The notes under the pieces were generated by a model. That model did no database searches. It was not told the origin of the DNA and saw nothing but the letters and a program-made list of their open reading frames with translations. DNA of 64,000 nucleotides from an archaeon (GTDB lineage Archaea > Nanobdellota > Nanobdellia > Pacearchaeales > DTIR01): positions 21,265 to 85,264 of the forward strand of contig JAZDNM010000007.1 of NCBI GenBank assembly GCA_043799715.1. Reading direction: 5' to 3'. The translations under genes were made by a program, and so were the position numbers. Shown here in pieces: positions 1 through 64,000 of the stretch. Numbering within the stretch: position 1 is the stretch's first letter; every line of letters begins with the position of its first letter.

Positions 1-1163
1 AGCTTCTTGAGGACATGGACTTATATGCTGAAGGGATGCCCATTGAAAAAATGACAGAGGCAATAGCAAAAGGCAAGATAAAATGCCCGAAATGTTCCGG
101 GGAATTAAGCGAAGTGAAGTGGTTCAACATGATGTTTGCTGTGCCAATCGGATTTGCAGGCGAGAAAGGCTATCTTACCCCTGAAACAGCCCAGTCCTCT
201 TACATAGCATTCAACCAGGAGTTTGACGCAACAAGGAAAAAGCTTCCTTTGGGTTTAGCGATAATAGACAAGGCATACAGGAATGAAATCTCGCCAAGGC
301 AGCTTTTTTTCAGGTTAAGGGAGTTCACACAGGCAGAACTGCAGATTTTCTTTGACAAGGATGATATGGACAAGCTTGACGAGAAAAAATGGAAGAATAT
401 TGAGGATACAAAACTGAAAATTAAGCTTGCAAAAGAAAAAGAAGCAAAAGAAATATCATGCAAGGAGCTGAACAAAACCTTCCCCAAGTTCTACCTTTAC
501 AATGCCTCAAAGATTCAGAATTTCTATCTTAATGTCATGAAAATTCCAAAAGCAAAATTTAGATTCAGGGAATTGAGCCAAGAAGAAAGGGCTTTCTACA
601 ACAAGATACACATGGATGTTGAGCTTGAGATTGACAGCCTTAACGGCTTCAAGGAAGTTGCGGGATTGCATTACAGGACAGACCATGACTTGCAGGGGCA
701 TGCAAAAACCTCTGGCAAGAATCTGGAAGTTTTTTACAATGAGAAAAAAATCATTCCCCATGTTCTTGAGCTTTCATTCGGGGTTGATAGGAATGTTTAT
801 GCAGTTATTGACATATTCTACAGAAAAGAAAAGCTCAAGGATGATGAAAGGGCTATTTTCAGCTTTCCAAAGGAGATTTCGCCTTTCAATGCAGCTATTT
901 TCCCTCTTGTGAACAAGGATGGATTGGACAGCGAGGCTGAAAAAATTTACAGGATGCTGAAAAAATATCAGCTGAACATTTTCTATGATGATTCAGGCAG
1001 CATTGGAAGAAGATACAGGAGGCAGGACGAGATTGGCACTCCATACTGCATCACAATAGACTACGACAGCATGAAAGACAAGACAGTCACAATCAGGGAC
1101 CGGGACACAATGAAGCAGGAAAGAGTAAAGATTTCCGAACTGTCTGAAATTTTGATGAAATAA
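1..1163 (+). CDS. glyS: Glycyl-tRNA synthetase, archaeal/eukaryal class II type (C-terminal part; 5' end runs off the window)
   Basis: The frame is open from base 3 with no stop before the listed Met at 15. Class II core motifs are present (FRLREFTQAELQIFF, ELSFGVDR), as is the anticodon-binding tail (SIGRRYRRQDEIGTPYCITIDYDS). Confidence 0.9.
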   Translation, partial: LLEDMDLYAEGMPIEKMTEAIAKGKIKCPKCSGELSEVKWFNMMFAVPIGFAGEKGYLTPETAQSSYIAFNQEFDATRKKLPLGLAIIDKAYRNEISPRQLFFRLREFTQAELQIFFDKDDMDKLDEKKWKNIEDTKLKIKLAKEKEAKEISCKELNKTFPKFYLYNASKIQNFYLNVMKIPKAKFRFRELSQEERAFYNKIHMDVELEIDSLNGFKEVAGLHYRTDHDLQGHAKTSGKNLEVFYNEKKIIPHVLELSFGVDRNVYAVIDIFYRKEKLKDDERAIFSFPKEISPFNAAIFPLVNKDGLDSEAEKIYRMLKKYQLNIFYDDSGSIGRRYRRQDEIGTPYCITIDYDSMKDKTVTIRDRDTMKQERVKISELSEILMK

Positions 1164-1181
1164 ATTTATCAGCTAACAGAA

Positions 1182-1592
1182 ATGGAATATGAAGAATTAT
1201 TAATAAAAGATTACAAGTATTGGACAATTTATCTTTACAAAAACCAGTATTATCTGGGAAGAGTTTATATCTGGGCAAAAAGGGAAAATGCCTTTGATTT
1301 TATGGACATTACTTCTGAAGAACAAAAAGAATTTTTTGAGATAGGAAGAGCTGTAAAAAAGGCATTAAAAAAATTGTTTAATCCCGACTTGTTTAATTGG
1401 GTTTCACAGGGAAATATCACTCCTCACTTGCATATTCATTTAATCCCAAGATATGCTTCCCCAAGAAAATTTGGAGAAATTGATTTCAATGATGAAAGAT
1501 GGGGCAAGAACTATGCACCTTATAACTATGATTTTAAAGTTTCCAAAGAAGTCCTTATTAAAATTAGGGATGCTATAAAAAAAGAGTTATAG
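1182..1592 (+). CDS. HIT (histidine triad) family hydrolase
   Basis: 136 aa with the histidine-triad motif PHLHIHLIPRY. Confidence 0.8.
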   Translation: MEYEELLIKDYKYWTIYLYKNQYYLGRVYIWAKRENAFDFMDITSEEQKEFFEIGRAVKKALKKLFNPDLFNWVSQGNITPHLHIHLIPRYASPRKFGEIDFNDERWGKNYAPYNYDFKVSKEVLIKIRDAIKKEL

Positions 1593-1647
1593 ATTACCCA
1601 TACAGCAAGAACTACTTTTATAAACGCTTTTTCTCTCAATAAATCAG

Positions 1648-1719
1648 GGGCCCATAGTTTAACGGTTAGAACACGAGGCTGGCAGTCTTGTGATTCGGGT
1701 TCGATTCCCGATGGGTCCA
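1648..1719 (+). tRNA. tRNA-Ala (anticodon GGC), no intron
   Basis: Hand-folded 72-nt cloverleaf. Acceptor GGGCCCA/TGGGTCC includes the G3:U70 alanine identity pair. Anticodon loop is CTGGCAG and T-loop is TTCGATT. Confidence 0.85.
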
Positions 1720-1844
1720 TAATCAGAACCAATTGAGATTGGTTCCGATACCTCCAACAATCAAACCTCATAATAAAAAGAACCAAGGGTTCTCTTTATG
1801 AACTCTCCTTCATTAGAATAGGAGATTTTGATAACCTAAAAAAA

Positions 1845-2276
1845 ATGGCAAAAAAAGAAAATAAGGGCTGCATTTTCTGCAGGATAGCCAGAAAGGAAAT
1901 TCCTGCAGAGATAGTCTATGAGGACAGGAATTTCCTCGCGTTTCTTGATATAAAACCTGCAACAAAGAAAGGAGGGCACACACTTGTGATACCCAAGAAA
2001 CATTACGACATCATAACAGACATGCCCTCTGAAGAGCTTGCAGGCATGATGGTTGCTGTAAAGAAAGTTTCAGGCGCGCTTATGAAAATCTCAGAGGGCT
2101 TGAATATACTGCAGAACAATAAAAAAGCTGCAGGGCAGTTTGTCAATCATGTGCATTTCCACTTAATCCCAAGATACAGGGATGACCATATAGTAATAGA
2201 AAAGTGGAAAGAGTGCGAATACAAGGGCAACAGGATAAATGAAGTCTCAGAGAAAATAAGAAATCTTTTAAAATAG
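1845..2276 (+). CDS. HIT family protein (HinT-like nucleotide hydrolase)
   Basis: 143 aa with N-terminal CIFCRI and the HIT motif HVHFHLIPRY. Confidence 0.85.
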   Translation: MAKKENKGCIFCRIARKEIPAEIVYEDRNFLAFLDIKPATKKGGHTLVIPKKHYDIITDMPSEELAGMMVAVKKVSGALMKISEGLNILQNNKKAAGQFVNHVHFHLIPRYRDDHIVIEKWKECEYKGNRINEVSEKIRNLLK

Positions 2277-2295
2277 CAACTCTTCACTCTATTGC

Positions 2296-2388
2296 GGCTG
2301 TGTAGCTCAGTTGGCAGAGCGCTGCTCTCATGCAATCATCATGATTTAAGAAAGGCAGATGTCGGCGGTTCAACTCCGCCCACAGCCA
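2296..2388 (+). tRNA. tRNA with anticodon CAU (elongator Met or Ile2), 20-nt intron at 37/38 (2333-2352)
   Basis: Acceptor GGCTGTG/CACAGCC, D-arm GCTC-AGTTGGCA-GAGC, anticodon stem CTGCT/GGCAG and T-arm GGCGG-TTCAACT-CCGCC. The mature length is 73 nt once the intron is removed. Confidence 0.8.
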
Positions 2389-2419
2389 TAAATAAAAAAA
2401 GGTTGAAAAGATAAAAAAA

Positions 2420-2737
2420 TTACTTCCTTGCGAGGGTTATGTCAATTGTGCTTACATTGACTCTTCTTCCCTCTTGGTTGTCAAATTCTTCTGAGTCAAT
2501 CTTTATGTCCTTAACGAAGACACCCTGCTCTTTCAGGAATTTTTTCGCTGTAACCTCTGCAATGTCAACTGCACGGCTGATAAACTTGCCTCTTGCCCTT
2601 ACTATCACTTCCCTTGCACCTTTTGTTGTGAATTGCATTACTACGCCGGTTACATAGTTCATGAAAGGCTTTCCTCCAACAAAGATTGTATTGGTGTCTT
2701 CCTTGCCCCTCACTTTCTTCGCCTGTTCTTCTGTCAT
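2420..2737 (-). CDS. albA: Alba (Sac10b) DNA/RNA-binding protein
   Basis: 105 aa with NTIFVGGKPFMNYVTGVVMQF...VIVRARGKFISRAVDIAEV. A GGAGGT Shine-Dalgarno lies 8 nt upstream, so the gene is probably co-transcribed with S17e. Confidence 0.9.
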   Translation of the reverse strand: MTEEQAKKVRGKEDTNTIFVGGKPFMNYVTGVVMQFTTKGAREVIVRARGKFISRAVDIAEVTAKKFLKEQGVFVKDIKIDSEEFDNQEGRRVNVSTIDITLARK

Positions 2738-2795
2738 CTTTACCTCCTGTCTGTTTTTATGTTTCTGTTATCCAAGCTTTTGCTTGAGCATGATA

Positions 2796-2981
2796 TCACT
2801 TCTTGTTCATTTTGACAAGCCTTGTTATGTATCCAACAACTATGTTCCTTGTTCTCTTGTTTGGGATAAGCCCCTTGACAAGCTGCTTGTTCTTCTCAAA
2901 ATCTAATGAAAAAGAGGATTTGTTCTCCAAAAAGAACTGCTTTCCTGTCTTTTTCATTATTCCTGATTTTATTCTTCCCAT
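2796..2981 (-). CDS. rps17e: 30S ribosomal protein S17e
   Basis: 61 aa: MGRIKS...DFEKNKQLV...RNIVVGYITRLVK, the typical archaeal eS17 pattern. Confidence 0.8.
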   Translation of the reverse strand: MGRIKSGIMKKTGKQFFLENKSSFSLDFEKNKQLVKGLIPNKRTRNIVVGYITRLVKMNKK

Positions 2982-2990
2982 TTTTCTCCC

Positions 2991-3854
2991 TTACCTTATC
3001 TTCCTTAAAAACAGGGTGCTTTTAAAATTTTCTATCTCAGCCAGAGCCTTTTTTGACGGGTTTCCATCGCACAGGAAAAGCACAGGAAGCCTTCTCGCCT
3101 GGTTGTAGCTAAGCAGGACTCTTATATCATTCTCGCTGATTGACTTCTTGTCCTTTGCAATCACAAGCATCTCTATATCCCCTATTGAGGAGCTGACAAG
3201 AGCCTTCATTATCATGCTTTTTTTCTTTGACTCCTCCTCAGATAGTATTCTTATCTTCTCTTTTTCAAGGAATGCATGAACTTTTTTTGTGAATTCATCC
3301 TCACTTCTCTTTGGCTGCGGCTTTTCAGCCCTTATCACAGGTTTTTCCGCTGCATCAGGAGCTATAGCCTCTTTTGCAGCCTCTTTCTTTGGTTTCCTGG
3401 CTTTGTTTAATGCAGCTTCAGCTGACTTGACAGCTTCCTCATGGCTGAAAGAGTTGAATCTCCAGAAAACTTTTTCCCCTTCTTCTGCTTTTATGCTGAA
3501 CTGGCTTGCAAAATCTTTTATGTTTCTGATTGCAACTCTCAACGCAGGAAGCAAGCTCTCCTCTTCAAGCACATGATGCTTTTGAAGGAGCAGGAACACT
3601 TCCTTTTCTTTTGAAGGAAGATATGTATAAAAATTTTCGAGCATTGGCTCCTGCCCAGGCAGATAGTAAAGCGGAGAGCCCCCCACTTTTAAATTGCTGA
3701 CACGCAATGTTCTGTTTGAAACCATCTCAGAAAGAATTGCTGATGCAAATAATATGCTCAACTCCGCACCTTTTGTGACATGTATCGGCAGCGAAGGGCC
3801 TCTCTGCCCGATAATCTCTGCTATCTTCCTTTTCTTTTCATCAACATCAATCAT
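2991..3854 (-). CDS. Hypothetical protein, apparent tandem winged-helix N-terminus plus an acidic/lysine-rich linker and a small C-terminal domain
   Basis: 287-aa ORF with a GGAGG Shine-Dalgarno upstream. It sits in the EndA-to-Alba operon. I cannot name a family from the sequence. Confidence 0.5.
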   Translation of the reverse strand: MIDVDEKKRKIAEIIGQRGPSLPIHVTKGAELSILFASAILSEMVSNRTLRVSNLKVGGSPLYYLPGQEPMLENFYTYLPSKEKEVFLLLQKHHVLEEESLLPALRVAIRNIKDFASQFSIKAEEGEKVFWRFNSFSHEEAVKSAEAALNKARKPKKEAAKEAIAPDAAEKPVIRAEKPQPKRSEDEFTKKVHAFLEKEKIRILSEEESKKKSMIMKALVSSSIGDIEMLVIAKDKKSISENDIRVLLSYNQARRLPVLFLCDGNPSKKALAEIENFKSTLFLRKIR

Positions 3855-3882
3855 TTTAAGTATCCTCCAGAATCCAAGGCAA

Positions 3883-4455
3883 TTACGGACGTTTCCATGC
3901 TATTTCGTAATAGGTCACATCGTTCTCATCATCTACAATTGCTATGAGAAGATTTTTCTTTGTTGAGTGCGCAACCCTGTTTTTTGCCGCGAATTCATGC
4001 CATGTAAGCCCTGCTGACTCAAACACGGGATAAAGTATCCACTTGGCATGATCCTCCCCAGGCTTTACGCCTCTTTCATAAACCCTGAAATCAGCCCCAA
4101 ACTTCAATGCGGTTTTCAGGATATAGCCCCTGTTTCTCATGTCCTTGAAAACAACAAATCTTGTATGGAAATTATTCTCAATCAGCTGGGCTTCATGAGT
4201 AAATGCATTCATGCTTAATTTTTTATTTGCCTTGTATGCCTGAATCCTGCCCTTTTCCAGCAGATACTGCGCCTCAACAATAGAGTAGTATATCTTGCCC
4301 TCTTTTGGCTCGCCGAACCTGCTTGACTCATAAAGCGAAAAAGCTTCCTTTGAATTTGAAAAAATTCTTCCGCCTTCAAAAACAGCCCTGAAAACTCTGC
4401 CCCTATCAGGAGTTTTTGCTGAACTGGCTTTTGCATTAGTTTTTTTTGCTTTCAT
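3883..4455 (-). CDS. endA: tRNA-splicing endonuclease (short, homotetramer-type size)
   Basis: 190 aa with FKDMRNRGYILKTALKFGADFRVYERG...HAKWILYPV. A TTTAAATAT box starts 29 nt before the ATG. Confidence 0.85.
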   Translation of the reverse strand: MKAKKTNAKASSAKTPDRGRVFRAVFEGGRIFSNSKEAFSLYESSRFGEPKEGKIYYSIVEAQYLLEKGRIQAYKANKKLSMNAFTHEAQLIENNFHTRFVVFKDMRNRGYILKTALKFGADFRVYERGVKPGEDHAKWILYPVFESAGLTWHEFAAKNRVAHSTKKNLLIAIVDDENDVTYYEIAWKRP

Positions 4456-4475
4456 AAGATTATCATGCTCAAATG

Positions 4476-4532
4476 ATATTTAAATCTTGTTCCAAAAAAC
4501 ATCCTTTGTTGAGTTCCAAAAGGTATTTAAGA
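4476..4532. promoter_or_regulatory. Divergent promoter pair for endA (-) and RNase Z (+)
   Basis: TTTAAATAT (minus strand, 4476-4484) and TATTTAAGA (plus strand, 4524-4532) each start exactly 29 nt upstream of their ATG (4455 and 4553). Confidence 0.6.
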
Positions 4533-4552
4533 ATGCAGGGCTTTTCCTGATT

Positions 4553-5446
4553 ATGATAGAGTTGACATTCCTTGGGACATCACAGGCAGTGCCTACAGCA
4601 TCAAGAAACCACACTGCAATGCTGCTAAGATACAAGGATGAAAGCATTCTTGTTGACTGCGGCGAGGGCACGCAGAGGCAGTTCAGGATAGCAAAATTAA
4701 ACCCCTGCAAGCTCACGAGAATTCTTATAACCCACTGGCACGGGGACCATGTTCTTGGCTTGCCTGGCTTGCTCCAGACTCTTGCCTTGAATGGCTACAA
4801 CAAAACTCTTGAAATCTACGGGCCAAGAGGCACAAAGAGATTTTTTGATTTCATTTACAGCATGTTTGTTTTTGCAGGCAATATTAAGATTAATATCACA
4901 GAAATTGAATCAGGGGAATTCATCAAAACAGATGACTTCAGCATTGAAGCACTGCCTTTGCAGCACGGAACAGAGTGCCTTGCTTACAGGTTTTCTGAAC
5001 ATGATAAAAGAAGAATGAATGCTGCAAAAATAAAAAAATTGGGGATTGAAGGGCAGATGATAGGCAGACTGCAGAAAGGGGAAACAATAAGCATTAACGG
5101 GGAAAAAATAAAGCCAGAAGCTGTAAGCAGCATTGAGAAAGGAAAGAAAATTGCATTCATGCTTGACACTGGAGTATGCGACAACTGCATTAAAATTGCA
5201 AAAGATGCTGACTTGCTGATATCAGAGTCAACTTATTCAGATGAATTAAGAGAAAAGGCAAGGGAATACCTACATCTCACTTCAAAGCAGGCTTCTGAAA
5301 TAGCAAAAAAGGCAAAGGCAAGAAAATTAATTCTTACTCATCTCTCGCAGAGATACGAGCGAGAGGAACAGAAAATTCTGCAGGAAGCAAAAAAAGTTTT
5401 CAAGAATACAGAACTGGCAAAAGATTTTATGAGGGTTGAGATATAA
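4553..5446 (+). CDS. rnz: Ribonuclease Z (tRNA 3' endonuclease, metallo-beta-lactamase fold)
   Basis: MIELTFLGTS...ITHWHGDHVLGLPGLL (HxHxDH motif). The start is set at 4553 by the -29 TATA rule. The ORF-track start at 4487 would include the promoter. Confidence 0.9.
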   Translation: MIELTFLGTSQAVPTASRNHTAMLLRYKDESILVDCGEGTQRQFRIAKLNPCKLTRILITHWHGDHVLGLPGLLQTLALNGYNKTLEIYGPRGTKRFFDFIYSMFVFAGNIKINITEIESGEFIKTDDFSIEALPLQHGTECLAYRFSEHDKRRMNAAKIKKLGIEGQMIGRLQKGETISINGEKIKPEAVSSIEKGKKIAFMLDTGVCDNCIKIAKDADLLISESTYSDELREKAREYLHLTSKQASEIAKKAKARKLILTHLSQRYEREEQKILQEAKKVFKNTELAKDFMRVEI

Positions 5447-5488
5447 ATGCGTAGATAAATATTTATATTGAAAGGTTATATTCCTGAT

Positions 5489-5746
5489 ATGCCTAAATTA
5501 GAAAGTTTATGCTCTAAAGATTTTTACTTGAAAGATAATGCTCGTTATAAAGCAATAGATTTTTTACCTACTTTAGGTTTTTTTACAAATTTGTTTAGAA
5601 ATTATAGTTGGAGAGAACCCCCTAAATCATCCACACAAGAGCAAAAAAAATATGTTAGACAAATGCCCTTTTACTCTATTTATCAGGGCCTTTCAAGTTC
5701 TACAGCTTATGTTATAATTGACAATTTTATAAGAAATTTAAAATAA
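5489..5746 (+). CDS. Hypothetical small protein (orphan, very AT-rich)
   Basis: 85 aa from the ATG at 5489. A TATTTATAT box starts 29 nt upstream. No motif is recognisable. Confidence 0.4.
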   Translation: MPKLESLCSKDFYLKDNARYKAIDFLPTLGFFTNLFRNYSWREPPKSSTQEQKKYVRQMPFYSIYQGLSSSTAYVIIDNFIRNLK

Positions 5747-5777
5747 AGATAGATTCTCCTTTTTCATCGTAGTCTAA

Positions 5778-6728
5778 CTATTTCTTCTTCTCTTTTTCCT
5801 TAACAACCTTTGCCTCTGCTTCCTTTATCTTCAGCTTTTCCTGCAGCTCAAGCTTTTCAAGAAGCTCCTTGTACCTGTTCCTTATTGTGACTTCTGTTAT
5901 GCCTGCAACATCAGCCACTTCCCTCTGTGTTTTTTTCTCGTCATTCAGCAATGCTGCAACATACAGTGCAGCTGCTGCAATGCCAGCAGGCCCTCTTCCA
6001 GAAGTCAGCTCTGAAATCTCTGCTTTTTTCAAAATTCTTAATGTGTCATTCTGAGTTCTTGGGGACAAATGCAAAATTGAGGAAAATCTCGGAATGTAAT
6101 CTTTAGGGTTTGAAGGAGTTACTTTTATTGTCAGCTTGCGTGTTATAAACCGATATGTCCTGCCTATCTCCTTTCTCTCAACTTCAGACGCATTTGCTAT
6201 CTCGTCAAGTGTCCTTGGGATGTTGTAGCTGCGGCATGCGGCATATATGCATGCAGCAATAACTGACTCCATGCTTCTGCCCCTGACTAATCCTCTCTGG
6301 AGAATTACATTGTAAACCCTTGATGCCTCTTCTCTTACAATATTTGGCAGGCTGAGGAAAGATGCAACCCTTCTCAGCTCGAACATAGCCAGCCTCAAGT
6401 TTCTTTCAATGCTTGTTGATACTCTTTCCTGCCATTTTTTCAATCTCAGGAATTTTCTTGTCTGCTTTGCCCCCTGAAGCCTGTAAATATCAGAAATCTC
6501 TCCTATGTTTGTTGTCAGCCCCTTGTCAAACTTCTGCATGCTCAATGGAGCTCCGCCTCTGCCTTTCTTGTCGCCTTCTTCAAAATGACTCCACTCCTGC
6601 CCGAAGTCAACCATTTTGTCCTCTACAACAAGCCCACAGTCATGGCAGATAATCTCCCCTTTTTGCTCATCATATCTCAAGTTTATGCTTCCGCATTCAG
6701 GGCATTTCTTGATGAATTGTGTAGGCAT
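5778..6728 (-). CDS. tfb: Transcription initiation factor IIB (TFB)
   Basis: 316 aa with an N-terminal zinc ribbon (CPECGS...CHDCGLV) and two cyclin-like repeats. Confidence 0.95.
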   Translation of the reverse strand: MPTQFIKKCPECGSINLRYDEQKGEIICHDCGLVVEDKMVDFGQEWSHFEEGDKKGRGGAPLSMQKFDKGLTTNIGEISDIYRLQGAKQTRKFLRLKKWQERVSTSIERNLRLAMFELRRVASFLSLPNIVREEASRVYNVILQRGLVRGRSMESVIAACIYAACRSYNIPRTLDEIANASEVERKEIGRTYRFITRKLTIKVTPSNPKDYIPRFSSILHLSPRTQNDTLRILKKAEISELTSGRGPAGIAAAALYVAALLNDEKKTQREVADVAGITEVTIRNRYKELLEKLELQEKLKIKEAEAKVVKEKEKKK

Positions 6729-6737
6729 TTTAGCAGT

Positions 6738-6790
6738 ATTTATAAATATTTCCCAAAATGATTTATAAATCTTTCGGAATGTTTATAAAT
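6738..6790 (-). promoter_or_regulatory. Three TATA-like boxes upstream of tfb
   Basis: TTTATAAA cores lie at 6739-6746, 6762-6769 and 6782-6789, spaced 23 and 20 nt apart. Confidence 0.5.
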
Positions 6791-6806
6791 AGAAAAATAG
6801 GGGGGA

Positions 6807-7178
6807 TTATTCTTTCTTTTCCGATACAAGCACTGCGTTGACAAATGATTCCTGACTCGGGCGATTTGTTATTCTTGCATTGCCTATTTCAGTCTCGATT
6901 ATCGCACCCTTAATCAGCACGTTCTGCCTTGCAAGAAACTTGTTTGCAGGGGTTTCAATAACCTTTTTTATAGCTACAATTTTGCATTTCCCTGTTTTTT
7001 TGTCAAGCACATTAGCTGTGTTTGCAGAAAGCAAAACTGTTTTTATTCTTCCGCCCATGCCTCTCATTCCCTTCTTTTTTCCCTTGCCGAGCTTTACAGT
7101 TCTTGTCTGCCCTGTTCTTTCAAAAAGCTTTTTCTTCCTGAATTTTTTGTATCTCCCGCCAGAAGATTTTCTTGCCAT
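6807..7178 (-). CDS. rps8e: 30S ribosomal protein S8e
   Basis: 123 aa: MARKSSGGRYKKFRKKK...NVLIKGAIIETE. A TTTTTAAAC box starts 29 nt before the ATG. Confidence 0.9.
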   Translation of the reverse strand: MARKSSGGRYKKFRKKKLFERTGQTRTVKLGKGKKKGMRGMGGRIKTVLLSANTANVLDKKTGKCKIVAIKKVIETPANKFLARQNVLIKGAIIETEIGNARITNRPSQESFVNAVLVSEKKE

Positions 7179-7211
7179 CCTAGAAGCATAAAATTTCAGT
7201 TTAAAAAGATT

Positions 7212-7311
7212 GTTATTTGCGGCTTTGTCATAAACCTGGGACTTTTATCAATATTATCCTTAATAGGAATTATTGAAAGTCCCGCAAATTGGACAAAGCC
7301 GTTATTTGCGG
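7212..7311 (-). terminator. Structured intergenic element (nested or alternative hairpins followed by a T-run); probable terminator or attenuator after the CAP-domain gene
   Basis: Complementary pairs are cggctttgtc 7220-7229 with gacaaagccg 7292-7301, gggacttt 7238-7245 with aaagtccc 7276-7283, and atttgcgg 7215-7222 or 7304-7311 with ccgcaaat 7282-7289. gttatttgcgg is a direct repeat (7212-7222 and 7301-7311). Confidence 0.4.
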
Positions 7312-7328
7312 TCTGCCTTGGAAAAAAA

Positions 7329-7715
7329 TCAGTAGAATCTCTGAACAAGCACAAGAAGCCCTGATTCGGGATTATACGCAATCTCAGCGCCAATATGAGC
7401 CCATGCTGGATTTATCATGTTATTCCAGTGGCTCTCATCAAAAGAAGAGATGATTCCGGATATGTGCCCTTCAAGCGAATCACTCCCTTTTGAGTATCCC
7501 ATGTTCTCTGATGCATACTCCCCTGAGAAAAATGGATTCGAATGCTTAATCTCCCAAATCCTGTGCTCTCCCCATTTCTGCATCTCCTCAAGAACATACT
7601 GTGCATGCTTCTGCGCAGCATCGCTATTTCTTTCATGGATAAACAAAGGATGCCTTTTGCACTCGCCTCTTTTAAAATTTGTATGGCTGAGTATAAAATA
7701 TCTTATATCACCCAT
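7329..7715 (-). CDS. CAP/SCP/PR-1-like domain protein
   Basis: 128 aa with the pattern ...SGEYASENMGY...GHISGIISSFDESHWNNMINPAWAHIGAEIAY...LVLVQRFY, typical of YkwD/CAP domains. No signal peptide is seen. Confidence 0.5.
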   Translation of the reverse strand: MGDIRYFILSHTNFKRGECKRHPLFIHERNSDAAQKHAQYVLEEMQKWGEHRIWEIKHSNPFFSGEYASENMGYSKGSDSLEGHISGIISSFDESHWNNMINPAWAHIGAEIAYNPESGLLVLVQRFY

Positions 7716-7814
7716 TCCGGTTTCATCAAATTGTGAGATAAATACCTTGTGGAAAATAGAATATATAGATTGAAACAGGGAAATATTTAAAAACTCCCCT
7801 GATGAATTCTTAAA

Positions 7815-8072
7815 ATGGTCAACGGCGTCGAAAGACCCCTGGATTTGCTGAACAATTCCAAGGGTAAAGAGATACTTGTGCAGTTGAAGAATGACAGGCA
7901 GTTAGTCGGAACTTTGCTAGCATTTGACATACATATAAACATTGTCCTAGACAATGCAAAGGAAATTGAGAACAATGAGGCAAAGAGAAGCATAGGACTG
8001 GTTTTTGTCAGAGGCGACACGATAATCTTCATATCGCCTGCATCAACTTCTGCGCATGCAAAGAAAGAGTAA
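7815..8072 (+). CDS. Sm-like (LSm/SmAP) RNA-binding protein
   Basis: 85 aa with Sm1/Sm2 motifs (ILVQLKNDRQLVGTLLAFDIHINIVLDNA...VFVRGDTIIFI). A TTTAAAAAC box sits at -29. Confidence 0.9.
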   Translation: MVNGVERPLDLLNNSKGKEILVQLKNDRQLVGTLLAFDIHINIVLDNAKEIENNEAKRSIGLVFVRGDTIIFISPASTSAHAKKE

Positions 8073-8107
8073 GAGAACAGGGATTCTGGCTTGTTTCTGA
8101 TAGGTTT

Positions 8108-8129
8108 TCTGGTGCATTAAGTGTCCATA
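8108..8129 (+). repeat. Left terminal inverted repeat TCTGGTGCATTAAGTGTCCATA
   Basis: It is the exact reverse complement of 12618-12639. The TTCTG-TGCA core resembles IS6-family ends (GGTTCTGTTGCAAAGT). Confidence 0.85.
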
Positions 8130-8174
8130 ATCATGGCTTTTTTATGAGAAAAGAAGATAGAAATAATTGAGAAA

Positions 8175-9281
8175 TTATTTTCCAGATTTAATTCTATTGT
8201 CGTGTTTACATAACATCTGACAATTTTCAGCTGTTGTTTTTCCACCTTCGTGCCAAGGAGTTATATGGTCTGCTTCCATTCCTTCTATTTCAAAATGTTT
8301 CTTGCATTTTGGGCAAATACCCTTCTGTTTTTCATATGCAATTCTTTTTTGTTTATCTGAGAAAGCACGAAGATTGAGATATCGCTCGTTTCTTGTTAAA
8401 ATATATAGATATATTCCTTTTTGGTTCGTAATCTCTTCATCTTGCATTAATCCAGCTATTTCTTTTTCTAGTTTTTTTGAATCTAATTTTTTGTTCTTAA
8501 ATTTATTATACAATTCGCCCCAATTAATACCTCTCATCTCTTTTCTGTAATTTGGAAAAATTTTCCTCACCCAGCTAATTACATTTTGGAAATATTCCCA
8601 TAATTCGTCTGCTTTTTTGTCGTGTTGATGTTTAGACATATATTCCTCTATCTTCTCATTGTTAATCCACGATAAAACCGTTTCTAAAATTTCTTGTCTA
8701 ATCGGAGAGCCATTTACTAGTTGTCCACCATCGCCAGCTAGAAGATATGCTGCACAATTTGTCTTACTAAATTTTAATTTGGCATCTGAAAGCCATGGTC
8801 CTGTGTATACTGCATTAAGAAGCTCTTGTTCAGTTAATTTTACTCCAGAGATATTCACGATTCTAAACCAATCCAATTTTTCTCTTTCTTTTCCTTCACA
8901 AAAATAAATCATTAATTCATATTCTAATATTTGACTTTGTTCGTCTTTTGTTAAGCTATGAAAATATTTCCCATTTATTGAAAAATCTCCAGCAACATAT
9001 TGAGCAATACTAATTGTTCTTTGTTGTCCGTCTAAAACTTCAAAATTCCCACCATCTTTTTTTACCCAATATATAATATTAAGTGGGAACTTTTTCTTGA
9101 CTGTTTCAATAACCTCATTTCTCTGTTTATCCTTGTATACAAATTCTCTTTGATATTTCGGACGAATATCTAGTTTTCCTTCATAAGCAGTTACGCCTTC
9201 TTCAGCACTATCTTTATAGTCCTTTACAACTTCTCTTATGGGAATCTTATGTAACTCTACTTTCATAAGATAATGAACCAA
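8175..9281 (-). CDS. DUF262 (ParB/GmrSD-type N-terminal domain) - HNH endonuclease fusion
   Basis: N-terminal KYQREFVY and LDGQQRT motifs mark the DUF262 domain. The C-terminal HNH is CPKCKKHFEIEGMEADHITPWHEGGKTTAENCQMLCKHDN. The first codon at 9281 is TTG and the first ATG is at 9266. Confidence 0.8.
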   Translation of the reverse strand: MVHYLMKVELHKIPIREVVKDYKDSAEEGVTAYEGKLDIRPKYQREFVYKDKQRNEVIETVKKKFPLNIIYWVKKDGGNFEVLDGQQRTISIAQYVAGDFSINGKYFHSLTKDEQSQILEYELMIYFCEGKEREKLDWFRIVNISGVKLTEQELLNAVYTGPWLSDAKLKFSKTNCAAYLLAGDGGQLVNGSPIRQEILETVLSWINNEKIEEYMSKHQHDKKADELWEYFQNVISWVRKIFPNYRKEMRGINWGELYNKFKNKKLDSKKLEKEIAGLMQDEEITNQKGIYLYILTRNERYLNLRAFSDKQKRIAYEKQKGICPKCKKHFEIEGMEADHITPWHEGGKTTAENCQMLCKHDNRIKSGK

Positions 9282-9291
9282 AAAGAATTAT

Positions 9292-10440
9292 TTAAACTTT
9301 CTTATTCTTAATAATTACACGGGCATAAATGCTTGAATATAGCTTTCCTGTCATTACATCCTTAAAAGAAGGAACCTTATCTATTTTGGGATTGTAATCA
9401 AGATATAATGTACCTTTTGCATTAACAGTAAATTTGCCTGTTGGTTTTCCATTTTTATCTAGAATTTCCATTTTTTTGTTACTCTTAAAATCAATTGAAC
9501 CAACTATACCTAGGGCAATAATTTCAAATTGTTCTGGATTATATTTATCTAAAAAAGTAATTGGTACACCAATTAATCCTTTATAGTCCATCGGAATTTC
9601 GCTCACTTTATCTACATTTATAGCATCATAATTATCATACTTTGGATACTCGTTAGGGCTATATTTTTTATACAAAGTTAGAAACTCCCTATGCTTTTCA
9701 ACATCTAAATTAGTAAACCAACAAGAAGTTGAAACTCTGGCAATTTTATTTCCTTTTTCATCTGTATGGTGAAATTGTTTCCAATCTTTTGGAACTATAA
9801 AAAACATACCCACATTAAAATTTGTATAACCTGTTCTAATTTTATTTTCCTTGAACAATTTAAAAATATCTTTGTAAGTTAAGGCATTTGTATTTCCTAT
9901 AATCAAAAATTTTTTATTATAGTCTATTAATTGAGTTAAATATTCTCTAAATAGGGAGAAAGGAGGATTAGTGCAAACTATGTCTGATTGTTTTAATAGG
10001 TCAATGCACTCTTTACTACGAAAGTCCCCTCCTTGTTTAAGAGGTGTTGCTGTATTTTCGTTATGTTTAAGCAACCATTCAACATCAGATATGCCAATTG
10101 AACCATCATTATTAGAATCTTCTACTTTGTTTATTTCAAGTTTAAATGCTTCTTTAGAATTGGCTTTTAACCCCTTTATATTAAACAAAGGTAATTGACT
10201 CCCAACAATTGGCGACCCAGAATAAGAAGTGGCAATAAGTTTTTTTAATTGGAAATTGTTGAAGTTAGCTGCAAAAAACTTAAAAAAATTACTTTCATAT
10301 GGGTCATCACAGTTACAATAAATTACTTTATCCTTAAATTGTGCCTTATAATGCCTTAACTCTCTCTCAATATCACTAATCTGTGTATAAAATTCATCTT
10401 TCTTTGATTTTTTAGCATTGTCAAAAAGTTTAGTAGCCAT
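9292..10440 (-). CDS. N6-adenine DNA methyltransferase, EcoRI-methylase-like family
   Basis: 382 aa with N-terminal KDEFYTQ and the catalytic motif IV DIVCTNPPFS. It lies 10-25 nt upstream of the nuclease gene on the same strand. Confidence 0.8.
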   Translation of the reverse strand: MATKLFDNAKKSKKDEFYTQISDIERELRHYKAQFKDKVIYCNCDDPYESNFFKFFAANFNNFQLKKLIATSYSGSPIVGSQLPLFNIKGLKANSKEAFKLEINKVEDSNNDGSIGISDVEWLLKHNENTATPLKQGGDFRSKECIDLLKQSDIVCTNPPFSLFREYLTQLIDYNKKFLIIGNTNALTYKDIFKLFKENKIRTGYTNFNVGMFFIVPKDWKQFHHTDEKGNKIARVSTSCWFTNLDVEKHREFLTLYKKYSPNEYPKYDNYDAINVDKVSEIPMDYKGLIGVPITFLDKYNPEQFEIIALGIVGSIDFKSNKKMEILDKNGKPTGKFTVNAKGTLYLDYNPKIDKVPSFKDVMTGKLYSSIYARVIIKNKKV

Positions 10441-10464
10441 GATTAATTATTGGTTTTCCCATTT

Positions 10465-11418
10465 TTATAAGTTTTGTTGTGCTAAATTTATTAATTCAAG
10501 CCATCTATTCGGTGTCTGAAATTTCAGTTCAGGGATAGCCAACTCGCTCGGCGTTTTTCCTTTCAGGGCTTCGTGCGGTTTTACAAAATTGTAAAATATC
10601 TCTATGCTTTTCATAATCGCATAAGCACTTTCAACAGAGCCGTGCATCCCTCTAAATCCAGTTGTTCTCTGTCTTATTGTGTTGTGCATCCTCTCAACCC
10701 AGATGTTAAATCCCTCATTCTTCCTTTGAGTGACTATTTTATGCTCTATCTTGTATTTTCTTGTGCGGTTGTCATAACCAAAAGTTTTCTTGACTGCATT
10801 TTCATAAGCGAGAAATCCGTCTGTCGTAACTATCTTGACTTGTTCGCCTGTCTTGTCTTTGATGTTTGACAGGACTTTCTTTAGGTTGTTTTGGCTTCTG
10901 CTTTTGACATAAGCGGAGTTAATCATGAATCTTGTCTTTACATCAATCCCATCTATAAACCAGTTCTTGTCCGTTCCTTTCCTTTTGTGGCTCTTTCTCC
11001 TGTGATACTCCATTTCATCAACTTCTATGTAGCTTCCTATCTGGACTTTCAAGCCATCTGTGTAATCAGCTATTTTCAAGCTGTATTTTCTAACCCATCT
11101 TAAAATGGTGCTGTGGTCAGAGTTGTGCGGAAAGAACGCCTTAAAGTGCTCCTGAACCCCTCTTGTGCTTAATCCCCTGCAAAACAGGTCTAAGGCACAA
11201 GTTATCTTCTGAGGGCTGTTTCGCATCCTAAAGAATGTGTCTCGTGGTATGAACCTCTTGAAGCATGATTTGCAGAAGTATCTTTGCCTCTTTCCGTGGG
11301 CTTCTGTCTGTTTGAATCCTCGCCTGACTACCTCTTTGCTTTGGCAGTGAGGACAAGCTATCTGTTGTTTTTCCATGATATATTCATGTACCTGAACTAT
11401 ATAAACCTTTCGGTACAT
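10465..11418 (-). CDS. IS6-family DDE transposase with N-terminal zinc finger
   Basis: Zinc finger CPHCQS...FCKSCFKRF. The DDE triad context is IEVDEMEY...WFIDGID, VTTDGFLAYENAV and VERMHNTIRQRT, followed by YNFVKPHEALKGKTPSE. An alternative start is M15 at 11376. Confidence 0.8.
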   Translation of the reverse strand: MYRKVYIVQVHEYIMEKQQIACPHCQSKEVVRRGFKQTEAHGKRQRYFCKSCFKRFIPRDTFFRMRNSPQKITCALDLFCRGLSTRGVQEHFKAFFPHNSDHSTILRWVRKYSLKIADYTDGLKVQIGSYIEVDEMEYHRRKSHKRKGTDKNWFIDGIDVKTRFMINSAYVKSRSQNNLKKVLSNIKDKTGEQVKIVTTDGFLAYENAVKKTFGYDNRTRKYKIEHKIVTQRKNEGFNIWVERMHNTIRQRTTGFRGMHGSVESAYAIMKSIEIFYNFVKPHEALKGKTPSELAIPELKFQTPNRWLELINLAQQNL

Positions 11419-11528
11419 GATTTCAAATAACCCATACTGTCTTATAAAACGCCTATTAATTACATAAAGACATAGTCATTTTGCTACAAACCGAAAGACT
11501 TAAATAGTATGGTTAATAATATAACTAT

Positions 11529-12293
11529 ATGGAAAACAAAATGAAAGAATATAACCTGAAACTACCAAGTAGTTCAATAGTCAATCTTAAGAGCAGTTGG
11601 GAGGTACTTAAGATTATTTCAAAGACAGGAAAAACGTTTACAGACAAAGATGTAGTAAAAAACGGCTCTCCAATAAATGAAAATAATCTTTTTAGGGTTC
11701 TATCTTATCTTAAATATTTAGGGCTACTCGTAGAAAAGAGAGAAAGAGAAGTGATTAACGGTAAAGAAGAGTCTGTTCAAAGATGGATGCAAGAAGATAA
11801 CAAAGATGTCACGGAATTTTTCTTTCTGTTAAGGGATAATAGAGAAGAAGAGGCAAAAAAGATTTTGATAGAATTAATTAAAAAACACGATTTGTTTTTA
11901 TCAATCAAAGATGAGCTGATTAACGGGCATCCTTCAATTACAGTTATAGATTTAAAAGATTTTTTTAGGAAGAAAATTCCAGAAAAAAGCCCAAGCTACT
12001 ATGATAATGGAATCAAATTTACAATAGATTTCTTATTGTTTTGCAAATTGATATTCACTGAAGGGAATATAATAAAGCTAAAAGAACAAGAAAGCAAACA
12101 TGAAGAAAAGAAAGAAGAACCACAAGGTAGGGAGCAAACCAACGAAGCTAAAAAAAATATAACTCTTGGCGAGAATAAGTATATCGTCTCTATTTTTGGA
12201 AAAAATACTAACTTTGAATTTCCTATTAATCAAAATTCAGATATAGAAGATGTTGAAGCTATATTAAACATAATAAGAAAGAAACTAACATAA
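11529..12293 (+). CDS. Hypothetical protein (possible N-terminal winged helix), island passenger
   Basis: 254-aa ORF with lysine/glutamate-rich composition. No catalytic motif is recognised. Confidence 0.5.
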   Translation: MENKMKEYNLKLPSSSIVNLKSSWEVLKIISKTGKTFTDKDVVKNGSPINENNLFRVLSYLKYLGLLVEKREREVINGKEESVQRWMQEDNKDVTEFFFLLRDNREEEAKKILIELIKKHDLFLSIKDELINGHPSITVIDLKDFFRKKIPEKSPSYYDNGIKFTIDFLLFCKLIFTEGNIIKLKEQESKHEEKKEEPQGREQTNEAKKNITLGENKYIVSIFGKNTNFEFPINQNSDIEDVEAILNIIRKKLT

Positions 12294-12321
12294 TGCTCAT
12301 CGGTGAGAAATATAGGGACAC

Positions 12322-12365
12322 CACGAGGATTTGCTTGTTGTTTCCAAGCAAGTAAAATCCTCGTG
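12322..12365. terminator. Bidirectional hairpin between convergent island genes
   Basis: cacgaggatttgcttg (12322-12337) pairs with caagc...aaaatcctcgtg (12345-12365) around a 7-nt loop. Confidence 0.5.
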
Positions 12366-12389
12366 TCTATATTTATATTATTATAATGC

Positions 12390-12557
12390 TTATTCTTTTA
12401 AATCTTTTTCTAAACATATTTTTTCGTGATTGACCGTTACTTTTAACTCCTTACCTAATAACTTAGATTGTTCAACAATATCTTTAGGCAAGATGACAAT
12501 ATAGCGGTTATAGGTTTTATCACCAACTTTCTTGTCTAAAACTTCCCGTATTTTCAT
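12390..12557 (-). CDS. AbrB/SpoVT/MazE-like small DNA-binding protein (55 aa, below the ORF-track cutoff)
   Basis: My own translation is MKIREVLDKKVGDKTYNRYIVILPKDIVEQSKLLGKELKVTVNHEKICLEKDLKE. The ...IVILPKDIVEQ...G.EL.V pattern fits swapped-hairpin AbrB-type domains. Confidence 0.45.
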   Translation of the reverse strand: MKIREVLDKKVGDKTYNRYIVILPKDIVEQSKLLGKELKVTVNHEKICLEKDLKE

Positions 12558-12617
12558 AATATAATCATGTGCATGAATTATTTAAATCTGTCGGTACATG
12601 AACAAAAACAAATTACA

Positions 12618-12639
12618 TATGGACACTTAATGCACCAGA
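12618..12639 (-). repeat. Right terminal inverted repeat (reverse complement of 8108-8129)
   Basis: TATGGACACTTAATGCACCAGA is followed 3 nt later by the direct repeat TCTGATAGG. Confidence 0.85.
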
Positions 12640-12714
12640 GAGTCTGATAGGCAATTTTTATATAGTGAAGCCTTCTTTAGAAAAGAAGCTTTGGGAAGAA
12701 AACCCAAGGAAAAT

Positions 12715-12861
12715 GCGGAGGTGCCGGAGCGGCCAAACGGGCTAGCCTTAGGAGAGAGCATTTCTTTTCAGAGAAAAGAAATGCTCGGCAAAGAAAAGCT
12801 TCAATAATCTCAGAAAGCTAGTGGCTTAGTGCCTGCATAGGTTCAAATCCTATCCTCCGCA
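12715..12861 (+). tRNA. tRNA-Leu (anticodon UAG) with 63-nt intron at 37/38 (12753-12815)
   Basis: Acceptor GCGGAGG/CCTCCGC, anticodon stem CTAGC/GCTAG, loop CTTAGG-intron-A, a long variable arm and T-arm ATAGG-TTCAAAT-CCTAT. The mature length is 84 nt. Confidence 0.85.
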
Positions 12862-12873
12862 TAATCTATAAAA

Positions 12874-15800
12874 TCACGCAAATGCGCTTATTGATTGGGA
12901 GATGGCTGAAGCAAGCTGGATTTTTTCAGATTCCTGGGAAATTTTTTCCATATCATCCTTGTTGCAGATGAATGCAGGTTCTGTAAGCACAGCAGGCATG
13001 TTTGTGTTCTTGAGAACATACAGGCTGCCTTCTGCGGCTTCTGTGTCAGGCTTGATGCCCCTGTCTTTCACACCCAAACTGGCTACAATATTCTCCTGGA
13101 CTATCCTGGCAAATTCCTTTCCTTTTGTGGAAGTTCTGTAATAGAATGTTTCGGCTCCATTCGCAGAGCAGTACTTTCCATCAACATCCAATGATGCAGA
13201 ATTCATGTGAATGCTGACAAAGATATCCGCTTCAAAATCATTTGCGATTTTTACTCTTGAAGCAAGAGAAACAGCAGCGTCAGTTTCTCTGGTCATTTTT
13301 ACGCTGTATCCTTTTTCTTCAAGCACGCTCTTTAATTTTTCTGCTATTGCCAGATTCATGTCTTTTTCATTTACTCCGTCGCTGTTTACAGCGCCAGGGT
13401 CTGTTCCGCCGTGCCCCGCATCTATCACAATCTTCTTGCTGGCACTCTGGGCTGCTGCAGCGGCAGCAGCTGCGTTTGCTTGTTGGCTTGATGAAGCAAT
13501 ATAATAATATGCTTTCCCGATTTTCTTTACATATGCCTTTGCGCTGTCCCCATTCTGTTTCAAGAAGGGATTCTTGCAGGAGGAAATATCCTTGCTGCAG
13601 TATGTTGAAACATAAGTAGGGCCTTCCTTGTAAGCTGCAATAGCAAGCCCGATATTGCTGAACCTTCTCATATTGCAGGCGAGATATGCTATGCCGCCCT
13701 GGATGTTCTGCTCTGTATTGTACTTGTTTATCGACAGTATCCCCATTGTTTTTGCGCATGCCCCGCCATTCTTGAAATCATTCACAACTGTGTCCTTGAG
13801 CTGCATCAAGCCGTAAGCGCCTGTGCTTGACTGCTCCTTTACATCCCAGCTGCTTTCAACTTCTATGAATGCCCTTGCAAGATTAAAATTCACATCATAC
13901 TGCTTTGCATATTTGTCAATGAGAATATAAATTGCCTGCCTGCTCTGGAATGTGCTTTCAGATTTTGAATTCAGCATATCAGAGGCGCTGTAATCTTTTC
14001 TTATTATAATGCAAATCTCGCTGTTTGAAACCGCAGCGCCTGTTATCCCGGAATTATCTGCATCAATATCTATGCAGACAACATTATCAGGGGTTTCAGT
14101 GTTCTCAGAACCCTCAACTAAATTTTTTTTTTCCTCAGAAACAATGCATTTTGAGCCAGTCCACTGGCAGTTCTCAACAGAGCATTTGTTGCTCTCGCAT
14201 TCAATCTGGTTGTTAAAATTAGAGCATTCCATGCCATCTTCGCAATTAAGGCACGCTGCCTTGATTAATCCCTTTTGAATGTAGCATCTGCCTAATTCAT
14301 GGCATTCACTGTAACTACAGGTATTGAAAATGCCGTCGCTGCATGAAACGCAGTTTGCCTTGATTGTTCCAGGGCTTATTTTTGTGATTTCAGCCACTTC
14401 TTTCTTTGATGTTTTTTCAAGCTGTATGCTCGCCACATTCTCACGATACTTTGCGACCACTAAAGTCATAAGAAGATAATCCCCACTTTCATCCAAATCA
14501 AACTGCTGCTGAATATTCATTTCCAAAATTATTTCCCTGCCGCCAAGTGAGATTTTTGCACCATCTTTCACTGACAACTCCTTCAGCAAAATAGGATACT
14601 CCTTGCTGTTGAATGAAAGAATCTTTTCTGTATTGAGTTCCAAATCAGTGTACTCTGTGCTTGATTCCTTTATCTCGGTTGCCTCAACAGATTTCTTTTT
14701 TTCTGAAGAAACAAGACTCTTTTCTATTTTTGCCTTGAAAATCAATGTTGTTATTCTGTCAAATATCTCAGCAAGCCCTATTCTTGCCTGCGCTTTGTCC
14801 TGATTAAACAAGGATTTCAGGATTATATTCTCATATTGCCCTGTCACATTTGCTATTGCGCTGTTTATTTCCTGCGCTGTTTTGTCTGCTGTGTAGGACT
14901 TGCCGACAATGAGCTTTTCAAGAATTCCATTGTCTTTTGTCAGTTCATACTGTTTCTGGCTTACCTCTGCAAGCAAAGCCTGGCTTCCAGAGTGATCAAG
15001 CATGCTTGTATTCTGCAATGTTGATGCCAGTTCCTTTGCTTTTGCAAGAGTCTCGGAAAGCAAGCCCTGGTCTGTAAAGCTCTGATTTAGCGAGAGAGTA
15101 TCAAGCCAGCATATTATTTTCTTGTCAGTGCAATAGCCCACCTGTTTCCATCTGTCTGGCTGTGTTGTCAGGCTCGGGTTGTCTGTTGTGCACACTCTGA
15201 TAATGCCTAAGCTTGAAATTGACGGGGATAATGCTGATTCCACAGATGACTGCAGATTTAATGATGAAACTGATACAATCCCTGATGTCCCTGCTATGCA
15301 TTCCTGCTCTGTTTTTACCTGCTGCGCTGCCTGCGCAGCAAGATAAGAGTCCTGCAGTTCATTCATGAAATAGGATGTTGTAACCTGCCCGAAGCCGCAT
15401 TCCTCCTGCGCATTTATCTTTACGCATAATTCTGTATATCCTGAAGGCCCTGTGAAATCAACTGACTTGTCAACCTGCTCGCCTTTTGCAATGTAGCCGA
15501 CTGCATTAGGCACAGCCATCTGCTGCATCTGCGCATAATATTCTGTCTGCGGCGACCCTTTCAGATACACATTGTAGTAAGCCCCTGCATCCTTGCCTGC
15601 ATAAATCCTGTAATAAACTTTGTAATGGGATGTTGAAGGCACAGTCGCCTCTGAAAGAATATTCGAGGAGAATGTTGCGTGGAACTGCACAGGGCTTTCA
15701 GGCTCGAGAAGTGAATCGAACATGTCTGATGTTGTTGGATATCTTGCAGAGACCCATGCCTTGCAGATTTCTGTTCCTGCCGCCTCTGTGCTTCTTGCCT

Positions 15801-18800
15801 GGAATGCATTAAAAGCATTTGCGCCATAATAATTTGTAAAGTAATTCACTGAGTCCTGCGCTTTCTGCCATGAGTCCTGCACAAACAGATACTCCCCTCC
15901 GCCGCGCGCGGTGCTTTTTCCTGACATGGTTTCAAGCAGCGACGGAATTCCAACCTTGGCTAAAGGCGCTGCCTGCTTCCAGAAAAATTCGCATAGATAA
16001 ATGGATTTAATCTGGTCGCAGATCCCCACATTTCTGCCTGTTGCAAGATTTTCCTGAAGGCAGTCCCTGACTGCTTTCTGTATCATCACAAAATTATCCA
16101 ATCCTGCATGAACCCCTGTAAGGCAGATTGGAACAATTATCCCCTCTCTTGCATTCGGCAGGCACAGCGCAATGCTGCCTATGATTCCTGTCTGCACAAC
16201 ATCTGCAACAGGATACTTGCCCCCAAAATCGCATCTTGATGAAGGGCATAAAACAGGGTCGCATAAATTAAACATTGTATGGCAGTCTTTTGGTGACATG
16301 AAATCCTCGCATTCATACTGGGGAACTGTAACTGCAGGCTTTCCTCTTGAAAATGACTGCCCTCCAACAGATATGCCTCCTTTGTTCTTGTACTGCCTTG
16401 CAGCTTCAAGCAGATACTGCCTTGCGAGTTTTATCATGTCTGCTGAATTGGGTATTGATGAATAGGTATTTTCAGACATTCCTGTCTGCATGCTGAATTG
16501 AATGCACGGCTTGTCATCCCCATGCCCTGTTGATTCCCATTCTTCCAAGCCATCGCCATTAACATTGCAAATCCAGTAGCTTACAGGCATTCCTGATTCA
16601 GTGTAGGATTTTGTGCTTGAAGTGCCTAAGCTGGATGGCTCGGTTGCGGCATACCATCCGTCTTTTGCATATTTGCCAAGAGGGAGTATGGCAGGCAGCC
16701 CTGCATAAGAGCCTGTCTCCCAGAATTTTACAGCAGGATTTTTGTAAGGATTTGAATATGTTGATGCTGCTGTTATTTCAGCGTATGAAGTTCCAAGGCT
16801 GCTTAAGATTTTTCTCTTGTTCTCCCCTGCAAGTTCATCTCCTATTTTCAATGCACCACTACTGCTAGAGATTTCATAAATTTTAGAAAAGCTGTAGCCC
16901 TGCCCGATAGAATCAAGCACTGCTATATAACTGATGCCCTGCGCAGTGAAAACCGCTGCTTTCTGCCCCTGCGAGATGCTGACGCCCTGCATTTTGCTGT
17001 AATCAGCTTCCTTGACAATATTTTTGTCAGAGAAGGATATTGCCTTGCTCTGGTCCCCTACAAGGGTGCTTTCAACATCTATCCCTGCTGCCTGGAAGAT
17101 ATTTGTTGCTTCTGTGCTTGCCTTGGTGGTTGTTAAAATCTTGTTCCAGTAATTTGCATCATCATAAAGCTTCTGCTGCGAAGCCTGGCACATTGCATCA
17201 GACAGCTTTTTATCAGTACATGCCTGCTGCATTTCAAGATTGAACAATGAATCCCTTACATCAGTTGATGAAAGATAATTCTTGTCCTCAAGAACCTTAA
17301 TATTCCCCTCGCTGAAGACATCCCCTGCTTTCAGCTCAGTGCCATCCCTTGACTTGAATGTAACATCCTTGTACTCATCAAAATATGTCTGGGATTCCTG
17401 GACATATTTTTCCTGGTTTACATATTCCTCTCCGAATGCTCCAAGAACTCCCTCTTTCTTTTCAACAACACCTGCGGTTTTCTTTATTGTGTCTGCTTTG
17501 GAATTTACATTCTTGTAAATGCCCTGTATTGTGCTGACAGAGCTGTCAATTGCGTCTGCATTCTTGTAATAGCAGTCATGGAATGTGCTGTATTTGCCTT
17601 CTGCAACCCCTGACTGGCATATTGGCTCCCAGTATTTCATTGCCTCTGTTCTCGCAAGGCTGCTGCCGCTGCCTGCACCCAGATTATTGAAGAAATTTTT
17701 CACAACAAAATATGCGCTGCCAGCAAAGCATGTGCCTTTCCATACCTTAATGATACTCCCAAGATTATCAACAATCTTCTCCCATTTTGCAATTGAATCG
17801 TTAAGCTCGCTTATCAATTCCTGGGTTTTTTCAGTGCTGAGCTGTATCGACCTTTTCTCAATCCCAATCTTAAATGTGAAATTTGCCTGTGTCTGGGCTC
17901 TTGCAATCATTGGAGAGATAGTCACTGATGCATCTTTTTTCAGGTTTATCTTGCTGACTCTCAAGTCAACTAAGATTTCTTTTGAGGCATCCTTTACAGA
18001 AAGCTTCACTGAATCTTTTTCCTTTACTTTCACTGTAATCGGGTTGCCAGCCTTGTTTTGATAGGAAAATTCAACATAATCCTCTGCAATGCTCAAAACA
18101 GACAATGTCCCTGAGACTGCCTCGTTCTCGCTGTAAGCTTCTGTATTGCCATTAACCATCAAGTCAGCGGACTTCTCGTCCCTGCTCACTTCCTTTATGT
18201 CCTCAAGAACAGCATAATAGCTTCCGCTTGAGGCAGAGATGAATGCTGAAGACAAGCTTAAATCGTGGATTTTCATCAGCTCAAGCTGCTGGCTTGCCTG
18301 TTCTGCGATTCCTGAGCCAGAATAGTCCTTTGCAATCCTGTTAAGCAAATCCTCCTGTGTCTTGAACTTTTTCAAATTTCCAGCAAGCTCTGCTGCCTTG
18401 TACAGCGCATCAGCGCCGTAATATTCCGGCTTTGCACCTTCCTGCTGGGATTTTTTCTCAGAACCATACTGCTCTGAAACTTTTTTGTAATCAGCCAAAG
18501 ATTCAGAGAAATATTCCTCAAGAAGTTTGCCAAAATCATCAGAGTTGTAATTTTTTTCAACAGAGCCTGTCAGCTTGTCAAATGTGAAATAATAGTCCCA
18601 GACAAAAGTGCCCTGCCCTGTTTCCGACGCTGTAATAATCCTGAATTCCGCGTCCTTTCCGAGATAATCTTTGAGCCCTTTTTCAACGCTTGTGTCGCAG
18701 CCGCTCAGGCATTTGATATCCTCTCCAAATTTTGAAGAGCCTTTAATCAGTGTGCTGAATATGTTGAAAAGCGAGTACTTCTTGCCTTTCAGGAGGCTGT

Positions 18801-20052
18801 TTACTACTATATTGAAGTTGTCGAAATAATCGCTCTTTATTGTGTCTGCCTTGACAATCACAACAAAATCCTGATTGAGATTTTTTAGATAAGAGGAAAT
18901 TGCATTTGATGTGCTGCCGATATATGCAAGATATACATTCTGCCCTGAAACAATCTTGTCTCCTGTCTTGAATTCATTTGATGCAATCTCATTCTTTGCA
19001 GAGTCCCTGATTGTCAATCTTGCTTTTGGAGGGTCAATTGAGAGAGTTGTCGGCTGTGAGTCCTTGCAGTTTACTGTCACCTTTCCTCCGCCGACAATAT
19101 TCTGCTCTATATTTGAAATCCAGCATTCATCATCCAAAAATCTCTGCCCTTTTGAAAGCCATAATTCATCGTCGCCAATCCTCACCTTTGCCTTCATTTC
19201 CGGATAGTTGATGCTGTTCAGATTAACTTTCAGCGCAGCAGAGCAATAGTATCCGGGCAGATAGATTTCATTTGAACTCTGCCCTGCCCTTAATGTAACA
19301 GAAGTCAACTGAGTTACTGCATCAGTGTATATCGCAATCTTAACATATTCTCCTGCAGAATCTTTTCCTATCTCCAATGCCCTCAAATACGCCTTTCCGT
19401 TCCAGAATGAATACATTTTGTAATATTGTTTCCATTCCTCCTCGCTCAGCACAGGCAGCAGGAATCCTGCTTTCCCAACTCCAAACGCTTTTTCTGCATT
19501 ATACTGTATCAGGGCTGTTAAATTTGCCTCAACCCACTCAGTCATATTCTTTTCAATCGGCTGATTTTTTAATATCACAACAAGATACCCCAGATTATTC
19601 AATACAGGGCTGCCGAGCAGCTGGGTTCCCCATGTTGTCAGGGCTGCTCTTGCAGGATGAAATCCTATCCCTGCAATATCTTTTGACAACTGCTGCCCCT
19701 TGAATGAGATTGATGTTATTTCAGGGACTTCTATCAAAGGATTAATTTTTATTCCAGTAAGCTGGCAGAAAACCGGGACATCCTGCTCCTCAAGCAAATC
19801 GCTTCTGACAACTGCAGGCGAACAGCTTCCAGGCAAAATCTGCAGGATGAAATCCTGCCTTGCGAGGCACTGCTCCTGGCTGAATGCAGGCCAGTATGTA
19901 TCAATTGAATTTGAGTAATATGAAAGCGGAGAAGGGGAATAGCTGTATGTTGCTGCATATGCTGCTGCAGAGATTATTGCTGCAAAGAAAATGAAAGCAA
20001 AAGCTAACAGTATTCTGCATTTGCCTATTTTAATCAAATCTGTTTTTCTCAT
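12874..20052 (-). CDS. Giant secreted protein (2392 aa) with C-terminal lytic transglycosylase (SLT/GH23) and N-acetylmuramoyl-L-alanine amidase (Amidase_3) domains
   Basis: N-terminal signal ...LLAFAFIFFAAIISAAAYA. SLT motifs are FIEVESSW, GAYGLMQL and AIAAYKEGP (about nt 13501-13938). An Ala8 linker follows. Amidase_3 motifs are IVIDAGHGGTDPGA, VSIHMNS and GAETFYY (about nt 12877-13437). A 12-Cys module lies at about nt 14140-14358. Confidence 0.9.
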   Translation of the reverse strand: MRKTDLIKIGKCRILLAFAFIFFAAIISAAAYAATYSYSPSPLSYYSNSIDTYWPAFSQEQCLARQDFILQILPGSCSPAVVRSDLLEEQDVPVFCQLTGIKINPLIEVPEITSISFKGQQLSKDIAGIGFHPARAALTTWGTQLLGSPVLNNLGYLVVILKNQPIEKNMTEWVEANLTALIQYNAEKAFGVGKAGFLLPVLSEEEWKQYYKMYSFWNGKAYLRALEIGKDSAGEYVKIAIYTDAVTQLTSVTLRAGQSSNEIYLPGYYCSAALKVNLNSINYPEMKAKVRIGDDELWLSKGQRFLDDECWISNIEQNIVGGGKVTVNCKDSQPTTLSIDPPKARLTIRDSAKNEIASNEFKTGDKIVSGQNVYLAYIGSTSNAISSYLKNLNQDFVVIVKADTIKSDYFDNFNIVVNSLLKGKKYSLFNIFSTLIKGSSKFGEDIKCLSGCDTSVEKGLKDYLGKDAEFRIITASETGQGTFVWDYYFTFDKLTGSVEKNYNSDDFGKLLEEYFSESLADYKKVSEQYGSEKKSQQEGAKPEYYGADALYKAAELAGNLKKFKTQEDLLNRIAKDYSGSGIAEQASQQLELMKIHDLSLSSAFISASSGSYYAVLEDIKEVSRDEKSADLMVNGNTEAYSENEAVSGTLSVLSIAEDYVEFSYQNKAGNPITVKVKEKDSVKLSVKDASKEILVDLRVSKINLKKDASVTISPMIARAQTQANFTFKIGIEKRSIQLSTEKTQELISELNDSIAKWEKIVDNLGSIIKVWKGTCFAGSAYFVVKNFFNNLGAGSGSSLARTEAMKYWEPICQSGVAEGKYSTFHDCYYKNADAIDSSVSTIQGIYKNVNSKADTIKKTAGVVEKKEGVLGAFGEEYVNQEKYVQESQTYFDEYKDVTFKSRDGTELKAGDVFSEGNIKVLEDKNYLSSTDVRDSLFNLEMQQACTDKKLSDAMCQASQQKLYDDANYWNKILTTTKASTEATNIFQAAGIDVESTLVGDQSKAISFSDKNIVKEADYSKMQGVSISQGQKAAVFTAQGISYIAVLDSIGQGYSFSKIYEISSSSGALKIGDELAGENKRKILSSLGTSYAEITAASTYSNPYKNPAVKFWETGSYAGLPAILPLGKYAKDGWYAATEPSSLGTSSTKSYTESGMPVSYWICNVNGDGLEEWESTGHGDDKPCIQFSMQTGMSENTYSSIPNSADMIKLARQYLLEAARQYKNKGGISVGGQSFSRGKPAVTVPQYECEDFMSPKDCHTMFNLCDPVLCPSSRCDFGGKYPVADVVQTGIIGSIALCLPNAREGIIVPICLTGVHAGLDNFVMIQKAVRDCLQENLATGRNVGICDQIKSIYLCEFFWKQAAPLAKVGIPSLLETMSGKSTARGGGEYLFVQDSWQKAQDSVNYFTNYYGANAFNAFQARSTEAAGTEICKAWVSARYPTTSDMFDSLLEPESPVQFHATFSSNILSEATVPSTSHYKVYYRIYAGKDAGAYYNVYLKGSPQTEYYAQMQQMAVPNAVGYIAKGEQVDKSVDFTGPSGYTELCVKINAQEECGFGQVTTSYFMNELQDSYLAAQAAQQVKTEQECIAGTSGIVSVSSLNLQSSVESALSPSISSLGIIRVCTTDNPSLTTQPDRWKQVGYCTDKKIICWLDTLSLNQSFTDQGLLSETLAKAKELASTLQNTSMLDHSGSQALLAEVSQKQYELTKDNGILEKLIVGKSYTADKTAQEINSAIANVTGQYENIILKSLFNQDKAQARIGLAEIFDRITTLIFKAKIEKSLVSSEKKKSVEATEIKESSTEYTDLELNTEKILSFNSKEYPILLKELSVKDGAKISLGGREIILEMNIQQQFDLDESGDYLLMTLVVAKYRENVASIQLEKTSKKEVAEITKISPGTIKANCVSCSDGIFNTCSYSECHELGRCYIQKGLIKAACLNCEDGMECSNFNNQIECESNKCSVENCQWTGSKCIVSEEKKNLVEGSENTETPDNVVCIDIDADNSGITGAAVSNSEICIIIRKDYSASDMLNSKSESTFQSRQAIYILIDKYAKQYDVNFNLARAFIEVESSWDVKEQSSTGAYGLMQLKDTVVNDFKNGGACAKTMGILSINKYNTEQNIQGGIAYLACNMRRFSNIGLAIAAYKEGPTYVSTYCSKDISSCKNPFLKQNGDSAKAYVKKIGKAYYYIASSSQQANAAAAAAAAQSASKKIVIDAGHGGTDPGAVNSDGVNEKDMNLAIAEKLKSVLEEKGYSVKMTRETDAAVSLASRVKIANDFEADIFVSIHMNSASLDVDGKYCSANGAETFYYRTSTKGKEFARIVQENIVASLGVKDRGIKPDTEAAEGSLYVLKNTNMPAVLTEPAFICNKDDMEKISQESEKIQLASAISQSISAFA

Positions 20053-21938
20053 TTGAATGAAATATCAATTCCGCTTTCTTCAGCCAGAATGTATGCGCTC
20101 TGCAATTCATCAACACTCTTGGGAGTTTGTATGTATGAGGCCGTAATGCTCATTTTCCTTGAATTTGCGAGAATACTTGCTGTTAAATATTCTGCCCTGC
20201 TTCCTCCTCCTGATATAACCTGTGAAAGAGTCTGCGCAGGCAGCTCTATATCATAGCATTGTTCATTCTGGAATCCGAAAAAGCCTGCTATGCCCCTTGC
20301 AGGAGCTTTAACGCACTGCTGTGTCTTGTAGCTGGCAATTTCAATTTTGCCCTGCCTGAAAATCTGCACAGAAATATTGTAATAGCCCTCTTTGAGCTGG
20401 ACTGTTTTCTGCAGAGGATACATAATACTTTCAGTCTCGTCCCCTGAATCAAATGTTATGAATGCCTGCTCGTCTTTTGACAATGGAACCCCGCCTGCAT
20501 TCACATCAAGCGTTAAATTATACAATGGCTGCATCACAATTTCTGCGCTGCCCTCCTGATTTGTGCTGAACTGCAGTTTTGCATCAGCATATCCTGCTGC
20601 CGAGGCAATGATAAAACCGTTAACGCACTGGGGAAATTTCCCTTCAAGCTCTGCTGTTGCCCCGGAAATTTTTGTCCTGCCAATCTCACACTCCTCATTG
20701 AAGCACTTTAATTTTATGTCTGCCTCAACAGGCTCAAGCCCTATATCAAATGTTGAAACTTTTACAGGAGTTGTCTTGTATTTGCATAATTCGGATTCTT
20801 GCTGCTGCGTAATCTCGCTTAATACAGCGTTTCTTGGCATGTTCTTGCTTATCACAACAAGCACTGGAAACTGGAAAAACTCTGATTCATCAAAAATCTG
20901 GATTAAAACAGGGAATGCAATATCATAAACAAAATGGTACTGGACATAGCAGAATCCAAGAATCCCCAAACCCTGCTGCATTCCGATTGGCTTTGCAATA
21001 AGCATCTCCCCATTATCGCTTTCTTCAGAATCCCCTGAAACCTCAAACCTCATCGGGAAACTGCTTGAGTACATGAAGTTAATATTTTCAGAAACCCTCG
21101 CTGCATTGTCAACAACAAAATACTTGTTTCTTGAGTCAGCAAGGCTGTAATAACTGCCCTTGAGCTTCAATGATGCGATGTTTGCTGAAACAGCATTCTG
21201 CAAGTCCTGCATTATCCCTGATTTCAGCCATGTTTTCGGCGCGCAGTTCAGCTCAACATCGCTTACAGGGGCATAAAGGCTGAGCACATCAATTGTGTAG
21301 TTCTCAAGGAACAGTTCATCCTGCTGCTGGTTATAGATTTTGACAGCAAGATTGTAGAACTTTCCAAGATTGCTTTTTATCTCTGCTCTGTGCCTTGAAA
21401 GTTTTGCTTTAGTATTCCCCTTGCTGACTACAAGCCCTGCATCAACCTCCGCTGAGATCATGCTATCCTTGATGCTTACTGATGCCTTTGCATTTTCCCG
21501 CGCAACAGAATATCCCTGCAATTCAAAATCTGAAAAGCTGCATTTTGCAATCTCTTCCTGGATATACTGGGCAAGCTGTTTTTGCATTTCTGCAATAGAA
21601 GGCACCTGCTGCCTTGCGATGTTGTTTCCTGAAATGTAAAACCAGTAAGGCACTGCATTGCCAAAGAAATCAAGCTGGGAGGAGAAGGGCATATAGGAAG
21701 AGCCTTTTTCAAATGAGGGGGGATAAATATATCCTGCCTGCGCTCCAAGCATTGCACTTCCTTCCTGAAGCTTTTCCTTAATGCATCCTGTAAAATAATT
21801 TTCAATCGGCTGAAATTCAGCCGGAACTGCAGTTGGCATGCTTCTCAAATAATAGAAAAGCCCGACTGAGCCGACTATCAATACGGAGATTATAACAAAA
21901 ATCGTAACCTGTGCTTTTTTGTTCTTTAAAGTGTTCAT
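20049..21938 (-). CDS. Hypothetical 629-aa protein with prepilin-like (class III) signal, translationally coupled to the giant gene
   Basis: The start is chosen at MNTLKNKKAQVTIFVIISVLIVG (21938) because the longer ORF start at 21995 would include TATA-like sequence. Its stop overlaps the giant gene ATG as ATGA (20049-20052). Confidence 0.7.
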   Translation of the reverse strand: MNTLKNKKAQVTIFVIISVLIVGSVGLFYYLRSMPTAVPAEFQPIENYFTGCIKEKLQEGSAMLGAQAGYIYPPSFEKGSSYMPFSSQLDFFGNAVPYWFYISGNNIARQQVPSIAEMQKQLAQYIQEEIAKCSFSDFELQGYSVARENAKASVSIKDSMISAEVDAGLVVSKGNTKAKLSRHRAEIKSNLGKFYNLAVKIYNQQQDELFLENYTIDVLSLYAPVSDVELNCAPKTWLKSGIMQDLQNAVSANIASLKLKGSYYSLADSRNKYFVVDNAARVSENINFMYSSSFPMRFEVSGDSEESDNGEMLIAKPIGMQQGLGILGFCYVQYHFVYDIAFPVLIQIFDESEFFQFPVLVVISKNMPRNAVLSEITQQQESELCKYKTTPVKVSTFDIGLEPVEADIKLKCFNEECEIGRTKISGATAELEGKFPQCVNGFIIASAAGYADAKLQFSTNQEGSAEIVMQPLYNLTLDVNAGGVPLSKDEQAFITFDSGDETESIMYPLQKTVQLKEGYYNISVQIFRQGKIEIASYKTQQCVKAPARGIAGFFGFQNEQCYDIELPAQTLSQVISGGGSRAEYLTASILANSRKMSITASYIQTPKSVDELQSAYILAEESGIDISFK

Positions 21939-22022
21939 TTGACGAAGCAAGAGCAATAAAAAATAGAGCCGAAAGCCATATTTAAATTTTGTCAAAATTG
22001 CCTTAAAACATGGGAATTAGAA

Positions 22023-22158
22023 TGAGCCCGACAGGATTCGAACCTGTGATCTTCTCTATTCTGAGTTTCTTCTCGGTTTTTCTCTTTCCGAGGTTTCTCT
22101 TTTTCTAAAAGAGAAAACTCACGTCAAAGAGACGTCTTAACCACTGGACTACGGGCTC
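22023..22158 (-). tRNA. tRNA-Val (anticodon GAC) with 63-nt intron at 37/38 (22059-22121)
   Basis: Acceptor GAGCCCG/CGGGCTC, anticodon stem TCTCT/AGAGA, loop TTGACG-intron-T and T-arm ACAGG-TTCGAAT-CCTGT. Confidence 0.85.
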
Positions 22159-22262
22159 ACGTCAAAGCAAGAAATGCTCTGGTTTAAAATATTTGCTTTT
22201 TCAGCTTTGTGTAATTTATCAATAAAAATAAAATTTATAAATCTGACTGCTGTAGAATAATC

Positions 22263-22595
22263 ATGAAAAAAAGGTGCTGCAGGAGGTTATATCCCTTCAT
22301 TGTCATATTTTTGGCAATTGGCGTGTTGATATCCCTTGCTGTATTCACAGCAAGAACTGTCGAAACTTTGATGAGTGTTGAGGAGGCTATAGCTATAGCG
22401 CAAAACACCGAATGCACTGAAAAGGGCATGCTGACACAAGACAGCTTTTACAACCCAAATTCAAAGACGTGGTGGATTAGCCTGGAAATGAATCCTGAAT
22501 TCAGGAGCGAGATATGCAATCCTGCATGCGTTATTGATGCTGTGCAGAAAACCGCAGAGATAAACTGGAGATGCACTGGCTTTATTTCTGAGTAA
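22263..22595 (+). CDS. Hypothetical small membrane-anchored or secreted Cys-containing protein
   Basis: 110 aa with an N-terminal hydrophobic helix. A TTTATAAAT box starts exactly 29 nt before the ATG. Confidence 0.55.
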   Translation: MKKRCCRRLYPFIVIFLAIGVLISLAVFTARTVETLMSVEEAIAIAQNTECTEKGMLTQDSFYNPNSKTWWISLEMNPEFRSEICNPACVIDAVQKTAEINWRCTGFISE

Positions 22596-22597
22596 GT

Positions 22598-22972
22598 TTA
22601 TTTGCTTCTGCCTCTTATCTTAATCCCTTTCTTTCTCAGCTCATCTGTCTTTTTCTTTGAGCAGTCCATGCACAGGAATATTGGCTTTTCATTTCTCTTG
22701 TCATAATTTGGCGCGAGAACTAATCTCCACAAGTGCGCTTTTTTGCCGCAGTTGTCGCATCTACCTTCCTTGACGTGCCACATTTCTATTGCTTTTGAAG
22801 TAAAGATAAACTTGTCAACCCAGAAAAATATCATGCCCCCAATCAGGTTTGCAATGACAGTAGACCAGAACCCGACTCCAAGCTGTTTCACAGCAAGATA
22901 AAGAATCGGCGTGCTTAACTGCCATCTTACAAGATACAGAATAAATTTTCTTATTCCTGCAGCCATTTTCAC
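22598..22972 (-). CDS. Hypothetical membrane protein (GtrA-like helices) with C-terminal zinc ribbon
   Basis: 124 aa with two or three predicted TM helices, followed by CDNCGKK...CMDCSKK. Confidence 0.45.
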   Translation of the reverse strand: MKMAAGIRKFILYLVRWQLSTPILYLAVKQLGVGFWSTVIANLIGGMIFFWVDKFIFTSKAIEMWHVKEGRCDNCGKKAHLWRLVLAPNYDKRNEKPIFLCMDCSKKKTDELRKKGIKIRGRSK

Positions 22973-23106
22973 CTCTCTTTGCGAAAAAAGAAATGATGGT
23001 TTAAAAAACTAATGAACCATAAGAGTGTTAAGTTTTAGGGATTAAACTTTTCTAATACAGTTTAAAGTTTATTATGTTCTAAGAATAGGAGAATAAGGAT
23101 ATCTTA

Positions 23107-23592
23107 TTATAACTTTTCTACCTTATCACAACCATAATTCTCTCCTATCAGTTGATAAAATTGCTTATCCATATCTCCAGGCTCGAGGTTAGCTTTAGTT
23201 ACCTTAACCTTGTCTCCTACATTCAAAAGATTGTCGTAGGCTGCCCCGTAATAATCTATAGAAAATACTTTTTCTTTACCATCATCACTTTTTACTGTGA
23301 AAACATACCTATCATGATCACTATGCCCCCCATTTCCCCCCCCAAAAATGTAAGCATTACCAAAACCAGTTGGTATAGGGATAGCTAATCCACTAACATC
23401 CCCCTGTGCTTTTCCTTCTATATCTTCTGTTTTGTAATATGCTTCTTTCACAATTCTCCCTTCCAAAGTTAAATCTTTTAATGATTGCCCATGGGAATAA
23501 CAAAGTCCTCCCATAGCTATTAAACCCGTTGCCAAACCTATCTGTATGATGTTCTCTCCTACATATGTAGCTATTTTTTTAAGTTTATTCAT
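23107..23592 (-). CDS. Hypothetical membrane-anchored protein
   Basis: 161-aa ORF with an N-terminal hydrophobic segment and a Gly-rich patch (GGGNGGHSDHD). Confidence 0.45.
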   Translation of the reverse strand: MNKLKKIATYVGENIIQIGLATGLIAMGGLCYSHGQSLKDLTLEGRIVKEAYYKTEDIEGKAQGDVSGLAIPIPTGFGNAYIFGGGNGGHSDHDRYVFTVKSDDGKEKVFSIDYYGAAYDNLLNVGDKVKVTKANLEPGDMDKQFYQLIGENYGCDKVEKL

Positions 23593-23679
23593 TTTTACAA
23601 ATCTCTTAAAAAATAGCAGTTAGAATGACTATTTAAATATTTCTATTTGTAACTACTTTAAAATAACAAATGATAGGTA

Positions 23680-23797
23680 AGCCTCCAGCAGGATTTGAAC
23701 CTGCGACCCTCTGTTTTTTTAGTTTTCTTTTCCGAGGTTTTCTTCCCAAGAAAAGCTCTTACAAAACAGATGCTCTAGCCAACTGAGCTATGGAGGC
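23680..23797 (-). tRNA. tRNA-Thr (anticodon UGU) with 44-nt intron at 37/38 (23716-23759)
   Basis: Acceptor GCCTCCA/TGGAGGC, D-arm GCTC-AGTTGGCTA-GAGC, anticodon stem TCTGT/ACAGA and T-arm GCAGG-TTCAAAT-CCTGC. Confidence 0.85.
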
Positions 23798-23911
23798 ATC
23801 AGAAACCAGGGTTTCCGATACCTTCCTTAAGAAAAAACTGATGTTTTTAAGTATTTTGGAGGCTTTGTCTTGTTCGGAAATGTTTTTATATATTAATAGT
23901 GTCATGCCTTG

Positions 23912-24121
23912 ATGCCCTTTGAAAAGTATAAACCTCTATTGTTCATAGAAAACCCCAAGTTGAAAAGGGTAGAAGGATTTCTTGATACCCCTGAAAAAGT
24001 CCAGCAGTTGAGAAGCGACTTGGAGAAATCAAGTGAAGAAGCTTTTAAAAGAATTGACAGGGAAAAAAGAGACTGTTTGGCTCATGCAAGAGATTATATT
24101 CTGGATGGATACCCCAACTAA
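23912..24121 (+). CDS. Hypothetical small protein
   Basis: 69 aa from the ATG at 23912. A TTTTTATAT box starts 29 nt upstream. Confidence 0.45.
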   Translation: MPFEKYKPLLFIENPKLKRVEGFLDTPEKVQQLRSDLEKSSEEAFKRIDREKRDCLAHARDYILDGYPN

Positions 24122-24633
24122 TTTTGCTTCTTTCTTTCTAGAACTCGGATTTCGCAGACTGCAAGAGGATAAATCTTCTTCAATGCAACTGACAAATCCT
24201 TCTGAATTTTTGATGCCACTACCTCAGAGAAAACCTCTGCTGATTCCCTCTCCTTGCAGAAGTCCAGAATAATCTCCTTTGCCCTGTCCCTTATTGCTTT
24301 CCTTATGCTTCTTGAAACCTTCTTCCTTGTTATAAGGAACGGCTTTATCCTCAATGTAACATCCTTGCACTTGGCATCAAAAGAATCCTCAATGTAGTTT
24401 GTCCCTTTCCTGATTAGCCTTCTTATATGGAAATTCAAAAGGTTAAGCTTTTTTGGATGCGCTTCAAGGTTTTTTGATGAAATTACAAAAATTCCCTCCA
24501 TGCTCTTGCCCCTGAGAATCCTTGTCAAGTCCAGCTTCATTGTCCTGCCGTCAACCTGCTCAGGAGTGCCTTCTATTGATACTGTCTCGCCAATCAATGG
24601 AATTTTTATTTCAACGGTTTTTCTTGTCGCCAT
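24118..24633 (-). CDS. rps3ae: 30S ribosomal protein S3Ae (eS1)
   Basis: MATRKTVEIKIPLIGE...DLTRILRGKSMEG...RRLIRKGTNYIEDSF. The start is taken at the Met after the L44e overlap. Confidence 0.85.
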   Translation of the reverse strand: MATRKTVEIKIPLIGETVSIEGTPEQVDGRTMKLDLTRILRGKSMEGIFVISSKNLEAHPKKLNLLNFHIRRLIRKGTNYIEDSFDAKCKDVTLRIKPFLITRKKVSRSIRKAIRDRAKEIILDFCKERESAEVFSEVVASKIQKDLSVALKKIYPLAVCEIRVLERKKQN

Positions 24634-24958
24634 ATTCTGTTTTTGCCTTCTCCTCAAATGTTATTTTGCCTGATCTTATTCCCTTTGACTGCATTGTTGA
24701 TTTTTTGCAGACAGCGCAGGTATATAAAATGTTTGTCTTTTTTGTTGATTTTGTCTTCCTTTTCCATGCTGTAATTGGCGGCTTGCTGTATCTTCCAAGA
24801 TTGCCTGAACCCCTCCACTGCCCTCTTTTTTTAACCCTGCTCTTGCCGCCCCTTTTCATGCTTCCTCTTTTATGCCCTGAGCTGACAAGGCTGACTTTCT
24901 GCTCTGTATGCTTCTTGCAGTACGGGCAATACCTTCTTGTTTTCTTAACGAGTTTCAT
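24611..24958 (-). CDS. rpl44e: 50S ribosomal protein L44e (eL42)
   Basis: RRYCPYCKKHTEQKV...YTCAVCKKSTMQSKG, a four-Cys zinc ribbon in a basic protein. Confidence 0.85.
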   Translation of the reverse strand: MKLVKKTRRYCPYCKKHTEQKVSLVSSGHKRGSMKRGGKSRVKKRGQWRGSGNLGRYSKPPITAWKRKTKSTKKTNILYTCAVCKKSTMQSKGIRSGKITFEEKAKTEYGDKKNR

Positions 24959-25020
24959 TTTTACTATGTTGGCAGAAAAAAAGCGTATTTAAATATTTCC
25001 TCGGTCAGCTTTGTATTTCC

Positions 25021-25578
25021 TCAGTCCTCGGTTATCATCTCTGCCTTGTTATCCTGCACAAGAATCTGGGCTATCTCAGAAGGCAGATTTGCAACTTCTC
25101 CCTCTTTGAAAGGACCAAGAACATTGCCTTCTGCATCAAGAAAGCTCTGGGAATCGGATTTGAACCTCAAAAGGATGTGCATCATCTCCTTTTCCTGTAT
25201 ACCGTTGAGCATATTGCTGAAATCCTTGTTGATTTTCTCGAGCTGCTGCGTTACTTCCTGGAAAAGCGTTTTTTCAAACGGCAGCATATTGTCAAAATCC
25301 CTCTTGCTTATGCCTGTTTCAGAGGATATAAACGCGAGATTCAATATTTTTTTCTTCCTTCTCAGAACAAGCTCCTTGATAAGCTCTATTGTGTTGTCAA
25401 GCTGCTTTTTTGTCTTGACAATGACTTCAGCGAACATGTCGGTTTCCTTGCTGATAATCTCTTTTTTTTCAGAAATGTATGCAGAAACCTCATTGAAGAA
25501 AGATTTTGCTAAGGGCTGCAGCTCCTCAGAATACTTTTCCTTCCTAAGCAAATCGTAAATGTCCTGATATGATATCAT
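25021..25578 (-). CDS. GINS complex subunit (Gins51/Gins15-like)
   Basis: 185 aa with an N-terminal YQDIYDLLRKEKYSEELQPL...FFNEVSAYI helical pattern and a small C-terminal beta domain. It lies 9 nt downstream of apgM. Confidence 0.45.
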   Translation of the reverse strand: MISYQDIYDLLRKEKYSEELQPLAKSFFNEVSAYISEKKEIISKETDMFAEVIVKTKKQLDNTIELIKELVLRRKKKILNLAFISSETGISKRDFDNMLPFEKTLFQEVTQQLEKINKDFSNMLNGIQEKEMMHILLRFKSDSQSFLDAEGNVLGPFKEGEVANLPSEIAQILVQDNKAEMITED

Positions 25579-25587
25579 TTTCCCTAG

Positions 25588-26823
25588 TCATGCCAGTATC
25601 AGCTTTAATATCCCTGAACTGGCTGTGTTCCCCAAAGAGCCTTTTTTTGACTCTTTCTCTGAAAATCTTGCTGTGTCATCTCTCCCAATCCCATAGATAA
25701 GCAGCGGCACTGCATCTGAACAATGAAGCTTCAGGTTACATGCAGTTGCATGATCAACTGTCACGATAATTTTGAATTTTTCCTTTGATTCAAGCTGCCT
25801 GACAAAGCCAAAGAACTCCTTGTCTATAATCTCAATCATTTTTTTCTTGTCAAGAGGCCTGTTGTCGTGCCCTGGCAAATCAGTTTCCTTGAAATGGATA
25901 TAGAAATAATCGTGCTTTTTGCTGTTACGGAGTATATGCTTCTTTGCCTGCTCTATTGTTGCATTCAGCGATGCATAGAGATTTTTATAAACATCATAAT
26001 TCTTCATTTCAGGAAGGTTCACTGGATAGAGCTGCATCCCTGCAAGTTTTGCTATGCCTTTTTCAAGCGGCATTCCGGCAACTGCCGCCCATTTTCCCGG
26101 AATTTTTTCTATCTCTCTGAATTCAGAGCCCGCATCCCTTGTGAGAATTATGTTGGCGGGAAGAAGTTTTTTTTCAGCCCGCATCTTGTTTATAGGATGA
26201 TTCTTCAGTATGAAATAGGAATGCTCGACAAATTCATTCACAATGTTTGCACTGAGCTTAGAGGTTTCATCATCATCAAGCGGAATCGAATAATGCAGTT
26301 CGTCCTGCTTTTTTGGCTTGAATACTGAAACATCCGTATCTGTTATGTTGTCTGAAAAGCCGCCTTTTATGACTAGAATTCCCCTATGCTGGACAGTCGG
26401 CTTGAACACAAACTTGTAAGGAATTTTAACGCCTTTATTTATTGCCTTCGCAAGTATAAGGGATTCCCTTGTTGTCAAGGTTCTTCCTGCTCTCCGGTCA
26501 ATAATTTTTCCTTCCTTGATATTGTTTACAGTGGCAAAATTTGTCCTTAAAGCCAAATCACCATAGTTAAGCTTTACATCCGCCCCGATTGCCTCTATTG
26601 TGCCTCTTGAAATAATTTCGGGATTGTATCCAAGAATTGCGAAAACGCCCTCATTTGATTCAGGGGTTACATTCTCGCTCACAAGATGGGAGTATCCCTG
26701 CTTGCCTTCTTTTGCGAAAAAATCAAGATTTGGCGTTGATGCTGCTTCGAGGGGAGTTTTTCCATCCAGTTCATCGCATGCCCTGTCAGACGCCCCGTCA
26801 AGCACAACCAAAAGCGTTTTCAT
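25588..26823 (-). CDS. apgM: Cofactor-independent phosphoglycerate mutase, archaeal type (ApgM / alkaline-phosphatase superfamily)
   Basis: MKTLLVVLDGASDR...GKTPLEAASTPNLD...TVDHATA. The start at 26823 is supported by a TTTATAAAT box at -29. Confidence 0.8.
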   Translation of the reverse strand: MKTLLVVLDGASDRACDELDGKTPLEAASTPNLDFFAKEGKQGYSHLVSENVTPESNEGVFAILGYNPEIISRGTIEAIGADVKLNYGDLALRTNFATVNNIKEGKIIDRRAGRTLTTRESLILAKAINKGVKIPYKFVFKPTVQHRGILVIKGGFSDNITDTDVSVFKPKKQDELHYSIPLDDDETSKLSANIVNEFVEHSYFILKNHPINKMRAEKKLLPANIILTRDAGSEFREIEKIPGKWAAVAGMPLEKGIAKLAGMQLYPVNLPEMKNYDVYKNLYASLNATIEQAKKHILRNSKKHDYFYIHFKETDLPGHDNRPLDKKKMIEIIDKEFFGFVRQLESKEKFKIIVTVDHATACNLKLHCSDAVPLLIYGIGRDDTARFSEKESKKGSLGNTASSGILKLILA

Positions 26824-26843
26824 TGTTTCTGAAGGCTCTCCGG

Positions 26844-26882
26844 ATTTATAAACATTTAACAGCACTCCAAATCTTTATAAAT
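26844..26882. promoter_or_regulatory. Divergent TTTATAAAT promoter pair (apgM minus strand, ftsY plus strand)
   Basis: The boxes at 26844-26852 (minus) and 26874-26882 (plus) each start 29 nt before their ATG. Confidence 0.6.
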
Positions 26883-26902
26883 TCCCGAAGATTTTTTAGC
26901 AT

Positions 26903-27982
26903 ATGTTCAAATTTCTGAAGGAAAAATTAAAGGGCTTCTTCAAAAAAGGCGCAGAGGAAACAATTGAGAAAGCTGCAGAAGAGCGGGAAGAAGAAACAAT
27001 TGAGAAAAAGCATCCGATTAAAACTGAACTGAAAAAAAAGGAAACGAACATAACAGAAATTCCAAAAGAGAAAAAGGAGAGTGAGCCGGAGATGCAGGAA
27101 GAAAAACCGAAAGAGGGCTTTTTTTCAAGATTAAAAAAAAGATATTCCTTTAAAATCAGCGAGGATATGTTCAGCAAGTTCTGGGCTGAGCTTGAGATTG
27201 CGCTTCTCGAGGGGAATGTCGCAATTGAGGTTGTAGAAAAAGTAAAGCATGAACTTCACAGCAGCCTTGTAGGCATTGAAGCTGAAAAGGAAAAAGTGAA
27301 GGAGTTGATAAAAACTGAACTGAAAAAAGCGCTTCTTGGCATTATGGCTGAGCCGTTTGACATTATAAGCAGGATAAACTCGGGAAAGAAGCCCTATGTA
27401 ATTGTTCTTTTCGGCATAAATGGCTCGGGAAAGACAACAACAATAGCAAAGCTCGCGTTTTATCTCAAGCAGAGAAATTTAAGCTGTGTTCTTGCTGCTT
27501 CTGACACATTCAGGGCTGCGTCAATAGAACAGATTGAAAAGCATGCGGCAAAACTCGGAGTAAAAGTCATAAAGCACAGCTATGGTGCTGACGCTGCTGC
27601 AGTTGCATTTGACGCAGTTGAATACGCAAAATCACACAGTATCGATGTTGTGCTTGTTGATACAGCAGGCAGGATGCACAACCAGTCCAATCTCATGAGG
27701 GAAATGGAAAAAATATGCAGGGTTGCAAAGCCGGATATGAAAATATTCATAGGCGAAGCAACAGTTGGGAATGACATGATTGAACAGGCAAAGGATTTTT
27801 CAGAGAAAATAGGCATTGATGCAATAATCCTGTCAAAAGCTGATGTTGACGAGAAAGGCGGGGCGGCAGTTTCAGCAAGTTATATTGCAAAAAAGCCGGT
27901 TATTTTTCTCGGTACAGGCCAGGAATATAAGGACTTGGAGCTGTTTGACAGGGAAAAGATTCTTGAAAGAATAGGGCTTTGA
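26903..27982 (+). CDS. ftsY: Signal recognition particle receptor FtsY
   Basis: A charged N-terminus is followed by the NG domain (GINGSGKTTTIAKLA, DTAGR, SKADVDEKGG). Confidence 0.95.
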   Translation: MFKFLKEKLKGFFKKGAEETIEKAAEEREEETIEKKHPIKTELKKKETNITEIPKEKKESEPEMQEEKPKEGFFSRLKKRYSFKISEDMFSKFWAELEIALLEGNVAIEVVEKVKHELHSSLVGIEAEKEKVKELIKTELKKALLGIMAEPFDIISRINSGKKPYVIVLFGINGSGKTTTIAKLAFYLKQRNLSCVLAASDTFRAASIEQIEKHAAKLGVKVIKHSYGADAAAVAFDAVEYAKSHSIDVVLVDTAGRMHNQSNLMREMEKICRVAKPDMKIFIGEATVGNDMIEQAKDFSEKIGIDAIILSKADVDEKGGAAVSASYIAKKPVIFLGTGQEYKDLELFDREKILERIGL

Positions 27983-28026
27983 GCTGCTTGATTAATCTTT
28001 ATAAATATCCGTTCATTCCATCAGCA

Positions 28027-29400
28027 ATGGCTTTGGAAAAATTGGGAAGTGCATTGAAAGGGATAATAAACAAGATAGCTGGCAGCATATTCATTGACAA
28101 AAAAACGATTGACGCTGTATGCGATGAACTGAAACGTACGCTTATCGGAGCGGATGTTGATTTGGGGATGATAAACGAGATAACTGAAAAGCTGAAGAAG
28201 CTTGCATCAAGCGAAAGCATAAAGGGCATTGAGAAAAAAGAGCAGATTGTAAAGCTCCTGCATGATGAGATTGTTGATATTCTCGGAAAAAAGAAATATG
28301 AGATTGAAATTGAGAAAAAGAAATTCACAAAAATTATGTTTCTCGGGCTTTATGGCGCGGGAAAGACAACAACAATAGCAAAGCTCGCGTTTTATTACAG
28401 CAAGCGTGGATACAAGGTGTGCATGCTCGGGCTTGATGTTCACAGGCCTGCTGCGGCAGAGCAGCTTGAGCAGCTTGGCAAACAGATAAAGGTTGATGTT
28501 TTCATAGACAAGAATGAAAAAAATCCTGAAAAAATATTCAATAAATTCGAAAAAAAACTGGGGGAGTATGACATTGTGCTTGTTGATACAGCAGGCAGGG
28601 ATGGATTAAACAAGGATCTGATTGATGAAATAAAAAAAATTGACAGAAAAGTAAATCCCCAGTATTCAATCCTGGTTATGCCTGCTGATATCGGCAGGAG
28701 CGCAAGGAAGCAGGCGGCTGAATTCAAGAATTCATGCGGGATTTCAGGGGTTATATTGACAAGAATGGACGGGACAGCAAAAGCAGGCGGCGCTCTTGCT
28801 GCGTGCCATGAAACAAATGCCCCTGTGCTTTTTGTCGGAACAGGGGAGCATATTTCGGATATTGAAGTCATGAACCCTACAAGCTTTGTATCAAGAATGC
28901 TCGGCTATGGCGACATGGAAGCACTGCTTGATAAAGTAAAAGCATCAACAGAGGAAAAAAAGCCAGGCGAAAAAAAAGAGGATTTCACATTGCTTGATTT
29001 CTACGAGCAGATAAAGGCAACGCAGTCTCTTGGCCCTTTAGGCAAGATAACAGAATTGATTCCGGGGCTTGGGAACATAAAAATGCCCAAAGATTTAATT
29101 GAGGGACAGCAGGAAAAGATGAAGAGATGGAAGTTTGCAATAGACAGCATGACTCTTGAGGAAATAGAAAATCCAGAAGTGCTTGAAAAGGAAACAGCGA
29201 GGATATCGAGGATAGCAAAGGGCTCCGGGGTTTCTGCAGGCGATGTAAGGGAGCTGATAAACCAATACAAGCTCATCAGGGGCATGGCGCAAAGCAAACA
29301 GAACCTTGATTTGTCAAGGATACAGAATGCAGGGGATTTAAGAGGCCTGGGCATAAACCAGAAGCAGCTGAAGAAGCTTGCAAAAAAATTCAAGTTTTAA
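28027..29400 (+). CDS. srp54: Signal recognition particle protein SRP54
   Basis: The NG domain (GLYGAGKTTTIAKLA, DTAGR, TRMDGTAKAGGAL) is followed by a Met-rich M domain. The start at 28027 is supported by TTTATAAAT at -29. Confidence 0.95.
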   Translation: MALEKLGSALKGIINKIAGSIFIDKKTIDAVCDELKRTLIGADVDLGMINEITEKLKKLASSESIKGIEKKEQIVKLLHDEIVDILGKKKYEIEIEKKKFTKIMFLGLYGAGKTTTIAKLAFYYSKRGYKVCMLGLDVHRPAAAEQLEQLGKQIKVDVFIDKNEKNPEKIFNKFEKKLGEYDIVLVDTAGRDGLNKDLIDEIKKIDRKVNPQYSILVMPADIGRSARKQAAEFKNSCGISGVILTRMDGTAKAGGALAACHETNAPVLFVGTGEHISDIEVMNPTSFVSRMLGYGDMEALLDKVKASTEEKKPGEKKEDFTLLDFYEQIKATQSLGPLGKITELIPGLGNIKMPKDLIEGQQEKMKRWKFAIDSMTLEEIENPEVLEKETARISRIAKGSGVSAGDVRELINQYKLIRGMAQSKQNLDLSRIQNAGDLRGLGINQKQLKKLAKKFKF

Positions 29401-29409
29401 ATTTTAAAA

Positions 29410-29667
29410 ATGAACAGCGAGATTTTTGCGTATATAGGGGGATTTCTTGTTATTACATGCTTGATTCCCCAGATAATAAAGTCCTTCAGGACAAAAAGCA
29501 CAAAGGACTTGTCCTTATACATGGTTGTGCTTGCCTTGCTCGGCGGCATTTCCTACACCTTTTTTGGGTTTTCGATAGGAAGCATTGCAATAATCTCAAC
29601 AAATCTTATATACTGCATTTTTGCAGTCATGCAGCTTTTTCTTAAAATAAAATACACAAAAAAATAA
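29410..29667 (+). CDS. PQ-loop / SemiSWEET-type small membrane transporter
   Basis: 85 aa with three TM helices and a PQ motif (CLIPQIIKSFRTKST). Confidence 0.6.
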   Translation: MNSEIFAYIGGFLVITCLIPQIIKSFRTKSTKDLSLYMVVLALLGGISYTFFGFSIGSIAIISTNLIYCIFAVMQLFLKIKYTKK

Positions 29668-29668
29668 A

Positions 29669-30280
29669 ATGGAAGAGATAATCGCACAGGGAGCAGAGGC
29701 ATTGCTTGTCAGACAGAACTGCCAATTAATCAAAAGAAGGATAAAGAAAGGGTACAGGCATCCGCTTCTTGATGGGAAATTAAGAAAAACAAGGACAAGA
29801 AAAGAGGCGAAACTGTTTGAAAAGGCATCCGGGCTGATAAACGTGCCTGCTGTTTCCTCTGTCGACGAAAAGAATATGGAGATTAAGATGGATTTCATAA
29901 ACGGCAGAAAAATGAGCGATGTCCTTGACTCATTCAGCATGAAAAAATCTTCTGCAATATGCGAGAATATCGGAAAGTCTATTGCAAAAATCCATGATGC
30001 AGGAATTATACATGGGGACTTGACAACAAGCAACATGATTCTTAATGAAGACAGAATTTTCTTTGTGGATTTCGGCTTGGGATTTGAAAGCCAGAAAGTC
30101 GAGGACAAGGCAGTTGACTTGCATCTGCTGAAACAGGCATTTGAATCAAGGCATTTCGAGAGGGGAAAGGAGTATTTTGATTCTGCAATCGGAGGGTATA
30201 AAATTTCCAAAAATGCAAATGCAGTTTTAAAGCAACTGGAAAAAGTGGAGGCAAGAGGCAGATACAAGGGCAAACATTAA
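29669..30280 (+). CDS. bud32: Bud32/PRPK atypical kinase (KEOPS subunit)
   Basis: 203 aa with GAEALL, IIHGDLTTSNMIL, FVDFGLG and EDKAVDLHLL. Confidence 0.85.
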   Translation: MEEIIAQGAEALLVRQNCQLIKRRIKKGYRHPLLDGKLRKTRTRKEAKLFEKASGLINVPAVSSVDEKNMEIKMDFINGRKMSDVLDSFSMKKSSAICENIGKSIAKIHDAGIIHGDLTTSNMILNEDRIFFVDFGLGFESQKVEDKAVDLHLLKQAFESRHFERGKEYFDSAIGGYKISKNANAVLKQLEKVEARGRYKGKH

Positions 30281-30313
30281 GATTTTTAAGTTCTCATTCT
30301 TTTGTTTTTAGAC

Positions 30314-30422
30314 AGCCCCATAGTACAGCGGTCCAGTATGATGCCCTTTGGAGGAAGGTATCGGAAACCTTGGTTTCTGATGAAGAAAGGCATAGACCCA
30401 GGTTCGAATCCTGGTGGGGCTA
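30314..30422 (+). tRNA. tRNA-Gln (anticodon UUG) with 36-nt intron at 37/38 (30352-30387)
   Basis: The acceptor pair is AGCCCCA/TGGGGCT, with the A1:U72 pair typical of archaeal tRNA-Gln. Anticodon stem is ATGCC/GGCAT and T-arm is CCAGG-TTCGAAT-CCTGG. Confidence 0.85.
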
Positions 30423-30473
30423 CTTCTTTTTTGCAAAGGAAAGGTTTAAAAAATAAATCCTTTAGGTATTGGG

Positions 30474-30839
30474 ATGAAATCACAGAAAACAGAAAACATT
30501 GAAAAGCCTTTGTGGCTGAAAAGAAGCGCTGAGGAAGTTGAATCGCTTGTCCTCAAATTTGCCAAGCAGGACATCAGCAGCGAGAAGATAGGGCTGATAC
30601 TCAGGGATACATACGGAATACCCACAACAAAAATAATCTCCGGAAAGATAACAAAAATCCTCGCAAGGCACAATGTCGAGCAGGTAAGCCCGGAACTTGA
30701 CAATTTGAAAAAAAGCGCTGAAAAGCTTAAACTGCATATAGAAAAGAACAAGCAGGATAAGGTGGCGAAAAGGGGTTTACAAATGACACAGGCAAAACTG
30801 ATAAAGCTTGATAAATACTACAAGCGCAAAATAAAATAG
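30474..30839 (+). CDS. rps15: 30S ribosomal protein S15 (uS15/S13e)
   Basis: 121 aa: LILRDTYGIP...HIEKNKQDKVAKRGLQMTQAKL. A TTTAAAAAA box sits at -29. Confidence 0.9.
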   Translation: MKSQKTENIEKPLWLKRSAEEVESLVLKFAKQDISSEKIGLILRDTYGIPTTKIISGKITKILARHNVEQVSPELDNLKKSAEKLKLHIEKNKQDKVAKRGLQMTQAKLIKLDKYYKRKIK

Positions 30840-30854
30840 TTTAGGCGCCTGTCT

Positions 30855-32228
30855 TTGTCTAAAATGCTTAAAGCAATAGAGGGCATTATCCAAGAATTCC
30901 GGGAAGCAAGCAAAAGTTCTGTGATAAGGATAATCAGCCACTATGACAGCGACGGAATAACCGCGGCGTCAATTCTCTCAAAAGCGCTCCAGCGAGAAGA
31001 TAAAAATTTCTCTGTGACAATAGTCAAGCAGCTTGAAAGCTCCTTTATCGAGGGCTTGAAGGAGATTGTAAAGAATCCAAAGGAAATGCTGATTTTTCTC
31101 GACCTTGGCTCTTCTGCGCTTGAGCAGCTATCAAAACTTCCTGCTGAAATTTTTGTCTTTGACCATCACGAAATAAACAGCAGCGAGGAATCGCAAAATG
31201 CGAAGAATATTCATTTCATCAACCCGCACAGTTTCAATGAGGAAGTCAGCGCAGCAGGACTAGTATATCTTTTTGCAAAGGCGCTAAATCCAGCGAACAA
31301 AGATTTGGCTGGCTTGGCGATAATTGGCATGGTGGGGGATATGCTTGAACAGAGCATAAGCAAGATGAACAACCATATCATGAAAGATGCCGCTGACTTG
31401 ACAGTAAAACAGGGCTTGCTTATTTTTTCTGCTGCGAGGCCTCTTAACAAGGCACTTGAGCTAAGCTCTGACATATTCATTCCAGGAGTCAGCGGCTCGG
31501 CTTCAGGAACTATTGACTTGCTGAGGGAGATAGGGATAAAAATCTCAAATGGAAGATATCCAAGCATGCTTGAAATCAGCAAAGAGGAGCTTTCAAGGCT
31601 TATAACAACAATAATGCTAAGGCGGCTTCATATAGACAAGGAAAAAGAGAAAAACATAATCGGAAATATTTATCTGCTGAAATTTTTTGGCAAGGTTGAG
31701 GACATAAGGGAGTTAAGCGCGCTGATAAATGCATGCGGGAGGCTTGGTTATCCGGATATTGCACTTGCATTCTGCCTGGGCAGCAGGGATGCAAAGAACA
31801 GGGCAGAGGAAATATACGCAAAATACAAGCATGATTTGATAAAAGCACTGAGATGGGTTGAGAACAACAAGCATATCATGGGCAAGGGATATATGATAAT
31901 CAACGCAAAGGACAGCATAAGCGATTCAATAATAGGAACAACTCTCAGCATAATCTCCTCCTCATTCATATACGACGAGGGCACAATAATTGTGGGTCTT
32001 GCTTACCAGCAGGGCGGCAAAATAAAGGTTTCAGCGAGGATAGCAGGAAGAAGCAAGGACGGAGTTAATTTGCACAAGCTTATGGGCAAGGTGGCAGGAA
32101 CAGTCGGAGGCGAGGCTGGCGGGCATTCAAGAGCTGCAGGATGCATAATCCCTGTTTCCAAGGAAACAGAGTTTATCGAAGAGCTTGAAAAAGAGGCTGA
32201 AGCAGAGCAGATAAAAATTAGGGTTTAG
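30855..32228 (+). CDS. DHH/DHHA1 phosphoesterase, RecJ/GAN (Cdc45-like) nuclease
   Basis: HYDSDGITAASIL, FDHHE and GGHSRAAGC motifs. The S15-RecJ neighbourhood is common in archaea. The first ATG is at 30864. Confidence 0.8.
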   Translation: MSKMLKAIEGIIQEFREASKSSVIRIISHYDSDGITAASILSKALQREDKNFSVTIVKQLESSFIEGLKEIVKNPKEMLIFLDLGSSALEQLSKLPAEIFVFDHHEINSSEESQNAKNIHFINPHSFNEEVSAAGLVYLFAKALNPANKDLAGLAIIGMVGDMLEQSISKMNNHIMKDAADLTVKQGLLIFSAARPLNKALELSSDIFIPGVSGSASGTIDLLREIGIKISNGRYPSMLEISKEELSRLITTIMLRRLHIDKEKEKNIIGNIYLLKFFGKVEDIRELSALINACGRLGYPDIALAFCLGSRDAKNRAEEIYAKYKHDLIKALRWVENNKHIMGKGYMIINAKDSISDSIIGTTLSIISSSFIYDEGTIIVGLAYQQGGKIKVSARIAGRSKDGVNLHKLMGKVAGTVGGEAGGHSRAAGCIIPVSKETEFIEELEKEAEAEQIKIRV

Positions 32229-32304
32229 AGCATGCTAACAGCAGGGATAATGTCTGCCCTATTGACAAGATTTAAAAATGCAAGGAACAGGATAAGGGGA
32301 TAAA

Positions 32305-32493
32305 ATGGAACAGAAATTATCAATAACAAAAAGCAAGTTTATAAAAGTCAGATGCTCTGGCTGCAAGAACGAACAGATTATATTCGGCAGGGCTTCAAGC
32401 GAAATAAAATGTGTTATATGCGGGCAGGTTTTGTCTGAGCCGTCCGGTGGAAAGGGAAAAATCAAGGGAAGAATACTTGAATTCCTGAGCTGA
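32305..32493 (+). CDS. rps27e: 30S ribosomal protein S27e
   Basis: 62 aa with a C4 zinc ribbon (CSGCKNEQ...CVICGQ). Confidence 0.9.
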   Translation: MEQKLSITKSKFIKVRCSGCKNEQIIFGRASSEIKCVICGQVLSEPSGGKGKIKGRILEFLS

Positions 32494-32510
32494 TTATCTT
32501 CTTTTTAAAA

Positions 32511-33245
32511 ATGAAAATGAATGAACTGCCGCTGGAAAATGAAATTGTCTTGTGCATAGTGGACAGAATTCTCGGCACAACTGTATTTGTCAAGCTTCTG
32601 AAATACAGCAAAGAAGGAGTGATATCCACCTCTGAAGTCGCGCCTGGAAGAATAAGAAACATAAGGGATTATGTTATGGCAGGCAAGAGAATTGTCTGCA
32701 AGGTTTTGAGAGCAGACGAGAAAACAGGGAATATCGACTTGTCATTGAGAAGAGTGAGCAAAAAAGAAAGGGAAGATGCAGTTGAAGCGGATAAAAAGGA
32801 AAGGGATGCGTTCGCAATGCTTAAGATGATTTCAGGGGAAAAGGCAGAAGGAATTGCTGAAAAAATCCGTTTGGAACACGCAAAATTATCAGAATTTATC
32901 AGGGATATAAATTCAATTGACACTGAAAAATTCGGGCTGAGCAATGAAAGCAAGAAACAGATTGAAAAAATCATCAGCGAGAAGCCAAAGAAGATTGTTT
33001 CAGCAAAGGCGAAAATCAAACTCCAAAGCGAGGAGAGCAATGGAATTATAATGATAAAGGAGATTTTTTCAGAAATAATGAAATCATACAAAAATGTCAA
33101 AATAAGCTACATTTCAGCAACGAATTACTCTATATCTGTGAGCTCAGAGGACTATAAAGAGGCAAACAAAAAGCTTTCTGAAATCCTGAAGAAAATTGAA
33201 GAGTTGGCTGAAGAGAAGCACTGCGAGGCTGAATTTCTTGACTGA
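32511..33245 (+). CDS. eif2a: Translation initiation factor 2 subunit alpha (aIF2-alpha)
   Basis: An N-terminal S1 domain (GVISTSEVAPGRIRNIRDYV...DLSLRRV) is followed by helical and alpha-beta domains. Confidence 0.9.
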   Translation: MKMNELPLENEIVLCIVDRILGTTVFVKLLKYSKEGVISTSEVAPGRIRNIRDYVMAGKRIVCKVLRADEKTGNIDLSLRRVSKKEREDAVEADKKERDAFAMLKMISGEKAEGIAEKIRLEHAKLSEFIRDINSIDTEKFGLSNESKKQIEKIISEKPKKIVSAKAKIKLQSEESNGIIMIKEIFSEIMKSYKNVKISYISATNYSISVSSEDYKEANKKLSEILKKIEELAEEKHCEAEFLD

Positions 33246-33250
33246 TTCAG

Positions 33251-33370
33251 ATGAAAAAACTCAAAAAATGCCCGAGATGCAATGCCTACACTTTAAATGA
33301 TTTATGCAAGAACTGCAAAACAAAAACAGAACAGGCAGGCTCAAAGTTTATCAGGAAATATTCACAGTAA
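33251..33370 (+). CDS. nop10: Nop10-like H/ACA RNP protein (39 aa, unannotated in ORF track)
   Basis: My translation is MKKLKKCPRCNAYTLNDLCKNCKTKTEQAGSKFIRKYSQ. It has the CPxC-YTL-CxxC zinc ribbon and sits immediately after aIF2-alpha, the conserved archaeal position. The C-terminus is shorter than in typical Nop10. Confidence 0.55.
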   Translation: MKKLKKCPRCNAYTLNDLCKNCKTKTEQAGSKFIRKYSQ

Positions 33371-34588
33371 TTTTGCCTGCTTTTCCTGAAGCATCGCCTC
33401 GCCGTAAACTCCGTCAAAGCCGGGCTTTACCTTTATTTTTCCTTCCCTGTTAAGCAGGATTATATCAACAAGCTTTTTATCTGTCACTCTTGCCAGTTTT
33501 TCTTTTTCAGCATCAAGCAGGATGTTAAATTCAGAGCCGAATGCATTGATTAATTTGTTGTATTCCTCCCAGACTTTCTTGCTTGAAAGTGTTGATGCTT
33601 TTGCCGCAGCAATCAGTTCATGCAGGGGCAGAAGGCTATAGAACTGCTTTGCATTCCGAGGCTTGAATCCAGCGGGATGATTCGCAAGCTCTTCAACCCT
33701 GTGCTCAACGCCAATTGTCATGGTTTTATGGCATACAGGGCATATGTCCTTAAGCTTCAATGCCTCTGCAGGCGAGCATGAAAAATTGCACAGCCTGTGC
33801 CCGTCATAATGATACTTGCCGTATGCAGGGTCTGTTTCTATTGTGCCCAAAAGTTCATTGTCCCTGATTTGTTTTAGAATATCCTTGTAGGAAACTTCCT
33901 CATTCACTTTTCCCGAGAAAATAGTAGCTTCCCTTCCTAGGCGGAACGGCCAGAATGAGTGCGCATCAGAAAAGCTTACAAGAGATTTCTCGTTCAGTTC
34001 AGACAGTCTCCAGTTCATTGCGGGATTTGAGGACATTCCTGTTTCTATTGCATGGATTTTTCCCGTATACTCCTTGAATGCCTCTTTCAAAGAGTCAAAT
34101 CCGGACATGCTTCCGAATATTCCAAACCAGGGAGTCCAGGCATGAGCAGGGATTATCTCAATGTCTCGGTCAATCTTAAAAAGATTTTCCGCCAGTTCAA
34201 TGCAGGACATTCCGAAAATAGGCCTGCCGTCATAATCCAGTCTTCCTTTTGTCAGAAGCCATGAGTTTATCTGCTCTGCAGTTTCAAGAGAAGGCGCAAG
34301 AATCACGATATGAACTCTTCTGCCTTTTCCTGCTTCAGAGAAAACCAGCGAGAGCTCGGTTGAAAAAATAAAGGGAAAATCCTGATAATAATAAACTCCT
34401 GAGCCATTGTGTTTTAATTTTTCCTTCAGCTCCTTAATCCAGAGCGGATGCGTGAAGTCCCCGGTGCCAAGCATATCAACGCCTTTTATCCTTGCATACT
34501 TGACAAGATTATCAAAAGTTATGTTCTTTGATGTCGCCCGCGAGTATCTGCTATGAATGTGAAAATCAGCAATTATCCCCTTGTCCAT
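33362..34588 (-). CDS. Endonuclease Q-like PHP-domain nuclease
   Basis: DFHIHSRYSRATS...GTGDFTHPLW is followed by the zinc finger CPVCHKTMTIGVEHRVEEL. Confidence 0.65.
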   Translation of the reverse strand: MDKGIIADFHIHSRYSRATSKNITFDNLVKYARIKGVDMLGTGDFTHPLWIKELKEKLKHNGSGVYYYQDFPFIFSTELSLVFSEAGKGRRVHIVILAPSLETAEQINSWLLTKGRLDYDGRPIFGMSCIELAENLFKIDRDIEIIPAHAWTPWFGIFGSMSGFDSLKEAFKEYTGKIHAIETGMSSNPAMNWRLSELNEKSLVSFSDAHSFWPFRLGREATIFSGKVNEEVSYKDILKQIRDNELLGTIETDPAYGKYHYDGHRLCNFSCSPAEALKLKDICPVCHKTMTIGVEHRVEELANHPAGFKPRNAKQFYSLLPLHELIAAAKASTLSSKKVWEEYNKLINAFGSEFNILLDAEKEKLARVTDKKLVDIILLNREGKIKVKPGFDGVYGEAMLQEKQAKLL

Positions 34589-34869
34589 AGCATAGAAAAA
34601 ACAGAGTTATTTTTATAGCTTTGGATAATCATTGATTCCCATAAAAGTGTGATGGCAGACATTCACAAAAAGCAGGATATTTGTCAGCTTGGCAGTGTAC
34701 TCTGCAAGAAAATGCTGCTTTGACAGATAAAGCACTCCTGCAGCAACAAAACAAATCGCACTTAGTGCATAACCTTCCCTTACTTTTTTATCCTTCCAGC
34801 CATTTTCTATAATTTTTGATGAAGAATTCACAAATTTTCCAGAACTTTCATTTTTCCCCTAATTGAGGT

Positions 34870-35988
34870 TTATTCCAGATAAATATCAATCTGTCCCAGA
34901 TTGACTTCTGTGTCAGGAGTAACCTTGATGCTGTTCTGCCCTTTCAAAAGCAGTCTTCCGATTGAAGTCTTGTAATCAATCTTCTCTGTGTCTATCTTGA
35001 CAGGGTTGCCGTTCACATAGATTGTAAGCTCCTTGTGCTCTTTGTCAGGGAACCTCAATGACATCATCGCCAAAACCCTTCCTTCATCAATCTTATCGTA
35101 ATTCTCCTTGTCAATTGCAAAGTAATATGTTGGATAATCCCTCTGCTTGAATTTTATCTTGACTCTTACATTGTCTATGAAATAATTCCCGTCGCTTGAG
35201 AAAACAAGCTCATTATCTTCCGCGAGCATGCCCTTGATATTTCCTGTAAAGCCAGTGCATATTTTTTCATTCACAATTGATTTGTCATTAAGGCTGACTT
35301 GCAAAGCATCTGTTGAATAGCAGTCAGCGTCAAACTTCAGCTCAGCTGAGCTTATGTCATTGACATCCTGCTCTATTACAAAACCCCTTCCTATTTCTGG
35401 TTGTGTCAGGGAGTACCTTTCTTTCAGCATAAACGAGCTTATAACAAACCTGTTTATCTTGCTTGGGAAAAGCGGGATGGAAGCTGCAAGCTTTATTGTG
35501 TTTGTGTGCTTCATTCTTGATTCAGGCAGTTCTATCACATGAACTCCCGTGCCTATAACTCTCGCGACTGTCTTTCCGTTGAGAATAACAGATATCGCGG
35601 CAAGCTCGCTTGCCTCGCTTATTCCCAGGAATAATGTAACCTTAATTGCCCTTCCGGGAATTACAAACTCCTCCTCAATAACTTTTGAATTGAACCATGA
35701 GCCCTCAACTGTTGTCTCTGCGTCAAGTTTTATAGGCACTTCTGTGTTCTCTCTGTTGAAAAGGTCAACTGCGCTTATCTTGTATTCTGCTGAATCCTCA
35801 ATCGGCTGAAGAAGCCCTGGTGTCTCAGAAAGAAAATTTTTGCCTTGTGTTTCTGATGTCTTGTTGCATAAAGGAGAATCAGGAAAAACCTTGCATTTGT
35901 CGCTCGCAGGCATGAAGATCAAAGCTCCAAGCAGCAATGCTGCTATGACAATTATTGCCGCTGCTGCCTGTGCATTTTTTCCTGACAT
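34870..35988 (-). CDS. Hypothetical secreted or membrane-anchored protein
   Basis: 372 aa with N-terminus MSGKNAQAAAAIIVIAALLLGALIF and beta-rich composition. Confidence 0.5.
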   Translation of the reverse strand: MSGKNAQAAAAIIVIAALLLGALIFMPASDKCKVFPDSPLCNKTSETQGKNFLSETPGLLQPIEDSAEYKISAVDLFNRENTEVPIKLDAETTVEGSWFNSKVIEEEFVIPGRAIKVTLFLGISEASELAAISVILNGKTVARVIGTGVHVIELPESRMKHTNTIKLAASIPLFPSKINRFVISSFMLKERYSLTQPEIGRGFVIEQDVNDISSAELKFDADCYSTDALQVSLNDKSIVNEKICTGFTGNIKGMLAEDNELVFSSDGNYFIDNVRVKIKFKQRDYPTYYFAIDKENYDKIDEGRVLAMMSLRFPDKEHKELTIYVNGNPVKIDTEKIDYKTSIGRLLLKGQNSIKVTPDTEVNLGQIDIYLE

Positions 35989-36185
35989 TTTATATTCCCT
36001 ATAACAAGGGATTTAGTATATAACCTTTTCGTTTCTTACAGGCAAAAATAGATAAATATGCTATATTTCCTGAAAGAATGGATTATGGCGTTCCTGAGCA
36101 GAGAAAAAGCAAGAAAAGCTCCAGAAAGAAAAGAAGATTGAGAGTTTACAAGAAAGGCGGGCAGTTCAGGTGCATTAAGCTTGAT

Positions 36186-37271
36186 TCAAAACCAGAATAG
36201 CTTGGGAAGAAATCTTAACAGCCCTGGATTTTTCAAGACAACTGAAACTGCTATCCTGCTTAGATTATCCCTGTTTTTTGCTGCGTCTCCCTTGACTTTT
36301 CCGGCTATCCTGAATAGAATTTCAAAATCTTTTGATTTAAACTTTGACAGCAGCTTTGTCACAAGATGATTGAAAAAAATTGTTTTCTTCAGCTCAAATG
36401 CTTTTTTCCTGTTTTTATAAATTAAGATATCTCTCAGTGCAAATGCTGATTCAATTGCAGGAACAATCCCTCCTCCTGTAAATTTTACCATGCAGGCGGC
36501 ATCCCCCAAAAGAAAAATGGATTTTTTTTGCGTTCTGATAAGCTTTGGCTGGGGGATAAGCGCGGCAGAGAATTTCGGCTTTCTCAACCCCAGATGCTCT
36601 GCAAATGCATTAAAGCATTTAACTGCATTATCCTGCTGCGCAACAACCCCGATTACATATCCTGAATTTGAGGGAAAAATGTAAGAGTAATATCCAAATT
36701 TCTTGACAAAGAAAATTTTGTATTTGTTTGGGGATATTTTTGCCTTGGCAGGAACATTTGCCTTGACGGCAAGCCAGAATTTCCTGTTCTGCCATAATCC
36801 CGATTTTTTTGCGACATTGCTAAGCGCGCCGTCTGCTCCGATAACAAAATCAGCATGCTCTGTTATTTTTCTTCTGTTCTTTCCAATCAGGACATCTCCA
36901 GATTTCCGAACATCAATAAATCTCGCATTGAAAATGAACCTAACTCCAGTATCCTGCGCCTTTTTTATCAGTGAGGATATCAATTCCTTCCTGTTTATCT
37001 CATAGTCCCCGATAGGTATGTTCACAGAACTTGTTTCTGAATAGAATTCAGCGCGCGAGAATTTTCTTGAGACAACTTTTCTTGGGTTTATGCCTAGCTC
37101 TCCTGCAAGATTAAGAAATTTTGATGTAACGATATTAGCGCAGATTTTATTGCATATTTGGCTGCAGGGCTTCTGCTCAACAACAAGGATATCCATATGC
37201 CTCCCTAGAAGGCATGCTGCTGCGAGCCCTGCAATGCTTCCTCCGATGATAACTGCCTTCTGCCTTTGCAT
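36186..37271 (-). CDS. Geranylgeranyl reductase family FAD-dependent oxidoreductase
   Basis: FAD-binding VIIGGSIAGLAAA at the N-terminus and LLGDAACMVKFTGGGI near residue 260. Confidence 0.8.
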   Translation of the reverse strand: MQRQKAVIIGGSIAGLAAACLLGRHMDILVVEQKPCSQICNKICANIVTSKFLNLAGELGINPRKVVSRKFSRAEFYSETSSVNIPIGDYEINRKELISSLIKKAQDTGVRFIFNARFIDVRKSGDVLIGKNRRKITEHADFVIGADGALSNVAKKSGLWQNRKFWLAVKANVPAKAKISPNKYKIFFVKKFGYYSYIFPSNSGYVIGVVAQQDNAVKCFNAFAEHLGLRKPKFSAALIPQPKLIRTQKKSIFLLGDAACMVKFTGGGIVPAIESAFALRDILIYKNRKKAFELKKTIFFNHLVTKLLSKFKSKDFEILFRIAGKVKGDAAKNRDNLSRIAVSVVLKNPGLLRFLPKLFWF

Positions 37272-37321
37272 AATGCGTAAAATTCAGAAATACTTATAAA
37301 TCTATTCTGGCAAATTAAATC

Positions 37322-38209
37322 ATGGATGCGATTTTTTTTGCTGATGTTCTGCTCGCTTCAATAGCCCTTATCTGGCTTTTTGCCGCGGCTATTCAGGACA
37401 TGAAAAAAAGAGAGGTTGCAAACTGGCTGAATTTCTCGCTTGTTGCAATTGCGCTTGCAATAAGGGCGATTGTGTCTGTTGTTTCATCTGATGCAGGATA
37501 TTTCATTTATGGAATTGCAATGACTCTGATTTTTTTTGCAATAGCAAACCTGTTCTATTACGCCAGAATTTTTGCAGGAGGCGACGCCAAAATGCTTGTA
37601 GCCCTCGCAGCTGCATTTGCAACAACTCCTGTTTTTGTCTCAAGCAGCGTAACATCAATAGGAAATATCCAGATTCCATTTATGGCGGTGTTTGTGCTTA
37701 ATATGCTGTTCGCCGGCTCTGTTTACGGGATTTTATGGAGTGCTGCCCTCGCAGCAAAGAACTTTAAAGAATTCATAAAAGAATTCAAAAAATCCAGCAG
37801 ACAAAACAGGCTTGTAAGAATAATCTTCTTTCTGCTTTTTGCTATTGTGCTTTTAATCTGCTTTTATGTAAAGGACATAATTCTGCTGATTATCGCCCTT
37901 TTGGCGCTGGCATTTCCCTACTTGCTGATTTTTGTCAAGGCTGTTGAGAATTCATGCATGGTAAAAAGCATCAAGGCATGCCAGCTTTCAGAAGGGGACT
38001 GGCTTTACAAAGCAGTGAAAATCGGAAAAAAGAGCATAATGCCAAGATGGGAAGGGCTTAACAATGCGGAAATATCACTGATAAAAAAATCAGAAATAAG
38101 AAGAGTGATGATAAAGCAGGGCATACCATTTGTTCCTGTTTTTCTTCTTGCGCTTATAATAAGCTTCTTCGCAAATTTGCTTGTTGTTCTTGTTGGTATT
38201 ATCGGATAA
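37322..38209 (+). CDS. Archaeal prepilin/preflagellin peptidase (A24 family, PibD/FlaK/EppA-like)
   Basis: A polytopic membrane protein with the two catalytic Asp contexts AAIQDMKKREV and AGGDAKML. A CTTATAAAT box sits at -28. Confidence 0.8.
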   Translation: MDAIFFADVLLASIALIWLFAAAIQDMKKREVANWLNFSLVAIALAIRAIVSVVSSDAGYFIYGIAMTLIFFAIANLFYYARIFAGGDAKMLVALAAAFATTPVFVSSSVTSIGNIQIPFMAVFVLNMLFAGSVYGILWSAALAAKNFKEFIKEFKKSSRQNRLVRIIFFLLFAIVLLICFYVKDIILLIIALLALAFPYLLIFVKAVENSCMVKSIKACQLSEGDWLYKAVKIGKKSIMPRWEGLNNAEISLIKKSEIRRVMIKQGIPFVPVFLLALIISFFANLLVVLVGIIG

Positions 38210-38213
38210 GAAA

Positions 38214-38924
38214 TCAATTTGGAATTCTTCTTCTGAAAAACTTGTCAAGCTCGTGCTCGGGATATCCCGCATTGTCCTGTTTTGTTTCCTTTGGCTGCTC
38301 TTTTTCCTGAATTTTTTCTTCCGGCTTTTCCTTTTCAATTTTTTTCTCTAAAATAGGCGGTTTTGCGGATTCTCCTGCATCCTTCCTGATTGCAGAAGCG
38401 ACAGTTTCAATTTCCTGCCTTGGAATCTTCTGCCGTTGCATGAATAAGTCCAGCTTGTCGTCATTGAACCTCGGAATGATATTCAATGCAAAATGAGGCA
38501 CAGCCTGCTCCTTGCCCTGTAGTATGCTCAAGGCAACACCTTGCGACTTGACAGTCCTTATCATTGAAGGAATAACATGCCTTGCAAATGAAAAAATCTC
38601 AAAAAGAAGAGGGTCGGGAAGCTGCGTAAGAAACTGATAGTGCTGCTTAGGCATTACAATCATATGCCCTTTTGAAGCGGGATTTATGTCCATTACAGCC
38701 AGGATATTCTTTGATTCATACACCTTGACTGTGGGAATTTTTCCTTGGGAAATCTGGCAGAATAGGCACTGCTGAAGCGGCATTGCATATTCCTTCAGAA
38801 ATGCACTGAACTCGGCATCATCCATTGCCTCTATTTTCTCGAACATTTCTTTGCTATTTTCATCAGAAAGCTTGCTAAGTTCTTCGAGAATTTTCTCCTT
38901 GATTTTTCCTATGTCTTCTTCCAT
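38214..38924 (-). CDS. HIT-fold protein with degenerate histidine triad and N/C-terminal extensions
   Basis: The core is CLFCQISQGKIP...DINPASKGHMIVMPKQH, but the triad position reads HFALNIIPRF rather than HxHxHxx. Confidence 0.6.
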   Translation of the reverse strand: MEEDIGKIKEKILEELSKLSDENSKEMFEKIEAMDDAEFSAFLKEYAMPLQQCLFCQISQGKIPTVKVYESKNILAVMDINPASKGHMIVMPKQHYQFLTQLPDPLLFEIFSFARHVIPSMIRTVKSQGVALSILQGKEQAVPHFALNIIPRFNDDKLDLFMQRQKIPRQEIETVASAIRKDAGESAKPPILEKKIEKEKPEEKIQEKEQPKETKQDNAGYPEHELDKFFRRRIPN

Positions 38925-38972
38925 ACTTCAATCGAGAAAAAGAATTTTAAATATCTTTGCCAGTATCCCCAA

Positions 38973-39245
38973 TCAGCCGAATGCTCTTCTGAAATCAATA
39001 ACCTCCACTGACTGCACTTCAGGGACTTTTTTTAATGCATCCTCTAACTCTGACTGGTCTTTTTCTTCATGCCATACAACAGTAAGAATCAATGCTTTTA
39101 ATCCGAATGCTATTTCCTCTATTTCAGCCGAATGCAGTTTCGCGTCCTTGCTTTGGATTATCTTTTCTGCATTCTTTTTTATCTTTTCAATATCTGTGTC
39201 AATAGACACCGGCATCATCCTTATTTTCAATGCTGCAATTCCCAT
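38973..39245 (-). CDS. ef1b: Elongation factor 1-beta (aEF-1beta)
   Basis: 90 aa: ...AFGLKALILTVVWHEEKDQSELEDALKKVPEVQSVEVIDFRR. Confidence 0.85.
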   Translation of the reverse strand: MGIAALKIRMMPVSIDTDIEKIKKNAEKIIQSKDAKLHSAEIEEIAFGLKALILTVVWHEEKDQSELEDALKKVPEVQSVEVIDFRRAFG

Positions 39246-39282
39246 AATGCTAATTCAAGAAAGCGATTTATAAAACTTCTGC

Positions 39283-39534
39283 TTATATCTCTATTGGCAC
39301 TTCAAGGACATACTTGCCGTATCCCGCTGCAAAAGAACAGGGCTTCATCAGGATTTTTTTTGTAACTTTCATGTTCCTGTCAAGCCATTTTATCTCAAGG
39401 GGCATAAAACAGAAAAAAGTGTGCAGTGAAATTTTCCTTTCCTTATCAAAAACAAAAAGCAGCGGCTCTTCTGAAAAAGAAAACATCTTTCCCCTGAGCT
39501 TGCTGAAAAATGTCCTGCATATTCTTGGTTTCAT
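39283..39534 (-). CDS. DUF192-like small protein
   Basis: 83 aa. The pattern ...LHTFFCFMPLEIKWLDRNMKV...YVLEVP resembles COG1430/DUF192. Confidence 0.4.
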   Translation of the reverse strand: MKPRICRTFFSKLRGKMFSFSEEPLLFVFDKERKISLHTFFCFMPLEIKWLDRNMKVTKKILMKPCSFAAGYGKYVLEVPIEI

Positions 39535-39545
39535 TTTCTACCGTA

Positions 39546-39618
39546 TGCCCCCACGAGGACTCGAACCCCGATTACAACCTCCGCAAGGTCGTTTCCTATC
39601 CGATTAGAAGATAAGGGC
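39546..39618 (-). tRNA. tRNA-Arg (anticodon GCG), no intron
   Basis: Acceptor GCCCTTA/TGGGGGC has two G:U pairs. Anticodon stem is CGACC/GGTTG, loop is TTGCGGA and T-arm is CGGGG-TTCGAGT-CCTCG. Confidence 0.75.
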
Positions 39619-39663
39619 ATTAATAATAAAGAAATAAATTGGATTTAAAGATTGTGTTATGGT

Positions 39664-40650
39664 TTATTCTTTATCCGGCTCATCCTTGATGCCGGCTGCA
39701 GTTATGTAAAAAATATTCTCTGATTCCGGAAGATTTGGGGAATCAATAACTTTCACAACCCGTGAATTCTGTTTTCCGCGCCTCATATACAGCCTCAGTG
39801 TTGAGGCATGCGCAAGGATATGCCCTCCGATTGCCCTTGTAGGGTCGCCAAACATTACTGACGGGTCAGCCATAACCTGGTTTGTCACATAAACCGCAAC
39901 ATTATACTGCTCTGCCATTCTTATAATCTCATGGAGATGCCTGTTTAATTTCTGCTGCCTGTCTGCAAGCATGCCCCTGCCTGCAAATTCCGCCCTGAAA
40001 TGGGCAGTCAAACTGTCAATTATAACAAGCTTGATTGGCTCCCCCTTCTTGATCATCTCTGTAATTTTATCGAATAATAATATCTGGTGGTCTGAATTGA
40101 ATGCTCTTGCCACAAAAATATTCTTCATAACCTTTTCAGGGTTCATTCCCCTTGCTTCTGCAATCTGCTTTATTCTTTCTGGCCTGAAAGTGCCTTCAGA
40201 ATCAATGTACACTGCCTTGCCGTCTGCGCCGCCTTCTTTATTAGGCAGCTGGACATTTACTGCAAGAGTATGCGCAAGTTGGGTTTTGCCAGAGCCATAG
40301 GCTCCGTAAACCTCTGTTATCGCTTTTGTCTCAATCCCCTTGCCGCCAAGAAGTATGTCAAGATTTTTGCACCCTGTTGTAATTGTCAGAAGTTCAGCCC
40401 TTTTCTTCATGTATTCTGAAGCGTCTTCAAAATCCAGATTCAGCATTTTCCTTGAAGCCTGGATTGCTTTTCTTGCAACAGCTTCGCTAATTCCTGAAAT
40501 ATTGGAAAGTTCAGTAGGACCCAATACTGCTAGATTCATAAGTTCAGTCACGCCAGCCCCCTCAAGCTTTGCTGCTATCGCAGGGCCTATGCCCGGCAGG
40601 TCAGTGATTTTAAAGCCGTCTTTCTTATTTTCCTTTTCAGATTCAGCCAT
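39664..40650 (-). CDS. radA: DNA repair and recombination protein RadA
   Basis: An HhH N-terminal domain is followed by Walker [10 protein letters not shown] and Walker B LVIIDSL. The ATG at 40650 has TTTATAAAT at -29, whereas the ORF-track start at 40656 is TTG. Confidence 0.95.
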
Positions 40651-40703
40651 GACCAAAAAAAGGGCTTTTCATTTATAAATTTAGTTCTTTTGGGATATAT
40701 CAG

Positions 40704-41159
40704 TTAGAAGAGATAAGCTGCAATCCATGCTATATCAAGCAGGACAAGCACTGAAAAAATTATCTTCTCTGTAATGCCTCCTGTTGTTATCCTGCCCTTG
40801 ACTTTATACTTAACAGGCCAGAAGGGCTCCACTCCTTGCACAGTAAAGCTGTCCAGAAGAATATGCATGCTGTATCCCGCAAAGAATGCCATTGAGACAA
40901 ATGGGGAAAATGCAAACAGGATAGCGCTGAGAATAAAAGAGCAGGTAAATGAATGAAAAAATCCCCTGTGTTTTGAAAGGAAAAATGCGATTTTTGCGAA
41001 TATTCTGTATTTCCTGCCGATGAAAGAATGAAGCGTGTCTATGTCGGGCAGCATTGTCGCCAAAATTACAATGGAGACGAATGCAATCTTATTGCTGAAT
41101 TGTCCTGAAAAAATTAGGGCAAAAAGGATATTGGCTGCAATATGCGTCTTAAGGAGCAT
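40704..41159 (-). CDS. Membrane-bound metal-dependent hydrolase (DUF457/YdjM family)
   Basis: 151 aa with four TM helices and the MLPDIDT and HRGFFHS motifs. Confidence 0.55.
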   Translation of the reverse strand: MLLKTHIAANILFALIFSGQFSNKIAFVSIVILATMLPDIDTLHSFIGRKYRIFAKIAFFLSKHRGFFHSFTCSFILSAILFAFSPFVSMAFFAGYSMHILLDSFTVQGVEPFWPVKYKVKGRITTGGITEKIIFSVLVLLDIAWIAAYLF

Positions 41160-41166
41160 TTTTTAT

Positions 41167-42126
41167 TTATCCGCTGATTTTTGCTATAAGCTCTTCTACA
41201 TCAACCACTGAAACATCTGATACTACAAATTCTGTATTGCCAAAAAGTTTGTTTGTTCTTGCCCGGCCATCAAGCCAAAGCTCCTTGCCAAGAAGTTCAT
41301 TTTTCTTTTTCAGGAAAAAATCAGCATTTCTCAGCATCTCCATTTCATTTGCCGGAAGGTTCAGCAGCTTGGATATCGAATCAGAAAAGAAAATCGCTCT
41401 TATATTCTCAGTCCCGTCATCAGCCACAGCAGTAATAATCGCGCGGTTTTCAGGGGCGACAGTATTGTGCTTGCTGCAGATGAATCTGTTCTCCTCCTGA
41501 GTCAAGCGCATTGAGCATTCAGGGCATACTGAAAAAAACCTCGGCTCGAAAATCTGCAAGACAGCAGCCCTTATCCTTGCCTTGTCGTTCTGTTTTAGCT
41601 CTGCAATTGTTTTTTCATGCATAACCTCTGATATCTTCACTGATGCTATTTCTTCTGTGCTTGGGCTCAGCCCGGACATGCTGCCGAGATGCAGTTCCCC
41701 CTCCCTGACAGCAGCATCCTTTATCTCTATAACACTGCCTTTTGAAATGTTTCCGGTCTCAACGAGATTTATGTGCTTGATATCCCAAAGAACAGTCCTC
41801 ACGCTTGCGGTCTCATCTGCAATAACCAATGTTGCAACTTTTCCTTCCCTGTCCCCTTTCTTGAAACTCCTGATAGGATAAACCTCAATAATCTTTGCGG
41901 TCACAGAAACCTTTCTCATTCCTGTAAGAAGCTCTGAAACCTTGACTTTCTGCTTGTCAAAGTTTATGCCGAGCTCTGCTGCAACAACCTGCGCAGCGCC
42001 TTCCTTGCTTATCAATCCGGAAAGCTTTGCCCTCTTGGCGTCAATGCGCCTTTCAACCTGTTCTATATCAAGCCCTGACTGCTTTGCAATCTTGTCAACA
42101 AACTGCTCGTATGCGGCTGTTATCAT
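41167..42126 (-). CDS. rpa: Replication protein A-like ssDNA-binding protein (OB folds plus zinc finger)
   Basis: OB-fold repeats are followed by CPECSMRL...ICSKHN. The first ATG is at 42126, and the ORF-track start at 42144 is TTG. Confidence 0.7.
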   Translation of the reverse strand: MITAAYEQFVDKIAKQSGLDIEQVERRIDAKRAKLSGLISKEGAAQVVAAELGINFDKQKVKVSELLTGMRKVSVTAKIIEVYPIRSFKKGDREGKVATLVIADETASVRTVLWDIKHINLVETGNISKGSVIEIKDAAVREGELHLGSMSGLSPSTEEIASVKISEVMHEKTIAELKQNDKARIRAAVLQIFEPRFFSVCPECSMRLTQEENRFICSKHNTVAPENRAIITAVADDGTENIRAIFFSDSISKLLNLPANEMEMLRNADFFLKKKNELLGKELWLDGRARTNKLFGNTEFVVSDVSVVDVEELIAKISG

Positions 42127-42187
42127 TTTTATCAGTCCAAACAAGAGAAAATCCGTTTAAAAGTATTTTTATATGCAAGAGCAACTA

Positions 42188-42916
42188 TCAAATGCTGAAC
42201 CTTACTTCAATATTCCTGTATTCTTCATTTATGAAATATCTGCTTTTGCTTTTCATTGTTATTGATTTCATGTCTATTTCAGAAATTTCCCCTGTTTCTA
42301 TATTAAAACTGCCAAGATTCATGCACAATGCAATATCCTCCTTGGCTTTGCACTCATCTGCCTTCTGCCAGATTTCCTGGAATGAAGCAAGATTAATATC
42401 CTCCAAGTCAACAGCAAAAGAGGATTTGAAATCAAGCATAAAAGAGTACCCAAAAACACCCTTGACGCTTCCCTTCAGCTCAATCTCGTTAGAATCAAAA
42501 TTAATTATCTTATCTTTAATGCTGGCTTTGTATTTTATTTTGTTAAAATCAGGATTATAATAGAGAGAATTTATCTCATTCATTCTTTCTCCTATATCTG
42601 TTGCAAATTCCTCATCAAAATTTCTTGTAAAATTGCAGAAATGCAAATACCCTGAATAAACCTTGCAGTCCTGTGGTGCAAATTTCCCTTCATCAGAAAT
42701 ATTCTGATAGGCATTTGCAACCGCAATCTTCGCAGCTTCTGCTGCGAATTCCCTGTAAACAGATATTTCTTCGTTCATCTTCAGCACTTTATCAGGAGGG
42801 GCAAACATTTCAGCAGCTCCTGTTTTTGCTGTAATAAACTTGAAAAGGGCATAACCGCAAAGCACGAAAACTGCGATAGTTATAAGCAGTGCGAAAATTG
42901 CAGCTTTCTTGTTCAT
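42188..42916 (-). CDS. Pilin-like protein (class III signal)
   Basis: N-terminus MNKKAAIFALLITIAVFVLCG. Its start overlaps the stop of the upstream gene as ATGA (42913-42916). Confidence 0.6.
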   Translation of the reverse strand: MNKKAAIFALLITIAVFVLCGYALFKFITAKTGAAEMFAPPDKVLKMNEEISVYREFAAEAAKIAVANAYQNISDEGKFAPQDCKVYSGYLHFCNFTRNFDEEFATDIGERMNEINSLYYNPDFNKIKYKASIKDKIINFDSNEIELKGSVKGVFGYSFMLDFKSSFAVDLEDINLASFQEIWQKADECKAKEDIALCMNLGSFNIETGEISEIDMKSITMKSKSRYFINEEYRNIEVRFSI

Positions 42917-43392
42917 GATTTTTCCTCCAGACATTTGCTGTCAACAGCAAGCATTGCTGTAACATCCTTATTTTTTGTTACAGGAAGAATTATCATTACT
43001 GTATTCCCAATATATGCTGTATTGCCTGACTTGATTCCCGCTGCCTCAAAAAAATAACAGCTTCCAAAAGGCTTGAATATTTCTTCTGTTTTATTCTTCA
43101 CAATAGCATTTGACTCTATTGAATCAATCCTTATGATATCCGCAATTTCCGTTTCTATACCCTGAAATTCCACTTTTGTATCCAAAAATGCCTTTAATGA
43201 AATCATTGCCTGCTGTTTCCCGCTGTAAGCAAGATAAACATCTGAATTTTTCCTGAACTGGAATCCCGCGGCTATTGTGCTGAGATAAAAGAAAATCGCA
43301 ATTGTAAAGAAGATTAATAGAGTCGCGACTGTCAGTGCGACAGTTTCTCCAAGCTGCGCTTTTTTTGAAATTCTTATTTTTTGTCTTGTCAT
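42913..43392 (-). CDS. Pilin-like protein (class III signal)
   Basis: ...ISKKAQLGETVALTVATLLIFFTIAIFF. An ATGA overlap with the upstream gene lies at 43389-43392. Confidence 0.6.
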   Translation of the reverse strand: MTRQKIRISKKAQLGETVALTVATLLIFFTIAIFFYLSTIAAGFQFRKNSDVYLAYSGKQQAMISLKAFLDTKVEFQGIETEIADIIRIDSIESNAIVKNKTEEIFKPFGSCYFFEAAGIKSGNTAYIGNTVMIILPVTKNKDVTAMLAVDSKCLEEKS

Positions 43393-43853
43393 TCTGCCCC
43401 TTTTATCGTTGCGACAAACAAGTCGGCATAAATTCCATTACGGCTGACTGAATAGTATCTCTGGAGGAGGCATGCGGGCTTGGCTTTCATAGTAATCCCT
43501 TTAATCCTGCAGAGAATTTCTAAATCGCTGTTTCCAATTGAGAAGTTTTCGTATCCTGAAGTGATGCGGACATAACTCTCCTCCAAATCAATGTTCAAGC
43601 CGCATTTTTCTGCACTTAATGAAGAGATATCCTGAAGACTGCTGTCTTTTATCATGCAGCCGGCAACTCTTCCTGCAATAATTGCGGTTTCCATTTCCCT
43701 TGTGTCCACATTTCTTGAATAGAAAACATATGAAATCATTATCACTCCTACAACAATAACTATAATCAGGAAAAATCTGAATATCCATAAAATGCTGTCC
43801 CAGCCAAGCCTGTCAAGCGCCTTTTTCTCAATCAAAAATCTGCTGTTTGTCAT
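43389..43853 (-). CDS. Pilus-associated membrane-anchored protein
   Basis: 154 aa: ...EKKALDRLGWDSILWIFRFFLIIVIVVGVIM. It lies in the same operon. Confidence 0.5.
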   Translation of the reverse strand: MTNSRFLIEKKALDRLGWDSILWIFRFFLIIVIVVGVIMISYVFYSRNVDTREMETAIIAGRVAGCMIKDSSLQDISSLSAEKCGLNIDLEESYVRITSGYENFSIGNSDLEILCRIKGITMKAKPACLLQRYYSVSRNGIYADLFVATIKGAE

Positions 43854-43854
43854 T

Positions 43855-44226
43855 TTACTCCCAAACCTTTATTTTTATCTCATTGCCCTGCACTGATGTT
43901 TCAATCTGCCTTGCTGTTGAGAATGAATATTCATAAGGATGTGCTGCAATTTCTTTTGAGTTTACCTCAACCTTATTCCCCTTGAATGAAACAGTTAAAT
44001 TTTCAGTGTATACTGTGAATTCTGTGCCGGGCTCTGCAGAATCAACAAGCAGGGCAATTTCTTTTGCCAGAATCTGCTGCTTTGCAAGCGTGCCTGTTGA
44101 CGCATTTCTTATGAAAGCAAGCAGTACAAGAAAAATTATCAGGACAAAAACAATATAGATGATAAAAGACTGCAATTCCTCCATATCCCCTTTTTTTCCC
44201 TTCATAGCTTCCTGAATGATGTGCAA
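43855..44226 (-). CDS. Pilin-like protein (class III signal)
   Basis: MKGKKGDMEELQSFIIYIVFVLIIFLVLLAF, counting from an internal Met at 44205. Confidence 0.55.
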   Translation of the reverse strand: MHIIQEAMKGKKGDMEELQSFIIYIVFVLIIFLVLLAFIRNASTGTLAKQQILAKEIALLVDSAEPGTEFTVYTENLTVSFKGNKVEVNSKEIAAHPYEYSFSTARQIETSVQGNEIKIKVWE

Positions 44227-44236
44227 TTAATAAATC

Positions 44237-45094
44237 TTATGGGATACTTTCTATGTTCGTGCAGCCAACCTCTCTTATGTCTTGGGGATTATATTCCACA
44301 AGATACAGCGAAGCGAGATAATCAGAGCCCTTTCCTCCTGAAAACATGTCTGCAATTATCTTTTTCCATTTATCTTGAAGTGCTCCCCCAATCGCTCCGC
44401 CGATTATAAGCCCTACTCCTGCACCGATTGTAGTTCCTGGACCGGGAATAATGCTGCCTATTACAGCCCCTACTTTTGCGCCTATCCATCCCCCCTCTCC
44501 GACAGCAAGCCAGTTGGATAATAATTCATTCTTGAAAAATGAGAAGACAACCACATATTCCTCATTAGTATCTATCACTTCCCCTGTGCCTACAACCTCT
44601 GGACTATCTAAATTGGAAAAATACTGCAAGTAAGTTATATTGCTTGTCGGCAGTTTCTCAACAGCAAGATATTCCTTGAAATCATTAATCTTGAGATTTT
44701 TTGCATCCTTGTCAAATTTTATTGTTGAGCATATAAGGCAGTAATTCTTCTTGAAAAGCCCTGCTGAAAAGAAATTCAATTTGCCTTCTCCCAGCATCCA
44801 CCAGCAGTCGTGCATTGCATTTGCAATCCTGCTTTTTATGGCATTCTCATCATCCTGAGTAAGGAGTATTTTTTCTGTCCTGCATTTTAATGGCAGTCCT
44901 GCCCTCAAAGGAGCTCCCACAATTGTAGGCAGGCTTCTCATCAAAACAGACTGATGGCATGCCTCCCTGTCAATAAAGTCGGTTGTTCTTGAATTGTAAA
45001 TGTATAGAAACCAGAATATAACTGATGCAACAATGATTGTGATGATTATGCCTACAAGCACCTCTGCTTCTATGCCTTTTTTGTTGAATTTCAT
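44237..45094 (-). CDS. Pilin-like protein (class III signal), Gly-rich C-terminus
   Basis: MKFNKKGIEAEVLVGIIITIIVASV. The start at 45094 has GGAG upstream, and the ORF-track start at 45148 adds an implausible Cys-rich leader. Confidence 0.55.
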   Translation of the reverse strand: MKFNKKGIEAEVLVGIIITIIVASVIFWFLYIYNSRTTDFIDREACHQSVLMRSLPTIVGAPLRAGLPLKCRTEKILLTQDDENAIKSRIANAMHDCWWMLGEGKLNFFSAGLFKKNYCLICSTIKFDKDAKNLKINDFKEYLAVEKLPTSNITYLQYFSNLDSPEVVGTGEVIDTNEEYVVVFSFFKNELLSNWLAVGEGGWIGAKVGAVIGSIIPGPGTTIGAGVGLIIGGAIGGALQDKWKKIIADMFSGGKGSDYLASLYLVEYNPQDIREVGCTNIESIP

Positions 45095-45201
45095 TTTACA
45101 AAAATCTCCTGAGCAGATACCACAATGAGGAAAAGAGCACTGCAGCAAAAACTATCCAGAGGATTACCCTTATCAATGTTTCCTGTTGGAGTGATGCTTT
45201 T

Positions 45202-45714
45202 TTATTTTTCTTTATTCGCAATCCAAACATGATATTTATCCTCCTCATTAGTAATGCCCAGTTTAAGCAAATTTATCTTTTCTGCGAGATTGCCAGTCCA
45301 GGTTTTCAGGGGTTTTGGAAATTCCCTGCATGCGGAGTTTTTTGTGCAGTCAGCAGAATCCCTGCATAGGCATAGGCATACTTTGTCCGTGCATTCTGCC
45401 TTTCTTTTTACTTCAGTGTCCCTTAATCCGACAACAGGATTGCTGTATTTGTCAAAAGATAGAATCCACCATCCTGCAGGAGCATACACAAGCACAGGAC
45501 TTGGCGTTGACTCGCCAATACCCAGCATATCCACAGTGTTATATAATTCCTCAAGAGTTCCCTGAGCCTGAAGCACTTCCTTCTGTGTCGAGAAAAAAAT
45601 TGAGGAAAGGGAAGAGCCAAGATAAAGAAGGGGGATAATGCAAAGAATGCCCACTATCAAGCCGATAACAAATTTCAGCAGTCCTCTTTTGCCGCCTAAT
45701 AATCTTCTGGGCAT
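45202..45714 (-). CDS. Pilin-like or pilus-associated protein
   Basis: MPRRLLGGKRGLLKFVIGLIVGILCIIPL. It has its own TTTAAATAA box at -29. Confidence 0.55.
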   Translation of the reverse strand: MPRRLLGGKRGLLKFVIGLIVGILCIIPLLYLGSSLSSIFFSTQKEVLQAQGTLEELYNTVDMLGIGESTPSPVLVYAPAGWWILSFDKYSNPVVGLRDTEVKRKAECTDKVCLCLCRDSADCTKNSACREFPKPLKTWTGNLAEKINLLKLGITNEEDKYHVWIANKEK

Positions 45715-45763
45715 AGCAAGAAAAACAAAAAGAATTATTTAAACTTTTGCGATTTCCCGCTTG

Positions 45764-46165
45764 CTAGCCAATCATCGCTGTGCATGCCTGTGTTTTGAGA
45801 ATATCTGTGCAGTCTATCCCGCATATGATATTATATCCCTCTTCCTTAAGCCCATTGCATGTTTTTTTCTCAGGATTCTTTGGATCAGATATCACAACGC
45901 TTTTTTTCTCACAGCAGTACACTGTGTTAAGCTGGGCAAGGCAGTTGGCATTGCATGTGCTTATCACTGCATCTATGCTGTCTATTGCAGGGGTAAAAAC
46001 ATTGATTTTTTCCCAAAGATTTGTCCAGCCCATTGTGAATCCCAATGTAACAACAAGCAGCACAAGAACAGCAAGTATGACAACAACAATAGTCCCAATG
46101 GTTGTCTCAGCCCCTCTTTTATTTTTCAGCATTTTTCCTCTTTTTGTTTTAAACTCCTGCTCCAT
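45764..46165 (-). CDS. Pilin-like protein (class III signal)
   Basis: ...MLKNKRGAETTIGTIVVVILAVLVLLVV. An alternative start is at 46132. Confidence 0.6.
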   Translation of the reverse strand: MEQEFKTKRGKMLKNKRGAETTIGTIVVVILAVLVLLVVTLGFTMGWTNLWEKINVFTPAIDSIDAVISTCNANCLAQLNTVYCCEKKSVVISDPKNPEKKTCNGLKEEGYNIICGIDCTDILKTQACTAMIG

Positions 46166-46217
46166 CGCCCATTTTATGCTCCTTGTCCACCCATTTTTTA
46201 ACCGCCGCTTGTCGGCT

Positions 46218-46418
46218 TCATTCCCTTATCAATGCCCTTGTATTTTTAAACCTTTTTGTCCCAAACATCAAAATTGCTGTTCCCAGAACCTCGCTGCCTA
46301 TTCCTGAGAAATACTGCTTGAGATAATTGTTCCAGAAAAGGAAAAGCGCTGATGCAACAACAACAATCACAAGCAGGATGAGTACCACTTTTATTATTGT
46401 ATCAATTGTTATTTCCAT
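46218..46418 (-). CDS. Small hydrophobic pilus-locus protein
   Basis: 66 aa: MEITIDTIIKVVLILLVIVVVASALF. Confidence 0.45.
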   Translation of the reverse strand: MEITIDTIIKVVLILLVIVVVASALFLFWNNYLKQYFSGIGSEVLGTAILMFGTKRFKNTRALIRE

Positions 46419-46419
46419 A

Positions 46420-46572
46420 TTATCTGCCGAACCTGAACAGGTTGCTCACTTTTTCTATCAAATCTGCGCCCTTTGATTTCAGGAGCATAATTCCCAACCC
46501 AACAATTGCAAGAACAAGCAAAGCAATAATCCATTTTGCAAGAGTTTCAAAAGCAATGCCTTTTTTGTTCAT
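46420..46572 (-). CDS. Small pilin-like protein (50 aa, unannotated in ORF track)
   Basis: My translation is MNKKGIAFETLAKWIIALLVLAIVGLGIMLLKSKGADLIEKVSNLFRFGR. A TTTATTAAC box sits at -29. This is the first gene of the operon. Confidence 0.55.
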   Translation of the reverse strand: MNKKGIAFETLAKWIIALLVLAIVGLGIMLLKSKGADLIEKVSNLFRFGR

Positions 46573-46647
46573 TGTTTCAGAAGGCATAAATTGTTAATAA
46601 ACTTAACTCTCACAAAAATTTTTAAGTTGCAATCTCCTTGAAATCAA

Positions 46648-48324
46648 ATGGGAAAATTGAGGAAACTTGCTGTTCTGGGCATAGCAGCGGGCATGCTTCT
46701 CGCTCCAATCAGGCATTCAAATGCAGAAATCCTGCAGAAAACTTATACGCAAGACAGCAGGCAGACCAAAATTCAGATTGACACAGAGAAAAAGGAATTC
46801 AGAACCGAGCCGGATATGGATGAAGGGAAAGCAAGGGAGATTCTGTCTCTTGCGCTTCTTGAACAGATTGTCTACGAAACAGAACCCAAAAACAAAGATC
46901 TAAGCAAAAAAACAGAGGAATTCTTCTGGAAAAATCCAAGCGAGATGCTGATGAGATTTTCAGAGCCAATAGGAACTACTTCAAAGAATATAGCAGAATT
47001 CAAGCCATTTGACATTCCAAAACTGGACATCAATGTGATTAAAACTGGGAATGAACTTGGCTTGAATTTCAAGCTGCAGTCTCCGGATTACTCTTTCAGA
47101 TGGGGCAAGAGCAGCAGCATAGGCATTTTTTATCCCAAAGGCACAAGAATAACAAGAAAAGTGGATGAAGCATACGTGCTTGCAGACAGCAAGGACAATC
47201 TTGGCTTCAGAAAAACAGAGACAGATAAATGGAATGATGAAAGAGAGGCTTATGGAAAGCTTGCAGAAGCAGCAGTAAAATATGGCTTAAACAAGGCAGA
47301 GAAAAATCCGCTTGGAGTGATGCTGTCCTTGGGAATAAAAATTGAGAATCTTCTGGAAGAGGATGAAAAATCAAGAAGGGAAGAAATTGCATCTGCACTG
47401 AAGGAAAAATATAACTGGATATCCTACAGCCCTGCTGATTTCTTTGCAACTCCTGAGCAGGGCAGGCTGATAAGAATAAATTTTGATGGCAGGCCTGAAA
47501 GCTTTGCATTCTTCATAAATTCAGATGTTGAATTGAACATATCAGAATACGGCACGCAGACAAAGAAATCAGGAAATTTAGCCAGCATTACGGGAATTGA
47601 AATGAAAAAGGAGAATGTCTTGAAAAAAACTTCTGCAGGCAGAATTATCGGGCAGTCACTGCTTGTTTCACAGCGCCTTGATGGATACATTGAAGAATAC
47701 AAAAAAAATAGAAGATTAGGGAAGCTAAATTCAAAAGAAAAACATGATCTTTATGAAAATATCAGCTTATGGAAAGCGCAGCTTGAACCTTTTCTTGATA
47801 TGCTCAACAAAATTACGAACAAGCAGCTGGGCAGCAGCCTTGAGGAAGTGGCAGAGTATAATACCTTTAGAAAAAAATCAGAAACCTTGACTGAAAAAAT
47901 ATTCTCGCTTAATCAGGCCTCAAACAGCTATACTTTCCTCTCAAAATACAGCAAAGGAGACAAGGAAAAAATTCTTGAACTGTTTGACAGGGAGCTCAAA
48001 GCGCTGAATGAGAATAATTTTGAGTTATATTCAAGCTGTTTTACAAAGAATGTGCTAAAATCAAAACAACTAAGCTCTATGAAAGAGTTTGACAGCAGAA
48101 AGAAGACGGGAGCTGAAGAAAACTGGGAAATTGAAAATGTTTCTATCAATGGATGGCTGGCTATCGTAAACATGAAATACTTCTACAGAGATGAATCCCA
48201 ATCGCTTGAGATGAGATATAGCGTAGATCTCGCAAAGGAAAACAGCGAATGGAAGGATATGGGGAGAAATAAGATAATCGAGAGCCTGCGCCCAATATCA
48301 CGCCAGCCCTCCGGTAGCAACTGA
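46648..48324 (+). CDS. Hypothetical secreted protein
   Basis: 558 aa with a Sec-type signal (MGKLRKLAVLGIAAGMLLAPIRHSNA). No catalytic motif is recognised. Confidence 0.6.
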   Translation: MGKLRKLAVLGIAAGMLLAPIRHSNAEILQKTYTQDSRQTKIQIDTEKKEFRTEPDMDEGKAREILSLALLEQIVYETEPKNKDLSKKTEEFFWKNPSEMLMRFSEPIGTTSKNIAEFKPFDIPKLDINVIKTGNELGLNFKLQSPDYSFRWGKSSSIGIFYPKGTRITRKVDEAYVLADSKDNLGFRKTETDKWNDEREAYGKLAEAAVKYGLNKAEKNPLGVMLSLGIKIENLLEEDEKSRREEIASALKEKYNWISYSPADFFATPEQGRLIRINFDGRPESFAFFINSDVELNISEYGTQTKKSGNLASITGIEMKKENVLKKTSAGRIIGQSLLVSQRLDGYIEEYKKNRRLGKLNSKEKHDLYENISLWKAQLEPFLDMLNKITNKQLGSSLEEVAEYNTFRKKSETLTEKIFSLNQASNSYTFLSKYSKGDKEKILELFDRELKALNENNFELYSSCFTKNVLKSKQLSSMKEFDSRKKTGAEENWEIENVSINGWLAIVNMKYFYRDESQSLEMRYSVDLAKENSEWKDMGRNKIIESLRPISRQPSGSN

Positions 48325-50433
48325 AGCAAGCAGCGATAATGCAGTTATGGCTATGAATGCGACAAGTGCATAAAGCATCATGCCAAACTTGAGATTTCTT
48401 GATATCTGAGCTTTCTCGCTTAACTCATCAATGCCTGACTCTACCTTCACAAGCGTTCCTGTGAGGATGAATATTATCTCAATTATGTAAAATCCAACAA
48501 CGATCTGCAGAAAATATGGAGGGATCATTGTGGTTATGTCAAACATGCTTGTCAGCTGGGACGCTGTCTCAATGCCTGCGAGGCCCTCTGTGCCCTGCAC
48601 TGACATCATAAGCTCAAGCTTGTTGAGAATTGTTGTTATCATCACTGCAAGCCCTGTGACAATGCCTGCGAGCACAGGCGCGAGGAATGTCATATTGCTG
48701 CGCATATCAGAGACAATCTCTGCAAGAAGGTCCTGCAGCCTTTCATTTATCTTGTTTATATTCTTGATATACTGCGATATGCTCATCAGCGCCCTTGCTG
48801 CTACCTGCAATCCCTTCTTGACTGCCTCAACCATAATCTGCATTGAAGTTTTTACAAGTTCAGAGGGGTAATACACAATCGCTCCTCTTTTAGGATTGAA
48901 TATTGCATTCTCAAGCGACATGCCAACCTGATTTATGTTCAGATTAACAGTCCTGAAAAAATTCTCTGTTTTTGTTCCGCGGACAGATTCTGACACTCTC
49001 CCGAATGCAATTTCTGCAGGAACCCCGTCGCCAAGGCGGTTGCCAAGCTGAAAAAGCGATGATGCAAATTCCTGCTCAAGCTCTTTTGTCTCAGTTCTTG
49101 TTTTTATCAGCTGTGATGTTTTCAGGTTGTAGACTGTTGAAAAGAACAGGGCTACGCCCAAAGGAATAAGAAGACTGAGAATTGCAGAACCAAGTCCAAA
49201 CGGACCTGTAACAATCCCCGCTGTTTCCTTGAAATCAAAAAACTTTGCGTTGCCCAAAAGAGGCATTGCAAAATCTTTTTCCATGCCAAGAAGCCCAGGC
49301 AGTCCTGTATACTGGAATAAAAGAGGCAGAAGCCCTGCAAGGATCATTGGAACAGAAATAAGGCATGCCATCAGATAAGGCTGCTTTGACTTATAGAGAT
49401 AATAATCAGGATTTTGTTCAAGAAGTTCTGTTTCACCGTAGCCGCCAGGACGTTTGCTTAGAACGCTGCTTGTCATGTAAAAAACAAAAAATGGCACAAT
49501 GAGATTAAAGAGAATCATCACATGATACCACTTTATTGCGCCCTGAAGAAGTGTTGATGCAAGAGGCAGGAGCGCAAGGGCAAGGGTAGGCAGGACAATC
49601 CCGAGCATATAAAGATTAGTCAGGGGTGTTGTGACATCATGAGTAAATCTCAGCATTCTTTCGTAAACCCCATTGAGTATGACATCAAGTGCTTTTTCAA
49701 GAGTTGCTGTTCTGCTTGTCTCGCTTGGCTCATATAATGAACTTTCAATGAGATGGAATGCCTCAATGAACTCGGTGGAATATCCTCTCCACGACTCAAG
49801 ATATGCATCAAGGCTTTCCTTCAGTGTTGAATATCTTCCAATCTCAACATCCCAGAATATTTTTTTGAAATCAAGGGCAAGAGGCGGCTGCAAATGCTCT
49901 GATGCAAACTTGACAGCTCTTTCAAGATTGCTTGTGTGCCTCATGTAAACCACAACATAAAGGATTGCAGGAACCATCTGCGAGCTTGCCTTTAATCTCC
50001 ACGCCTCTGCAATCCTGTCAGGAGCTGTAACTGAAAAATAAAACAGGAACATGGAAGTGAAGAACATAAGGAAAAAGGCAAGAAATGAAAAACTGTTTGT
50101 CGCGAGAAATATCCCTACAAGCATTACAACAGAAATAAATAATCCTGTCAGGAGCACAAGCGTTGAGAATGCCATCACATCGCTTGGAGTGATATCAAGA
50201 TGCGCTGTCTCAAGATTTTTTCTTATTCTCTCGTCATCAGCTTTCTTGACTTTTATTTTTATAATGCCCCCGACATTCTTGCACAGTCTCTCAAATCTTG
50301 AAAGATTGGGCATTGACTCCTCTTTGAACTGCTTGTATTCCTTGCTATATTCAACATTCACCTCACTCATTATCTCTGATTCTATCTTGCTTCCATACTT
50401 CTTCAGAATATCGTCAACTTTTTTCTCAGCCAT
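48298..50433 (-). CDS. Polytopic membrane platform protein of a type IV pilus/archaellum-like system (FlaJ/TadC-like)
   Basis: About 711 aa from MAEKKVDD, with many TM helices. It lies immediately downstream (13 nt) of the secretion ATPase, the standard partner arrangement. Confidence 0.6.
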   Translation of the reverse strand: MAEKKVDDILKKYGSKIESEIMSEVNVEYSKEYKQFKEESMPNLSRFERLCKNVGGIIKIKVKKADDERIRKNLETAHLDITPSDVMAFSTLVLLTGLFISVVMLVGIFLATNSFSFLAFFLMFFTSMFLFYFSVTAPDRIAEAWRLKASSQMVPAILYVVVYMRHTSNLERAVKFASEHLQPPLALDFKKIFWDVEIGRYSTLKESLDAYLESWRGYSTEFIEAFHLIESSLYEPSETSRTATLEKALDVILNGVYERMLRFTHDVTTPLTNLYMLGIVLPTLALALLPLASTLLQGAIKWYHVMILFNLIVPFFVFYMTSSVLSKRPGGYGETELLEQNPDYYLYKSKQPYLMACLISVPMILAGLLPLLFQYTGLPGLLGMEKDFAMPLLGNAKFFDFKETAGIVTGPFGLGSAILSLLIPLGVALFFSTVYNLKTSQLIKTRTETKELEQEFASSLFQLGNRLGDGVPAEIAFGRVSESVRGTKTENFFRTVNLNINQVGMSLENAIFNPKRGAIVYYPSELVKTSMQIMVEAVKKGLQVAARALMSISQYIKNINKINERLQDLLAEIVSDMRSNMTFLAPVLAGIVTGLAVMITTILNKLELMMSVQGTEGLAGIETASQLTSMFDITTMIPPYFLQIVVGFYIIEIIFILTGTLVKVESGIDELSEKAQISRNLKFGMMLYALVAFIAITALSLLASVATGGLA

Positions 50434-50446
50434 CTTCCCTCTTTTT

Positions 50447-52738
50447 TTAGATTCTTTTTTTCCTGATTTCCCTGTTAAGCCATTCTTTCCATTCCCTGAA
50501 AACTTTCTTGCTTTCAGGCAGACCAATCTCTTCTCTTACTGTATCAGAAAGGTGATGGAATGCATTGTTGCTTGCGACATTAAACTCCGCTTCAAGAAGC
50601 TCAGGCATTTTCAATTTTTCAGCTGTATCTACAATCTCCTGCTTTATGTTCGCTCTGAGCATTATATTATCCCAGACAGCATCCCAATTGCCCGCCCATC
50701 CTTTCACATTCGCAGCGATTGATTTTATTATTTCGCTCTCGCCTGTAATCAAGTCAGGAGTTGCTTCAAGCTCATCGGTCTGGACATTGTATTTCATTAA
50801 GTCTACAAATCCGCGCTCTTCAATAGGGTCTCTTGTCCAGTGCTTTCTCACTTCTGTAATGGAAAACATCCTTCTCCATGAATGCATTCCGTCTGCTGAC
50901 TTTATTGGGTTCACAATAGTAATCAAATCAGTTGCCTTGAAGCTTGTTATAGGGACTTGCAAATCATTGACAACTCTGTCAAAAACACCGTAAGGCGAAG
51001 CGCCGTGCACTGTTCCAGCCACAACATTTGCCAATGCTCCAACTCTCATTGCCTCATACAATGCTTTTGCCTCTGTGCTTCTTATTTCCCCGAGAATAAG
51101 GCAGGAATCGCCAAGCCTTAATGAAGTCCTTATCCCTTCATCAGCAGGAACCTCTGTTGTTTCTTTCAGCAATGCCGCCCTTACTTTCATTCTTAGAATA
51201 TCATACCCTAATTTCCTTAATGAATCCACAGGCAGTTCAAGAGTATCTTCAAGCACTATCATTCTGTACTTCGACATTATCTCAAGCAGCAAAGCCCCAA
51301 GCAGCGAGGTTTTTCCCGCGCTTCTCGTGCCGGCGACAAGCATTGTCCTTGACCCGTCAATCATGAAGCTTAGCAATCCCGCAGAAAGTGAATTGAGCAT
51401 CTTGTTCTTGATAAACAATGGCAGTGTCCACGGGCTTTCTCTGTGCCTCCTGAATGCATATGCAAGCCCGTATGGGCTGAGCGGCTGCTGTATTATCGCA
51501 ACTCTCGCCCTTACATTCCCAAGAGACAAGTCCGTGTCAAGTATGGGATTTGCCTCATCAAGAGGCCTGCCTGAAAGCATCCTGAATTTTGCAGCCCATG
51601 AATTTGCATCCTCGACACTCGGCATTATATTCGTGTAGCATTCGTCAAATTCAGCATGCCTGACAAATATCGCTGTCTGCCCTGCAGGGGAATTCATGAC
51701 AACATCCTGCAGCTTGTCATCCTGAAGCAGCACTTCAATAAGCCCGAAGCCGATTGTGTGCCTTACAAGAATTGTTGCAAGCTTGTTGAGCTGCCTGTAT
51801 GAGATTTTTATTTTCTTGTTTTCAGACAGCTCCTGAAGCAAGTCCCTTGATATGGAGAAAAACACCTGCCTTGTTCTTTCAGGATCTGTGAATTCCTCTG
51901 CCTTGGGCCTGTGCTCAATAAGGACATTCCTTGCAAGATTTAGGAGCATGTAATAATCTTCTCTCAACTGGAATTCAGGGGGAACAATATGGTAAAGGAA
52001 TTTTGGCTGGTTTGGCAGGCGGAGTATTGTAACTATGCTCCTATCATAGCCTGAAACAACCTCATACTGGCTGACAATCTCGCTGTCTTCAGGAAATGAA
52101 GCTGAAAGCCGCGTGAATGTGAAGTTGGGAATTACATCCGGGCTGAATATTCTTGAATAAACATCCCTGCTGCCTATGTGATATGCGTCTATAAACGGCT
52201 TTGTTTGTTTTATCATCCTTGTGTCTTCAAGCATCCGCATTATTCTCTCAAGAAGCATAAGATAATTATCCTCGCATTTCTTGCATGACTCCGGAAGTTT
52301 CTCTGCATTTATCCTCTCTTCTCTCAAAAGCCTTTTTGCTTCCACATAGCACCCAATAGGATCCTGCTTCAGCAATGTGAGAATAAGATAATTCAGGGAG
52401 TTGTATCTCTGCGGCAGGCATTTCTTGCATTCAAAAGGAGCAAGTTTCTCTACACTTAAGATTCTCTCCTGCTTGATTAAATGAGTGTAAAGCTGCGCGA
52501 TTTCAACAAGCATTGATACCTGCGAAAAATCATAGCTGTAATTTCTCTGCTGGACAAAAACAATCCTTGAAACTCTAGGTGATTCAACAAGCGAATCTAT
52601 TGTCCGCGACATGCAGACAGAAGAGTCAGCAAGACTCGGGACTATTGTTGCGCCAAGGTAATTGACATACATTATGTCTTCGCCTGCTTCCCTTATTATT
52701 TCAAAATCGTACAAAGCTGTGTCTGGCTTGAAAATCAT
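50447..52738 (-). CDS. Type II/IV secretion-family ATPase (FlaI/PilB/VirB11-like)
   Basis: Walker A VAGTRSAGKTSLLGAL, IVLEDTLEL, and GEIRSTEAKALYEAMRVG...AGTVHG. It has a large N-terminal extension. Confidence 0.8.
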   Translation of the reverse strand: MIFKPDTALYDFEIIREAGEDIMYVNYLGATIVPSLADSSVCMSRTIDSLVESPRVSRIVFVQQRNYSYDFSQVSMLVEIAQLYTHLIKQERILSVEKLAPFECKKCLPQRYNSLNYLILTLLKQDPIGCYVEAKRLLREERINAEKLPESCKKCEDNYLMLLERIMRMLEDTRMIKQTKPFIDAYHIGSRDVYSRIFSPDVIPNFTFTRLSASFPEDSEIVSQYEVVSGYDRSIVTILRLPNQPKFLYHIVPPEFQLREDYYMLLNLARNVLIEHRPKAEEFTDPERTRQVFFSISRDLLQELSENKKIKISYRQLNKLATILVRHTIGFGLIEVLLQDDKLQDVVMNSPAGQTAIFVRHAEFDECYTNIMPSVEDANSWAAKFRMLSGRPLDEANPILDTDLSLGNVRARVAIIQQPLSPYGLAYAFRRHRESPWTLPLFIKNKMLNSLSAGLLSFMIDGSRTMLVAGTRSAGKTSLLGALLLEIMSKYRMIVLEDTLELPVDSLRKLGYDILRMKVRAALLKETTEVPADEGIRTSLRLGDSCLILGEIRSTEAKALYEAMRVGALANVVAGTVHGASPYGVFDRVVNDLQVPITSFKATDLITIVNPIKSADGMHSWRRMFSITEVRKHWTRDPIEERGFVDLMKYNVQTDELEATPDLITGESEIIKSIAANVKGWAGNWDAVWDNIMLRANIKQEIVDTAEKLKMPELLEAEFNVASNNAFHHLSDTVREEIGLPESKKVFREWKEWLNREIRKKRI

Positions 52739-52803
52739 ATAATGCTAAATCCCCTTTCTATTTTATACCGCAGAAGGACTTTTAATATTTTTGCAGTTGA
52801 GGA

Positions 52804-54009
52804 TTATAAAGAGAAATCAGATATTCTTTTCTGGCTCCGGAAATTCCTGAGCAGAACGCTTCTGCCTGTGAACTCCTGAATATTAATCCTCATCCTTGCC
52901 TGCGCCGCCTGCAATGCCTCCTGCAGTGTTGGGAATTTTTCAGGAGCTCTTGTAAATGCATCCCTTGATGCTTCCCTTAATATGCCTACACCACAAGGCA
53001 TGTAATATTCCGGGCGGGCTTCTCTCAAGAAAATGCATGCTGCCTGCCTTCCCACTCCTGAAAGGTATTCTGAAACTGCAAGCTTATTTGCATAATAAGC
53101 CCCTGTAACCTCTGATGCATAATCCTTTCTTCCAAAAGTGTTCTCGTAATCCCTTGAGAAATAATTTCCTGAGCTGCCTTCAGCCCATAAACTTCCTGAC
53201 ATCCTTGCCTCTATAACCTCAAATTCAAACTGCGAAGGCAGAAGAATAATCTCATAATGGTTCCCAAGATACTCTGAATGAAAAAGCATTATGTCTGAAA
53301 TCCATGGCAGTGTTTTGACTTTTTCAAGAAGCATTTTTGAAATGCTGTCGTCAACAGCTGTCACAGCCCATCTTGAAGGAACAAGCTTTCTCTGCACTTT
53401 AACTCCGAGCAATCCCGCAGAAAGAACTTTTATTATGTTGCTAACGGCAATGTCTGATTTGTACAGCTCACGAACCGCCTCTGTTGCTTTTGCATCATAA
53501 TCTGAAGTCAGGTAGTCCACTTTTCTTTCAACTTGGGGATTTTCCTCAACTCTTACTGATGCAAGGGGAGCGGGATTGCCGACAACAGGCATATTCTTTG
53601 CTAAACTGAAGGAAACATTTGGCTTCTTTTTCAGCTTGAATTCTGTTGCCACAGGCTTGCTTGCAAGAGCTATTTCCTGCATAACTCCCAGAAACCTGCT
53701 GCCTTTTTTTATGTGGCTTTGGAATCTTGAGTAAATCATCTGGCTCCTGAACTTCATTATGTCCTCAATGCCTGCTTTTTCCCTGAACCAGATTTCGGGC
53801 ATGCTGAACTTTTCAGTGCGGCCATATTCATTAGGCGCAAGAATTCCTGTATAGACTTCAGGATAATTATATTTCCCGACAAATATTTCAGGGGCGCTTC
53901 CGGAAAACTGGAGCTTTATTTTTGGCTGCAGGTGCTTCAATGACGCAAGAATCCTGCATGACTTTCCGCACATTCCCTTGCCCCTGCACCTGTAACATAA
54001 TTCCCCCAT
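52804..54009 (-). CDS. Nre-family archaeal DNA repair protein (NreA-like)
   Basis: 401 aa with an N-terminal Cys cluster (CYRCRGKGMCGKSC). The overall pattern resembles DUF650/DUF651. A TTTAAATTC box sits at -29. Confidence 0.5.
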   Translation of the reverse strand: MGELCYRCRGKGMCGKSCRILASLKHLQPKIKLQFSGSAPEIFVGKYNYPEVYTGILAPNEYGRTEKFSMPEIWFREKAGIEDIMKFRSQMIYSRFQSHIKKGSRFLGVMQEIALASKPVATEFKLKKKPNVSFSLAKNMPVVGNPAPLASVRVEENPQVERKVDYLTSDYDAKATEAVRELYKSDIAVSNIIKVLSAGLLGVKVQRKLVPSRWAVTAVDDSISKMLLEKVKTLPWISDIMLFHSEYLGNHYEIILLPSQFEFEVIEARMSGSLWAEGSSGNYFSRDYENTFGRKDYASEVTGAYYANKLAVSEYLSGVGRQAACIFLREARPEYYMPCGVGILREASRDAFTRAPEKFPTLQEALQAAQARMRINIQEFTGRSVLLRNFRSQKRISDFSL

Positions 54010-54074
54010 AACAAAAAGAGGAAGAAAAAGAATTTAAATTTTTACAAATAATGCAAAAAAAATATAAATCCAAA

Positions 54075-54269
54075 TCAGCCCTTTATGTCGCTTATGCCAA
54101 GCATCAGGAAAAGCAGTCCGATAAGGATAACGCCAATTATCATTCCGCCTTCCAAGAAAAGGATTGCTGCTGCGCCCCATACAGGCATATTTATAGCAAC
54201 AACAATCGGCACAAGGACAAGCATCAAGCCAGCAAGCAACTCAAGCCATTTATTCATTTTTCCCTCCAT
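54075..54269 (-). CDS. Small two-TM membrane protein
   Basis: 64 aa and strongly hydrophobic, with a TATA-like box at -28. Confidence 0.45.
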   Translation of the reverse strand: MEGKMNKWLELLAGLMLVLVPIVVAINMPVWGAAAILFLEGGMIIGVILIGLLFLMLGISDIKG

Positions 54270-54359
54270 TATCTTATTGGGAGCAGAAATTTAAATATCT
54301 TTCCATTAGCAATCCAAACAAAGGAGAAGGTTTAAAAAATTGGCTTGCTATAAAAGAAT

Positions 54360-55052
54360 ATGCCAAGGGTTAAAGAAACACTGTTTATATTGCTGGCTGC
54401 TGCTGTATTGGGATATGTTACATCATTCCCTATGTTGTTTTATAGTACCTGGCTGAAATTCTCCGCAATTGCGCTGGGCATACTTCTTGTTAATATCCTT
54501 GCAAAAAAGGCGCTTGCATACAAGCTTGGCTGCGTGCTTGAAATCAAGCCATGGACTTTTGAAAGATACGGCTTTGGCAGGGCGCAGTATTTCGGAGTGC
54601 CTATTCCTGCATGGCTTCTCTGGCCTGTGCTTGTTGTCTGGGCGAGCCTTGGCAATGTGTGGTGGCTTGTTGTCTCAACATTTGAAGTGCATGCAACAAT
54701 GAGAAGAGTTGGCAGAAAGTTTGCAGAAGTCACTGAATGGGACATCTCGCTGATTGCCGCTCTTGGAATTATCGCAAACATAATCGCTGCGGTTATAGCC
54801 TATTCCCTTGGATACCAGCAGATTTCATTCATGAGCATGTGGTTCGTGTTCTTCAATATGCTGCCATTTCCGGCATATGATGGCGGCAGGATATTCTTTG
54901 GCAGCAGGATCTTCTGGGTGTTCATGTCCTCGTTAAGCCTTGCTGTTCTCATACTGCTGCATATTGAAGCCAGCGCGACAATCACAATAATCACTGCTGT
55001 TGTCTCGGCGATTATCGCCGCTGTTATTTTCTACAGCGTTAAAGAGAGATAA
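54360..55052 (+). CDS. Membrane protein with site-2-protease (M50)-like C-terminal motif but no HExxH
   Basis: FFNMLPFPAYDGGRIF resembles the NxxPxxxLDG motif. The position expected for HExxH reads ALAYKLGC. A TTTAAAAAA box sits at -29. Confidence 0.4.
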   Translation: MPRVKETLFILLAAAVLGYVTSFPMLFYSTWLKFSAIALGILLVNILAKKALAYKLGCVLEIKPWTFERYGFGRAQYFGVPIPAWLLWPVLVVWASLGNVWWLVVSTFEVHATMRRVGRKFAEVTEWDISLIAALGIIANIIAAVIAYSLGYQQISFMSMWFVFFNMLPFPAYDGGRIFFGSRIFWVFMSSLSLAVLILLHIEASATITIITAVVSAIIAAVIFYSVKER

Positions 55053-55090
55053 ATCGATTGTTATTTAAACAAGCAAATTTCTTTTTTCTC

Positions 55091-56632
55091 ATGCTGATTG
55101 CAATAAAGCCAAGGCAGTACCAGGAGGCAATATTGCAGACAGCGCTCAGGCACAATACTCTTGTTGTTCTGCCAACAGGAATAGGAAAAACGCTTATTGC
55201 TCTTATGCTTGCGATTGAAAGGCAGAAACTCGGGGGAAAAGTTCTTTTTCTTGCGCCTACAAGGCCGCTTGCTATGCAGCATCTTGAATATTTCAGCAAG
55301 CATCTTCCTGAACTTTATGCGGATATGCAGATTTTCACAGGAAAAATTGAGTCTGGAAACAGAAAAAAAATCTGGCAGACCGCAGATATCATCTTCTCAA
55401 CTCCGCAGTGCATTGCAAATGACATCAAAAATAATCTTTACACTCTTGAAGATGTTGTCCTTCTGATTGAGGATGAAGCGCACAGGTGCCTTAACAACTA
55501 TGACTATGTCTATGTTGCAGATGCATATGCAAAGCAGGCAAAAAAGCAGAGAATACTTGGGCTTACTGCAAGCCCAGGAAGCGAAACAGAAAAAATAAAT
55601 GAGATTTGTAAAAATCTTCATATAGGCGCAATAGAGGCAAGGACAAGGGACAGCGAAGATGTCAAGCAATATCTCCAGGAGCTGAAAACAGAAATTAAAA
55701 GAGTTGACTTGCCTGATTCATTTAAAGAAATATTAAAGGACCTGGAAATCATTTTCAGCAAGAAAGTTGAGGAGCTGAAAAACAGGAAGCTTCTTTTTTC
55801 GCAGGCAACAAAAAAAAGCCTTCTTGAACTGCAGGGCAGGATAATGAGGGCTATAGCCTCTGGCAACAAGCACTTCAACCTGCTCAAAGGGGCAAGCATC
55901 GGCGCACAGGCAATAAAGATTCAGCATGCACTTGAACTGGTAGAAACACAAGGCATCTCTCCATTGTACAATTATATGCAAAATCTGTTTGAGCAGGCAA
56001 GGCTGAAAAAGAGCAACGCAGCAGTGCAGCTTGTTAAGCAGCCGGAGTTCAACAGGGCTCATATAAAAACTTCAGAGCTTCTCGCGCTGAATATTGAGCA
56101 TCCAAAATTAAATGCATTAAAAGAGGAGATTGAAAAGGCAATCAGGGAAAATAGCAAGGCAAGAATTATAGTATTTTCTCAGTATAGAGACACGATAATG
56201 ATGATTTGTAAAGAGCTGAACAAGATTCAGGGAGTAAACGCAAAGGTGTTTATCGGGCAGGCAAGAAGGGATGAGGGCGGCTTGACGCAGAAAGAGCAGC
56301 AGGAGATAATTTCTGAATTTAAAAAAGGAAATGTCAACATAATTGTCGCAAGTTCAATAGGGGAGGAAGGGCTGGATCTGCCTGAAGTAAATGCTGTTAT
56401 TTTTTACGAGCCAATACCCTCTGCAATAAGGAAAATACAAAGGCAGGGAAGAACAGCAAGATTAATGCCCGGAAAGCTTGTTATACTGCTGACAAGAGAC
56501 ACGAGAGACGAATCATACCACTATGCCTCACTTGCAAAAGAAAAAAAGATGCACAGCATATTGAAAGATATGGCTGATAACTTCAACAAAAAGGCAAAGA
56601 AACAACAGCAGTCCCTCGGGAGTTTTGTATAG
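55091..56632 (+). CDS. Hef/FANCM-family SF2 helicase (helicase domains only, no ERCC4 nuclease domain)
   Basis: PRQYQEAI...LPTGIGKT, DEAH, SEFKKGNVNIIVASSIGEEGLDLPE and QRQGRTAR. A TATTTAAAC box sits at -29 relative to the ATG at 55091. Confidence 0.8.
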   Translation: MLIAIKPRQYQEAILQTALRHNTLVVLPTGIGKTLIALMLAIERQKLGGKVLFLAPTRPLAMQHLEYFSKHLPELYADMQIFTGKIESGNRKKIWQTADIIFSTPQCIANDIKNNLYTLEDVVLLIEDEAHRCLNNYDYVYVADAYAKQAKKQRILGLTASPGSETEKINEICKNLHIGAIEARTRDSEDVKQYLQELKTEIKRVDLPDSFKEILKDLEIIFSKKVEELKNRKLLFSQATKKSLLELQGRIMRAIASGNKHFNLLKGASIGAQAIKIQHALELVETQGISPLYNYMQNLFEQARLKKSNAAVQLVKQPEFNRAHIKTSELLALNIEHPKLNALKEEIEKAIRENSKARIIVFSQYRDTIMMICKELNKIQGVNAKVFIGQARRDEGGLTQKEQQEIISEFKKGNVNIIVASSIGEEGLDLPEVNAVIFYEPIPSAIRKIQRQGRTARLMPGKLVILLTRDTRDESYHYASLAKEKKMHSILKDMADNFNKKAKKQQQSLGSFV

Positions 56633-56704
56633 TATGCATTGCATTACCTATCAAAGCTTCCAGCAGTTTAAAAAGGAATTAGAAGAAATAATCTGCCTGC
56701 AGCT

Positions 56705-56977
56705 TTAAAGCCCGAATGTCTCCTGGAATTCAGTCAGTTTCTTCAGCTTTTCCATGAACTCCTCGCCTCTCGGCTTTAGAAGTAGGTAGATATTTTTTTC
56801 CTGTTTTGTCTCAAGCACCATCTCTTTTGTGATGAGCTCCTCAAGATAAGACTTCATCAGCTTGTGGGACAAATTAACCTTGTACATCAAATGGGTTTGC
56901 TTTATTCTCCCCCGCTTGTCCTTGATTGTCCTGAGAATGTCGTTTATTATCTCTATCTTGTTTCTTTTTTTTGCCAT
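56705..56977 (-). CDS. Small winged-helix transcription regulator
   Basis: About 90 aa from MAKKRNKIEIINDILRTIKDKRGRIKQTHLMYKVNLSHKLMKSYLEEL. Confidence 0.55.
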   Translation of the reverse strand: MAKKRNKIEIINDILRTIKDKRGRIKQTHLMYKVNLSHKLMKSYLEELITKEMVLETKQEKNIYLLLKPRGEEFMEKLKKLTEFQETFGL

Positions 56978-56984
56978 TTTCAGA

Positions 56985-57698
56985 TTATCTCTTTCCTGTA
57001 AGGGTGTAATACTCGTAGAGCAGAATGAAGAAGCCAGCAAGCTGGAAAAGTTCAGCTATGACATATGCTGACAAGCCGACAAGCGCAAAGATGAATGCCA
57101 TCTGGCTGAGGCACATCAATGCAAAGCTCAGGAAAATCCTAAATGACGAGCTTTTCTTCTTCCTTATGTAAATCCGATAATAAAAATAGGAGATGTATGC
57201 CAGGAACAGCGCAGCTGTGATGTGGAAAAGAGGATAAAGTTCAAGGATGAAATAGGAAGTGACAGCAGCAAAAATGCTTGTGAATGAGACTGCGGATATG
57301 AAATAGAGCAGGATTATCATCTTGTTCTTTTCCCTTGACTTGCCTATAATCCAGAAAATTCCAAGAAGCCCGCAAAGCATAAGGAATCTGTAAGCAAGGT
57401 TCCCTGCTGCATAAACAAGATTGGTGTTGCCAAGAATATAATATTTCACAAGGAAATAATCCACTGTGCTCTTTCTCAGCTCGGGAAAATAAAGCAATAG
57501 ATTTGTTATAACTTTAGCAAAAAAAGCCAGGGCAATCATAAGGAAGCTCAGGCTGAAATATTTGTGGGTTGATTTTTTTGTGAACTGATAAAGCCTGCGC
57601 GCAAAAAAAGCAAGCAGCAGTGCAGCGAGGATTGCGATTGACTCAAATATTGCGTCTATGCCCCAGAACCATCTTGGGCTGAATAACACGTTGACCAT
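56985..57698 (-). CDS. Hypothetical polytopic membrane protein
   Basis: 237 aa with about seven TM helices. A TTTTTAAAA box sits at -29. Confidence 0.6.
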   Translation of the reverse strand: MVNVLFSPRWFWGIDAIFESIAILAALLLAFFARRLYQFTKKSTHKYFSLSFLMIALAFFAKVITNLLLYFPELRKSTVDYFLVKYYILGNTNLVYAAGNLAYRFLMLCGLLGIFWIIGKSREKNKMIILLYFISAVSFTSIFAAVTSYFILELYPLFHITAALFLAYISYFYYRIYIRKKKSSSFRIFLSFALMCLSQMAFIFALVGLSAYVIAELFQLAGFFILLYEYYTLTGKR

Positions 57699-57744
57699 AA
57701 GTTATTCAGGCTTGCAGATTTTAAAAAGGCTTTGGTTTTTTTGT

Positions 57745-57867
57745 GGTTCTGATATGGAAAAGAGGCTGTGGATGTCTGGAAAGAGGCTGCTGGAGGTATC
57801 GGAACCCGCAGAGGTTCTGATAGGGGGATAGGAGTTATCGGAAACAGCCGGACAGGCTGGTTCTGAT
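57745..57867 (+). repeat. Tandem copies of the GGAGGTATCGGAACC...GGTTCTGAT hairpin module plus GGAAAGAGGCTG direct repeats
   Basis: Full copies lie at 57792-57821 and 57831-57867, and a half copy at 57745-57753. ggaaa(a)gaggctg occurs twice (57755-57769 and 57777-57790). Confidence 0.7.
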
Positions 57868-58056
57868 AACCTATGGAACATTGTTCTGTTCAATGCTTTC
57901 ACAATTATTTAAAAAGGGGTTTTCCTGGAGAAATCAGCATATTCGATGCTGGCTGGTTAGGGGGTTATGGAAAGGGTTAACCTCTTTTTCCCTGGACATA
58001 ACCTCTCTAATTCTTTTTATCATTAGATTTTTATATTGGTTTTTCCTGTTCAAAAA

Positions 58057-58701
58057 ATGAAAAGCTATGACGCAATAATCTTTGATTTGGATGGCACACT
58101 GATTGACTCGCTGCCTTATCATTTTCTTGCATTCAGGGATTTGCTTCTGGAGCATAATATAAGGATTAATGACATTTTTCTCAAAAAGATGATAGGAATG
58201 CCCACTTCAACAATACTAAAAAAGCTTAAGGCAAGATACAGCTTCAGGGAAAATGTGCAGGACTTGCGCGAGGAAAGAAGATACCATTATTTCAAGTTTC
58301 TCGGGCAAAGAAACATTGTTTTTCCGGGAGTCAAGGCCACGTTAAAAAAGCTGAGGTTCAACTTCAAAATAGCAGTTGCGACAGGCTCAAGCAAAGTGAT
58401 TTTTCTGCATTCAACAGACAAGGACTTTCAGGAGATGTTTGACTTTGTCGCCACAATAAATGATGTCAAAAAAGGGAAGCCGTACCCAGAGCAGTTCCTT
58501 TTTACAGCAAAAAAGCTCAGAGCAGCTCCAGACAGGTGCCTTGTTATCGGAGATTCAATATATGATGCAATTGCTGCAAAAAGAGCAGGGATGGACTTCA
58601 TAGGAGTGCTTTCTGGCTATAACAAAAAATCCGAATTATTCAAAGAAGGGGCGATAAAAACAATAAAATCTGCAAATGAGCTTGTCAGAATCCTTGGATA
58701 A
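58057..58701 (+). CDS. HAD-superfamily hydrolase (phosphatase / beta-phosphoglucomutase-like)
   Basis: AIIFDLDGTLIDS, VATGSS and VIGDSIYDAIAAKRAG. A TTTTTATAT box sits at -29 relative to the ATG at 58057. Confidence 0.85.
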   Translation: MKSYDAIIFDLDGTLIDSLPYHFLAFRDLLLEHNIRINDIFLKKMIGMPTSTILKKLKARYSFRENVQDLREERRYHYFKFLGQRNIVFPGVKATLKKLRFNFKIAVATGSSKVIFLHSTDKDFQEMFDFVATINDVKKGKPYPEQFLFTAKKLRAAPDRCLVIGDSIYDAIAAKRAGMDFIGVLSGYNKKSELFKEGAIKTIKSANELVRILG

Positions 58702-58738
58702 TTTTCTTCTAAGATTTTTAGTCCAATATCCAAAATAA

Positions 58739-59575
58739 TTATTGCGAATTCAGAGAGTCAAGAGGCGATTTTACTTTCCTCAATTCCTCTGATGAAATAT
58801 GAGTGTAAATCTGCGTTGTGCTCAAGTCAGCGTGCCCGAGCAATTCCTGAATTTTTCTTATGTCTGTGCCTGACTCAAGCAAATGTGTTGCAAATGAATG
58901 TCTCAATGTATGCGGCATAACTCTCTTGCCTATGCCTGCTTTCAACGCAGCTTTCTTGACTATTTTCTCTATGTTCCTTGTGGAGAGCATTCCTTTTGGC
59001 CCTGTGAAAAGCAGCTCTGCATTTTTATTTTTCTGCGCTTCAGCTTGCTGCCTGAGCTCCTCTGAAATTGATGCGGGGATATTGAAAAATCTGTCTTTTT
59101 TGCCTTTTGCCTGCCTGATATGCCCGGTTTTCTCATTGAAATCTATATCATTTATTTTAAGGCCGACAATCTCTGAAACCCTGAAGCCGCAGGCATATAT
59201 CATGCTTATCATCATCCTGCTCTTGGTGTTATTTATTGATGAAATCAGCTTCCGGACTTCGTCTATTGTAAGAACAATTGGAATGCGCTTCTCCCTTTTC
59301 GGCCTTTTTATCCCCGCTGTAATGTCCTTTCCAAGAATGTTGAAATACGCGTATTTCAGCGCAGAGAGAAACAGGATTGTGGTTGATGATGATTTATCCG
59401 CGAGTTTCTCTGCCATGAAAAACTTGACATCATCTTCCCTGATTTCATCTGGATTTTTCTTTGTGAAATCAATAATTGAAGAGTTAAAAAAAAGATAATT
59501 CCTTATTGTGTACCCGGAATTCTTGGAAATTTTCAGTTCTGTTTCAAGTTTCTTGAGAAATTCCTCTTTGTTCAT
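58739..59575 (-). CDS. xerA: Tyrosine recombinase XerA (XerC/D-like)
   Basis: ACGFRVSE...HTLRHSFATHLLESGTDIRKIQELLGHADLSTTQIYTH. Confidence 0.9.
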   Translation of the reverse strand: MNKEEFLKKLETELKISKNSGYTIRNYLFFNSSIIDFTKKNPDEIREDDVKFFMAEKLADKSSSTTILFLSALKYAYFNILGKDITAGIKRPKREKRIPIVLTIDEVRKLISSINNTKSRMMISMIYACGFRVSEIVGLKINDIDFNEKTGHIRQAKGKKDRFFNIPASISEELRQQAEAQKNKNAELLFTGPKGMLSTRNIEKIVKKAALKAGIGKRVMPHTLRHSFATHLLESGTDIRKIQELLGHADLSTTQIYTHISSEELRKVKSPLDSLNSQ

Positions 59576-59604
59576 TAGGGCAGTTGTGCGAACTTACTTA
59601 TAAA

Positions 59605-60003
59605 TTATTGGTCATAACCTAATGCAATCATCTCGTATGTAATCTTCTTATGATCAATATTAAGCTTAAGATGGTTGTGCCTGGCTAGAGTCTCAAGCTG
59701 TTTTGGAGTCAGCAAAACAGAGTTTATGCTTGCATTGTTCAAAGTCATGCCGTCAACATTGAAAATATTTCTTGCAAAGGTGGGGTCGTAGCCCCTTAGT
59801 TCAGAAGGAAGCATGCCTAAGCAGTGTTTTTCAAGATTGTCTCTTATATCAAGGGCAAGATACAAACTGCATCTGCCTATATCCTTCATCAAAGCATCCC
59901 CAATATAAAGGCAGTCAATCTCATAGTTTGCGGCAAGGAAATCGGTGATAGAATCAAATCTATGCTTTGTTTCTATCCTCTGGGAGATCTCTTTATTGCC
60001 CAT
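59605..60003 (-). CDS. Hypothetical protein
   Basis: 132-aa ORF with no recognisable motif. Confidence 0.45.
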   Translation of the reverse strand: MGNKEISQRIETKHRFDSITDFLAANYEIDCLYIGDALMKDIGRCSLYLALDIRDNLEKHCLGMLPSELRGYDPTFARNIFNVDGMTLNNASINSVLLTPKQLETLARHNHLKLNIDHKKITYEMIALGYDQ

Positions 60004-60063
60004 TTTATGCTTAAATCCTAGATGTAAATATTTTTATAGTTTGCTGCCTGCAGATAATTGAAA

Positions 60064-60330
60064 ATGCCCTATATAAAACAGGATGAAAGAAAGCAATATG
60101 AAAAGTTTATAGGGGATATCATCCAAATCCTGAAAAAAGTTCCGGCAGAGCAGCAGGATGGGGCATTAAACTATATTGTAAGCAAGATTTTACTGGGTGT
60201 TTATGAGCCGAGATATTTTAATTTTAACAGGGCTGTTGGTGTTCTGGAATGCATAAAGCAGGAATTTTACAGGAGATTTGTTGCGGGATATGAGGATAAG
60301 AAGATAAAGGAAAACGGGGATATCACATGA
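60064..60330 (+). CDS. Hypothetical protein
   Basis: 88 aa from the first ATG (MPYIKQDERKQYEKF...). The ORF-track start at 60058 is TTG. Confidence 0.45.
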   Translation: MPYIKQDERKQYEKFIGDIIQILKKVPAEQQDGALNYIVSKILLGVYEPRYFNFNRAVGVLECIKQEFYRRFVAGYEDKKIKENGDIT

Positions 60331-60381
60331 GAACAGCGAATAAGATAGATTTATAAAGTAAACAAATTAGTGAGAATAAAC

Positions 60382-60403
60382 GTAAAGGAAAGCTTTCCTT
60401 TAC
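60382..60403 (+). promoter_or_regulatory. Perfect 22-nt palindrome in the leader of the RGG/zinc-ribbon gene
   Basis: gtaaaggaaagctttcctttac equals its own reverse complement. It lies 22 nt upstream of the ATG and is followed by the AGGAGG Shine-Dalgarno. Confidence 0.5.
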
Positions 60404-60425
60404 AAAAATACAACCAGGAGGAAAA

Positions 60426-60614
60426 ATGGGAAATTTTAACAGGGGCGGCGGCGGATTCGGCAGAAGTGGCGGATTCAGGCGTGATTTTGGCCCTAGAGAA
60501 ATGCACAAGGCAGTTTGCTCTGAATGCAAGAAGGAATGCGAAGTTCCATTCAAGCCTACAGAAGGCAAGCCTGTTTTCTGCAGAGAATGCTACGCTAAGA
60601 AGAAAGGATTCTAA
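60426..60614 (+). CDS. Small RGG-box plus CxxC...CxxC zinc-ribbon protein (putative nucleic-acid binding)
   Basis: MGNFNRGGGGFGRSGGFRRDFG...CSECKKECEVPFKPTEGKPVFCRECY, with a strong Shine-Dalgarno. Confidence 0.7.
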   Translation: MGNFNRGGGGFGRSGGFRRDFGPREMHKAVCSECKKECEVPFKPTEGKPVFCRECYAKKKGF

Positions 60615-60685
60615 GCTCTTCTTTTTGGCAGAGTATATTTTATTTTTATTTTTTATTTTTTAAAACTTAATCAAGTGTCCTGAAA

Positions 60686-61336
60686 ATGGCTAAAAGCAGA
60701 AGGATAATGCTGGCAGTATCTTTAACAATAGTGCTTGTTTCTTTTTTGGCTTCTATTTTGCTGTATAATTCCCTTCCTGCGATTATGATATCCCATTGGG
60801 ATTCTGTTGGAAATGCCAATGGGTATATGCCAAAGTTCTGGGCGGCTTTTCTTGTGCCTTTTATCTCGCTTTTTTTGCTGTTATTGTTTATTCTCCTGCC
60901 AAAAATAGACCCTTTAAGGAAGAATATAGAAAAATTCAGAGCAGATTACAATAAACTTATCATTTTGCTTATGATTTTCATGCTTTACATTCATATCCTC
61001 ACACTACTTCTAAATAGGGGATATGAATTCAACATTGTTTCAATGATGCTTCCTTCTCTGGGGATTTTATTCTATTATACCGGCATATTAATACAGAATT
61101 CAAAAAGAAACTGGACCATAGGCATAAGAACTCAATGGACATTAAGCAGTGAAAGGGTTTGGAACAGGACAAACCGGCTTGGGGGGAAACTTTTCAAGAT
61201 ATCGGGGATTCTTGCAATTGTTGGTTTTTTATCTGGGAAATATGCAATTTTCCTTGTAATTGTGCCTGTGATTCTATCAGCAATCTTCCTTATCATTTAC
61301 TCTTATCTTCTTTACAGGAAGGAAAAGAAACACTAG
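60686..61336 (+). CDS. SdpI/YhfL-family membrane protein (DUF1648 plus SdpI-like)
   Basis: HWDSVGNANGYMPKFW and NWTIGIRTQWTLSSERVWNRTNR. A TTTTTAAAA box sits at -29. Confidence 0.5.
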   Translation: MAKSRRIMLAVSLTIVLVSFLASILLYNSLPAIMISHWDSVGNANGYMPKFWAAFLVPFISLFLLLLFILLPKIDPLRKNIEKFRADYNKLIILLMIFMLYIHILTLLLNRGYEFNIVSMMLPSLGILFYYTGILIQNSKRNWTIGIRTQWTLSSERVWNRTNRLGGKLFKISGILAIVGFLSGKYAIFLVIVPVILSAIFLIIYSYLLYRKEKKH

Positions 61337-61441
61337 ATTTGTTAAATGAAACGCAAAGGCTTATAAAGCAGGAATTCGGAATTTCTATAACAAGAGACTG
61401 ATGATTTATAAGAAAAAGCGCGTCTTTTTCTTTGAGGAATT

Positions 61442-62872
61442 ATGGATAAGTTCAGAAAGCTGGGTATTAGCGAACCCATGCTTGAAGCAATAAAGGAAGC
61501 GGGTTTTGAGAAACCCACTGAAATACAGGAGAAGTCAATACCTTTGATTCTTTCTGGCAAGGATGTCATAGCTTGCTCTGCAACAGGCTCAGGTAAGACG
61601 CTTGCATTTGCAGCAGCGATAATAAAAGATGCTGAACCAGGCAGGGGTATAAGGGCTCTTGTTCTGACTCCGACAAGGGAGCTCGCAGAGCAGGTTGCAA
61701 AGGCGCTTGAATCTTTTTCAAAACATAAAAAGCTTGAAATCGCTGCGATTTATGGCGGGCTTTCAATTAACCCGCAGATTTCACATCTGAGGCATGCTGA
61801 TGTTGTTGTAGGAACTCCCGGCAGAATCCTGGATCATATGAACCGCGGCACAATAATTCTGCAGAATGTAAAAACCCTTGTTCTTGATGAGGCAGACAGG
61901 ATGCTTGATATGGGTTTCATAGATGATGTAAAGAAAATTCTCAGGGAATGCCCTGAGAAAAAGCAGACGCTGCTTTTCTCAGCAACAATAAATGAGGATA
62001 TCGCGAGGCTTATAGAGAAACATCTGAAAAATCCGGTTGAGGTTGCTGCTGAATCATATGTAAACGCTGAAAAGCTGCCTCAGGCATATTATGATACCCA
62101 GGACAACCAGAAATTCTCGCTTCTTGTGCATCTTTTGAAAAATGAAAAAAGTGGGCTTGTCATGGTTTTCTGCAATACCCGAAGAAATACTGATTTTGTG
62201 GCAAACAATCTCAAGTTCCTGGGAATAAACGCGATGGCAATTCATGGTGGATTCTCACAGGAAAAAAGAAATTTTGTAATGGGAAAATTTCATTCAAAAA
62301 ATGTGCAGGTGCTTGTATGCACTGACGTCGCTGCAAGAGGGCTTGATATAGAAGGGATTTCTCATATATACAACTATGACATTCCTAAAGACAACAAAGA
62401 ATACATTCACAGGATAGGCAGGACTGCAAGAGCAGGGAAAGAGGGCAAGGTTATCAATATTGTCGCAAGCAGGGATTATGAAAATTTTGGCAGGGTTCTG
62501 AGAGACAAAAATCTGAATATAATAAAAGAGGAAACACCCGAGATTGAAAGGGTTTATGTAAAACCTGCTGAACGCAGCAGATACAGGAGTTCGGAGTATT
62601 CCCCTAGGGGAGATGGATACAGAACAGGGCATAGTTCAAGGCCCAGGGAATACAGGAGTTCAGGGGATAGTTCAAGACAAGGGGGATATAGGAAGGATTC
62701 TGAAGAATCAGGAGGAAGGCATTACAGCACAAACAGATTTACAGGAAGAGAAGACAGAGGGGGGGGAAGAAGGTTTGGCAGAAGCAGTTCTGGCAGCAGG
62801 ACTCCAAGCAGAGGCAGTTTCAACAGAGGCAGAAATCCCAGAAGCAGAAGTTTCGGAAACAGGGCAAGATAA
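61442..62872 (+). CDS. DEAD-box ATP-dependent RNA helicase with Arg/Ser/Gly-rich C-terminal tail
   Basis: Q motif, AxTGSGKT, DEAD, SAT and HRIGRTARAG. The tail is ...RGGGRRFGRSSSGSRTPSRGSFNRGRNPRSRSFGNRAR. Confidence 0.95.
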   Translation: MDKFRKLGISEPMLEAIKEAGFEKPTEIQEKSIPLILSGKDVIACSATGSGKTLAFAAAIIKDAEPGRGIRALVLTPTRELAEQVAKALESFSKHKKLEIAAIYGGLSINPQISHLRHADVVVGTPGRILDHMNRGTIILQNVKTLVLDEADRMLDMGFIDDVKKILRECPEKKQTLLFSATINEDIARLIEKHLKNPVEVAAESYVNAEKLPQAYYDTQDNQKFSLLVHLLKNEKSGLVMVFCNTRRNTDFVANNLKFLGINAMAIHGGFSQEKRNFVMGKFHSKNVQVLVCTDVAARGLDIEGISHIYNYDIPKDNKEYIHRIGRTARAGKEGKVINIVASRDYENFGRVLRDKNLNIIKEETPEIERVYVKPAERSRYRSSEYSPRGDGYRTGHSSRPREYRSSGDSSRQGGYRKDSEESGGRHYSTNRFTGREDRGGGRRFGRSSSGSRTPSRGSFNRGRNPRSRSFGNRAR

Positions 62873-63547
62873 TTATTCCTTAAAATTTGAAAAGGACTTG
62901 CTTATTTTCTCGTTCCAGAATTCAGGCAGGGAATATGAAAGCATTCCTTCAAACTCGTCTGCAATAACATAAAAAGATTTTACTCTTTCTTCTGCAGGAA
63001 TATCCTTGAAATGGATTTCTGCTTTTTTGAACAAGTCAAGTATTGATTTTCTCTCAAACCTCGCCTGAAGCAAGGAGGGCTCCTTGAACAGCAAGACATC
63101 TGAAAGCCGCATGACATTCAAGTCAAGCATTGCAGAGTTCTGTGTTATGATTATCAGAGACAGATTCTTGTGCCTTGCTATAACCATCATATCGCTTAGC
63201 ACTTTGTTTGCTTTCTGCATTGAATCCCTTGAAGAATAGCTTATTGCAGCCTCGTCAATCAGAACAGCCGAGTTATTCTTGACTTCATTCATTCCCGAAA
63301 CTTGCTTTATGAACCACGGGAGTTTTGCCTTTCCAAGATAATACGCTTTCCTGTTTCTTGAAAGCTGCTCGAGGAACTTGAATCCAAGAGCTGTTTTGCC
63401 GCTGCCTCTCCTGCCTGTTATGAGAATTATAAGACTGGAACTGCCTAATCTTTTTTTGAATGCATCAAAGCTTCCTGAAACTTTTTTTCCCTCAGAAAAA
63501 TCGATTTCTTTCTGCTCTTTTTTCCTTAAAAAATCTAATATCGGCAT
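62873..63547 (-). CDS. P-loop NTPase (Zot-like / small AAA-like)
   Basis: Walker A ITGRRGSGKTALG and Walker B AVLIDEAA. A TATTTAAAC box sits at -29. Confidence 0.55.
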   Translation of the reverse strand: MPILDFLRKKEQKEIDFSEGKKVSGSFDAFKKRLGSSSLIILITGRRGSGKTALGFKFLEQLSRNRKAYYLGKAKLPWFIKQVSGMNEVKNNSAVLIDEAAISYSSRDSMQKANKVLSDMMVIARHKNLSLIIITQNSAMLDLNVMRLSDVLLFKEPSLLQARFERKSILDLFKKAEIHFKDIPAEERVKSFYVIADEFEGMLSYSLPEFWNEKISKSFSNFKE

Positions 63548-63652
63548 TAACAGGAAAATTCAACGCAGTTTAAATATATTTATCCTAAGTATGAAGGCAT
63601 AACTAATATATGCAAGGGTTCTTCCCTTTGCTTAAATTATTTTTCGCAAGGC

Positions 63653-63883
63653 TCATTTCCTTTTTTTCTTTTTCCTGGCTTCTCTTTTCTTTGCTTTCTT
63701 GAGGATTAATCCGACTATTGAGACAATCAAACCAACTACTGCGACAAAAAGCCAAAGTATCTGGTTAGAGCCGTAGATTAACGGGATTGTCACATTGCCG
63801 GGCAATACTGCTCCTGAAAGGAAGCCGATTATAAATCCGCCAAAAAGCAACACAAGCCCTGTGCAAAGAACTGTTTTTCTCAT
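63653..63883 (-). CDS. Small two-TM membrane protein with Lys-rich tail
   Basis: 76 aa with a GGAGGT Shine-Dalgarno 5 nt upstream of the ATG. Confidence 0.45.
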   Translation of the reverse strand: MRKTVLCTGLVLLFGGFIIGFLSGAVLPGNVTIPLIYGSNQILWLFVAVVGLIVSIVGLILKKAKKREARKKKKRK

Positions 63884-64000
63884 GTTTACCTCCTTTTTGA
63901 TTTTATTTTAAGGCATCCGGATTTTTTAAAGCTTTTCAAGGCAAGATTTTTATAGACTGATTGGTTTGTAACTTCATGAAAAAGGGGTGGGAAATAGCAG

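Follow-up and report, generated by a model that had tools for sequence, protein, structure and literature searches.

Insertion sequences (ISs) of the IS6 family, such as IS26 and IS257, are defined by an 8-bp target-site duplication. They are compact, at about 0.7-0.9 kb and 1.76 kb at most, and lack passenger genes apart from one IS6 member recorded in ISfinder (PMC7986276). IS6 terminal repeats start with GG and have a G at position 7, and Harmer and Hall pointed out that the GG is also absent from many archaeal "IS6" elements (PMC6807381). There has been no experimental study of the archaeal IS6-like elements (PMC6807381). Restriction-modification (R-M) genes have been found in mobile units of another kind. 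Furuta, Abe & Kobayashi described in 2010 mobile units in which inverted repeats and a short duplication of the target enclose the R-M genes, and for which a relative shows the empty site (PMC2853133). Those units are bacterial, have 8-bp duplications and were chosen for the absence of mobility genes linked to them; the screen left no archaeal case (PMC2853133).

Here we describe a 4538-bp element at positions 8105-12642 of a 64-kb window, the window being the whole stretch of 64,000 nucleotides of archaeal DNA that was analysed. The host is a tiny uncultured DPANN archaeon. The element, which is oriented on the minus strand according to its transposase gene, is a real transposon insertion with passenger genes and modular cargo. 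The best explanation of its structure is that it is one copy of a unit transposon belonging to a family in DPANN archaea, and we consider this explanation very probable.

Results

The left terminal inverted repeat, TTTTCTGGTGCATTAAGTGTCCATA (25 bp; 8105-8129, plus strand), and the right terminal inverted repeat (12618-12642, minus strand; reverse complement CTCTCTGGTGCATTAAGTGTCCATA) are identical at 23 of 25 positions. As the original prediction had claimed, they share a perfect 22-bp core, with positions 12618-12639 being the exact reverse complement of TCTGGTGCATTAAGTGTCCATA at 8108-8129. A search for further copies of this 22-bp end, allowing up to three mismatches, returned only the two ends of the element in the 64-kb window (0.00 matches expected from 100 shuffles), and the window holds a single copy of the element. 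Immediately outside the repeats, the 9-mer TCTGATAGG occurs at 8096-8104 and again at 12643-12651 as a target-site duplication. The 9-mer is weak evidence when taken alone because it occurs four times in the window versus 0.58 times expected, and it is its position that counts, the register being the same as in 14 relatives (see below). The geometry that recurs in these relatives indicates that the three bases between the duplication and the 22-mer are the imperfect tips of the 25-bp repeat. It also sets the length of the duplication, which had been given as 8-9 bp, at 9 bp; the duplication is perfect over that length, and the 8-bp alternative does not hold. The locus has the anatomy of a unit transposon or transporter IS (tIS), in which one transposase gene and its passengers lie within one pair of repeats and the target duplication lies outside them. 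The insertion is probably recent, an age that we read from the perfect repeats since a search for a same-species empty site found none.

The element is flanked by an Sm/LSM protein gene (7815-8072, plus strand; Pfam LSM, 82.5 bits), which ends 23 nt before the left duplication, and by a tRNA-Leu(UAG) gene with an intron of about 63 nt (12715-12861, plus strand; Rfam tRNA, 43 bits). The tRNA gene is intact and was missed by ARAGORN, though Rfam matched it; its start at 12715, 63 nt past the right duplication, agrees with the predicted insertion upstream of tRNA-Leu. An empty site was found in a related genome. In L206, a distant relative in which the giant protein is 43% identical, the gene order is the same as in the window (giant protein, tRNA-Leu, Sm, S8e, TFB), and only 62 bp separate the Sm and tRNA-Leu genes. 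The whole 4.5-kb island is missing from this spacer, which aligns with the window spacer minus the element and one copy of the duplication, and which retains TTTCTGACATAAATTTTTATA. The TATA-like sequence of tRNA-Leu, TTTTTATATA, at 12655-12664 starts 4 nt past the right duplication. The element would have inserted downstream of the Sm gene, in the spacer ahead of the tRNA-Leu promoter; as the 9-bp duplication directly adjoins the TATA box, the promoter context of the tRNA gene appears to be preserved.

An alternative is that the locus is an integrase-type genomic island, a provirus or an integrated plasmid that targeted tRNA-Leu. The segment adjoins a tRNA gene, and a tRNA gene is found no more than 170 nt away from 4 of 14 family members. 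The segment is also rich in AT, with defence genes among its contents. This explanation is nevertheless contradicted by the anatomy, since the element has inverted ends and a 9-bp duplication rather than att sites, the repeat lies 63 nt outside the intact tRNA gene, and genes for an integrase, replication or virions are lacking. Moreover, phage records yielded no match and viral contigs only one relative, 23% identical. We regard an origin of this kind as extremely unlikely and return to the unit transposon.

The genes adjacent to the left end occupy what we refer to as slot 2. The first encodes a type II restriction endonuclease of 363 aa with GmrSD_N/DUF262 and HNH domains (8175-9266, minus strand), which matches PADLOC REase_II (PDLC03418, 439.7 bits) and the Pfam families GmrSD_N (66 bits) and HNH (46 bits). 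Residues 6-368 of the 368-residue, TTG-initiated ORF (8175-9281) cover profile positions 1-372 of 372 in PADLOC, and because the match begins at residue 6 we place the start of the protein at the ATG at 9266. The second encodes an EcoRI-like N6-adenine DNA methyltransferase of 382 aa with an NPPF motif (9292-10440, minus strand), which matches Pfam EcoRI_methylase (443.6 bits) and PADLOC MTase_II (381.3 bits). The two genes are 10 nt apart on one strand. On the strength of these profile matches the cargo is identified as a type II R-M pair, in line with the R-M cassette that had been proposed.

Slot 1, between the AbrB-like and transposase genes, contains a gene for a 254-aa protein (11529-12293, plus strand) that has no match in Pfam, NCBIfam or PADLOC and only 13 homologues. 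One homologue, 77% identical, occupies the same slot of the element in L207, whose R-M cargo differs, and the 254-aa gene is probably a swappable module. An AF2 model (pLDDT 82.7) gave only weak winged-helix fold matches, and the protein is predicted to have two tandem winged-helix domains.

A 55-aa protein of the AbrB/MazE (SpoVT-AbrB) fold is encoded beside the right end (12390-12557, minus strand); its Pfam MazE_antitoxin match (E=1.3e-4, 22.3 bits) is below the 24.7-bit cut-off. The protein is 58% identical to its counterpart in L001. The gene is present in 10 of 15 complete elements, and homologues adjoin the end in 9 of 14 elements compared as well as in L207, L114, L071, L047 and L062. 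It is a conserved backbone gene, so that the four passenger ORFs counted in the original prediction have to be revised: the swappable modules are the R-M pair and, in all likelihood, the gene for the 254-aa protein. The latter gene converges with the AbrB-like gene, and a strong hairpin separates the two (12308-12374; fold energy -31.7 kcal/mol, z = -5.85; none of 200 shuffles was as stable), which is probably a bidirectional terminator.

Upstream of the transposase gene is a putative promoter (11377-11420, minus strand) with a TATA box at 11398-11405 (TTTATATA, minus strand) between TGTACC and GGTACA motifs. A near-copy of this region, 81% identical, forms the putative promoter of the AbrB-like gene (12558-12601, minus strand). 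This paired promoter architecture is found across elements, and the TATA box with flanking GGTRCC motifs recurs in relatives. The AbrB-like protein is likely a transcriptional regulator of the element, and it probably represses its own promoter and that of the transposase via the GGTRCC motifs beside both TATA boxes. Another factor may also read GGTRCC, because the motif is found at the transposase promoter of L132, which lacks an AbrB-like gene.

The DDE transposase (303 aa; 10465-11376, minus strand) is identical to NCBI MFH0831897.1. It consists of an N-terminal C-x2-C...C-x2-C zinc ribbon, followed by a helix-turn-helix (HTH) and then a catalytic core with D120, D186 and E228. The zinc-ribbon residues C8, C11, C35 and C38 are invariant in the family alignment, and the window copy is intact, with all family-invariant Cys, D, D and E residues present. 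The transposase has at least 837 homologues, the best 120 of which are 62-100% identical.

Fourteen further complete and independent relatives of the element were identified in DPANN archaea, which with the window element makes 15 complete copies of 2.4-7.3 kb. Thirteen relatives were found by the end consensus T(T/A)CTCTGGTGC(A/G)TTAA, and the fourteenth, in L207, has diverged ends. The thirteen have a 9-bp direct repeat, then two variable bases and then CTCTGGTGC. The duplication is 9/9 in 11 of the 13 end-consensus relatives and 8/9 in the other two, with unrelated sequences, and it is 8/9 over 9 bp in L207; among the 14 tabulated elements (the window element and the 13 end-consensus relatives), 12 have a 9/9 duplication. 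The tip begins with T in 26 of the 28 tabulated ends, followed by T or A in 27, and is never GG, while position 7 is G in all 28. Among the cargo of the relatives are different R-M systems, metabolic genes and a Cas12f-type CRISPR-Cas locus that is complete, and all 15 complete copies carry cargo, with no transposase-only copy among them. Homology between the window element and its relatives is restricted to the transposase module (10436-11424) and to the AbrB-like gene with the right end (12393-12641), and none of the relatives in this comparison shares the cargo of the window copy. The family layout comprises two conserved modules (right end with AbrB-like gene, and transposase with its promoter) and two variable slots. 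The family is spread through Nanoarchaeota, Pacearchaeota and Woesearchaeota, and some MAGs harbour several different members, as seen for L132 and L144 from MAG226 and for the two transposase genes in L137, which suggests ongoing activity in the family.

The interior of the element had been described as AT-rich. This applies to the part outside the transposase gene, with a GC content of 0.298, but not to the transposase gene itself (0.407), which is equal to the flanks (0.408). A transposase gene with host-like GC, unlike that of the cargo, would not be expected in a single unit of recent arrival.

One could also suppose that a small IS sits within an older AT-rich island, the outer 22-bp inverted repeat being coincidental or belonging to another element. 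The host-like GC of the transposase gene relative to its neighbours and the duplication of the transposase promoter region near the right end would fit such a history. No copy of the inverted repeat was found beside the transposase gene, however, and in 14 relatives the whole cargo is enclosed by these outer ends, with a duplication of 9 bp in every case. The entire 4.5 kb is, moreover, missing from the syntenic site in L206. A nested origin is hardly credible in the face of these findings, and the element is better viewed as a single transposing unit.

Discussion

How might such a unit transpose? The transposase may bind the ends via its zinc-ribbon and HTH region, expose the 3'-OH ends and join them to phosphates in the target with a stagger of 9 bp; gap repair would then yield the 9-bp duplication. 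A replicative route is possible, by analogy with IS6/IS26, in which a cointegrate would be resolved by host recombination; we consider replicative and cut-and-paste transposition about equally probable. The R-M cargo may provide defence for the host and post-segregational stability for the element.

A different possibility is that the window copy is a real member of the family that has become immobile, having been fixed as a domesticated defence island with a non-working transposase. Only one copy is seen in the 64-kb window, the failure to find a polymorphic empty site is in keeping with fixation, and the GC of the transposase gene could have ameliorated to the host value. On the other hand, the perfect 22-bp core and the 9/9 duplication, the intact transposase ORF with its invariant residues, the conservation of both promoters and the several different family members in some MAGs all speak for a mobile element, and we think it rather unlikely that the copy has been immobilized.

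A description of this family of cargo transposons was not found in the literature accessible to our search. It is possible, with a likelihood that we put somewhat short of even, that the elements constitute an undescribed IS6-related family of their own. Such a family would be marked by duplications of 9 bp, T(T/A) tips and a zinc ribbon in the transposase; it would have two slots for exchangeable cargo and encode a repressor, AbrB-like or of the ribbon-helix-helix type, that controls twin promoters flanked by GGTRCC. It would be a main vehicle of defence systems in DPANN archaea and would occur solely with cargo, never as a bare IS. If that is the case, what the family moves between reduced DPANN genomes includes type II R-M systems as well as a Cas12f-type CRISPR-Cas locus, complete with array.

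The prediction of an IS6-type element is borne out in part, as the transposase and ends are distantly IS6/IS26-like. Among the IS families of NCBIfam, the transposase scores best against IS6, and the nearest annotated transposases in plasmids belong to the IS6 family (23-26% identity). Tnp26 is 25% identical over 211 aa (BLASTP, E=3e-8) and is matched by hhalign with a probability of 96% (E=4.7e-9). Like IS26, the element has one DDE transposase, in which an H-HTH precedes the core, and Tnp26 can be aligned over the HTH and the D...E region. At the ends, the core CTCTGGTGCA..AAGT resembles the CACTGTTGCA.AAGT of IS26, including the G at position 7 used as a criterion by Harmer and Hall (PMC6807381), and the E-x2-H-x3-R-x-R that follows the catalytic E resembles the E--F---K-R pattern of archaeal IS6-like elements (PMC6807381). 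These likenesses raise the question of whether the element is an ordinary IS6/IS26 member, or an IS26-style pseudo-compound transposon, with extra genes. The match to NCBIfam NF033587 (IS6) is 73 bits, far under the cut-off of 125, and that to Pfam DDE_Tnp_IS240 (PF13610) is 24 bits, under the cut-off of 27. All 15 elements have a 9-bp duplication versus the 8 bp of IS6 (PMC7986276), and T(T/A) stands at the tips in place of GG, although GG is absent from many archaeal "IS6" elements too (PMC6807381). At 2.4-7.3 kb and always with cargo, the elements are also unlike IS6 members in size and content, and they have an AbrB-like gene at one end and an extra N-terminal InsA-type zinc ribbon in the transposase. 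A pseudo-compound transposon would consist of two directly repeated ISs, whereas the window element has one transposase gene and one inverted pair of ends. Membership of IS6/IS26 in either form is very unlikely, and the element is better regarded as a unit transposon distantly related to that family.

The zinc ribbon is a point of likeness to IS1, with matches to PF03811 (28.2 bits, cut-off 26.1) and NF050000 (28.7 bits, cut-off 28) that exceed their thresholds, while the match to NCBIfam NF033558 (IS1) is 56.2 bits, under the cut-off of 100. IS1 typically makes a 9-bp duplication, and the archaeal IS1 subgroup in ISfinder (ISMhu11) has lengths of up to about 4.6 kb. The ends differ from those of IS1, and IS1 joins insA and insB' by a programmed -1 frameshift, whereas the transposase here is encoded by a single uninterrupted ORF of 303 aa, as in all relatives.

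Transporter ISs and defence-carrying unit transposons such as Tn7-like elements (PMC8649781) likewise combine one set of ends and their own transposase with variable, defence-rich passengers, including R-M and CRISPR-Cas systems. Unlike these, the family described here has a single small transposase with no TnsB/C/D-type machinery or resolvase, resides in DPANN hosts and spans only 2.4-7.3 kb. The mobile R-M units of Furuta et al. share with the element R-M genes enclosed by inverted repeats, a short duplication of the target and the empty site of a relative. They differ in that here the transposase is on board and one backbone carries many cargos.

Results

The island lies between two copies of the direct repeat TCTGATAGG (8096-8104 and 12643-12651), and within it the 22-mer TCTGGTGCATTAAGTGTCCATA (8108-8129) recurs at 12618-12639 as its exact reverse complement, as originally predicted. 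With up to three mismatches allowed, the 22-mer occurred in the 64-kb window only at these two ends, and it was absent from 100 dinucleotide-preserving shuffles. The original prediction described a 3-nt gap between the direct repeat and the 22-mer core, occupied by TTT at the left end and by GAG at the right end. The elements of relatives, however, have the same two variable bases at their extreme tips, followed by C/T-TCTGGTGC, and the TTT and GAG bases are therefore part of the inverted repeat rather than a spacer. This layout sets the inverted repeat at 25 bp (23 of 25 identical), the element at 8105-12642 (4538 bp), and the target duplication, which had been put at 8-9 bp, at exactly 9 bp. 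A composite of two insertion sequences was ruled out because the element has one transposase gene and no internal copies of the ends.

The element begins 23 nt past the stop codon of an Sm/LSM gene and ends 72 nt before the tRNA-Leu gene placed by Rfam, or 63 nt before it if counted from the duplication, in agreement with the proposed insertion upstream of this tRNA. Its neighbors in the window include genes for TFB, S8e, and a 2392-aa amidase/SLT protein, which mark the host as archaeal. An element-free window site would show the joined sequence ...GGCTTGTTTCTGATAGGCAATTTTTATA..., and the exact empty-site 24-mer TTGTTTCTGATAGGCAATTTTTAT had no match in the collections of genome contigs and metagenome contigs. 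Exact-protein look-ups with the Sm protein, the 317-aa and 303-aa forms of the transposase, and P0001 returned no contigs. A related genome did nevertheless provide a counterpart of the empty site. At its locus L206, which encodes a relative of the giant protein (P0125, 43% identity), the order giant protein, tRNA-Leu (also with an intron), Sm, S8e, and TFB is kept, and the Sm-to-tRNA gap is just 62 bp. Subtracting the element and one copy of the duplication from the window leaves a 95-bp spacer, the core of which, TTTCTGATAGGCAATTTTTATA, aligns with TTTCTGACATAAATTTTTATA in L206. The conserved gene order and the aligned spacer thus identify the island as an insertion into a conserved spacer. 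The insertion point is at the upstream edge of a TATA-like box of the tRNA gene, the promoter context of which would have been kept because 9 bp were duplicated.

Two further features of this neighborhood merit mention. The tRNA-Leu(UAG) gene has an intron of ~63 nt in the window (12715-12861) and ~40 nt in L206 (14221-14343), and ARAGORN does not call the window gene; the two genes that ARAGORN labels 'tRNA-???' at 2296-2388 and 30342-30423 may likewise be intron-containing tRNAs. The 2392-aa protein (12874-20052, minus strand) has C-terminal SLT transglycosylase and N-acetylmuramoyl-L-alanine amidase domains, and such giant proteins are kept beside the tRNA-Leu/Sm/S8e/TFB cluster in related DPANN genomes. 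The protein may be a surface protein that attacks the host cell wall.

Read on the minus strand, which encodes the transposase, from the right end to the left end, the element starts with a promoter (12601-12558) and a gene for a 55-aa protein of AbrB/MazE fold (12557-12390). Next comes a 254-aa gene in the opposite orientation (11529-12293), and between these convergent genes, where variable meets conserved module, is an unusually stable hairpin (12308-12374; -31.7 kcal/mol, z -5.85). The transposase promoter (11420-11377), which is 81% identical to the first promoter over 54 nt, precedes the gene for the 303-aa transposase (11376-10465, minus strand). The remaining minus-strand genes encode an EcoRI-like N6-adenine methylase (10440-9292; Pfam, 443.6 bits) and a DUF262(GmrSD_N)-HNH nuclease (9266-8175). 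Since the nuclease matched the PADLOC type II restriction-enzyme model along its full length at 439.7 bits and the methylase matched the type II methyltransferase model at 381.3 bits, the cargo is a type II restriction-modification (R-M) pair, which upholds the suggestion of an R-M cassette. Four open reading frames had been counted as passengers; the R-M pair fits that description, but the AbrB-like gene belongs to the backbone. Similarly, the interior had been described as AT-rich, which is true of the R-M, 254-aa, and AbrB-like genes (GC 0.298 for the element outside the transposase gene) but not of the transposase gene itself (0.407, against 0.408 in the flanks). This mosaic GC content suggests, without proving it, that in this lineage the transposase is older than the cargo modules, and it may reflect later exchange of cargo.

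No family matched the 254-aa protein even at E<=5, and only 13 homologues were found among 5.8 billion sequences. An AF2 model (pLDDT 82.7) shows a pair of winged-helix domains plus a small domain at the C terminus. A fold search with this model returned nothing at E<=0.001, and the weak matches were to Pol III C82, PadR, TFE-alpha, and the BpuJI recognition domain (TM 0.40). Similarity to the DUF5343 protein of L130, a related element, was also weak (E=0.026). Within this family of 13 sequences, the member at 6001-6750 of L207 occupies the same transposon slot, and the one at 6001-6762 of contig L211 adjoins a HicAB toxin-antitoxin pair, away from any transposase.

A search with the transposase recovered at least 837 homologues; the best 120 are 62-100% identical and, where named, come from Pacearchaeota, Nanoarchaeota, and Woesearchaeota. 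An element of 4.8 kb at L001 (on the contig shared with L130) has an 80% identical transposase, ends CTCTGGTGCGTTAAGTG, and the duplication CGCCATTTA. It has the gene order of the window element, with an AbrB-like gene, an opposite-strand gene (DUF5343), and the transposase, and its cargo is another R-M system consisting of an Eco57I-type methylase and a HincII-type nuclease. Scanning GTDB species representatives with a transposase profile yielded ~30 DPANN loci, 13 of which have both ends; their duplications are unrelated in sequence, 11 being perfect 9-bp repeats and two matching at 8 of 9 positions. L207, in which the ends have diverged (CTTTGTTACTTTAATTGG) and the duplication matches at 8 of 9 positions, brings the relatives to 14; its ends were overlooked at <=3 mismatches and emerged only as an inverted repeat of 32 nt. 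Across 28 ends, the consensus is 5'-T(T/A)CTCTGGTGC(A/G)TTAA, with positions 6-11, 13, 15, 19, and 24 invariant. Complete copies range from 2.4 to 7.3 kb, and none of them carries the transposase alone. Searching metagenome contigs with a 16-mer end pattern gave mostly chance matches, with real ends at about 8 of the 120 listed loci. No recognizable ends were found at L002-L007, where the transposase is 75% identical, and the limits of those elements are consequently undefined. Comparison of the transposase with PDB sequences and with phage records returned nothing, and viral contigs held a single relative (23% identical). One contig (L128, CAYIKF010000027.1), which encodes an 84% identical transposase and contains a perfect family end, has been assigned to the bin 'uncultured Gammaproteobacteria bacterium'. 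This is probably a binning error; cross-domain transfer is less likely.

At the nucleotide level, the window element shares with all of its relatives only the transposase module (10436-11424) and the AbrB-like gene with the right end (12393-12641), the exception being L207, which also has the 254-aa gene. From this confinement of homology to two regions, it follows that the design combines a pair of conserved modules with a pair of variable slots. Among the relatives, cargo includes an MvaI/BcnI nuclease and methylase (L144), a PabI-like nuclease with methylases (L207), N6_N4 methylases with unknown partners (L137 and L143), an HNH nuclease (L136), a Schlafen/AlbA_2 ATPase (L150), DUF4325 and HATPase proteins (L135), a HAD hydrolase and a transaldolase (L141), and two radical-SAM proteins (L152). 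Genes of a housekeeping type, for two class II aaRS-like proteins, an LD-carboxypeptidase, and a SAM methyltransferase, are found at 9676-15431 of L147, which has an 8/9 duplication. Either the family has captured non-defense genes in this case or two ends have mobilized a chromosomal segment. The 7.3-kb element of L132 (4984-12324 of JBFMDT010000003.1, Nanoarchaeota MAG226), with a perfect 9-bp duplication (AAATAATGG), encodes Cas1, Cas2, Cas4, a 579-aa protein with a Cas12f TNB domain, and an N6_N4 methylase, and it contains a CRISPR array of at least nine 37-nt repeats, partly masked by N. Judging from these genes, the cargo appears to be a whole miniature type V CRISPR-Cas system on a small DDE transposon. 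MAG226 holds a second member with different cargo (L144), and L137 (10001-10897 and 15865-20211) has two transposase genes ~8 kb apart. Two different members in one MAG and two transposase genes in L137 indicate that some genomes hold multiple copies of the family and that it is active in them.

A tRNA gene lies within 170 nt of four of 14 elements, three of which are 47-162 nt upstream of the tRNA 5' end (the tRNA loci are window 12715, L130 8504-8576, L152 3630-3706, and L150 11718-11790), and the L132 element is ~1 kb upstream of the 16S rRNA gene and its operon. It is possible that the family prefers promoters of stable-RNA genes or that such intergenic space is merely tolerated, as proximity to tRNA genes in four of 14 is not clearly above the expectation from intergenic-only insertion.

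In most elements, RGGTRCC-GAAAGGTTTATATAGTTC-RGGTRCCTAA precedes the transposase start codon, and the region upstream of the AbrB-like gene is a near-copy of this promoter, with a TATA box flanked by GGTRCC motifs. Such twin promoters are found at window 11377-11420 and 12558-12601 and in six relatives (L114, L129, L135, L141, L147, and L150). Both promoters of one element tend to have the same hexamer variant (GGTACC, GGTGCC, or GATACC), and this covariation suggests an element-specific operator. A sigma-70 promoter scan was uninformative for an archaeon. The AbrB-like protein, encoded in 10 of the 15 complete elements, may repress its own gene and the transposase gene. In two other elements (L143 and L152), a small ORF in the same position may, judging from its sequence, be ribbon-helix-helix-like. 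Against the repressor role, L132 keeps the promoter motif and lacks an AbrB-like gene.

Discussion

The window element belongs to a large, modular, and apparently undescribed transposon family of DPANN archaea; no published description was found in the literature library searched. Activity of the window copy, the regulatory role of the AbrB-like protein, and the route of transposition are inferences. The genomes of DPANN archaea are tiny, their lifestyle is host-dependent, and little is known of how these archaea acquire and exchange defense genes. The family is a concrete vehicle for such genes with boundaries that can be read to the base, in which one small transposase, ends of 17-25 bp, and a 9-bp duplication carry type II R-M systems, what appears to be a whole miniature CRISPR-Cas system, or metabolic genes. 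Its transposase genes are at present annotated only as 'DDE-type integrase/transposase/recombinase', and its islands are easily taken for chromosomal defense loci.

With defined ends and many natural variants, cargo swapping in a two-slot transposon becomes testable, as do the use of a cointegrate pathway by archaeal IS6-like enzymes and the tuning of transposition by the AbrB-like regulator. For organisms that lack genetic tools altogether, compact archaeal transposases of known end sequence are candidates for such tools as well.

How the family relates to known elements bears on the original assignment to IS6, of which a cargo-carrying DDE transposon distantly related to IS6 stands and membership in the family does not. 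NCBIfam ranked IS6 first at 73 bits (cut-off 125) and IS1 second at 56 bits (cut-off 100), and the N-terminal zinc ribbon of the transposase passes the InsA/IS1-IS1595 domain cut-offs. Archaea also have an IS1 subgroup of long elements (ISMhu11). The closest annotated plasmid transposases are of the IS6 family (23-26% identity), and Tnp26 of authentic IS26 is 25% identical over 211 aa (E=3e-8; hhalign 96%) in an alignment that takes in the HTH as well as the second D and E. The element's TTCTCTGGTGCATTAAGT is similar to the IS26 end GGCACTGTTGCAAAGT and has the G at position 7 in common with it. Bacteria are known to have R-M units that resemble transposons, with inverted repeats and duplications of 8 bp, and none was found in archaea (PMC2853133), and defense-rich cargo is known from Tn7-like elements (PMC8649781). 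As published, IS6 elements have 8-bp repeats, 14-bp ends, and a length of 0.7-0.9 kb, and a passenger gene is known from a single member (PMC7986276). The DPANN family departs from this definition, and Harmer and Hall have argued that archaeal 'IS6' elements should be split from IS6/IS26 (PMC6807381).

Follow-up and report, generated by a model that had tools for sequence, protein, structure and literature searches.

The two genes at positions 8,175 to 10,440 of the 64,000-nucleotide stretch of DNA analysed here (the window) probably form, judging from sequence comparisons, a classical methylation-protected restriction–modification (R–M) operon of Type II-like organization, in which cleavage by the nuclease would be blocked by the methylation that the upstream gene product introduces. 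The locus is a further member of an already catalogued Type II-like R–M family and no new kind of system. Its features and neighbours, in window positions, are the following.

5778–6728: gene for TFIIB, an archaeal housekeeping neighbour
6807–7178: gene for ribosomal protein S8e, an archaeal housekeeping neighbour
7815–8072: gene for an LSM protein, an archaeal housekeeping neighbour
8175–9266, minus strand: DUF262-HNH nuclease gene, 363 aa from the ATG at 9266
8175–9281, minus strand: longer nuclease ORF, 368 aa from a TTG start
8184–8315, minus strand: C-terminal HNH nuclease domain (Pfam PF01844)
8805–9167, minus strand: DUF262/GmrSD_N domain, ParB–sulfiredoxin fold (Pfam PF03235)
9267–9291, minus strand: spacer between methylase stop and nuclease start, 25 nt, a tight operon
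9292–10440, minus strand: gene for an EcoRI-family N6-adenine DNA methyltransferase, 382 aa, the protective "antidote" half
10462–10470, minus strand: possible archaeal TATA box, TTATAAAAA, proposed from reading the sequence
10465–11418, minus strand: IS transposase gene (zinc ribbon and DDE domains, IS6/IS1-like; Pfam and NCBIfam matches)

Both ORFs lie on the same strand, as the preliminary description of this DNA had stated, and all the motifs quoted in it were found. The gap of 10–25 nt reported between them is 25 nt when counted from the ATG at 9266 and 10 nt when counted from the TTG; since the nuclease homologues are 363 aa long and begin with MK(I/V)ELH, the ATG is the true start. The possible TATA box TTATAAAAA is situated about 26 nt upstream of the methylase ATG and overlaps the stop codon of the transposase gene, which has the same orientation and finishes 24 nt before the methylase start. 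The transposase is IS6/IS1-like, with Pfam and NCBIfam scores that all fall below the curated cut-offs of the named IS families, and the archaeal loci L068, L072 and L077 also have a homologous transposase beside the R–M pair. The GC content at 8–10 kb, over the R–M pair, is 28–32% versus about 40% elsewhere in the window. The housekeeping neighbours, the adjoining transposase and the drop in GC together indicate that the pair is a small islet in an archaeal chromosome and not part of a plasmid or virus. The earlier statement that the pair is carried on a mobile element therefore holds in so far as the low-GC islet lies beside an IS transposase, but not for the window itself, which is archaeal chromosome carrying TFIIB, S8e and LSM genes. 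The islet was probably acquired horizontally, beside the IS element, and the IS transposase is a possible vehicle. The low GC content and the adjacent IS element could also be taken to mean that the pair entered this archaeon recently and is carried along without function, or that the adjacency of the two genes is incidental. This is barely credible, because neither ORF is truncated or interrupted, because all conserved motifs, catalytic residues and nucleotide-pocket residues are present, and because the linkage is kept in more than 150 loci.

The product of the upstream gene belongs to the EcoRI methylase family. It matches the Pfam profile EcoRI_methylase (PF13651) over profile positions 2–345 of 345 (E = 7e-133), with a score of 443.6 bits against a gathering cut-off of 26.4, and the PADLOC model MTase_II (PDLC03297) over essentially its full length (1e-114). 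The DEFYTQ and NPPFS motifs are found at residues 15–20 and 158–162, respectively. In at least 95% of 77 relatives the motifs DEFYT, NCDDP, GDFRS and TNPPFSLFRE are kept, as are the catalytic residues N158-P159-P160-F161, while the alignment of relatives has variable segments at around residues 81–140, 201–240 and 301–360. Searching a 50%-identity library at E ≤ 1e-30 gave 490 representative clusters, and with that many clusters several specificities may exist.

The downstream gene product has an N-terminal GmrSD_N/DUF262 domain (PF03235, E = 5e-18, residues 39–159) and a C-terminal HNH domain (PF01844, E = 5e-12, residues 323–366), so that the three Pfam families by which the preliminary description proposed to check the pair (PF13651, PF03235 and HNH) were all matched, far beyond chance. 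The motifs KYQREF, DGQQRT and DHITPWHEGG...N...LC..DN are present in the translation, and in the Pfam scan the C-terminal matches were HNH PF01844 and HNH_5 only, with no DUF1524. Over nearly its whole length the protein matches the PADLOC model REase_II (PDLC03418, 2e-132; residues 6–368 of the 368-aa ORF, profile positions 1–372 of 372). Two clades of the nuclease, each represented by thousands of database clusters and sharing about 40% identity, were compared. In a 70-sequence alignment spanning both clades, the DUF262 columns P36-x-Y38-Q39-R40 and D79-G80-Q81-Q82-R83 and the HNH columns C318-x2-C321, D333-H334, N348-C349-x3-C353 and N357 are invariant or nearly so (residue numbers from P36 to N357 are those of the 363-aa nuclease). 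The nuclease has the catalytic His and Asn residues as well as the zinc-binding cysteines of an HNH enzyme. In GmrSD-type DUF262 domains the two motifs, QR and DGQQR, form a nucleotide pocket (PMC11322646), and from the sequence we infer that the DUF262 domain of the window nuclease would bind an NTP.

Sequence and profile searches of the PDB returned no close relative of either protein, the matches being at domain level alone; with the nuclease profile they were the Gme HNH nickase 4H9D (E = 1e-5) and, as a weak N-terminal match, BrxU 7P9K (E = 0.09). An AF2 model of the nuclease built from the alignment of the two clades reached a pLDDT of 84.6; this input was used instead of one with 40 close homologues, which gave 44.6. 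Residues from about 125 to 300 are helical in the model. Foldseek returned no full-length structural relative for it (best E = 0.016) and partial matches to 4H9D, BrxU 7P9K, ParB/Noc CTPase domains, sulfiredoxin, SspE and McrA. DNA may be read by the helical region, by the DUF262 domain or by the two together, and nucleotide binding may regulate the HNH domain.

The pairing of the two genes is more than chance adjacency. A scan of one genome per species gave at least 465 nuclease relatives, and the best 80 of these, which are 64–84% identical, were examined for their neighbours. Their hosts include Woese-, Pace-, Nano- and Iainarchaeota, Methanosarcinales, Methanobacterium, many Patescibacteria, Omnitrophota, Gammaproteobacteria, Bacteroidota and others. 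Of these 80 loci, 76 have an EcoRI-family methylase gene upstream of the nuclease in the same orientation; three others have the nuclease at a contig edge, and in the last one (L016) the stretch before the end of the contig is occupied by a RhuM-like cargo gene. Among 80 viral or proviral contigs also selected by their nuclease, 77 have the methylase, two of the others being contig-edge cases and the third (L150) harboring a chimeric methylase remnant. In the pooled genome and viral loci the methylase is thus upstream and on the same strand in 153/160, and the seven exceptions consist of five contig ends, the L016 cargo gene beside a contig end and the L150 remnant. Plasmids from Mammaliicoccus, Gordonia, Pediococcus, Enterococcus faecium and Arthrobacter share the methylase–nuclease order with the Flavobacterium phage laban6-1, and in this set the two genes often overlap by 4 bp; the spacing in most related loci ranges from −4 to +25 nt. 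Carriers of the pair include Gordonia sp. KTR9 (pGKT1), E. faecium (pBN83-1), Mammaliicoccus sciuri (pH8C110P-cfr) and E. coli A34. The pair is therefore widespread outside the window, and the outcome that the preliminary description had named as speaking against a genuine module, namely no co-occurrence of the two genes beyond this element, was not borne out.

Insertions of 400–4400 nt separate the two genes in 15 loci. They carry unrelated cargo genes, and a conserved third component was rejected.

The pairwise identities of methylase and nuclease co-vary (r = 0.50–0.68). The nuclease is the more conserved of the two, with a mean pairwise identity of 73% versus 59% for the methylase and a higher value in 98.6% of pairs, and its conservation is even along the whole length. 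A nuclease that is more conserved than its methylase is unusual for Type II pairs and counts against the R–M reading.

Gene loss was counted in 46 viral loci that were selected by their methylase and have room downstream of it: 25 encode a full nuclease, seven a stump and 14 none. In six of the seven stumps the first 42–85 residues of the nuclease remain beside an intact methylase, and the seventh (L210) consists of the last 53 residues, the methylase there being truncated as well. Since the nuclease is nearly always accompanied by the methylase whereas the methylase often occurs without the nuclease, cleavage that is blocked by methylation is favored; this asymmetry of loss is the toxin–antidote signature of classical restriction–modification. 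Two readings had been offered in the preliminary description. The first, a Type II-like R–M system whose endonuclease uses a DUF262 domain, agrees with the near-obligate methylase–nuclease linkage in Archaea, Bacteria, plasmids and phages, with the co-variation of the two proteins and with the loss of the nuclease alone. The second, a modification-dependent system whose methylase has another role, can be spelt out as a GmrSD-like Type IV nuclease directed at modified foreign DNA, next to a methylase that, for example, marks self versus another system or acts as an epigenetic regulator. It has in its favor that a DUF262 domain with DGQQR is a hallmark of the modification-dependent or modification-sensing enzymes GmrSD, BrxU and SspE, and that BrxU and SspE are among the partial Foldseek matches. 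Indeed, all characterised DUF262 nucleases (GmrSD, BrxU and SspE) depend on or sense modification (PMC12707154), which counts against a methylation-blocked enzyme. Nevertheless, we consider the second reading very unlikely. The C-terminus of the window nuclease is a PF01844 HNH domain and not DUF1524, and the protein has 363 aa compared with 580 residues in the BrxU chain 7p9k_A. An m6A-dependent nuclease expressed from the same transcript as an m6A methylase would kill its own host, and the frequent loss of the nuclease with retention of the methylase, of which the converse is almost never seen, is the reverse of what a free-standing modification-dependent nuclease would lead one to expect.

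It could also be that the pair is mainly a selfish addiction or homing module, the HNH nuclease killing cells, or cleaving alleles, that lose the cassette and thereby driving its spread. The biochemistry would be as in the R–M explanation, and it is the biological role that differs. The identity of 64–84% among relatives from Archaea and many bacterial phyla, the presence of the pair on small plasmids beside toxin–antitoxin genes and in phages, and the IS elements that adjoin it here and in other archaeal loci are all in line with such a role. However, evidence for a target site or for homing was not found at the examined loci, and classical R–M systems behave selfishly too, so that the two readings are compatible; as the main function of the pair, selfish spread seems improbable to us.

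For the R–M operon that we favor, the following mechanism can be proposed. The upstream gene would encode a gamma-class N6-adenine methylase, closely related to M.EcoRI, that marks a short sequence in the host DNA, and the downstream gene a single-chain nuclease that cuts DNA without this mark. Cleavage would be carried out by a zinc-stabilised HNH active site (D333-H334, N348 and N357), whereas the helical middle of the protein (residues ~125–300) and the N-terminal DUF262 domain would provide DNA binding and, probably, nucleotide-dependent control. The analysis shows the domain make-up, the intact catalytic and nucleotide-pocket residues, the obligate methylase–nuclease linkage and the loss of the nuclease but not of the methylase; the block of cleavage by methylation, the binding of an NTP by DUF262 and any recognition site are what we infer. 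A bolder version, which we regard as doubtful though worth stating, is that the DUF262-HNH enzymes constitute a distinct class, NTP-dependent and blocked by methylation, that bridges Types II and IV, the ParB-like domain, which in other enzymes senses modified DNA, gating the HNH domain or loading it onto unmethylated sites. Such enzymes might then also be what the M.EcoRI lineage was originally, or is usually, paired with, and might cut GAATTC-like sites with a fold unlike that of R.EcoRI.

Site avoidance was examined with regard to the sequence that the pair recognizes. No 4-, 5- or 6-mer and no palindrome was consistently depleted when k-mers were pooled over 66 related loci and the window; GAATTC (observed/expected 0.82) and AATT (0.97) showed no avoidance in 1.18 Mb of related loci, and palindromes gave no avoidance signal in small plasmids. 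The lack of a shared depleted palindrome counts against the R–M reading. GAATTC or a relative with an AATT core would be a guess from sequence, for which the 50% identity of the window methylase to M.EcoRI is the one ground. In the window itself GATC is extremely depleted (25 observed versus 210 expected), and GGCC is depleted as well. GATC was rejected as the site of the R–M pair because it falls below half of the expectation in 11/66 related loci only.

As to novelty, the preliminary description knew of no characterised example of this architecture. In the open full-text literature we found no paper dealing with the combination of DUF262-HNH nuclease and EcoRI-like methylase and no experimental datum for any member, and the PDB holds no solved structure of the DUF262-HNH architecture; to that extent the statement stands. 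Its implication of novelty is weakened, since PADLOC-DB v2 contains PDLC03418, a 372-position "Type II restriction enzyme" model, and since DUF262-HNH fusions tied to DNA-modification systems were noted in the comparative genomics of Makarova et al. in 2013 (PMC3632139). PDLC03418 matches all nine nuclease relatives tested, at 283–478 bits, and is specific to the DUF262-HNH family. The two genes, 25 nt apart on the same strand, conform to the PADLOC definition of a Type II system, that is, adjacent MTase_II and REase_II. The PADLOC R–M models derive from REBASE. Because PADLOC Type II models cover nearly the whole of each protein, the family is already catalogued, and because standard tools would already call the locus "RM type II", no new category is needed. 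In NCBI and UniRef, members of the nuclease family are labelled only as "DUF262 domain-containing", "HNH endonuclease family" or "GmrSD restriction endonuclease domain-containing", and clusters drawn from 15 billion proteins likewise gave generic source names throughout. Among the R–M cassettes of DPANN archaea and Patescibacteria the family is nonetheless one of the most widely spread, and staphylococci, enterococci, actinobacterial plasmids and phages have it as well. What remains of interest is what the ParB-like domain does, and the methylase lineage held in common with EcoRI, that is, mechanism and evolution.

Among known systems, GmrSD, BrxU and SspE resemble the window nuclease in layout: a ParB-like DUF262 domain bearing the QR and DGQQR motifs forms the N-terminus, a helical linker follows, and a His-Me-finger nuclease makes up the C-terminus. 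They carry DUF1524, whereas the window nuclease has the DGQQR-bearing DUF262 domain, no DUF1524 and a canonical zinc-bound HNH (PF01844). Type IV systems are further defined by the lack of a cognate methylase; judged by gene context, with the methylase upstream in 153 of 160 loci, the window nuclease belongs to an obligately methylase-coupled family, and the pattern of gene loss indicates that it is blocked by, and not dependent on, methylation. The HNH-type Type II enzymes KpnI, Hpy99I, PacI and NlaIII have an HNH/beta-beta-alpha-metal domain with cysteine zinc ligands and a cognate methylase, and the window pair is like them in its HNH catalytic domain and its paired methylase. To our knowledge none of the four has an N-terminal DUF262 domain, and PDB searches and Foldseek returned no sequence or fold match between them and the window nuclease. 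The N-terminal DUF262 region also resembles, in PADLOC, Menshen NsnA (8e-26) and PD-T4-2_A (3e-10), but these matches are limited to residues ~34–164, and the two systems have neither an HNH domain nor a partner methylase. The window locus belongs to neither of them, the best full-length match of its nuclease being REase_II and its neighbours being a methylase and an IS element rather than NsnB/C.

The closest comparison is with EcoRI itself, for which the cassette of the E. coli plasmid pU90-3, with the nuclease gene preceding the methylase gene, served as reference. The likeness consists of a close methylase homologue and a two-gene, Type II-style cassette on mobile DNA. The genuine M.EcoRI of pU90-3 is 50% identical to the window methylase over 314 aa (E = 5e-95) and matches the same PADLOC model, PDLC03297, at 571 bits. 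It is 46–57% identical (mean 52%) to the 77 methylases partnered with DUF262-HNH nucleases, which are 58% identical among themselves. In a neighbor-joining tree, the methylases partnered with an EcoRI nuclease (from E. coli, Klebsiella and Leuconostoc) form one group in 100/100 bootstraps, and this group nests among the DUF262-HNH-partnered methylases in 85/100 bootstraps of what is a rough distance tree. This nesting implies that methylases of a single lineage are paired with two nucleases unrelated to each other, and since the window methylase family is the nearest relative of M.EcoRI, M.EcoRI shares its lineage with the partners of DUF262-HNH enzymes. For this lineage the DUF262-HNH partner is far more widespread than the EcoRI-type nuclease. 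Among 5426 complete E. coli genomes, only a single one harbors the DUF262-HNH pair. The window locus is not an EcoRI system proper: its methylase has a DUF262+HNH partner and no PD-(D/E)XK EcoRI-family nuclease, the gene order is methylase–nuclease rather than nuclease–methylase, and the nucleases are unrelated, R.EcoRI matching the distinct model PDLC03551 and the window nuclease PDLC03418. Thus, the lineage of M.EcoRI, the best-known methylase of molecular biology, has as its common partner an unstudied nuclease whose ParB-like domain probably binds nucleotides.

The junction between methylase and nuclease looks like a hot spot for insertion. In 15 of the 80 related genome loci (L011, L053, L029, L081, L023, L051, L035, L050, L069, L074, L018, L026, L056, L034 and L049) the two genes are separated by inserts of 400-4400 nt. 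The inserts carry unrelated cargo, including genes that by eye seem to be GIY-YIG/T5orf172-like, Fic-like, RhuM-like and SMC-like, and also encode unknown small proteins. Domains of the methylase and the nuclease also occur together in single predicted proteins: P0402 (688 aa) combines EcoRI_methylase, GmrSD_N and HNH domains, and P0521 (515 aa) combines EcoRI_methylase and GmrSD_N. These could be either true methylase-nuclease fusions or artefacts of a frameshift or stop loss at the overlapping junction of the two genes.

Only on the viral contig L150 does a nuclease clearly lack an intact methylase partner. A chimeric ORF (5049-6017) lies upstream of the nuclease there; judged by eye, its N-terminus resembles PAPS reductase, and it also contains a TDRQ repeat and the C-terminal end of an EcoRI-like methylase. 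On plasmid p9 of Lactiplantibacillus plantarum (L217), an EcoRI-family methylase domain occupies the N-terminal part of a 700-aa ORF that is annotated as a dcm cytosine-5 methyltransferase, and this ORF may combine two methylases and be followed by a different partner gene again.

Over the whole window (1-64000), GATC is extremely scarce, with 25 sites observed vs ~210 expected (O/E 0.12), and GGCC is scarce as well, with 36 observed vs 138 expected (O/E 0.26). This depletion is absent from most other hosts of the DUF262-HNH restriction-modification family, and its probable cause is restriction pressure of another kind on the source archaeon. The small rumen plasmid pRGI00069 (L002, 8376 bp), which has the same pair of genes as the window, contains zero TGCA, GCGC and GTAC sites vs ~30 expected for each.

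Three further features were recorded in the window:

12874-20052, minus strand: giant ORF of 2392 aa with SLT lytic transglycosylase and Amidase_3 domains at its end
11367-11419 and 12548-12600: 53-nt direct repeat, the two copies being 81% identical
2296-2388, plus strand: tRNA of 93 nt called by ARAGORN, with an odd four-base anticodon 'catg'

Amidase_3 is an N-acetylmuramoyl-L-alanine amidase; both domains of the giant ORF are of murein-degrading type, here in an archaeon. The direct repeat covers the transposase gene and a 55-aa MazE/AbrB-like ORF (12390-12557) at their 5′ ends, and may represent either a promoter common to the two or the end of an IS. The tRNA call probably results from mis-parsing of an archaeal tRNA with an intron.

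The window methylase (9292-10440) was also compared with EcoRI-type loci, namely L213 (2123-3966, E. coli pU90-3), L214 and L215, and it is 50% identical to the genuine M.EcoRI of pU90-3. M.EcoRI was placed among the methylases partnered with DUF262-HNH nucleases in 85 of 100 neighbour-joining bootstraps. Since it is nested among them, a single methylase lineage has two unrelated nucleases as partners. EcoRI and the window family therefore have the methylase lineage in common, whereas their nucleases are unrelated and their gene order is opposite, the methylase preceding the nuclease in the window family and following it in the genuine EcoRI cassette.

What the first reader, a model, noticed from the sequence alone, without database searches (positions are those of the whole stretch)
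12753..23759. Homologous long introns in three different tRNA genes (Leu, Val, Thr)
Seen in the sequence, written in tRNA sense. The Leu intron is agagagcatttcttttcagagaaaagaaatgCTCGGcAAAGAaAAgcttcaataatCTCAGAA. The Val intron is tgagttttctcttttagaaaaagagaaacCTCGGaAAGAGAAAaaccgagaagaaaCTCAGAA. The Thr intron is agagcttttcttgggaagaaaacCTCGGaAAAGAAAActaaaaa. All three begin with (a/t)gag and contain a perfect A/T-rich ttctt...aagaa hairpin followed by a CTCGG-A-rich block. The Leu and Val introns are both exactly 63 nt and both end in CTCAGAA. Inference: these introns share ancestry and were copied between non-homologous tRNA genes, as has been proposed for intron gain in some crenarchaea.
Basis: partly seen in the sequence, partly recalled or inferred. 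Interest (0 to 1): 0.6.

Follow-up and report, generated by a model that had tools for sequence, protein, structure and literature searches.

The report
Repeat-element introns in DPANN tRNA genes
Three tRNA genes of a tiny groundwater-type archaeon are each interrupted by a copy of one small structured repeat, which also sits in ribosomal RNA genes and between genes in related archaea and so suggests how such introns arise.

Summary
The three strings lie exactly where stated, as position-37/38 introns of tRNA-Leu(UAG), Val(GAC) and Thr(UGU) in a Pacearchaeota-like DPANN archaeon. Their similarity is not just composition (shuffle p about 0.003 or less). A covariance model built only from unrelated metagenomic copies finds four window hits: the three introns and the Leu 5' leader (32-49 bits; next best 18).

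They belong to a widespread element: RAGC(C), pyrimidine arm, loop, purine arm, CCUYGG, then a purine tract that mirrors the purine arm. The hairpin, its basal RAG:CUY helix (A-U 65, G-C 59, Fisher 2e-35) and the mirror tract all covary.

At least 120 metagenomic contigs carry it, in tRNA introns at several positions, archaeal 16S and 23S rRNA, tRNA leaders and trailers, and just after stop codons. Inside RNA genes it was seen only in sense orientation.

The two closest relatives have an identical tRNA-Thr with no intron, and orthologous Val and Leu genes lack these introns, so they were gained. A catalytic splicing endonuclease is encoded in the window.

The family is shared, but the source need not be another tRNA gene. 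How the element spreads and what the mirror repeat does (possibly a triplex) remain unknown.

The parts
12715..12861 (+). tRNA-Leu(UAG) gene. Exon 1 is 12715-12752, the intron 12753-12815 (63 nt) and exon 2 12816-12861.
   Evidence: Rfam tRNA 43 bits; aragorn with introns allowed; sequence read.
12755..12797 (+). Repeat element inside the Leu intron. Basal GAGC 12756-12759; pyrimidine arm ATTTCTTTTC 12760-12769; loop 12770-12772; purine arm GAAAAGAAAT 12773-12782; GCTC+GG 12783-12788; mirror tract CAAAGAAAAG 12789-12798.
   Evidence: Model R1 hit, 37.0 bits, E 1.8e-7; 14-bp hairpin in the minimum-energy fold, z -4.8; arms parsed.
12799..12815 (+). Host-specific 3' segment of the Leu intron. 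TCAG (12810-12813) pairs with loop positions 32-35 (CUUA) at 3 of 4 positions. AA (12814-12815) is part of the 3' bulge.
   Evidence: Bulge-helix-bulge scoring. The one mismatch sits where UCAG would fit a GAN-anticodon loop perfectly.
12667..12703 (+). Fourth element copy, in the 5' leader of tRNA-Leu just downstream of a TATA-like box. Arm CTTCTTT 12672-12678; loop 12679-12681; arm AAAGAAG 12682-12688; CTTTGG 12689-12694; mirror tract GAAGAAA 12695-12701. CCCAAGG (12703-12709) pairs back with CTTTGGG.
   Evidence: R1 hit, 31.9 bits, E 5e-6; two-hairpin fold.
22023..22158 (-). tRNA-Val(GAC) gene; the intron is 22059-22121 (63 nt).
   Evidence: Rfam tRNA 54.9 bits; aragorn Val(gac) with a 63-nt intron.
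22078..22121 (-). Element in the Val intron, read on the minus strand. Bulge T 22121; GAG 22120-22118; arm TTTCTCTTTT 22116-22107; loop 22106-22104; arm AAAAGAGAAA 22103-22094; CCTCGG 22093-22088; mirror tract AAAGAGAAAA 22087-22078. The 3' segment is 22077-22059, with TCAG at 22064-22061 and AA at 22060-22059.
   Evidence: R1 hit, 32.6 bits, E 3e-6; central helix 4/4 pairs and anticodon stem 5 bp.
23680..23797 (-). tRNA-Thr(UGU) gene; the intron is 23716-23759 (44 nt).
   Evidence: Rfam tRNA 59.3 bits. The three-way alignment with L001 and L254 shows a clean 44-nt insertion.
23716..23759 (-). Complete short-form element that makes up the Thr intron. Bulge A 23759; GAG 23758-23756; C 23755; arm TTTTCTT 23754-23748; loop GGG; arm AAGAAAA 23744-23738; CCTCGG 23737-23732; mirror tract AAAAGAA 23731-23725; AAC; TAAA 23721-23718, pairing with loop UUUG; AA 23717-23716.
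   Evidence: R1 hit, 49.3 bits, E 6e-11; central helix 4/4.
23798..23827 (-). 5' leader of tRNA-Thr. It carries a 30-nt copy of the tRNA-Gln intron that is absent from the leaders of L001 and L254.
   Evidence: Best inverted repeat in the window: 31 nt, 97% (I1).
30352..30387 (+). Intron of tRNA-Gln(UUG) (gene 30314-30422). This is a different hairpin family and the source type of the Thr leader insert. The shared stretch starts at intron nucleotide 1.
   Evidence: The same intron is present in L001 with a compensatory change.
22156..22180 (-). 5' leader of tRNA-Val, running into the first 3 nt (GAG) of the tRNA. AGAGCATTTCTT (22169-22180) equals the 5' half of the Leu-intron element. CTTTGACGT|GAG (22156-22167) duplicates the Val exon-1/intron junction at 22118-22129.
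   Evidence: Each 12-mer occurs exactly twice in the window; in 100 shuffles none had two or more matches for either 12-mer.
3883..4455 (-). tRNA splicing endonuclease (EndA), catalytic-type subunit, 190 aa.
   Evidence: Pfam tRNA_int_endo, C-terminal domain 3e-26 and N-terminal domain 1e-10. Best solved relative is the N. equitans alpha subunit 3IEY_A, 1e-35. The Tyr, His and Lys of the catalytic motifs align.

Best explanation
The three introns are endonuclease-type (bulge-helix-bulge) introns at position 37/38. The body of each is one copy of a dispersed, structured repeat of about 37-45 nt found in Pacearchaeota/Woesearchaeota-type archaea.

Element anatomy: 5'-R-A-G-C-(C), pyrimidine arm, 2-4 nt loop, purine arm, C-C-U-Y-G-G, then a second purine tract that is the mirror image of the purine arm.

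Proposed working. The element sits in tRNA sense with RAG starting at the first or second intron nucleotide in most genes examined (the fourth in the window's Leu intron). Its long hairpin then takes the place of the outer helix (h') of the splicing motif. A short gene-specific 3' segment completes the motif: 4 nt complementary to anticodon-loop positions 32-35, followed by AA. The EndA encoded in the window would cut in the two 3-nt bulges and a ligase would join the exons.

The copies were gained by insertion in this lineage. They come from a pool of elements that also populates rRNA genes, tRNA leaders and trailers, and gene ends.

Shown here: family membership, covariation of the structure, absence from orthologous genes in relatives, presence of an EndA gene, and sense-only orientation in RNA genes.

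Inferred: that the introns are actually spliced, that the element is mobile (mechanism unknown, but linked to transcription direction), and that the mirror tract forms a purine-motif triple helix with the hairpin, or H-DNA in the duplex.
For: Family membership: the independent model R1 finds exactly four window copies at 32-49 bits, against 18 bits for the next hit. Controls reach at most 22.7 bits.

Structure: 9 of 11 hairpin pairs show compensatory changes, 97% of cells are paired, and 0 of 500 shuffles reach the observed values. The 5' R against the linker Y gives A-U 65, G-C 59, G-U 1, A-C 0, Fisher 2e-35.

Mirror tract: identity to the mirrored purine arm is 96%, against 82% for a direct copy and 82% for permuted pairings (maximum 83.8% in 200 permutations), over 140 copies with 49 distinct arms. 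Parallel-order covariation gives 130 double-change cells against 62 +/- 11, with 0 of 500 shuffles reaching it. The window's Val, Leu and Leu-leader copies were not selected by the search pattern and obey the same rule.

Copies lie inside archaeal 16S and 23S rRNA genes. Twenty-seven tRNA-associated copies are in sense; the four antisense copies lie outside the tRNA body in the two cases read by eye. Twenty-five of 140 copies follow a same-strand stop codon within 25 nt, 20 of them at 2-6 nt, against 5% expected.

Gain: L001 and L254 have the empty Thr site, and Val and Leu orthologs lack these introns.

Splicing motif: the central helix has 4/4 pairs in Val and Thr and 3/4 in Leu, and the anticodon stem gives 5-6 bp. 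Clear canonical motifs appear in the metagenomic tRNA copies. EndA.
Against: In the strict register the outer helix h' has only 1-2 bp in the window introns. Using the element hairpin as h' leaves 17-30 unpaired nucleotides between h' and the central helix, which is not a canonical motif.

No target-site duplication, clear terminal repeats or associated transposase was found.

Metagenomic copies were collected with a pattern that fixes part of the hairpin and linker. The large alignment was fitted to the model. The two RAG/CUY classes could partly reflect two lineages rather than many independent changes.

Purine-motif triplexes are, to my knowledge, established for DNA but not for all-RNA strands. 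The confirmed basal helix leaves only GG as a linker, which is tight geometry.
Confidence: 0.7

Rival explanations
1. Safe-haven model. Short introns already existed at 37/38 in these tRNA genes. The dispersed repeat later landed inside them, because introns, leaders and trailers are among the few dispensable sequences in a compact genome. The element did not create the introns.
For: The element is also common in tRNA leaders, trailers and intergenic spots that are removed or neutral. Relatives do carry short, unrelated introns: L003 tRNA-Thr(UGU) has a 15-nt intron at 37/38, and the window's CAU tRNA has a 20-nt intron. The gene-specific 3' segments are well adapted to each host loop.
Against: Both nearest relatives have no Thr intron at all, and the window differs from them by one clean 44-nt insertion that begins at GAGC. 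A two-step history is therefore less parsimonious. The same holds for Val and Leu orthologs. This model does not explain why no antisense copy is seen inside RNA genes.
Confidence: 0.2
2. Functional-module model. The element is a host-encoded signal kept at each place by selection for that function. It could be a transcription terminator or pause site with T-tracts on both strands, an RNA 3'-end or processing signal, or a protein-binding site. The similarity of the introns would then reflect common function rather than selfish spread.
For: The element is enriched immediately after same-strand stop codons (18% against 5% expected) and directly after tRNA 3' ends (7 cases). The structure is strongly conserved, with covariation, an invariant C.C mismatch and an invariant GG. 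T-tracts are present on both strands.
Against: A terminator or pause site inside tRNA anticodon, D and T loops and inside 16S/23S rRNA would be harmful. Distribution between related genomes is patchy: none in L001-L009 and L011-L014, four or five copies in L010 and four in the window. Orthologous sites are empty. Tandem arrays and up to six copies in 14 kb look like proliferation.
Confidence: 0.15
3. The similarity is chance resemblance of low-complexity A/G-rich and T/C-rich sequence.
For: The sequences are of low complexity. A loose motif (GAAA..CCTYGGRAA..GAAAA) hits 119 unrelated viral contigs by chance.
Against: Dinucleotide-shuffle tests reject it. An independent covariance model separates the four window copies from everything else. 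None of the 119 chance hits has the hairpin. Three independent covariation signals are present.
Confidence: 0.01
4. Vertical inheritance. An ancient intron family was present in the ancestor's tRNA genes and was lost repeatedly in relatives.
For: Intron loss is easy, and the tRNA-Gln intron is indeed conserved between the window and L001.
Against: It requires independent precise losses in L001, L254, L002, L003 and L005 for several genes. It cannot explain copies in non-homologous tRNAs, at different tRNA positions, in rRNA and in intergenic DNA. L010, a distant relative (46% SRP54 identity), has the family in tRNA-Gln, where the window has an unrelated intron.
Confidence: 0.04

Closest known systems
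[quoted passage not shown] 2010, Mol Biol Evol 27:2233, as summarised in PMC4090602)
   Same: [quoted passage not shown] They were gained late, and the splicing motif limits where they survive. The mechanism is unknown in both cases.
   Different: The lineage differs: a DPANN archaeon whose EndA most resembles the N. equitans alpha subunit, not a crenarchaeon. The intron body is a defined structured repeat that also occurs in rRNA genes, tRNA leaders and trailers, after stop codons and in tandem arrays. It also carries a covarying mirror repeat. My literature searches found neither point described for Thermoproteales.
Canonical archaeal bulge-helix-bulge introns cut by EndA
   Same: Position 37/38, two 3-nt bulges, a 4-bp central helix built from loop positions 32-35, the anticodon stem as helix h, and an EndA gene in the genome.
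   Different: The outer helix in the strict register is only 1-2 bp. A 10-14 bp element hairpin starts one to three nucleotides into the intron, and 17-30 unpaired purine-rich nucleotides separate it from the central helix. The introns are long (44-63 nt) compared with the 20-nt and 36-nt introns of other families in the same window.
Disrupted tRNA genes in DPANN with L3-loop EndA (Kaneta et al. 2018, PMC5829648)
   Same: That paper reports a marked increase of tRNA gene disruption in DPANN lineages, including a Pacearchaeota and a Woesearchaeota genome, and tRNA sets that could not be predicted completely.
   Different: In the passages I searched for DPANN, Woesearchaeota and Pacearchaeota, that paper classifies intron positions and enzyme types and mentions no shared intron sequence family or dispersed repeat.
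Miniature non-autonomous repeats: bacterial REP/BIME elements with RAYT transposases, MITEs, and eukaryotic introner elements (from my own knowledge)
   Same: A short hairpin-centred repeat, many copies per genome, patchy between relatives, found in intergenic DNA right after genes, sometimes in tandem. Like introners, copies inside genes are removed from the RNA.
   Different: No target-site duplication, no clear terminal inverted repeats and no linked transposase were found. Orientation follows the direction of transcription of the host RNA gene. Removal is by the protein endonuclease pathway, not by a spliceosome.
H-DNA and designed intramolecular purine.purine-pyrimidine triplexes (H-DNA reviewed in PMC11667243; designed triplexes from my own knowledge)
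   Same: A homopurine/homopyrimidine tract with a mirror repeat, in the order pyrimidine arm, purine arm, mirrored purine strand. This is the layout used for single-strand triplexes.
   Different: Here the feature is part of a natural dispersed repeat in archaeal RNA genes. Formation of a triplex is untested, and the proven basal helix leaves a very short linker.
Intron-like leaders of split and permuted tRNA genes; tRNA fragment scattering in Caldiarchaeum (PMC3293823, PMC4090602)
   Same: Intron-related sequence appears in tRNA 5' leaders (Leu, Val and Thr in the window). A duplicated tRNA 3' half lies next to element copies in L143.
   Different: The window genes are intact, not split or permuted. 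No recombinase-bearing element lies next to the copies.

Membership tests
Archaeal endonuclease-spliced (bulge-helix-bulge) tRNA intron | Removing the insert restores a canonical cloverleaf tRNA with a 7-nt anticodon loop | tested here: met
   The Rfam tRNA model spans each gene end to end with the insert in the anticodon loop. aragorn with introns allowed places an intron in all three genes but types only Val correctly. The anticodons UAG, GAC and UGU were read from the sequence.
Archaeal endonuclease-spliced (bulge-helix-bulge) tRNA intron | Two 3-nt bulges holding the splice sites, separated by a 4-bp helix | tested here: met
   Val 4/4 and Thr 4/4 pairs (each with one G.U); Leu 3/4.
Archaeal endonuclease-spliced (bulge-helix-bulge) tRNA intron | Flanking helices h and h' on both sides of the motif | tested here: inconclusive
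   Helix h is the anticodon stem, 5-6 bp. Helix h' in the strict register is only 1-2 bp. The element hairpin starts at intron nucleotide 2 and could serve as h', but with a long unpaired insert before the central helix.
Archaeal endonuclease-spliced (bulge-helix-bulge) tRNA intron | The genome encodes a catalytic splicing endonuclease | tested here: met
   ORF 3883-4455(-): Pfam tRNA_int_endo N- and C-terminal domains; PDB 3IEY_A 1e-35 with the Tyr/His/Lys motifs aligned.
Archaeal endonuclease-spliced (bulge-helix-bulge) tRNA intron | The intron is excised from the transcript | not testable with these tools
Transposed tRNA intron groups (as defined for Thermoproteales) | Introns more than about 70% alike in tRNA genes of different isotype | tested here: met
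   Leu-Val 70% global identity; Thr 84-86% over its own length; significant against shuffles. Borderline for Leu-Val.
Transposed tRNA intron groups (as defined for Thermoproteales) | Orthologous tRNA genes in related genomes lack the intron | tested here: met
   Thr: L001 and L254. Val: L001, L002, L003, L005. Leu: L003.
Transposed tRNA intron groups (as defined for Thermoproteales) | Belongs to the order Thermoproteales (Crenarchaeota) | tested here: not met
   The nearest relatives by SRP54 and S3Ae are Pacearchaeota/Woesearchaeota/Nanoarchaeia genomes. It works like that phenomenon but lies in a different phylum.
MITE-type miniature transposon | Target-site duplication flanking the insert | tested here: not met
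   The filled Thr site compared with the empty sites of L001 and L254 shows no duplication beyond an ambiguous run of A.
MITE-type miniature transposon | Terminal inverted repeats, and a related autonomous element with a transposase | tested here: inconclusive
   An RAGCC...GGCUY closure is seen only in some intron copies, for example L140. Ten large ORFs on element-rich contigs are housekeeping genes or have no Pfam match. The transposase-like ORF at 10465-11418 belongs to an unrelated island.
Mirror-repeat triplex-forming (H-DNA type) sequence | A homopurine/homopyrimidine tract with mirror symmetry | tested here: met
   96% identity to the mirrored arm, with covariation in parallel order.
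Mirror-repeat triplex-forming (H-DNA type) sequence | Physical formation of a three-stranded structure | not testable with these tools
   This needs melting, CD or NMR measurements, or chemical and nuclease probing.
Any curated RNA family (Rfam 15) | A match at or near the family gathering score | tested here: not met
   Only tRNA reaches threshold. All other matches over the elements lie far below their gathering scores.

The most novel reading that the evidence does not exclude
A family of tiny structured elements in DPANN archaea creates new endonuclease-type introns in tRNA and rRNA genes, making it an archaeal counterpart of eukaryotic introners. It inserts in the direction of transcription. 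Its conserved hairpin plus mirror-image purine tract forms an intramolecular triple helix that is needed for its spread or its processing.
Probability: 0.3. Interest if true: 0.9.

Novelty: new variant of a known kind. Interest (0 to 1): 0.72.

Why it matters
How archaeal tRNA and rRNA introns arise is an open question. Intron "transposition" has been inferred in Thermoproteales, but no vehicle or mechanism is known. This window, with its relatives, gives a concrete candidate vehicle: a sequence-defined, structure-constrained repeat. The Thr site is empty in the two nearest relatives. The element appears in sense orientation only inside RNA genes. The matching endonuclease gene lies on the same contig. 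Intron gain therefore becomes directly testable by an in vitro cleavage assay, a census of complete genomes and metatranscriptomes.

There is also a practical consequence for annotation. Default ARAGORN missed three of the seven window tRNAs (Leu, Val, Thr) and left two more untyped. The Rfam tRNA model at its gathering score missed most element-bearing tRNAs with non-canonical introns. This may help explain the tRNA-Val and tRNA-Trp genes reported as "missing" from Pacearchaeales and Woesearchaeales genomes in a 2026 preprint.

Finally, the mirror-repeat covariation is rare natural evidence for selection on a three-stranded or otherwise non-Watson-Crick arrangement.

Tried and rejected
- Default ARAGORN found none of the three genes. 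I used Rfam and aragorn with the intron option instead.
- A loose motif scan of viral contigs returned 119 hits, all of them chance matches in coding DNA. I kept them as a negative control.
- The look-up of encoding contigs for the window's own proteins found nothing on record.
- Brute-force in silico excision followed by aragorn was too permissive to fix intron boundaries. I replaced it with explicit scoring of the bulge-helix-bulge motif.
- The first MAFFT alignment of 70 copies mis-aligned the 5' arms. I replaced it with a gap-free subset and a hand-written structure.
- I tested whether the purine tail is an alternative Watson-Crick partner of the pyrimidine arm. This is rejected, because the antiparallel register gives C.A clashes in 37 copies.
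- I tested whether the sense orientation reflects replication-strand bias. This is rejected, because window copies lie on both DNA strands and follow the orientation of their genes.
- I considered whether the tRNA-Gln intron (CUGAUGA) is a C/D-box RNA. I did not pursue it: the intron is too short and Rfam gives no support.
- I searched with the C-terminus of the 2392-aa ORF to locate the Leu ortholog in L001. Only bacterial-type amidase domains came back.
- Seven literature searches found no description of this element.

Full report
**1. What is in the window**

Rfam finds seven tRNA genes. Five carry an insert in the anticodon loop:
- a CAU tRNA at 2296-2388, about 20 nt;
- Leu(UAG) at 12715-12861, 63 nt;
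- Val(GAC) at 22023-22158, minus strand, 63 nt;
- Thr(UGU) at 23680-23797, minus strand, 44 nt;
- Gln(UUG) at 30314-30422, 36 nt.

Default ARAGORN missed Leu, Val and Thr and left two other tRNAs untyped.

The organism is a DPANN archaeon of the Pacearchaeota/Woesearchaeota type. Its SRP54 is 74% identical to that of Pacearchaeota RIFCSPLOWO2_01_FULL_38_24 (locus L001). All other hits are Pacearchaeota, Woesearchaeota, Nanoarchaeia, one Aenigmatarchaeota genome or an unclassified archaeon. The S3Ae search gives the same picture. The window also encodes TFIIB, ribosomal protein S3Ae, a RecJ/Cdc45-like protein and other archaeal markers.

**2. Is the similarity real?**

Smith-Waterman scores were compared with 2000 dinucleotide-preserving shuffles.

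| Pair | z | Shuffles reaching the score |
|---|---|---|
| Leu-Val | 4.6 | 2 |
| Leu-Thr | 5.3 | 0 |
| Val-Thr | 4.0 | 5 |

The Gln and CAU introns of the same window show nothing against the three. Global identity is 70% for Leu-Val, and Thr matches the others over 84-86% of its length.

The strongest test used an independent model. I built covariance model R1 from 15 metagenomic copies only, with a hand-written structure, and searched the window and 14 loci from relatives. The window has exactly four significant hits:
- Thr intron, 49.3 bits;
- Leu intron, 37.0 bits;
- Val intron, 32.6 bits;
- a copy in the Leu 5' leader at 12667-12703, 31.9 bits.

The next window hit scores 17.7 bits. In 807 kb of viral control loci chosen because they contain the A-rich CCTYGG motif by chance, the best score is 22.7 bits.

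**3. Anatomy of the element**

Reading the contexts and parsing 140 copies gives this layout:

5'-R-A-G-C-(C), pyrimidine arm (for example UUUUCUUU), 2-4 nt loop, purine arm, C-C-U-Y-G-G, then a second purine tract.

Three separate covariation signals support it.

(a) The hairpin. Nine of 11 pairs show changes on both sides, 97% of cells are paired, and 0 of 500 shuffles reach the observed values. The alignment was fitted to the model, which favours pairing.

(b) A basal helix. The R of RAG pairs with the Y of CCUYGG: A-U 65, G-C 59, G-U 1, A-C 0, Fisher 2e-35. A nearly invariant C.C mismatch lies above this helix and an invariant GG follows it.

(c) The mirror tract. The 3' purine tract is the mirror image of the purine arm.
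- Identity to the mirrored arm is 96%, with 79% of copies perfect. Identity to a direct copy is 82%, and permuted pairings give 82% (maximum 83.8% in 200 permutations). This holds over 49 distinct arms.
- Put another way, the pyrimidine arm and the tail are complementary in parallel order. That gives 130 double-change cells against 62 +/- 11 expected, with 0 of 500 shuffles reaching it. The tail columns were unpaired in the model, so this signal was not imposed by fitting.
- The antiparallel register gives C.A clashes. An alternative Watson-Crick hairpin is therefore not what is conserved.

The window's Val copy (arm AAAAGAGAAA, tail AAAGAGAAAA), Leu copy (GAAAAGAAAT, CAAAGAAAAG) and Leu-leader copy (AAAGAAG, GAAGAAA) were not selected by the scan pattern. 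They obey the same rule.

No Rfam family matches the element.

**4. Where the element sits**

- Archaeal rRNA genes. Rfam confirms copies inside 16S (L146, L205) and 23S (L198 twice, L218, L178), all on the rRNA strand.
- tRNA introns. Copies occur at 37/38, for example in Gly(GCC), Pro(GGG), Val(GAC), Ala(UGC), Leu(UAA) and Ile(GAU). They also occur in D-loops, T-loops and the variable region.
- tRNA ends. Seven copies lie directly after tRNA 3' ends. A few lie upstream of tRNA 5' ends.
- Orientation near tRNAs. A strict T-arm test gives 27 tRNA-associated copies in sense. The 4 antisense copies lie outside the tRNA body in the two cases read by eye (L169, L172).
- After genes. Twenty-five of 140 copies follow a same-strand ORF stop codon within 25 nt, 20 of them at 2-6 nt, against 5% at random positions.
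- Arrays and density. Some copies form tandem arrays (L135, L177, L143). Some contigs carry up to six copies in about 14 kb.

Contigs rich in the element carry ordinary archaeal housekeeping genes and no obvious transposase. A strict bulge-helix-bulge motif is found for 12 copies, against 4 in a flank-shuffled control. The clear cases among them are copies in RNA genes, so the element does not carry its own complete splice motif.

Distribution is patchy. The window has four copies and L010 (46% SRP54 identity) has four or five, including a 62-nt tRNA-Gln intron that resembles the window's Val intron at z 9.5. L001-L009 and L011-L014 have none.

**5. Gain in this lineage**

Three-way alignment of the tRNA-Thr locus compares the window with L001 (S3Ae 66% identical) and L254 (71% identical, the closest relative on record). 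The exons are identical in L001 over the whole gene and in L254 over the 59 nt held before its contig ends (one difference, 3 nt from that end). The promoter region is conserved. The window has two clean extra blocks: the 44-nt intron, which can be written as starting exactly at GAGC, and about 22 nt in the leader.

The leader block is a 30/31 copy of the tRNA-Gln intron, and the copy begins at intron nucleotide 1 (I1). L001 has the Gln intron, with a compensatory change, but not the leader insert. The direction of copying was therefore from the Gln intron to the Thr leader.

tRNA-Val(GAC) has no 37/38 intron in L001, L002, L003 or L005. L001 has instead an unrelated D-loop intron. tRNA-Leu(UAG) is intron-less in L003.

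The Val leader is a mosaic. It holds a 12-mer identical to the 5' half of the Leu-intron element and a 12-mer that duplicates the Val exon/intron junction. All three genes therefore also carry intron-derived sequence in their leaders.

**6. How it most likely works**

With 37/38 boundaries, each intron has these parts:
- a 4-bp central helix between loop positions 32-35 and the four intron nucleotides before the final AA (Val UUGA:UCAG, Thr UUUG:UAAA, Leu CUUA:UCAG with one mismatch);
- two 3-nt bulges;
- the anticodon stem as the inner helix.

The outer helix in the strict register is only 1-2 bp. The element's basal helix starts at intron nucleotide 2 in Val and Thr, at nucleotide 4 in Leu, and at nucleotide 1 or 2 in the metagenomic tRNA introns. 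I therefore infer that the element hairpin serves as the outer helix.
- '(a/t)gag' is the bulge nucleotide plus the basal helix;
- 'CTCGG' is the other strand of that helix plus GG;
- the A-rich block is the mirror tract;
- 'CTCAGAA' is the complement of the loop plus the bulge.

Leu's UCAG would fit a GAN-anticodon loop (Val, Ile) perfectly but mismatches its own loop. This hints that the 3' end travelled with the intron from such a gene.

The window encodes a catalytic-type EndA at 3883-4455. It has the Pfam N- and C-terminal domains. Its best solved relative is the N. equitans alpha subunit, at 1e-35, with the Tyr, His and Lys motifs aligned. A metallo-beta-lactamase, possibly RNase Z, is transcribed divergently next to it.

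Published work reports that DPANN EndAs with an extra loop accompany increased tRNA disruption (PMC5829648).

**7. What remains unexplained**

The mirror repeat is the signature of a purine.purine-pyrimidine triplex on the sense strand, a pyrimidine-motif triplex on the antisense strand, or H-DNA in the duplex. To my knowledge all-RNA purine-motif triplexes are not established. The proven basal helix also leaves only GG as a linker.

The sense-only orientation inside RNA genes is not a replication-strand effect, because window copies lie on both strands and follow their genes. It points either to an RNA-linked insertion route or to selection against antisense copies.

No target-site duplication or transposase was found.

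**8. Comparison with what is known, and verdict**

The closest precedent is the intron transposition inferred for Thermoproteales (Fujishima 2010, summarised in PMC4090602). The window meets that pattern's similarity and empty-ortholog criteria but lies in a different phylum.

What is new here is that the intron body is a defined, covarying, dispersed repeat. It is shared with rRNA genes, tRNA flanks and gene ends, and it has a mirror-repeat architecture. Seven full-text searches found no description of it.

A 2026 preprint reports unexplained "missing" tRNA-Val and tRNA-Trp genes in these orders. Element-bearing tRNAs that escape standard detection could account for some of these.

I rate the finding as a new variant of a known kind, with interest 0.72.

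Noticed in passing
window 23798-23827 (-) and 30352-30382 (+): The 5' leader of tRNA-Thr carries a 30/31 copy of the tRNA-Gln intron, starting exactly at intron nucleotide 1. Both nearest relatives lack the leader copy, and L001 has the Gln intron. An intron sequence has therefore been copied to a non-intron site.
   Followed up: yes
window 22156-22180 (-): The tRNA-Val leader is a mosaic. One 12-mer is identical to the 5' half of the Leu-intron element. Another 12-mer duplicates the Val exon-1/intron junction and ends in the first three bases of the tRNA. Origin unexplained.
   Followed up: partly
window 8108-12639: A 22-nt perfect inverted repeat (8108-8129 and 12618-12639) brackets a low-GC (0.33) island. 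The island holds a GmrSD/HNH endonuclease, an EcoRI-type adenine methylase and a transposase-like ORF (InsA zinc ribbon plus rve_3). It lies directly upstream of the tRNA-Leu promoter and is probably a mobile restriction-modification island.
   Followed up: partly
window 3883-5446: The tRNA splicing endonuclease gene (3883-4455, -) and a metallo-beta-lactamase gene that may be RNase Z (4487-5446, +) are transcribed divergently. Two tRNA genes lie within 2 kb.
   Followed up: partly
window 12874-20052 (-): A 2392-aa ORF whose C-terminal part carries a bacterial-type N-acetylmuramoyl-L-alanine amidase domain. Best hits are bacterial, 39-45% identical over about 30% of the 600-aa query. A cell-wall hydrolase of this kind would fit an episymbiont lifestyle.
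   Followed up: partly
window 27400-27463 and 28332-28395: The adjacent FtsY and SRP54 genes share a 64-nt stretch that is 86% identical at the DNA level. That is high for such old paralogs and may reflect gene conversion.
   Followed up: no
window 4450-4487, 9261-9298, 11367-11420, 12548-12601: A repeated intergenic motif (TTTCATAAGATTATCATG...TATTTAAATCT, 68-81% alike) lies at several gene starts. It may be a shared promoter or regulatory box.
   Followed up: no
L143 1160-1546: Three tandem element copies and a duplicated tRNA 3' half (T-arm plus acceptor strand) lie just upstream of a tRNA-Pro that itself has an element intron. It looks like recombination between element copies scattering tRNA fragments.
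   Followed up: partly
L001 5121-5218 (-); L009 16250-16420 (+): The L001 ortholog of tRNA-Val has an unrelated intron of about 26-28 nt in the D-loop instead of the 37/38 intron. A tRNA-Gln in L009 appears to be interrupted at several places. Intron turnover is fast in this group.
   Followed up: partly
L162 100-334 (+): A group I intron match (Rfam 79.5 bits) lies at the 3' end of a 16S rRNA gene. On the same contig, the spacer tRNA-Ala carries an element intron.
   Followed up: no
L010 7208-7238 and 14308-14354 (+): Two element copies overlap predicted ORFs, one near the start of a 434-aa ORF and one at the end of a 169-aa ORF. The element may sometimes be translated or may supply a stop codon.
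   Followed up: no
window 23840-23870 (-) compared with L001 and L254: The window has an extra 18 nt (gaacaagacaaagcctcc) in the region upstream of the tRNA-Thr promoter, relative to both relatives.
   Followed up: no
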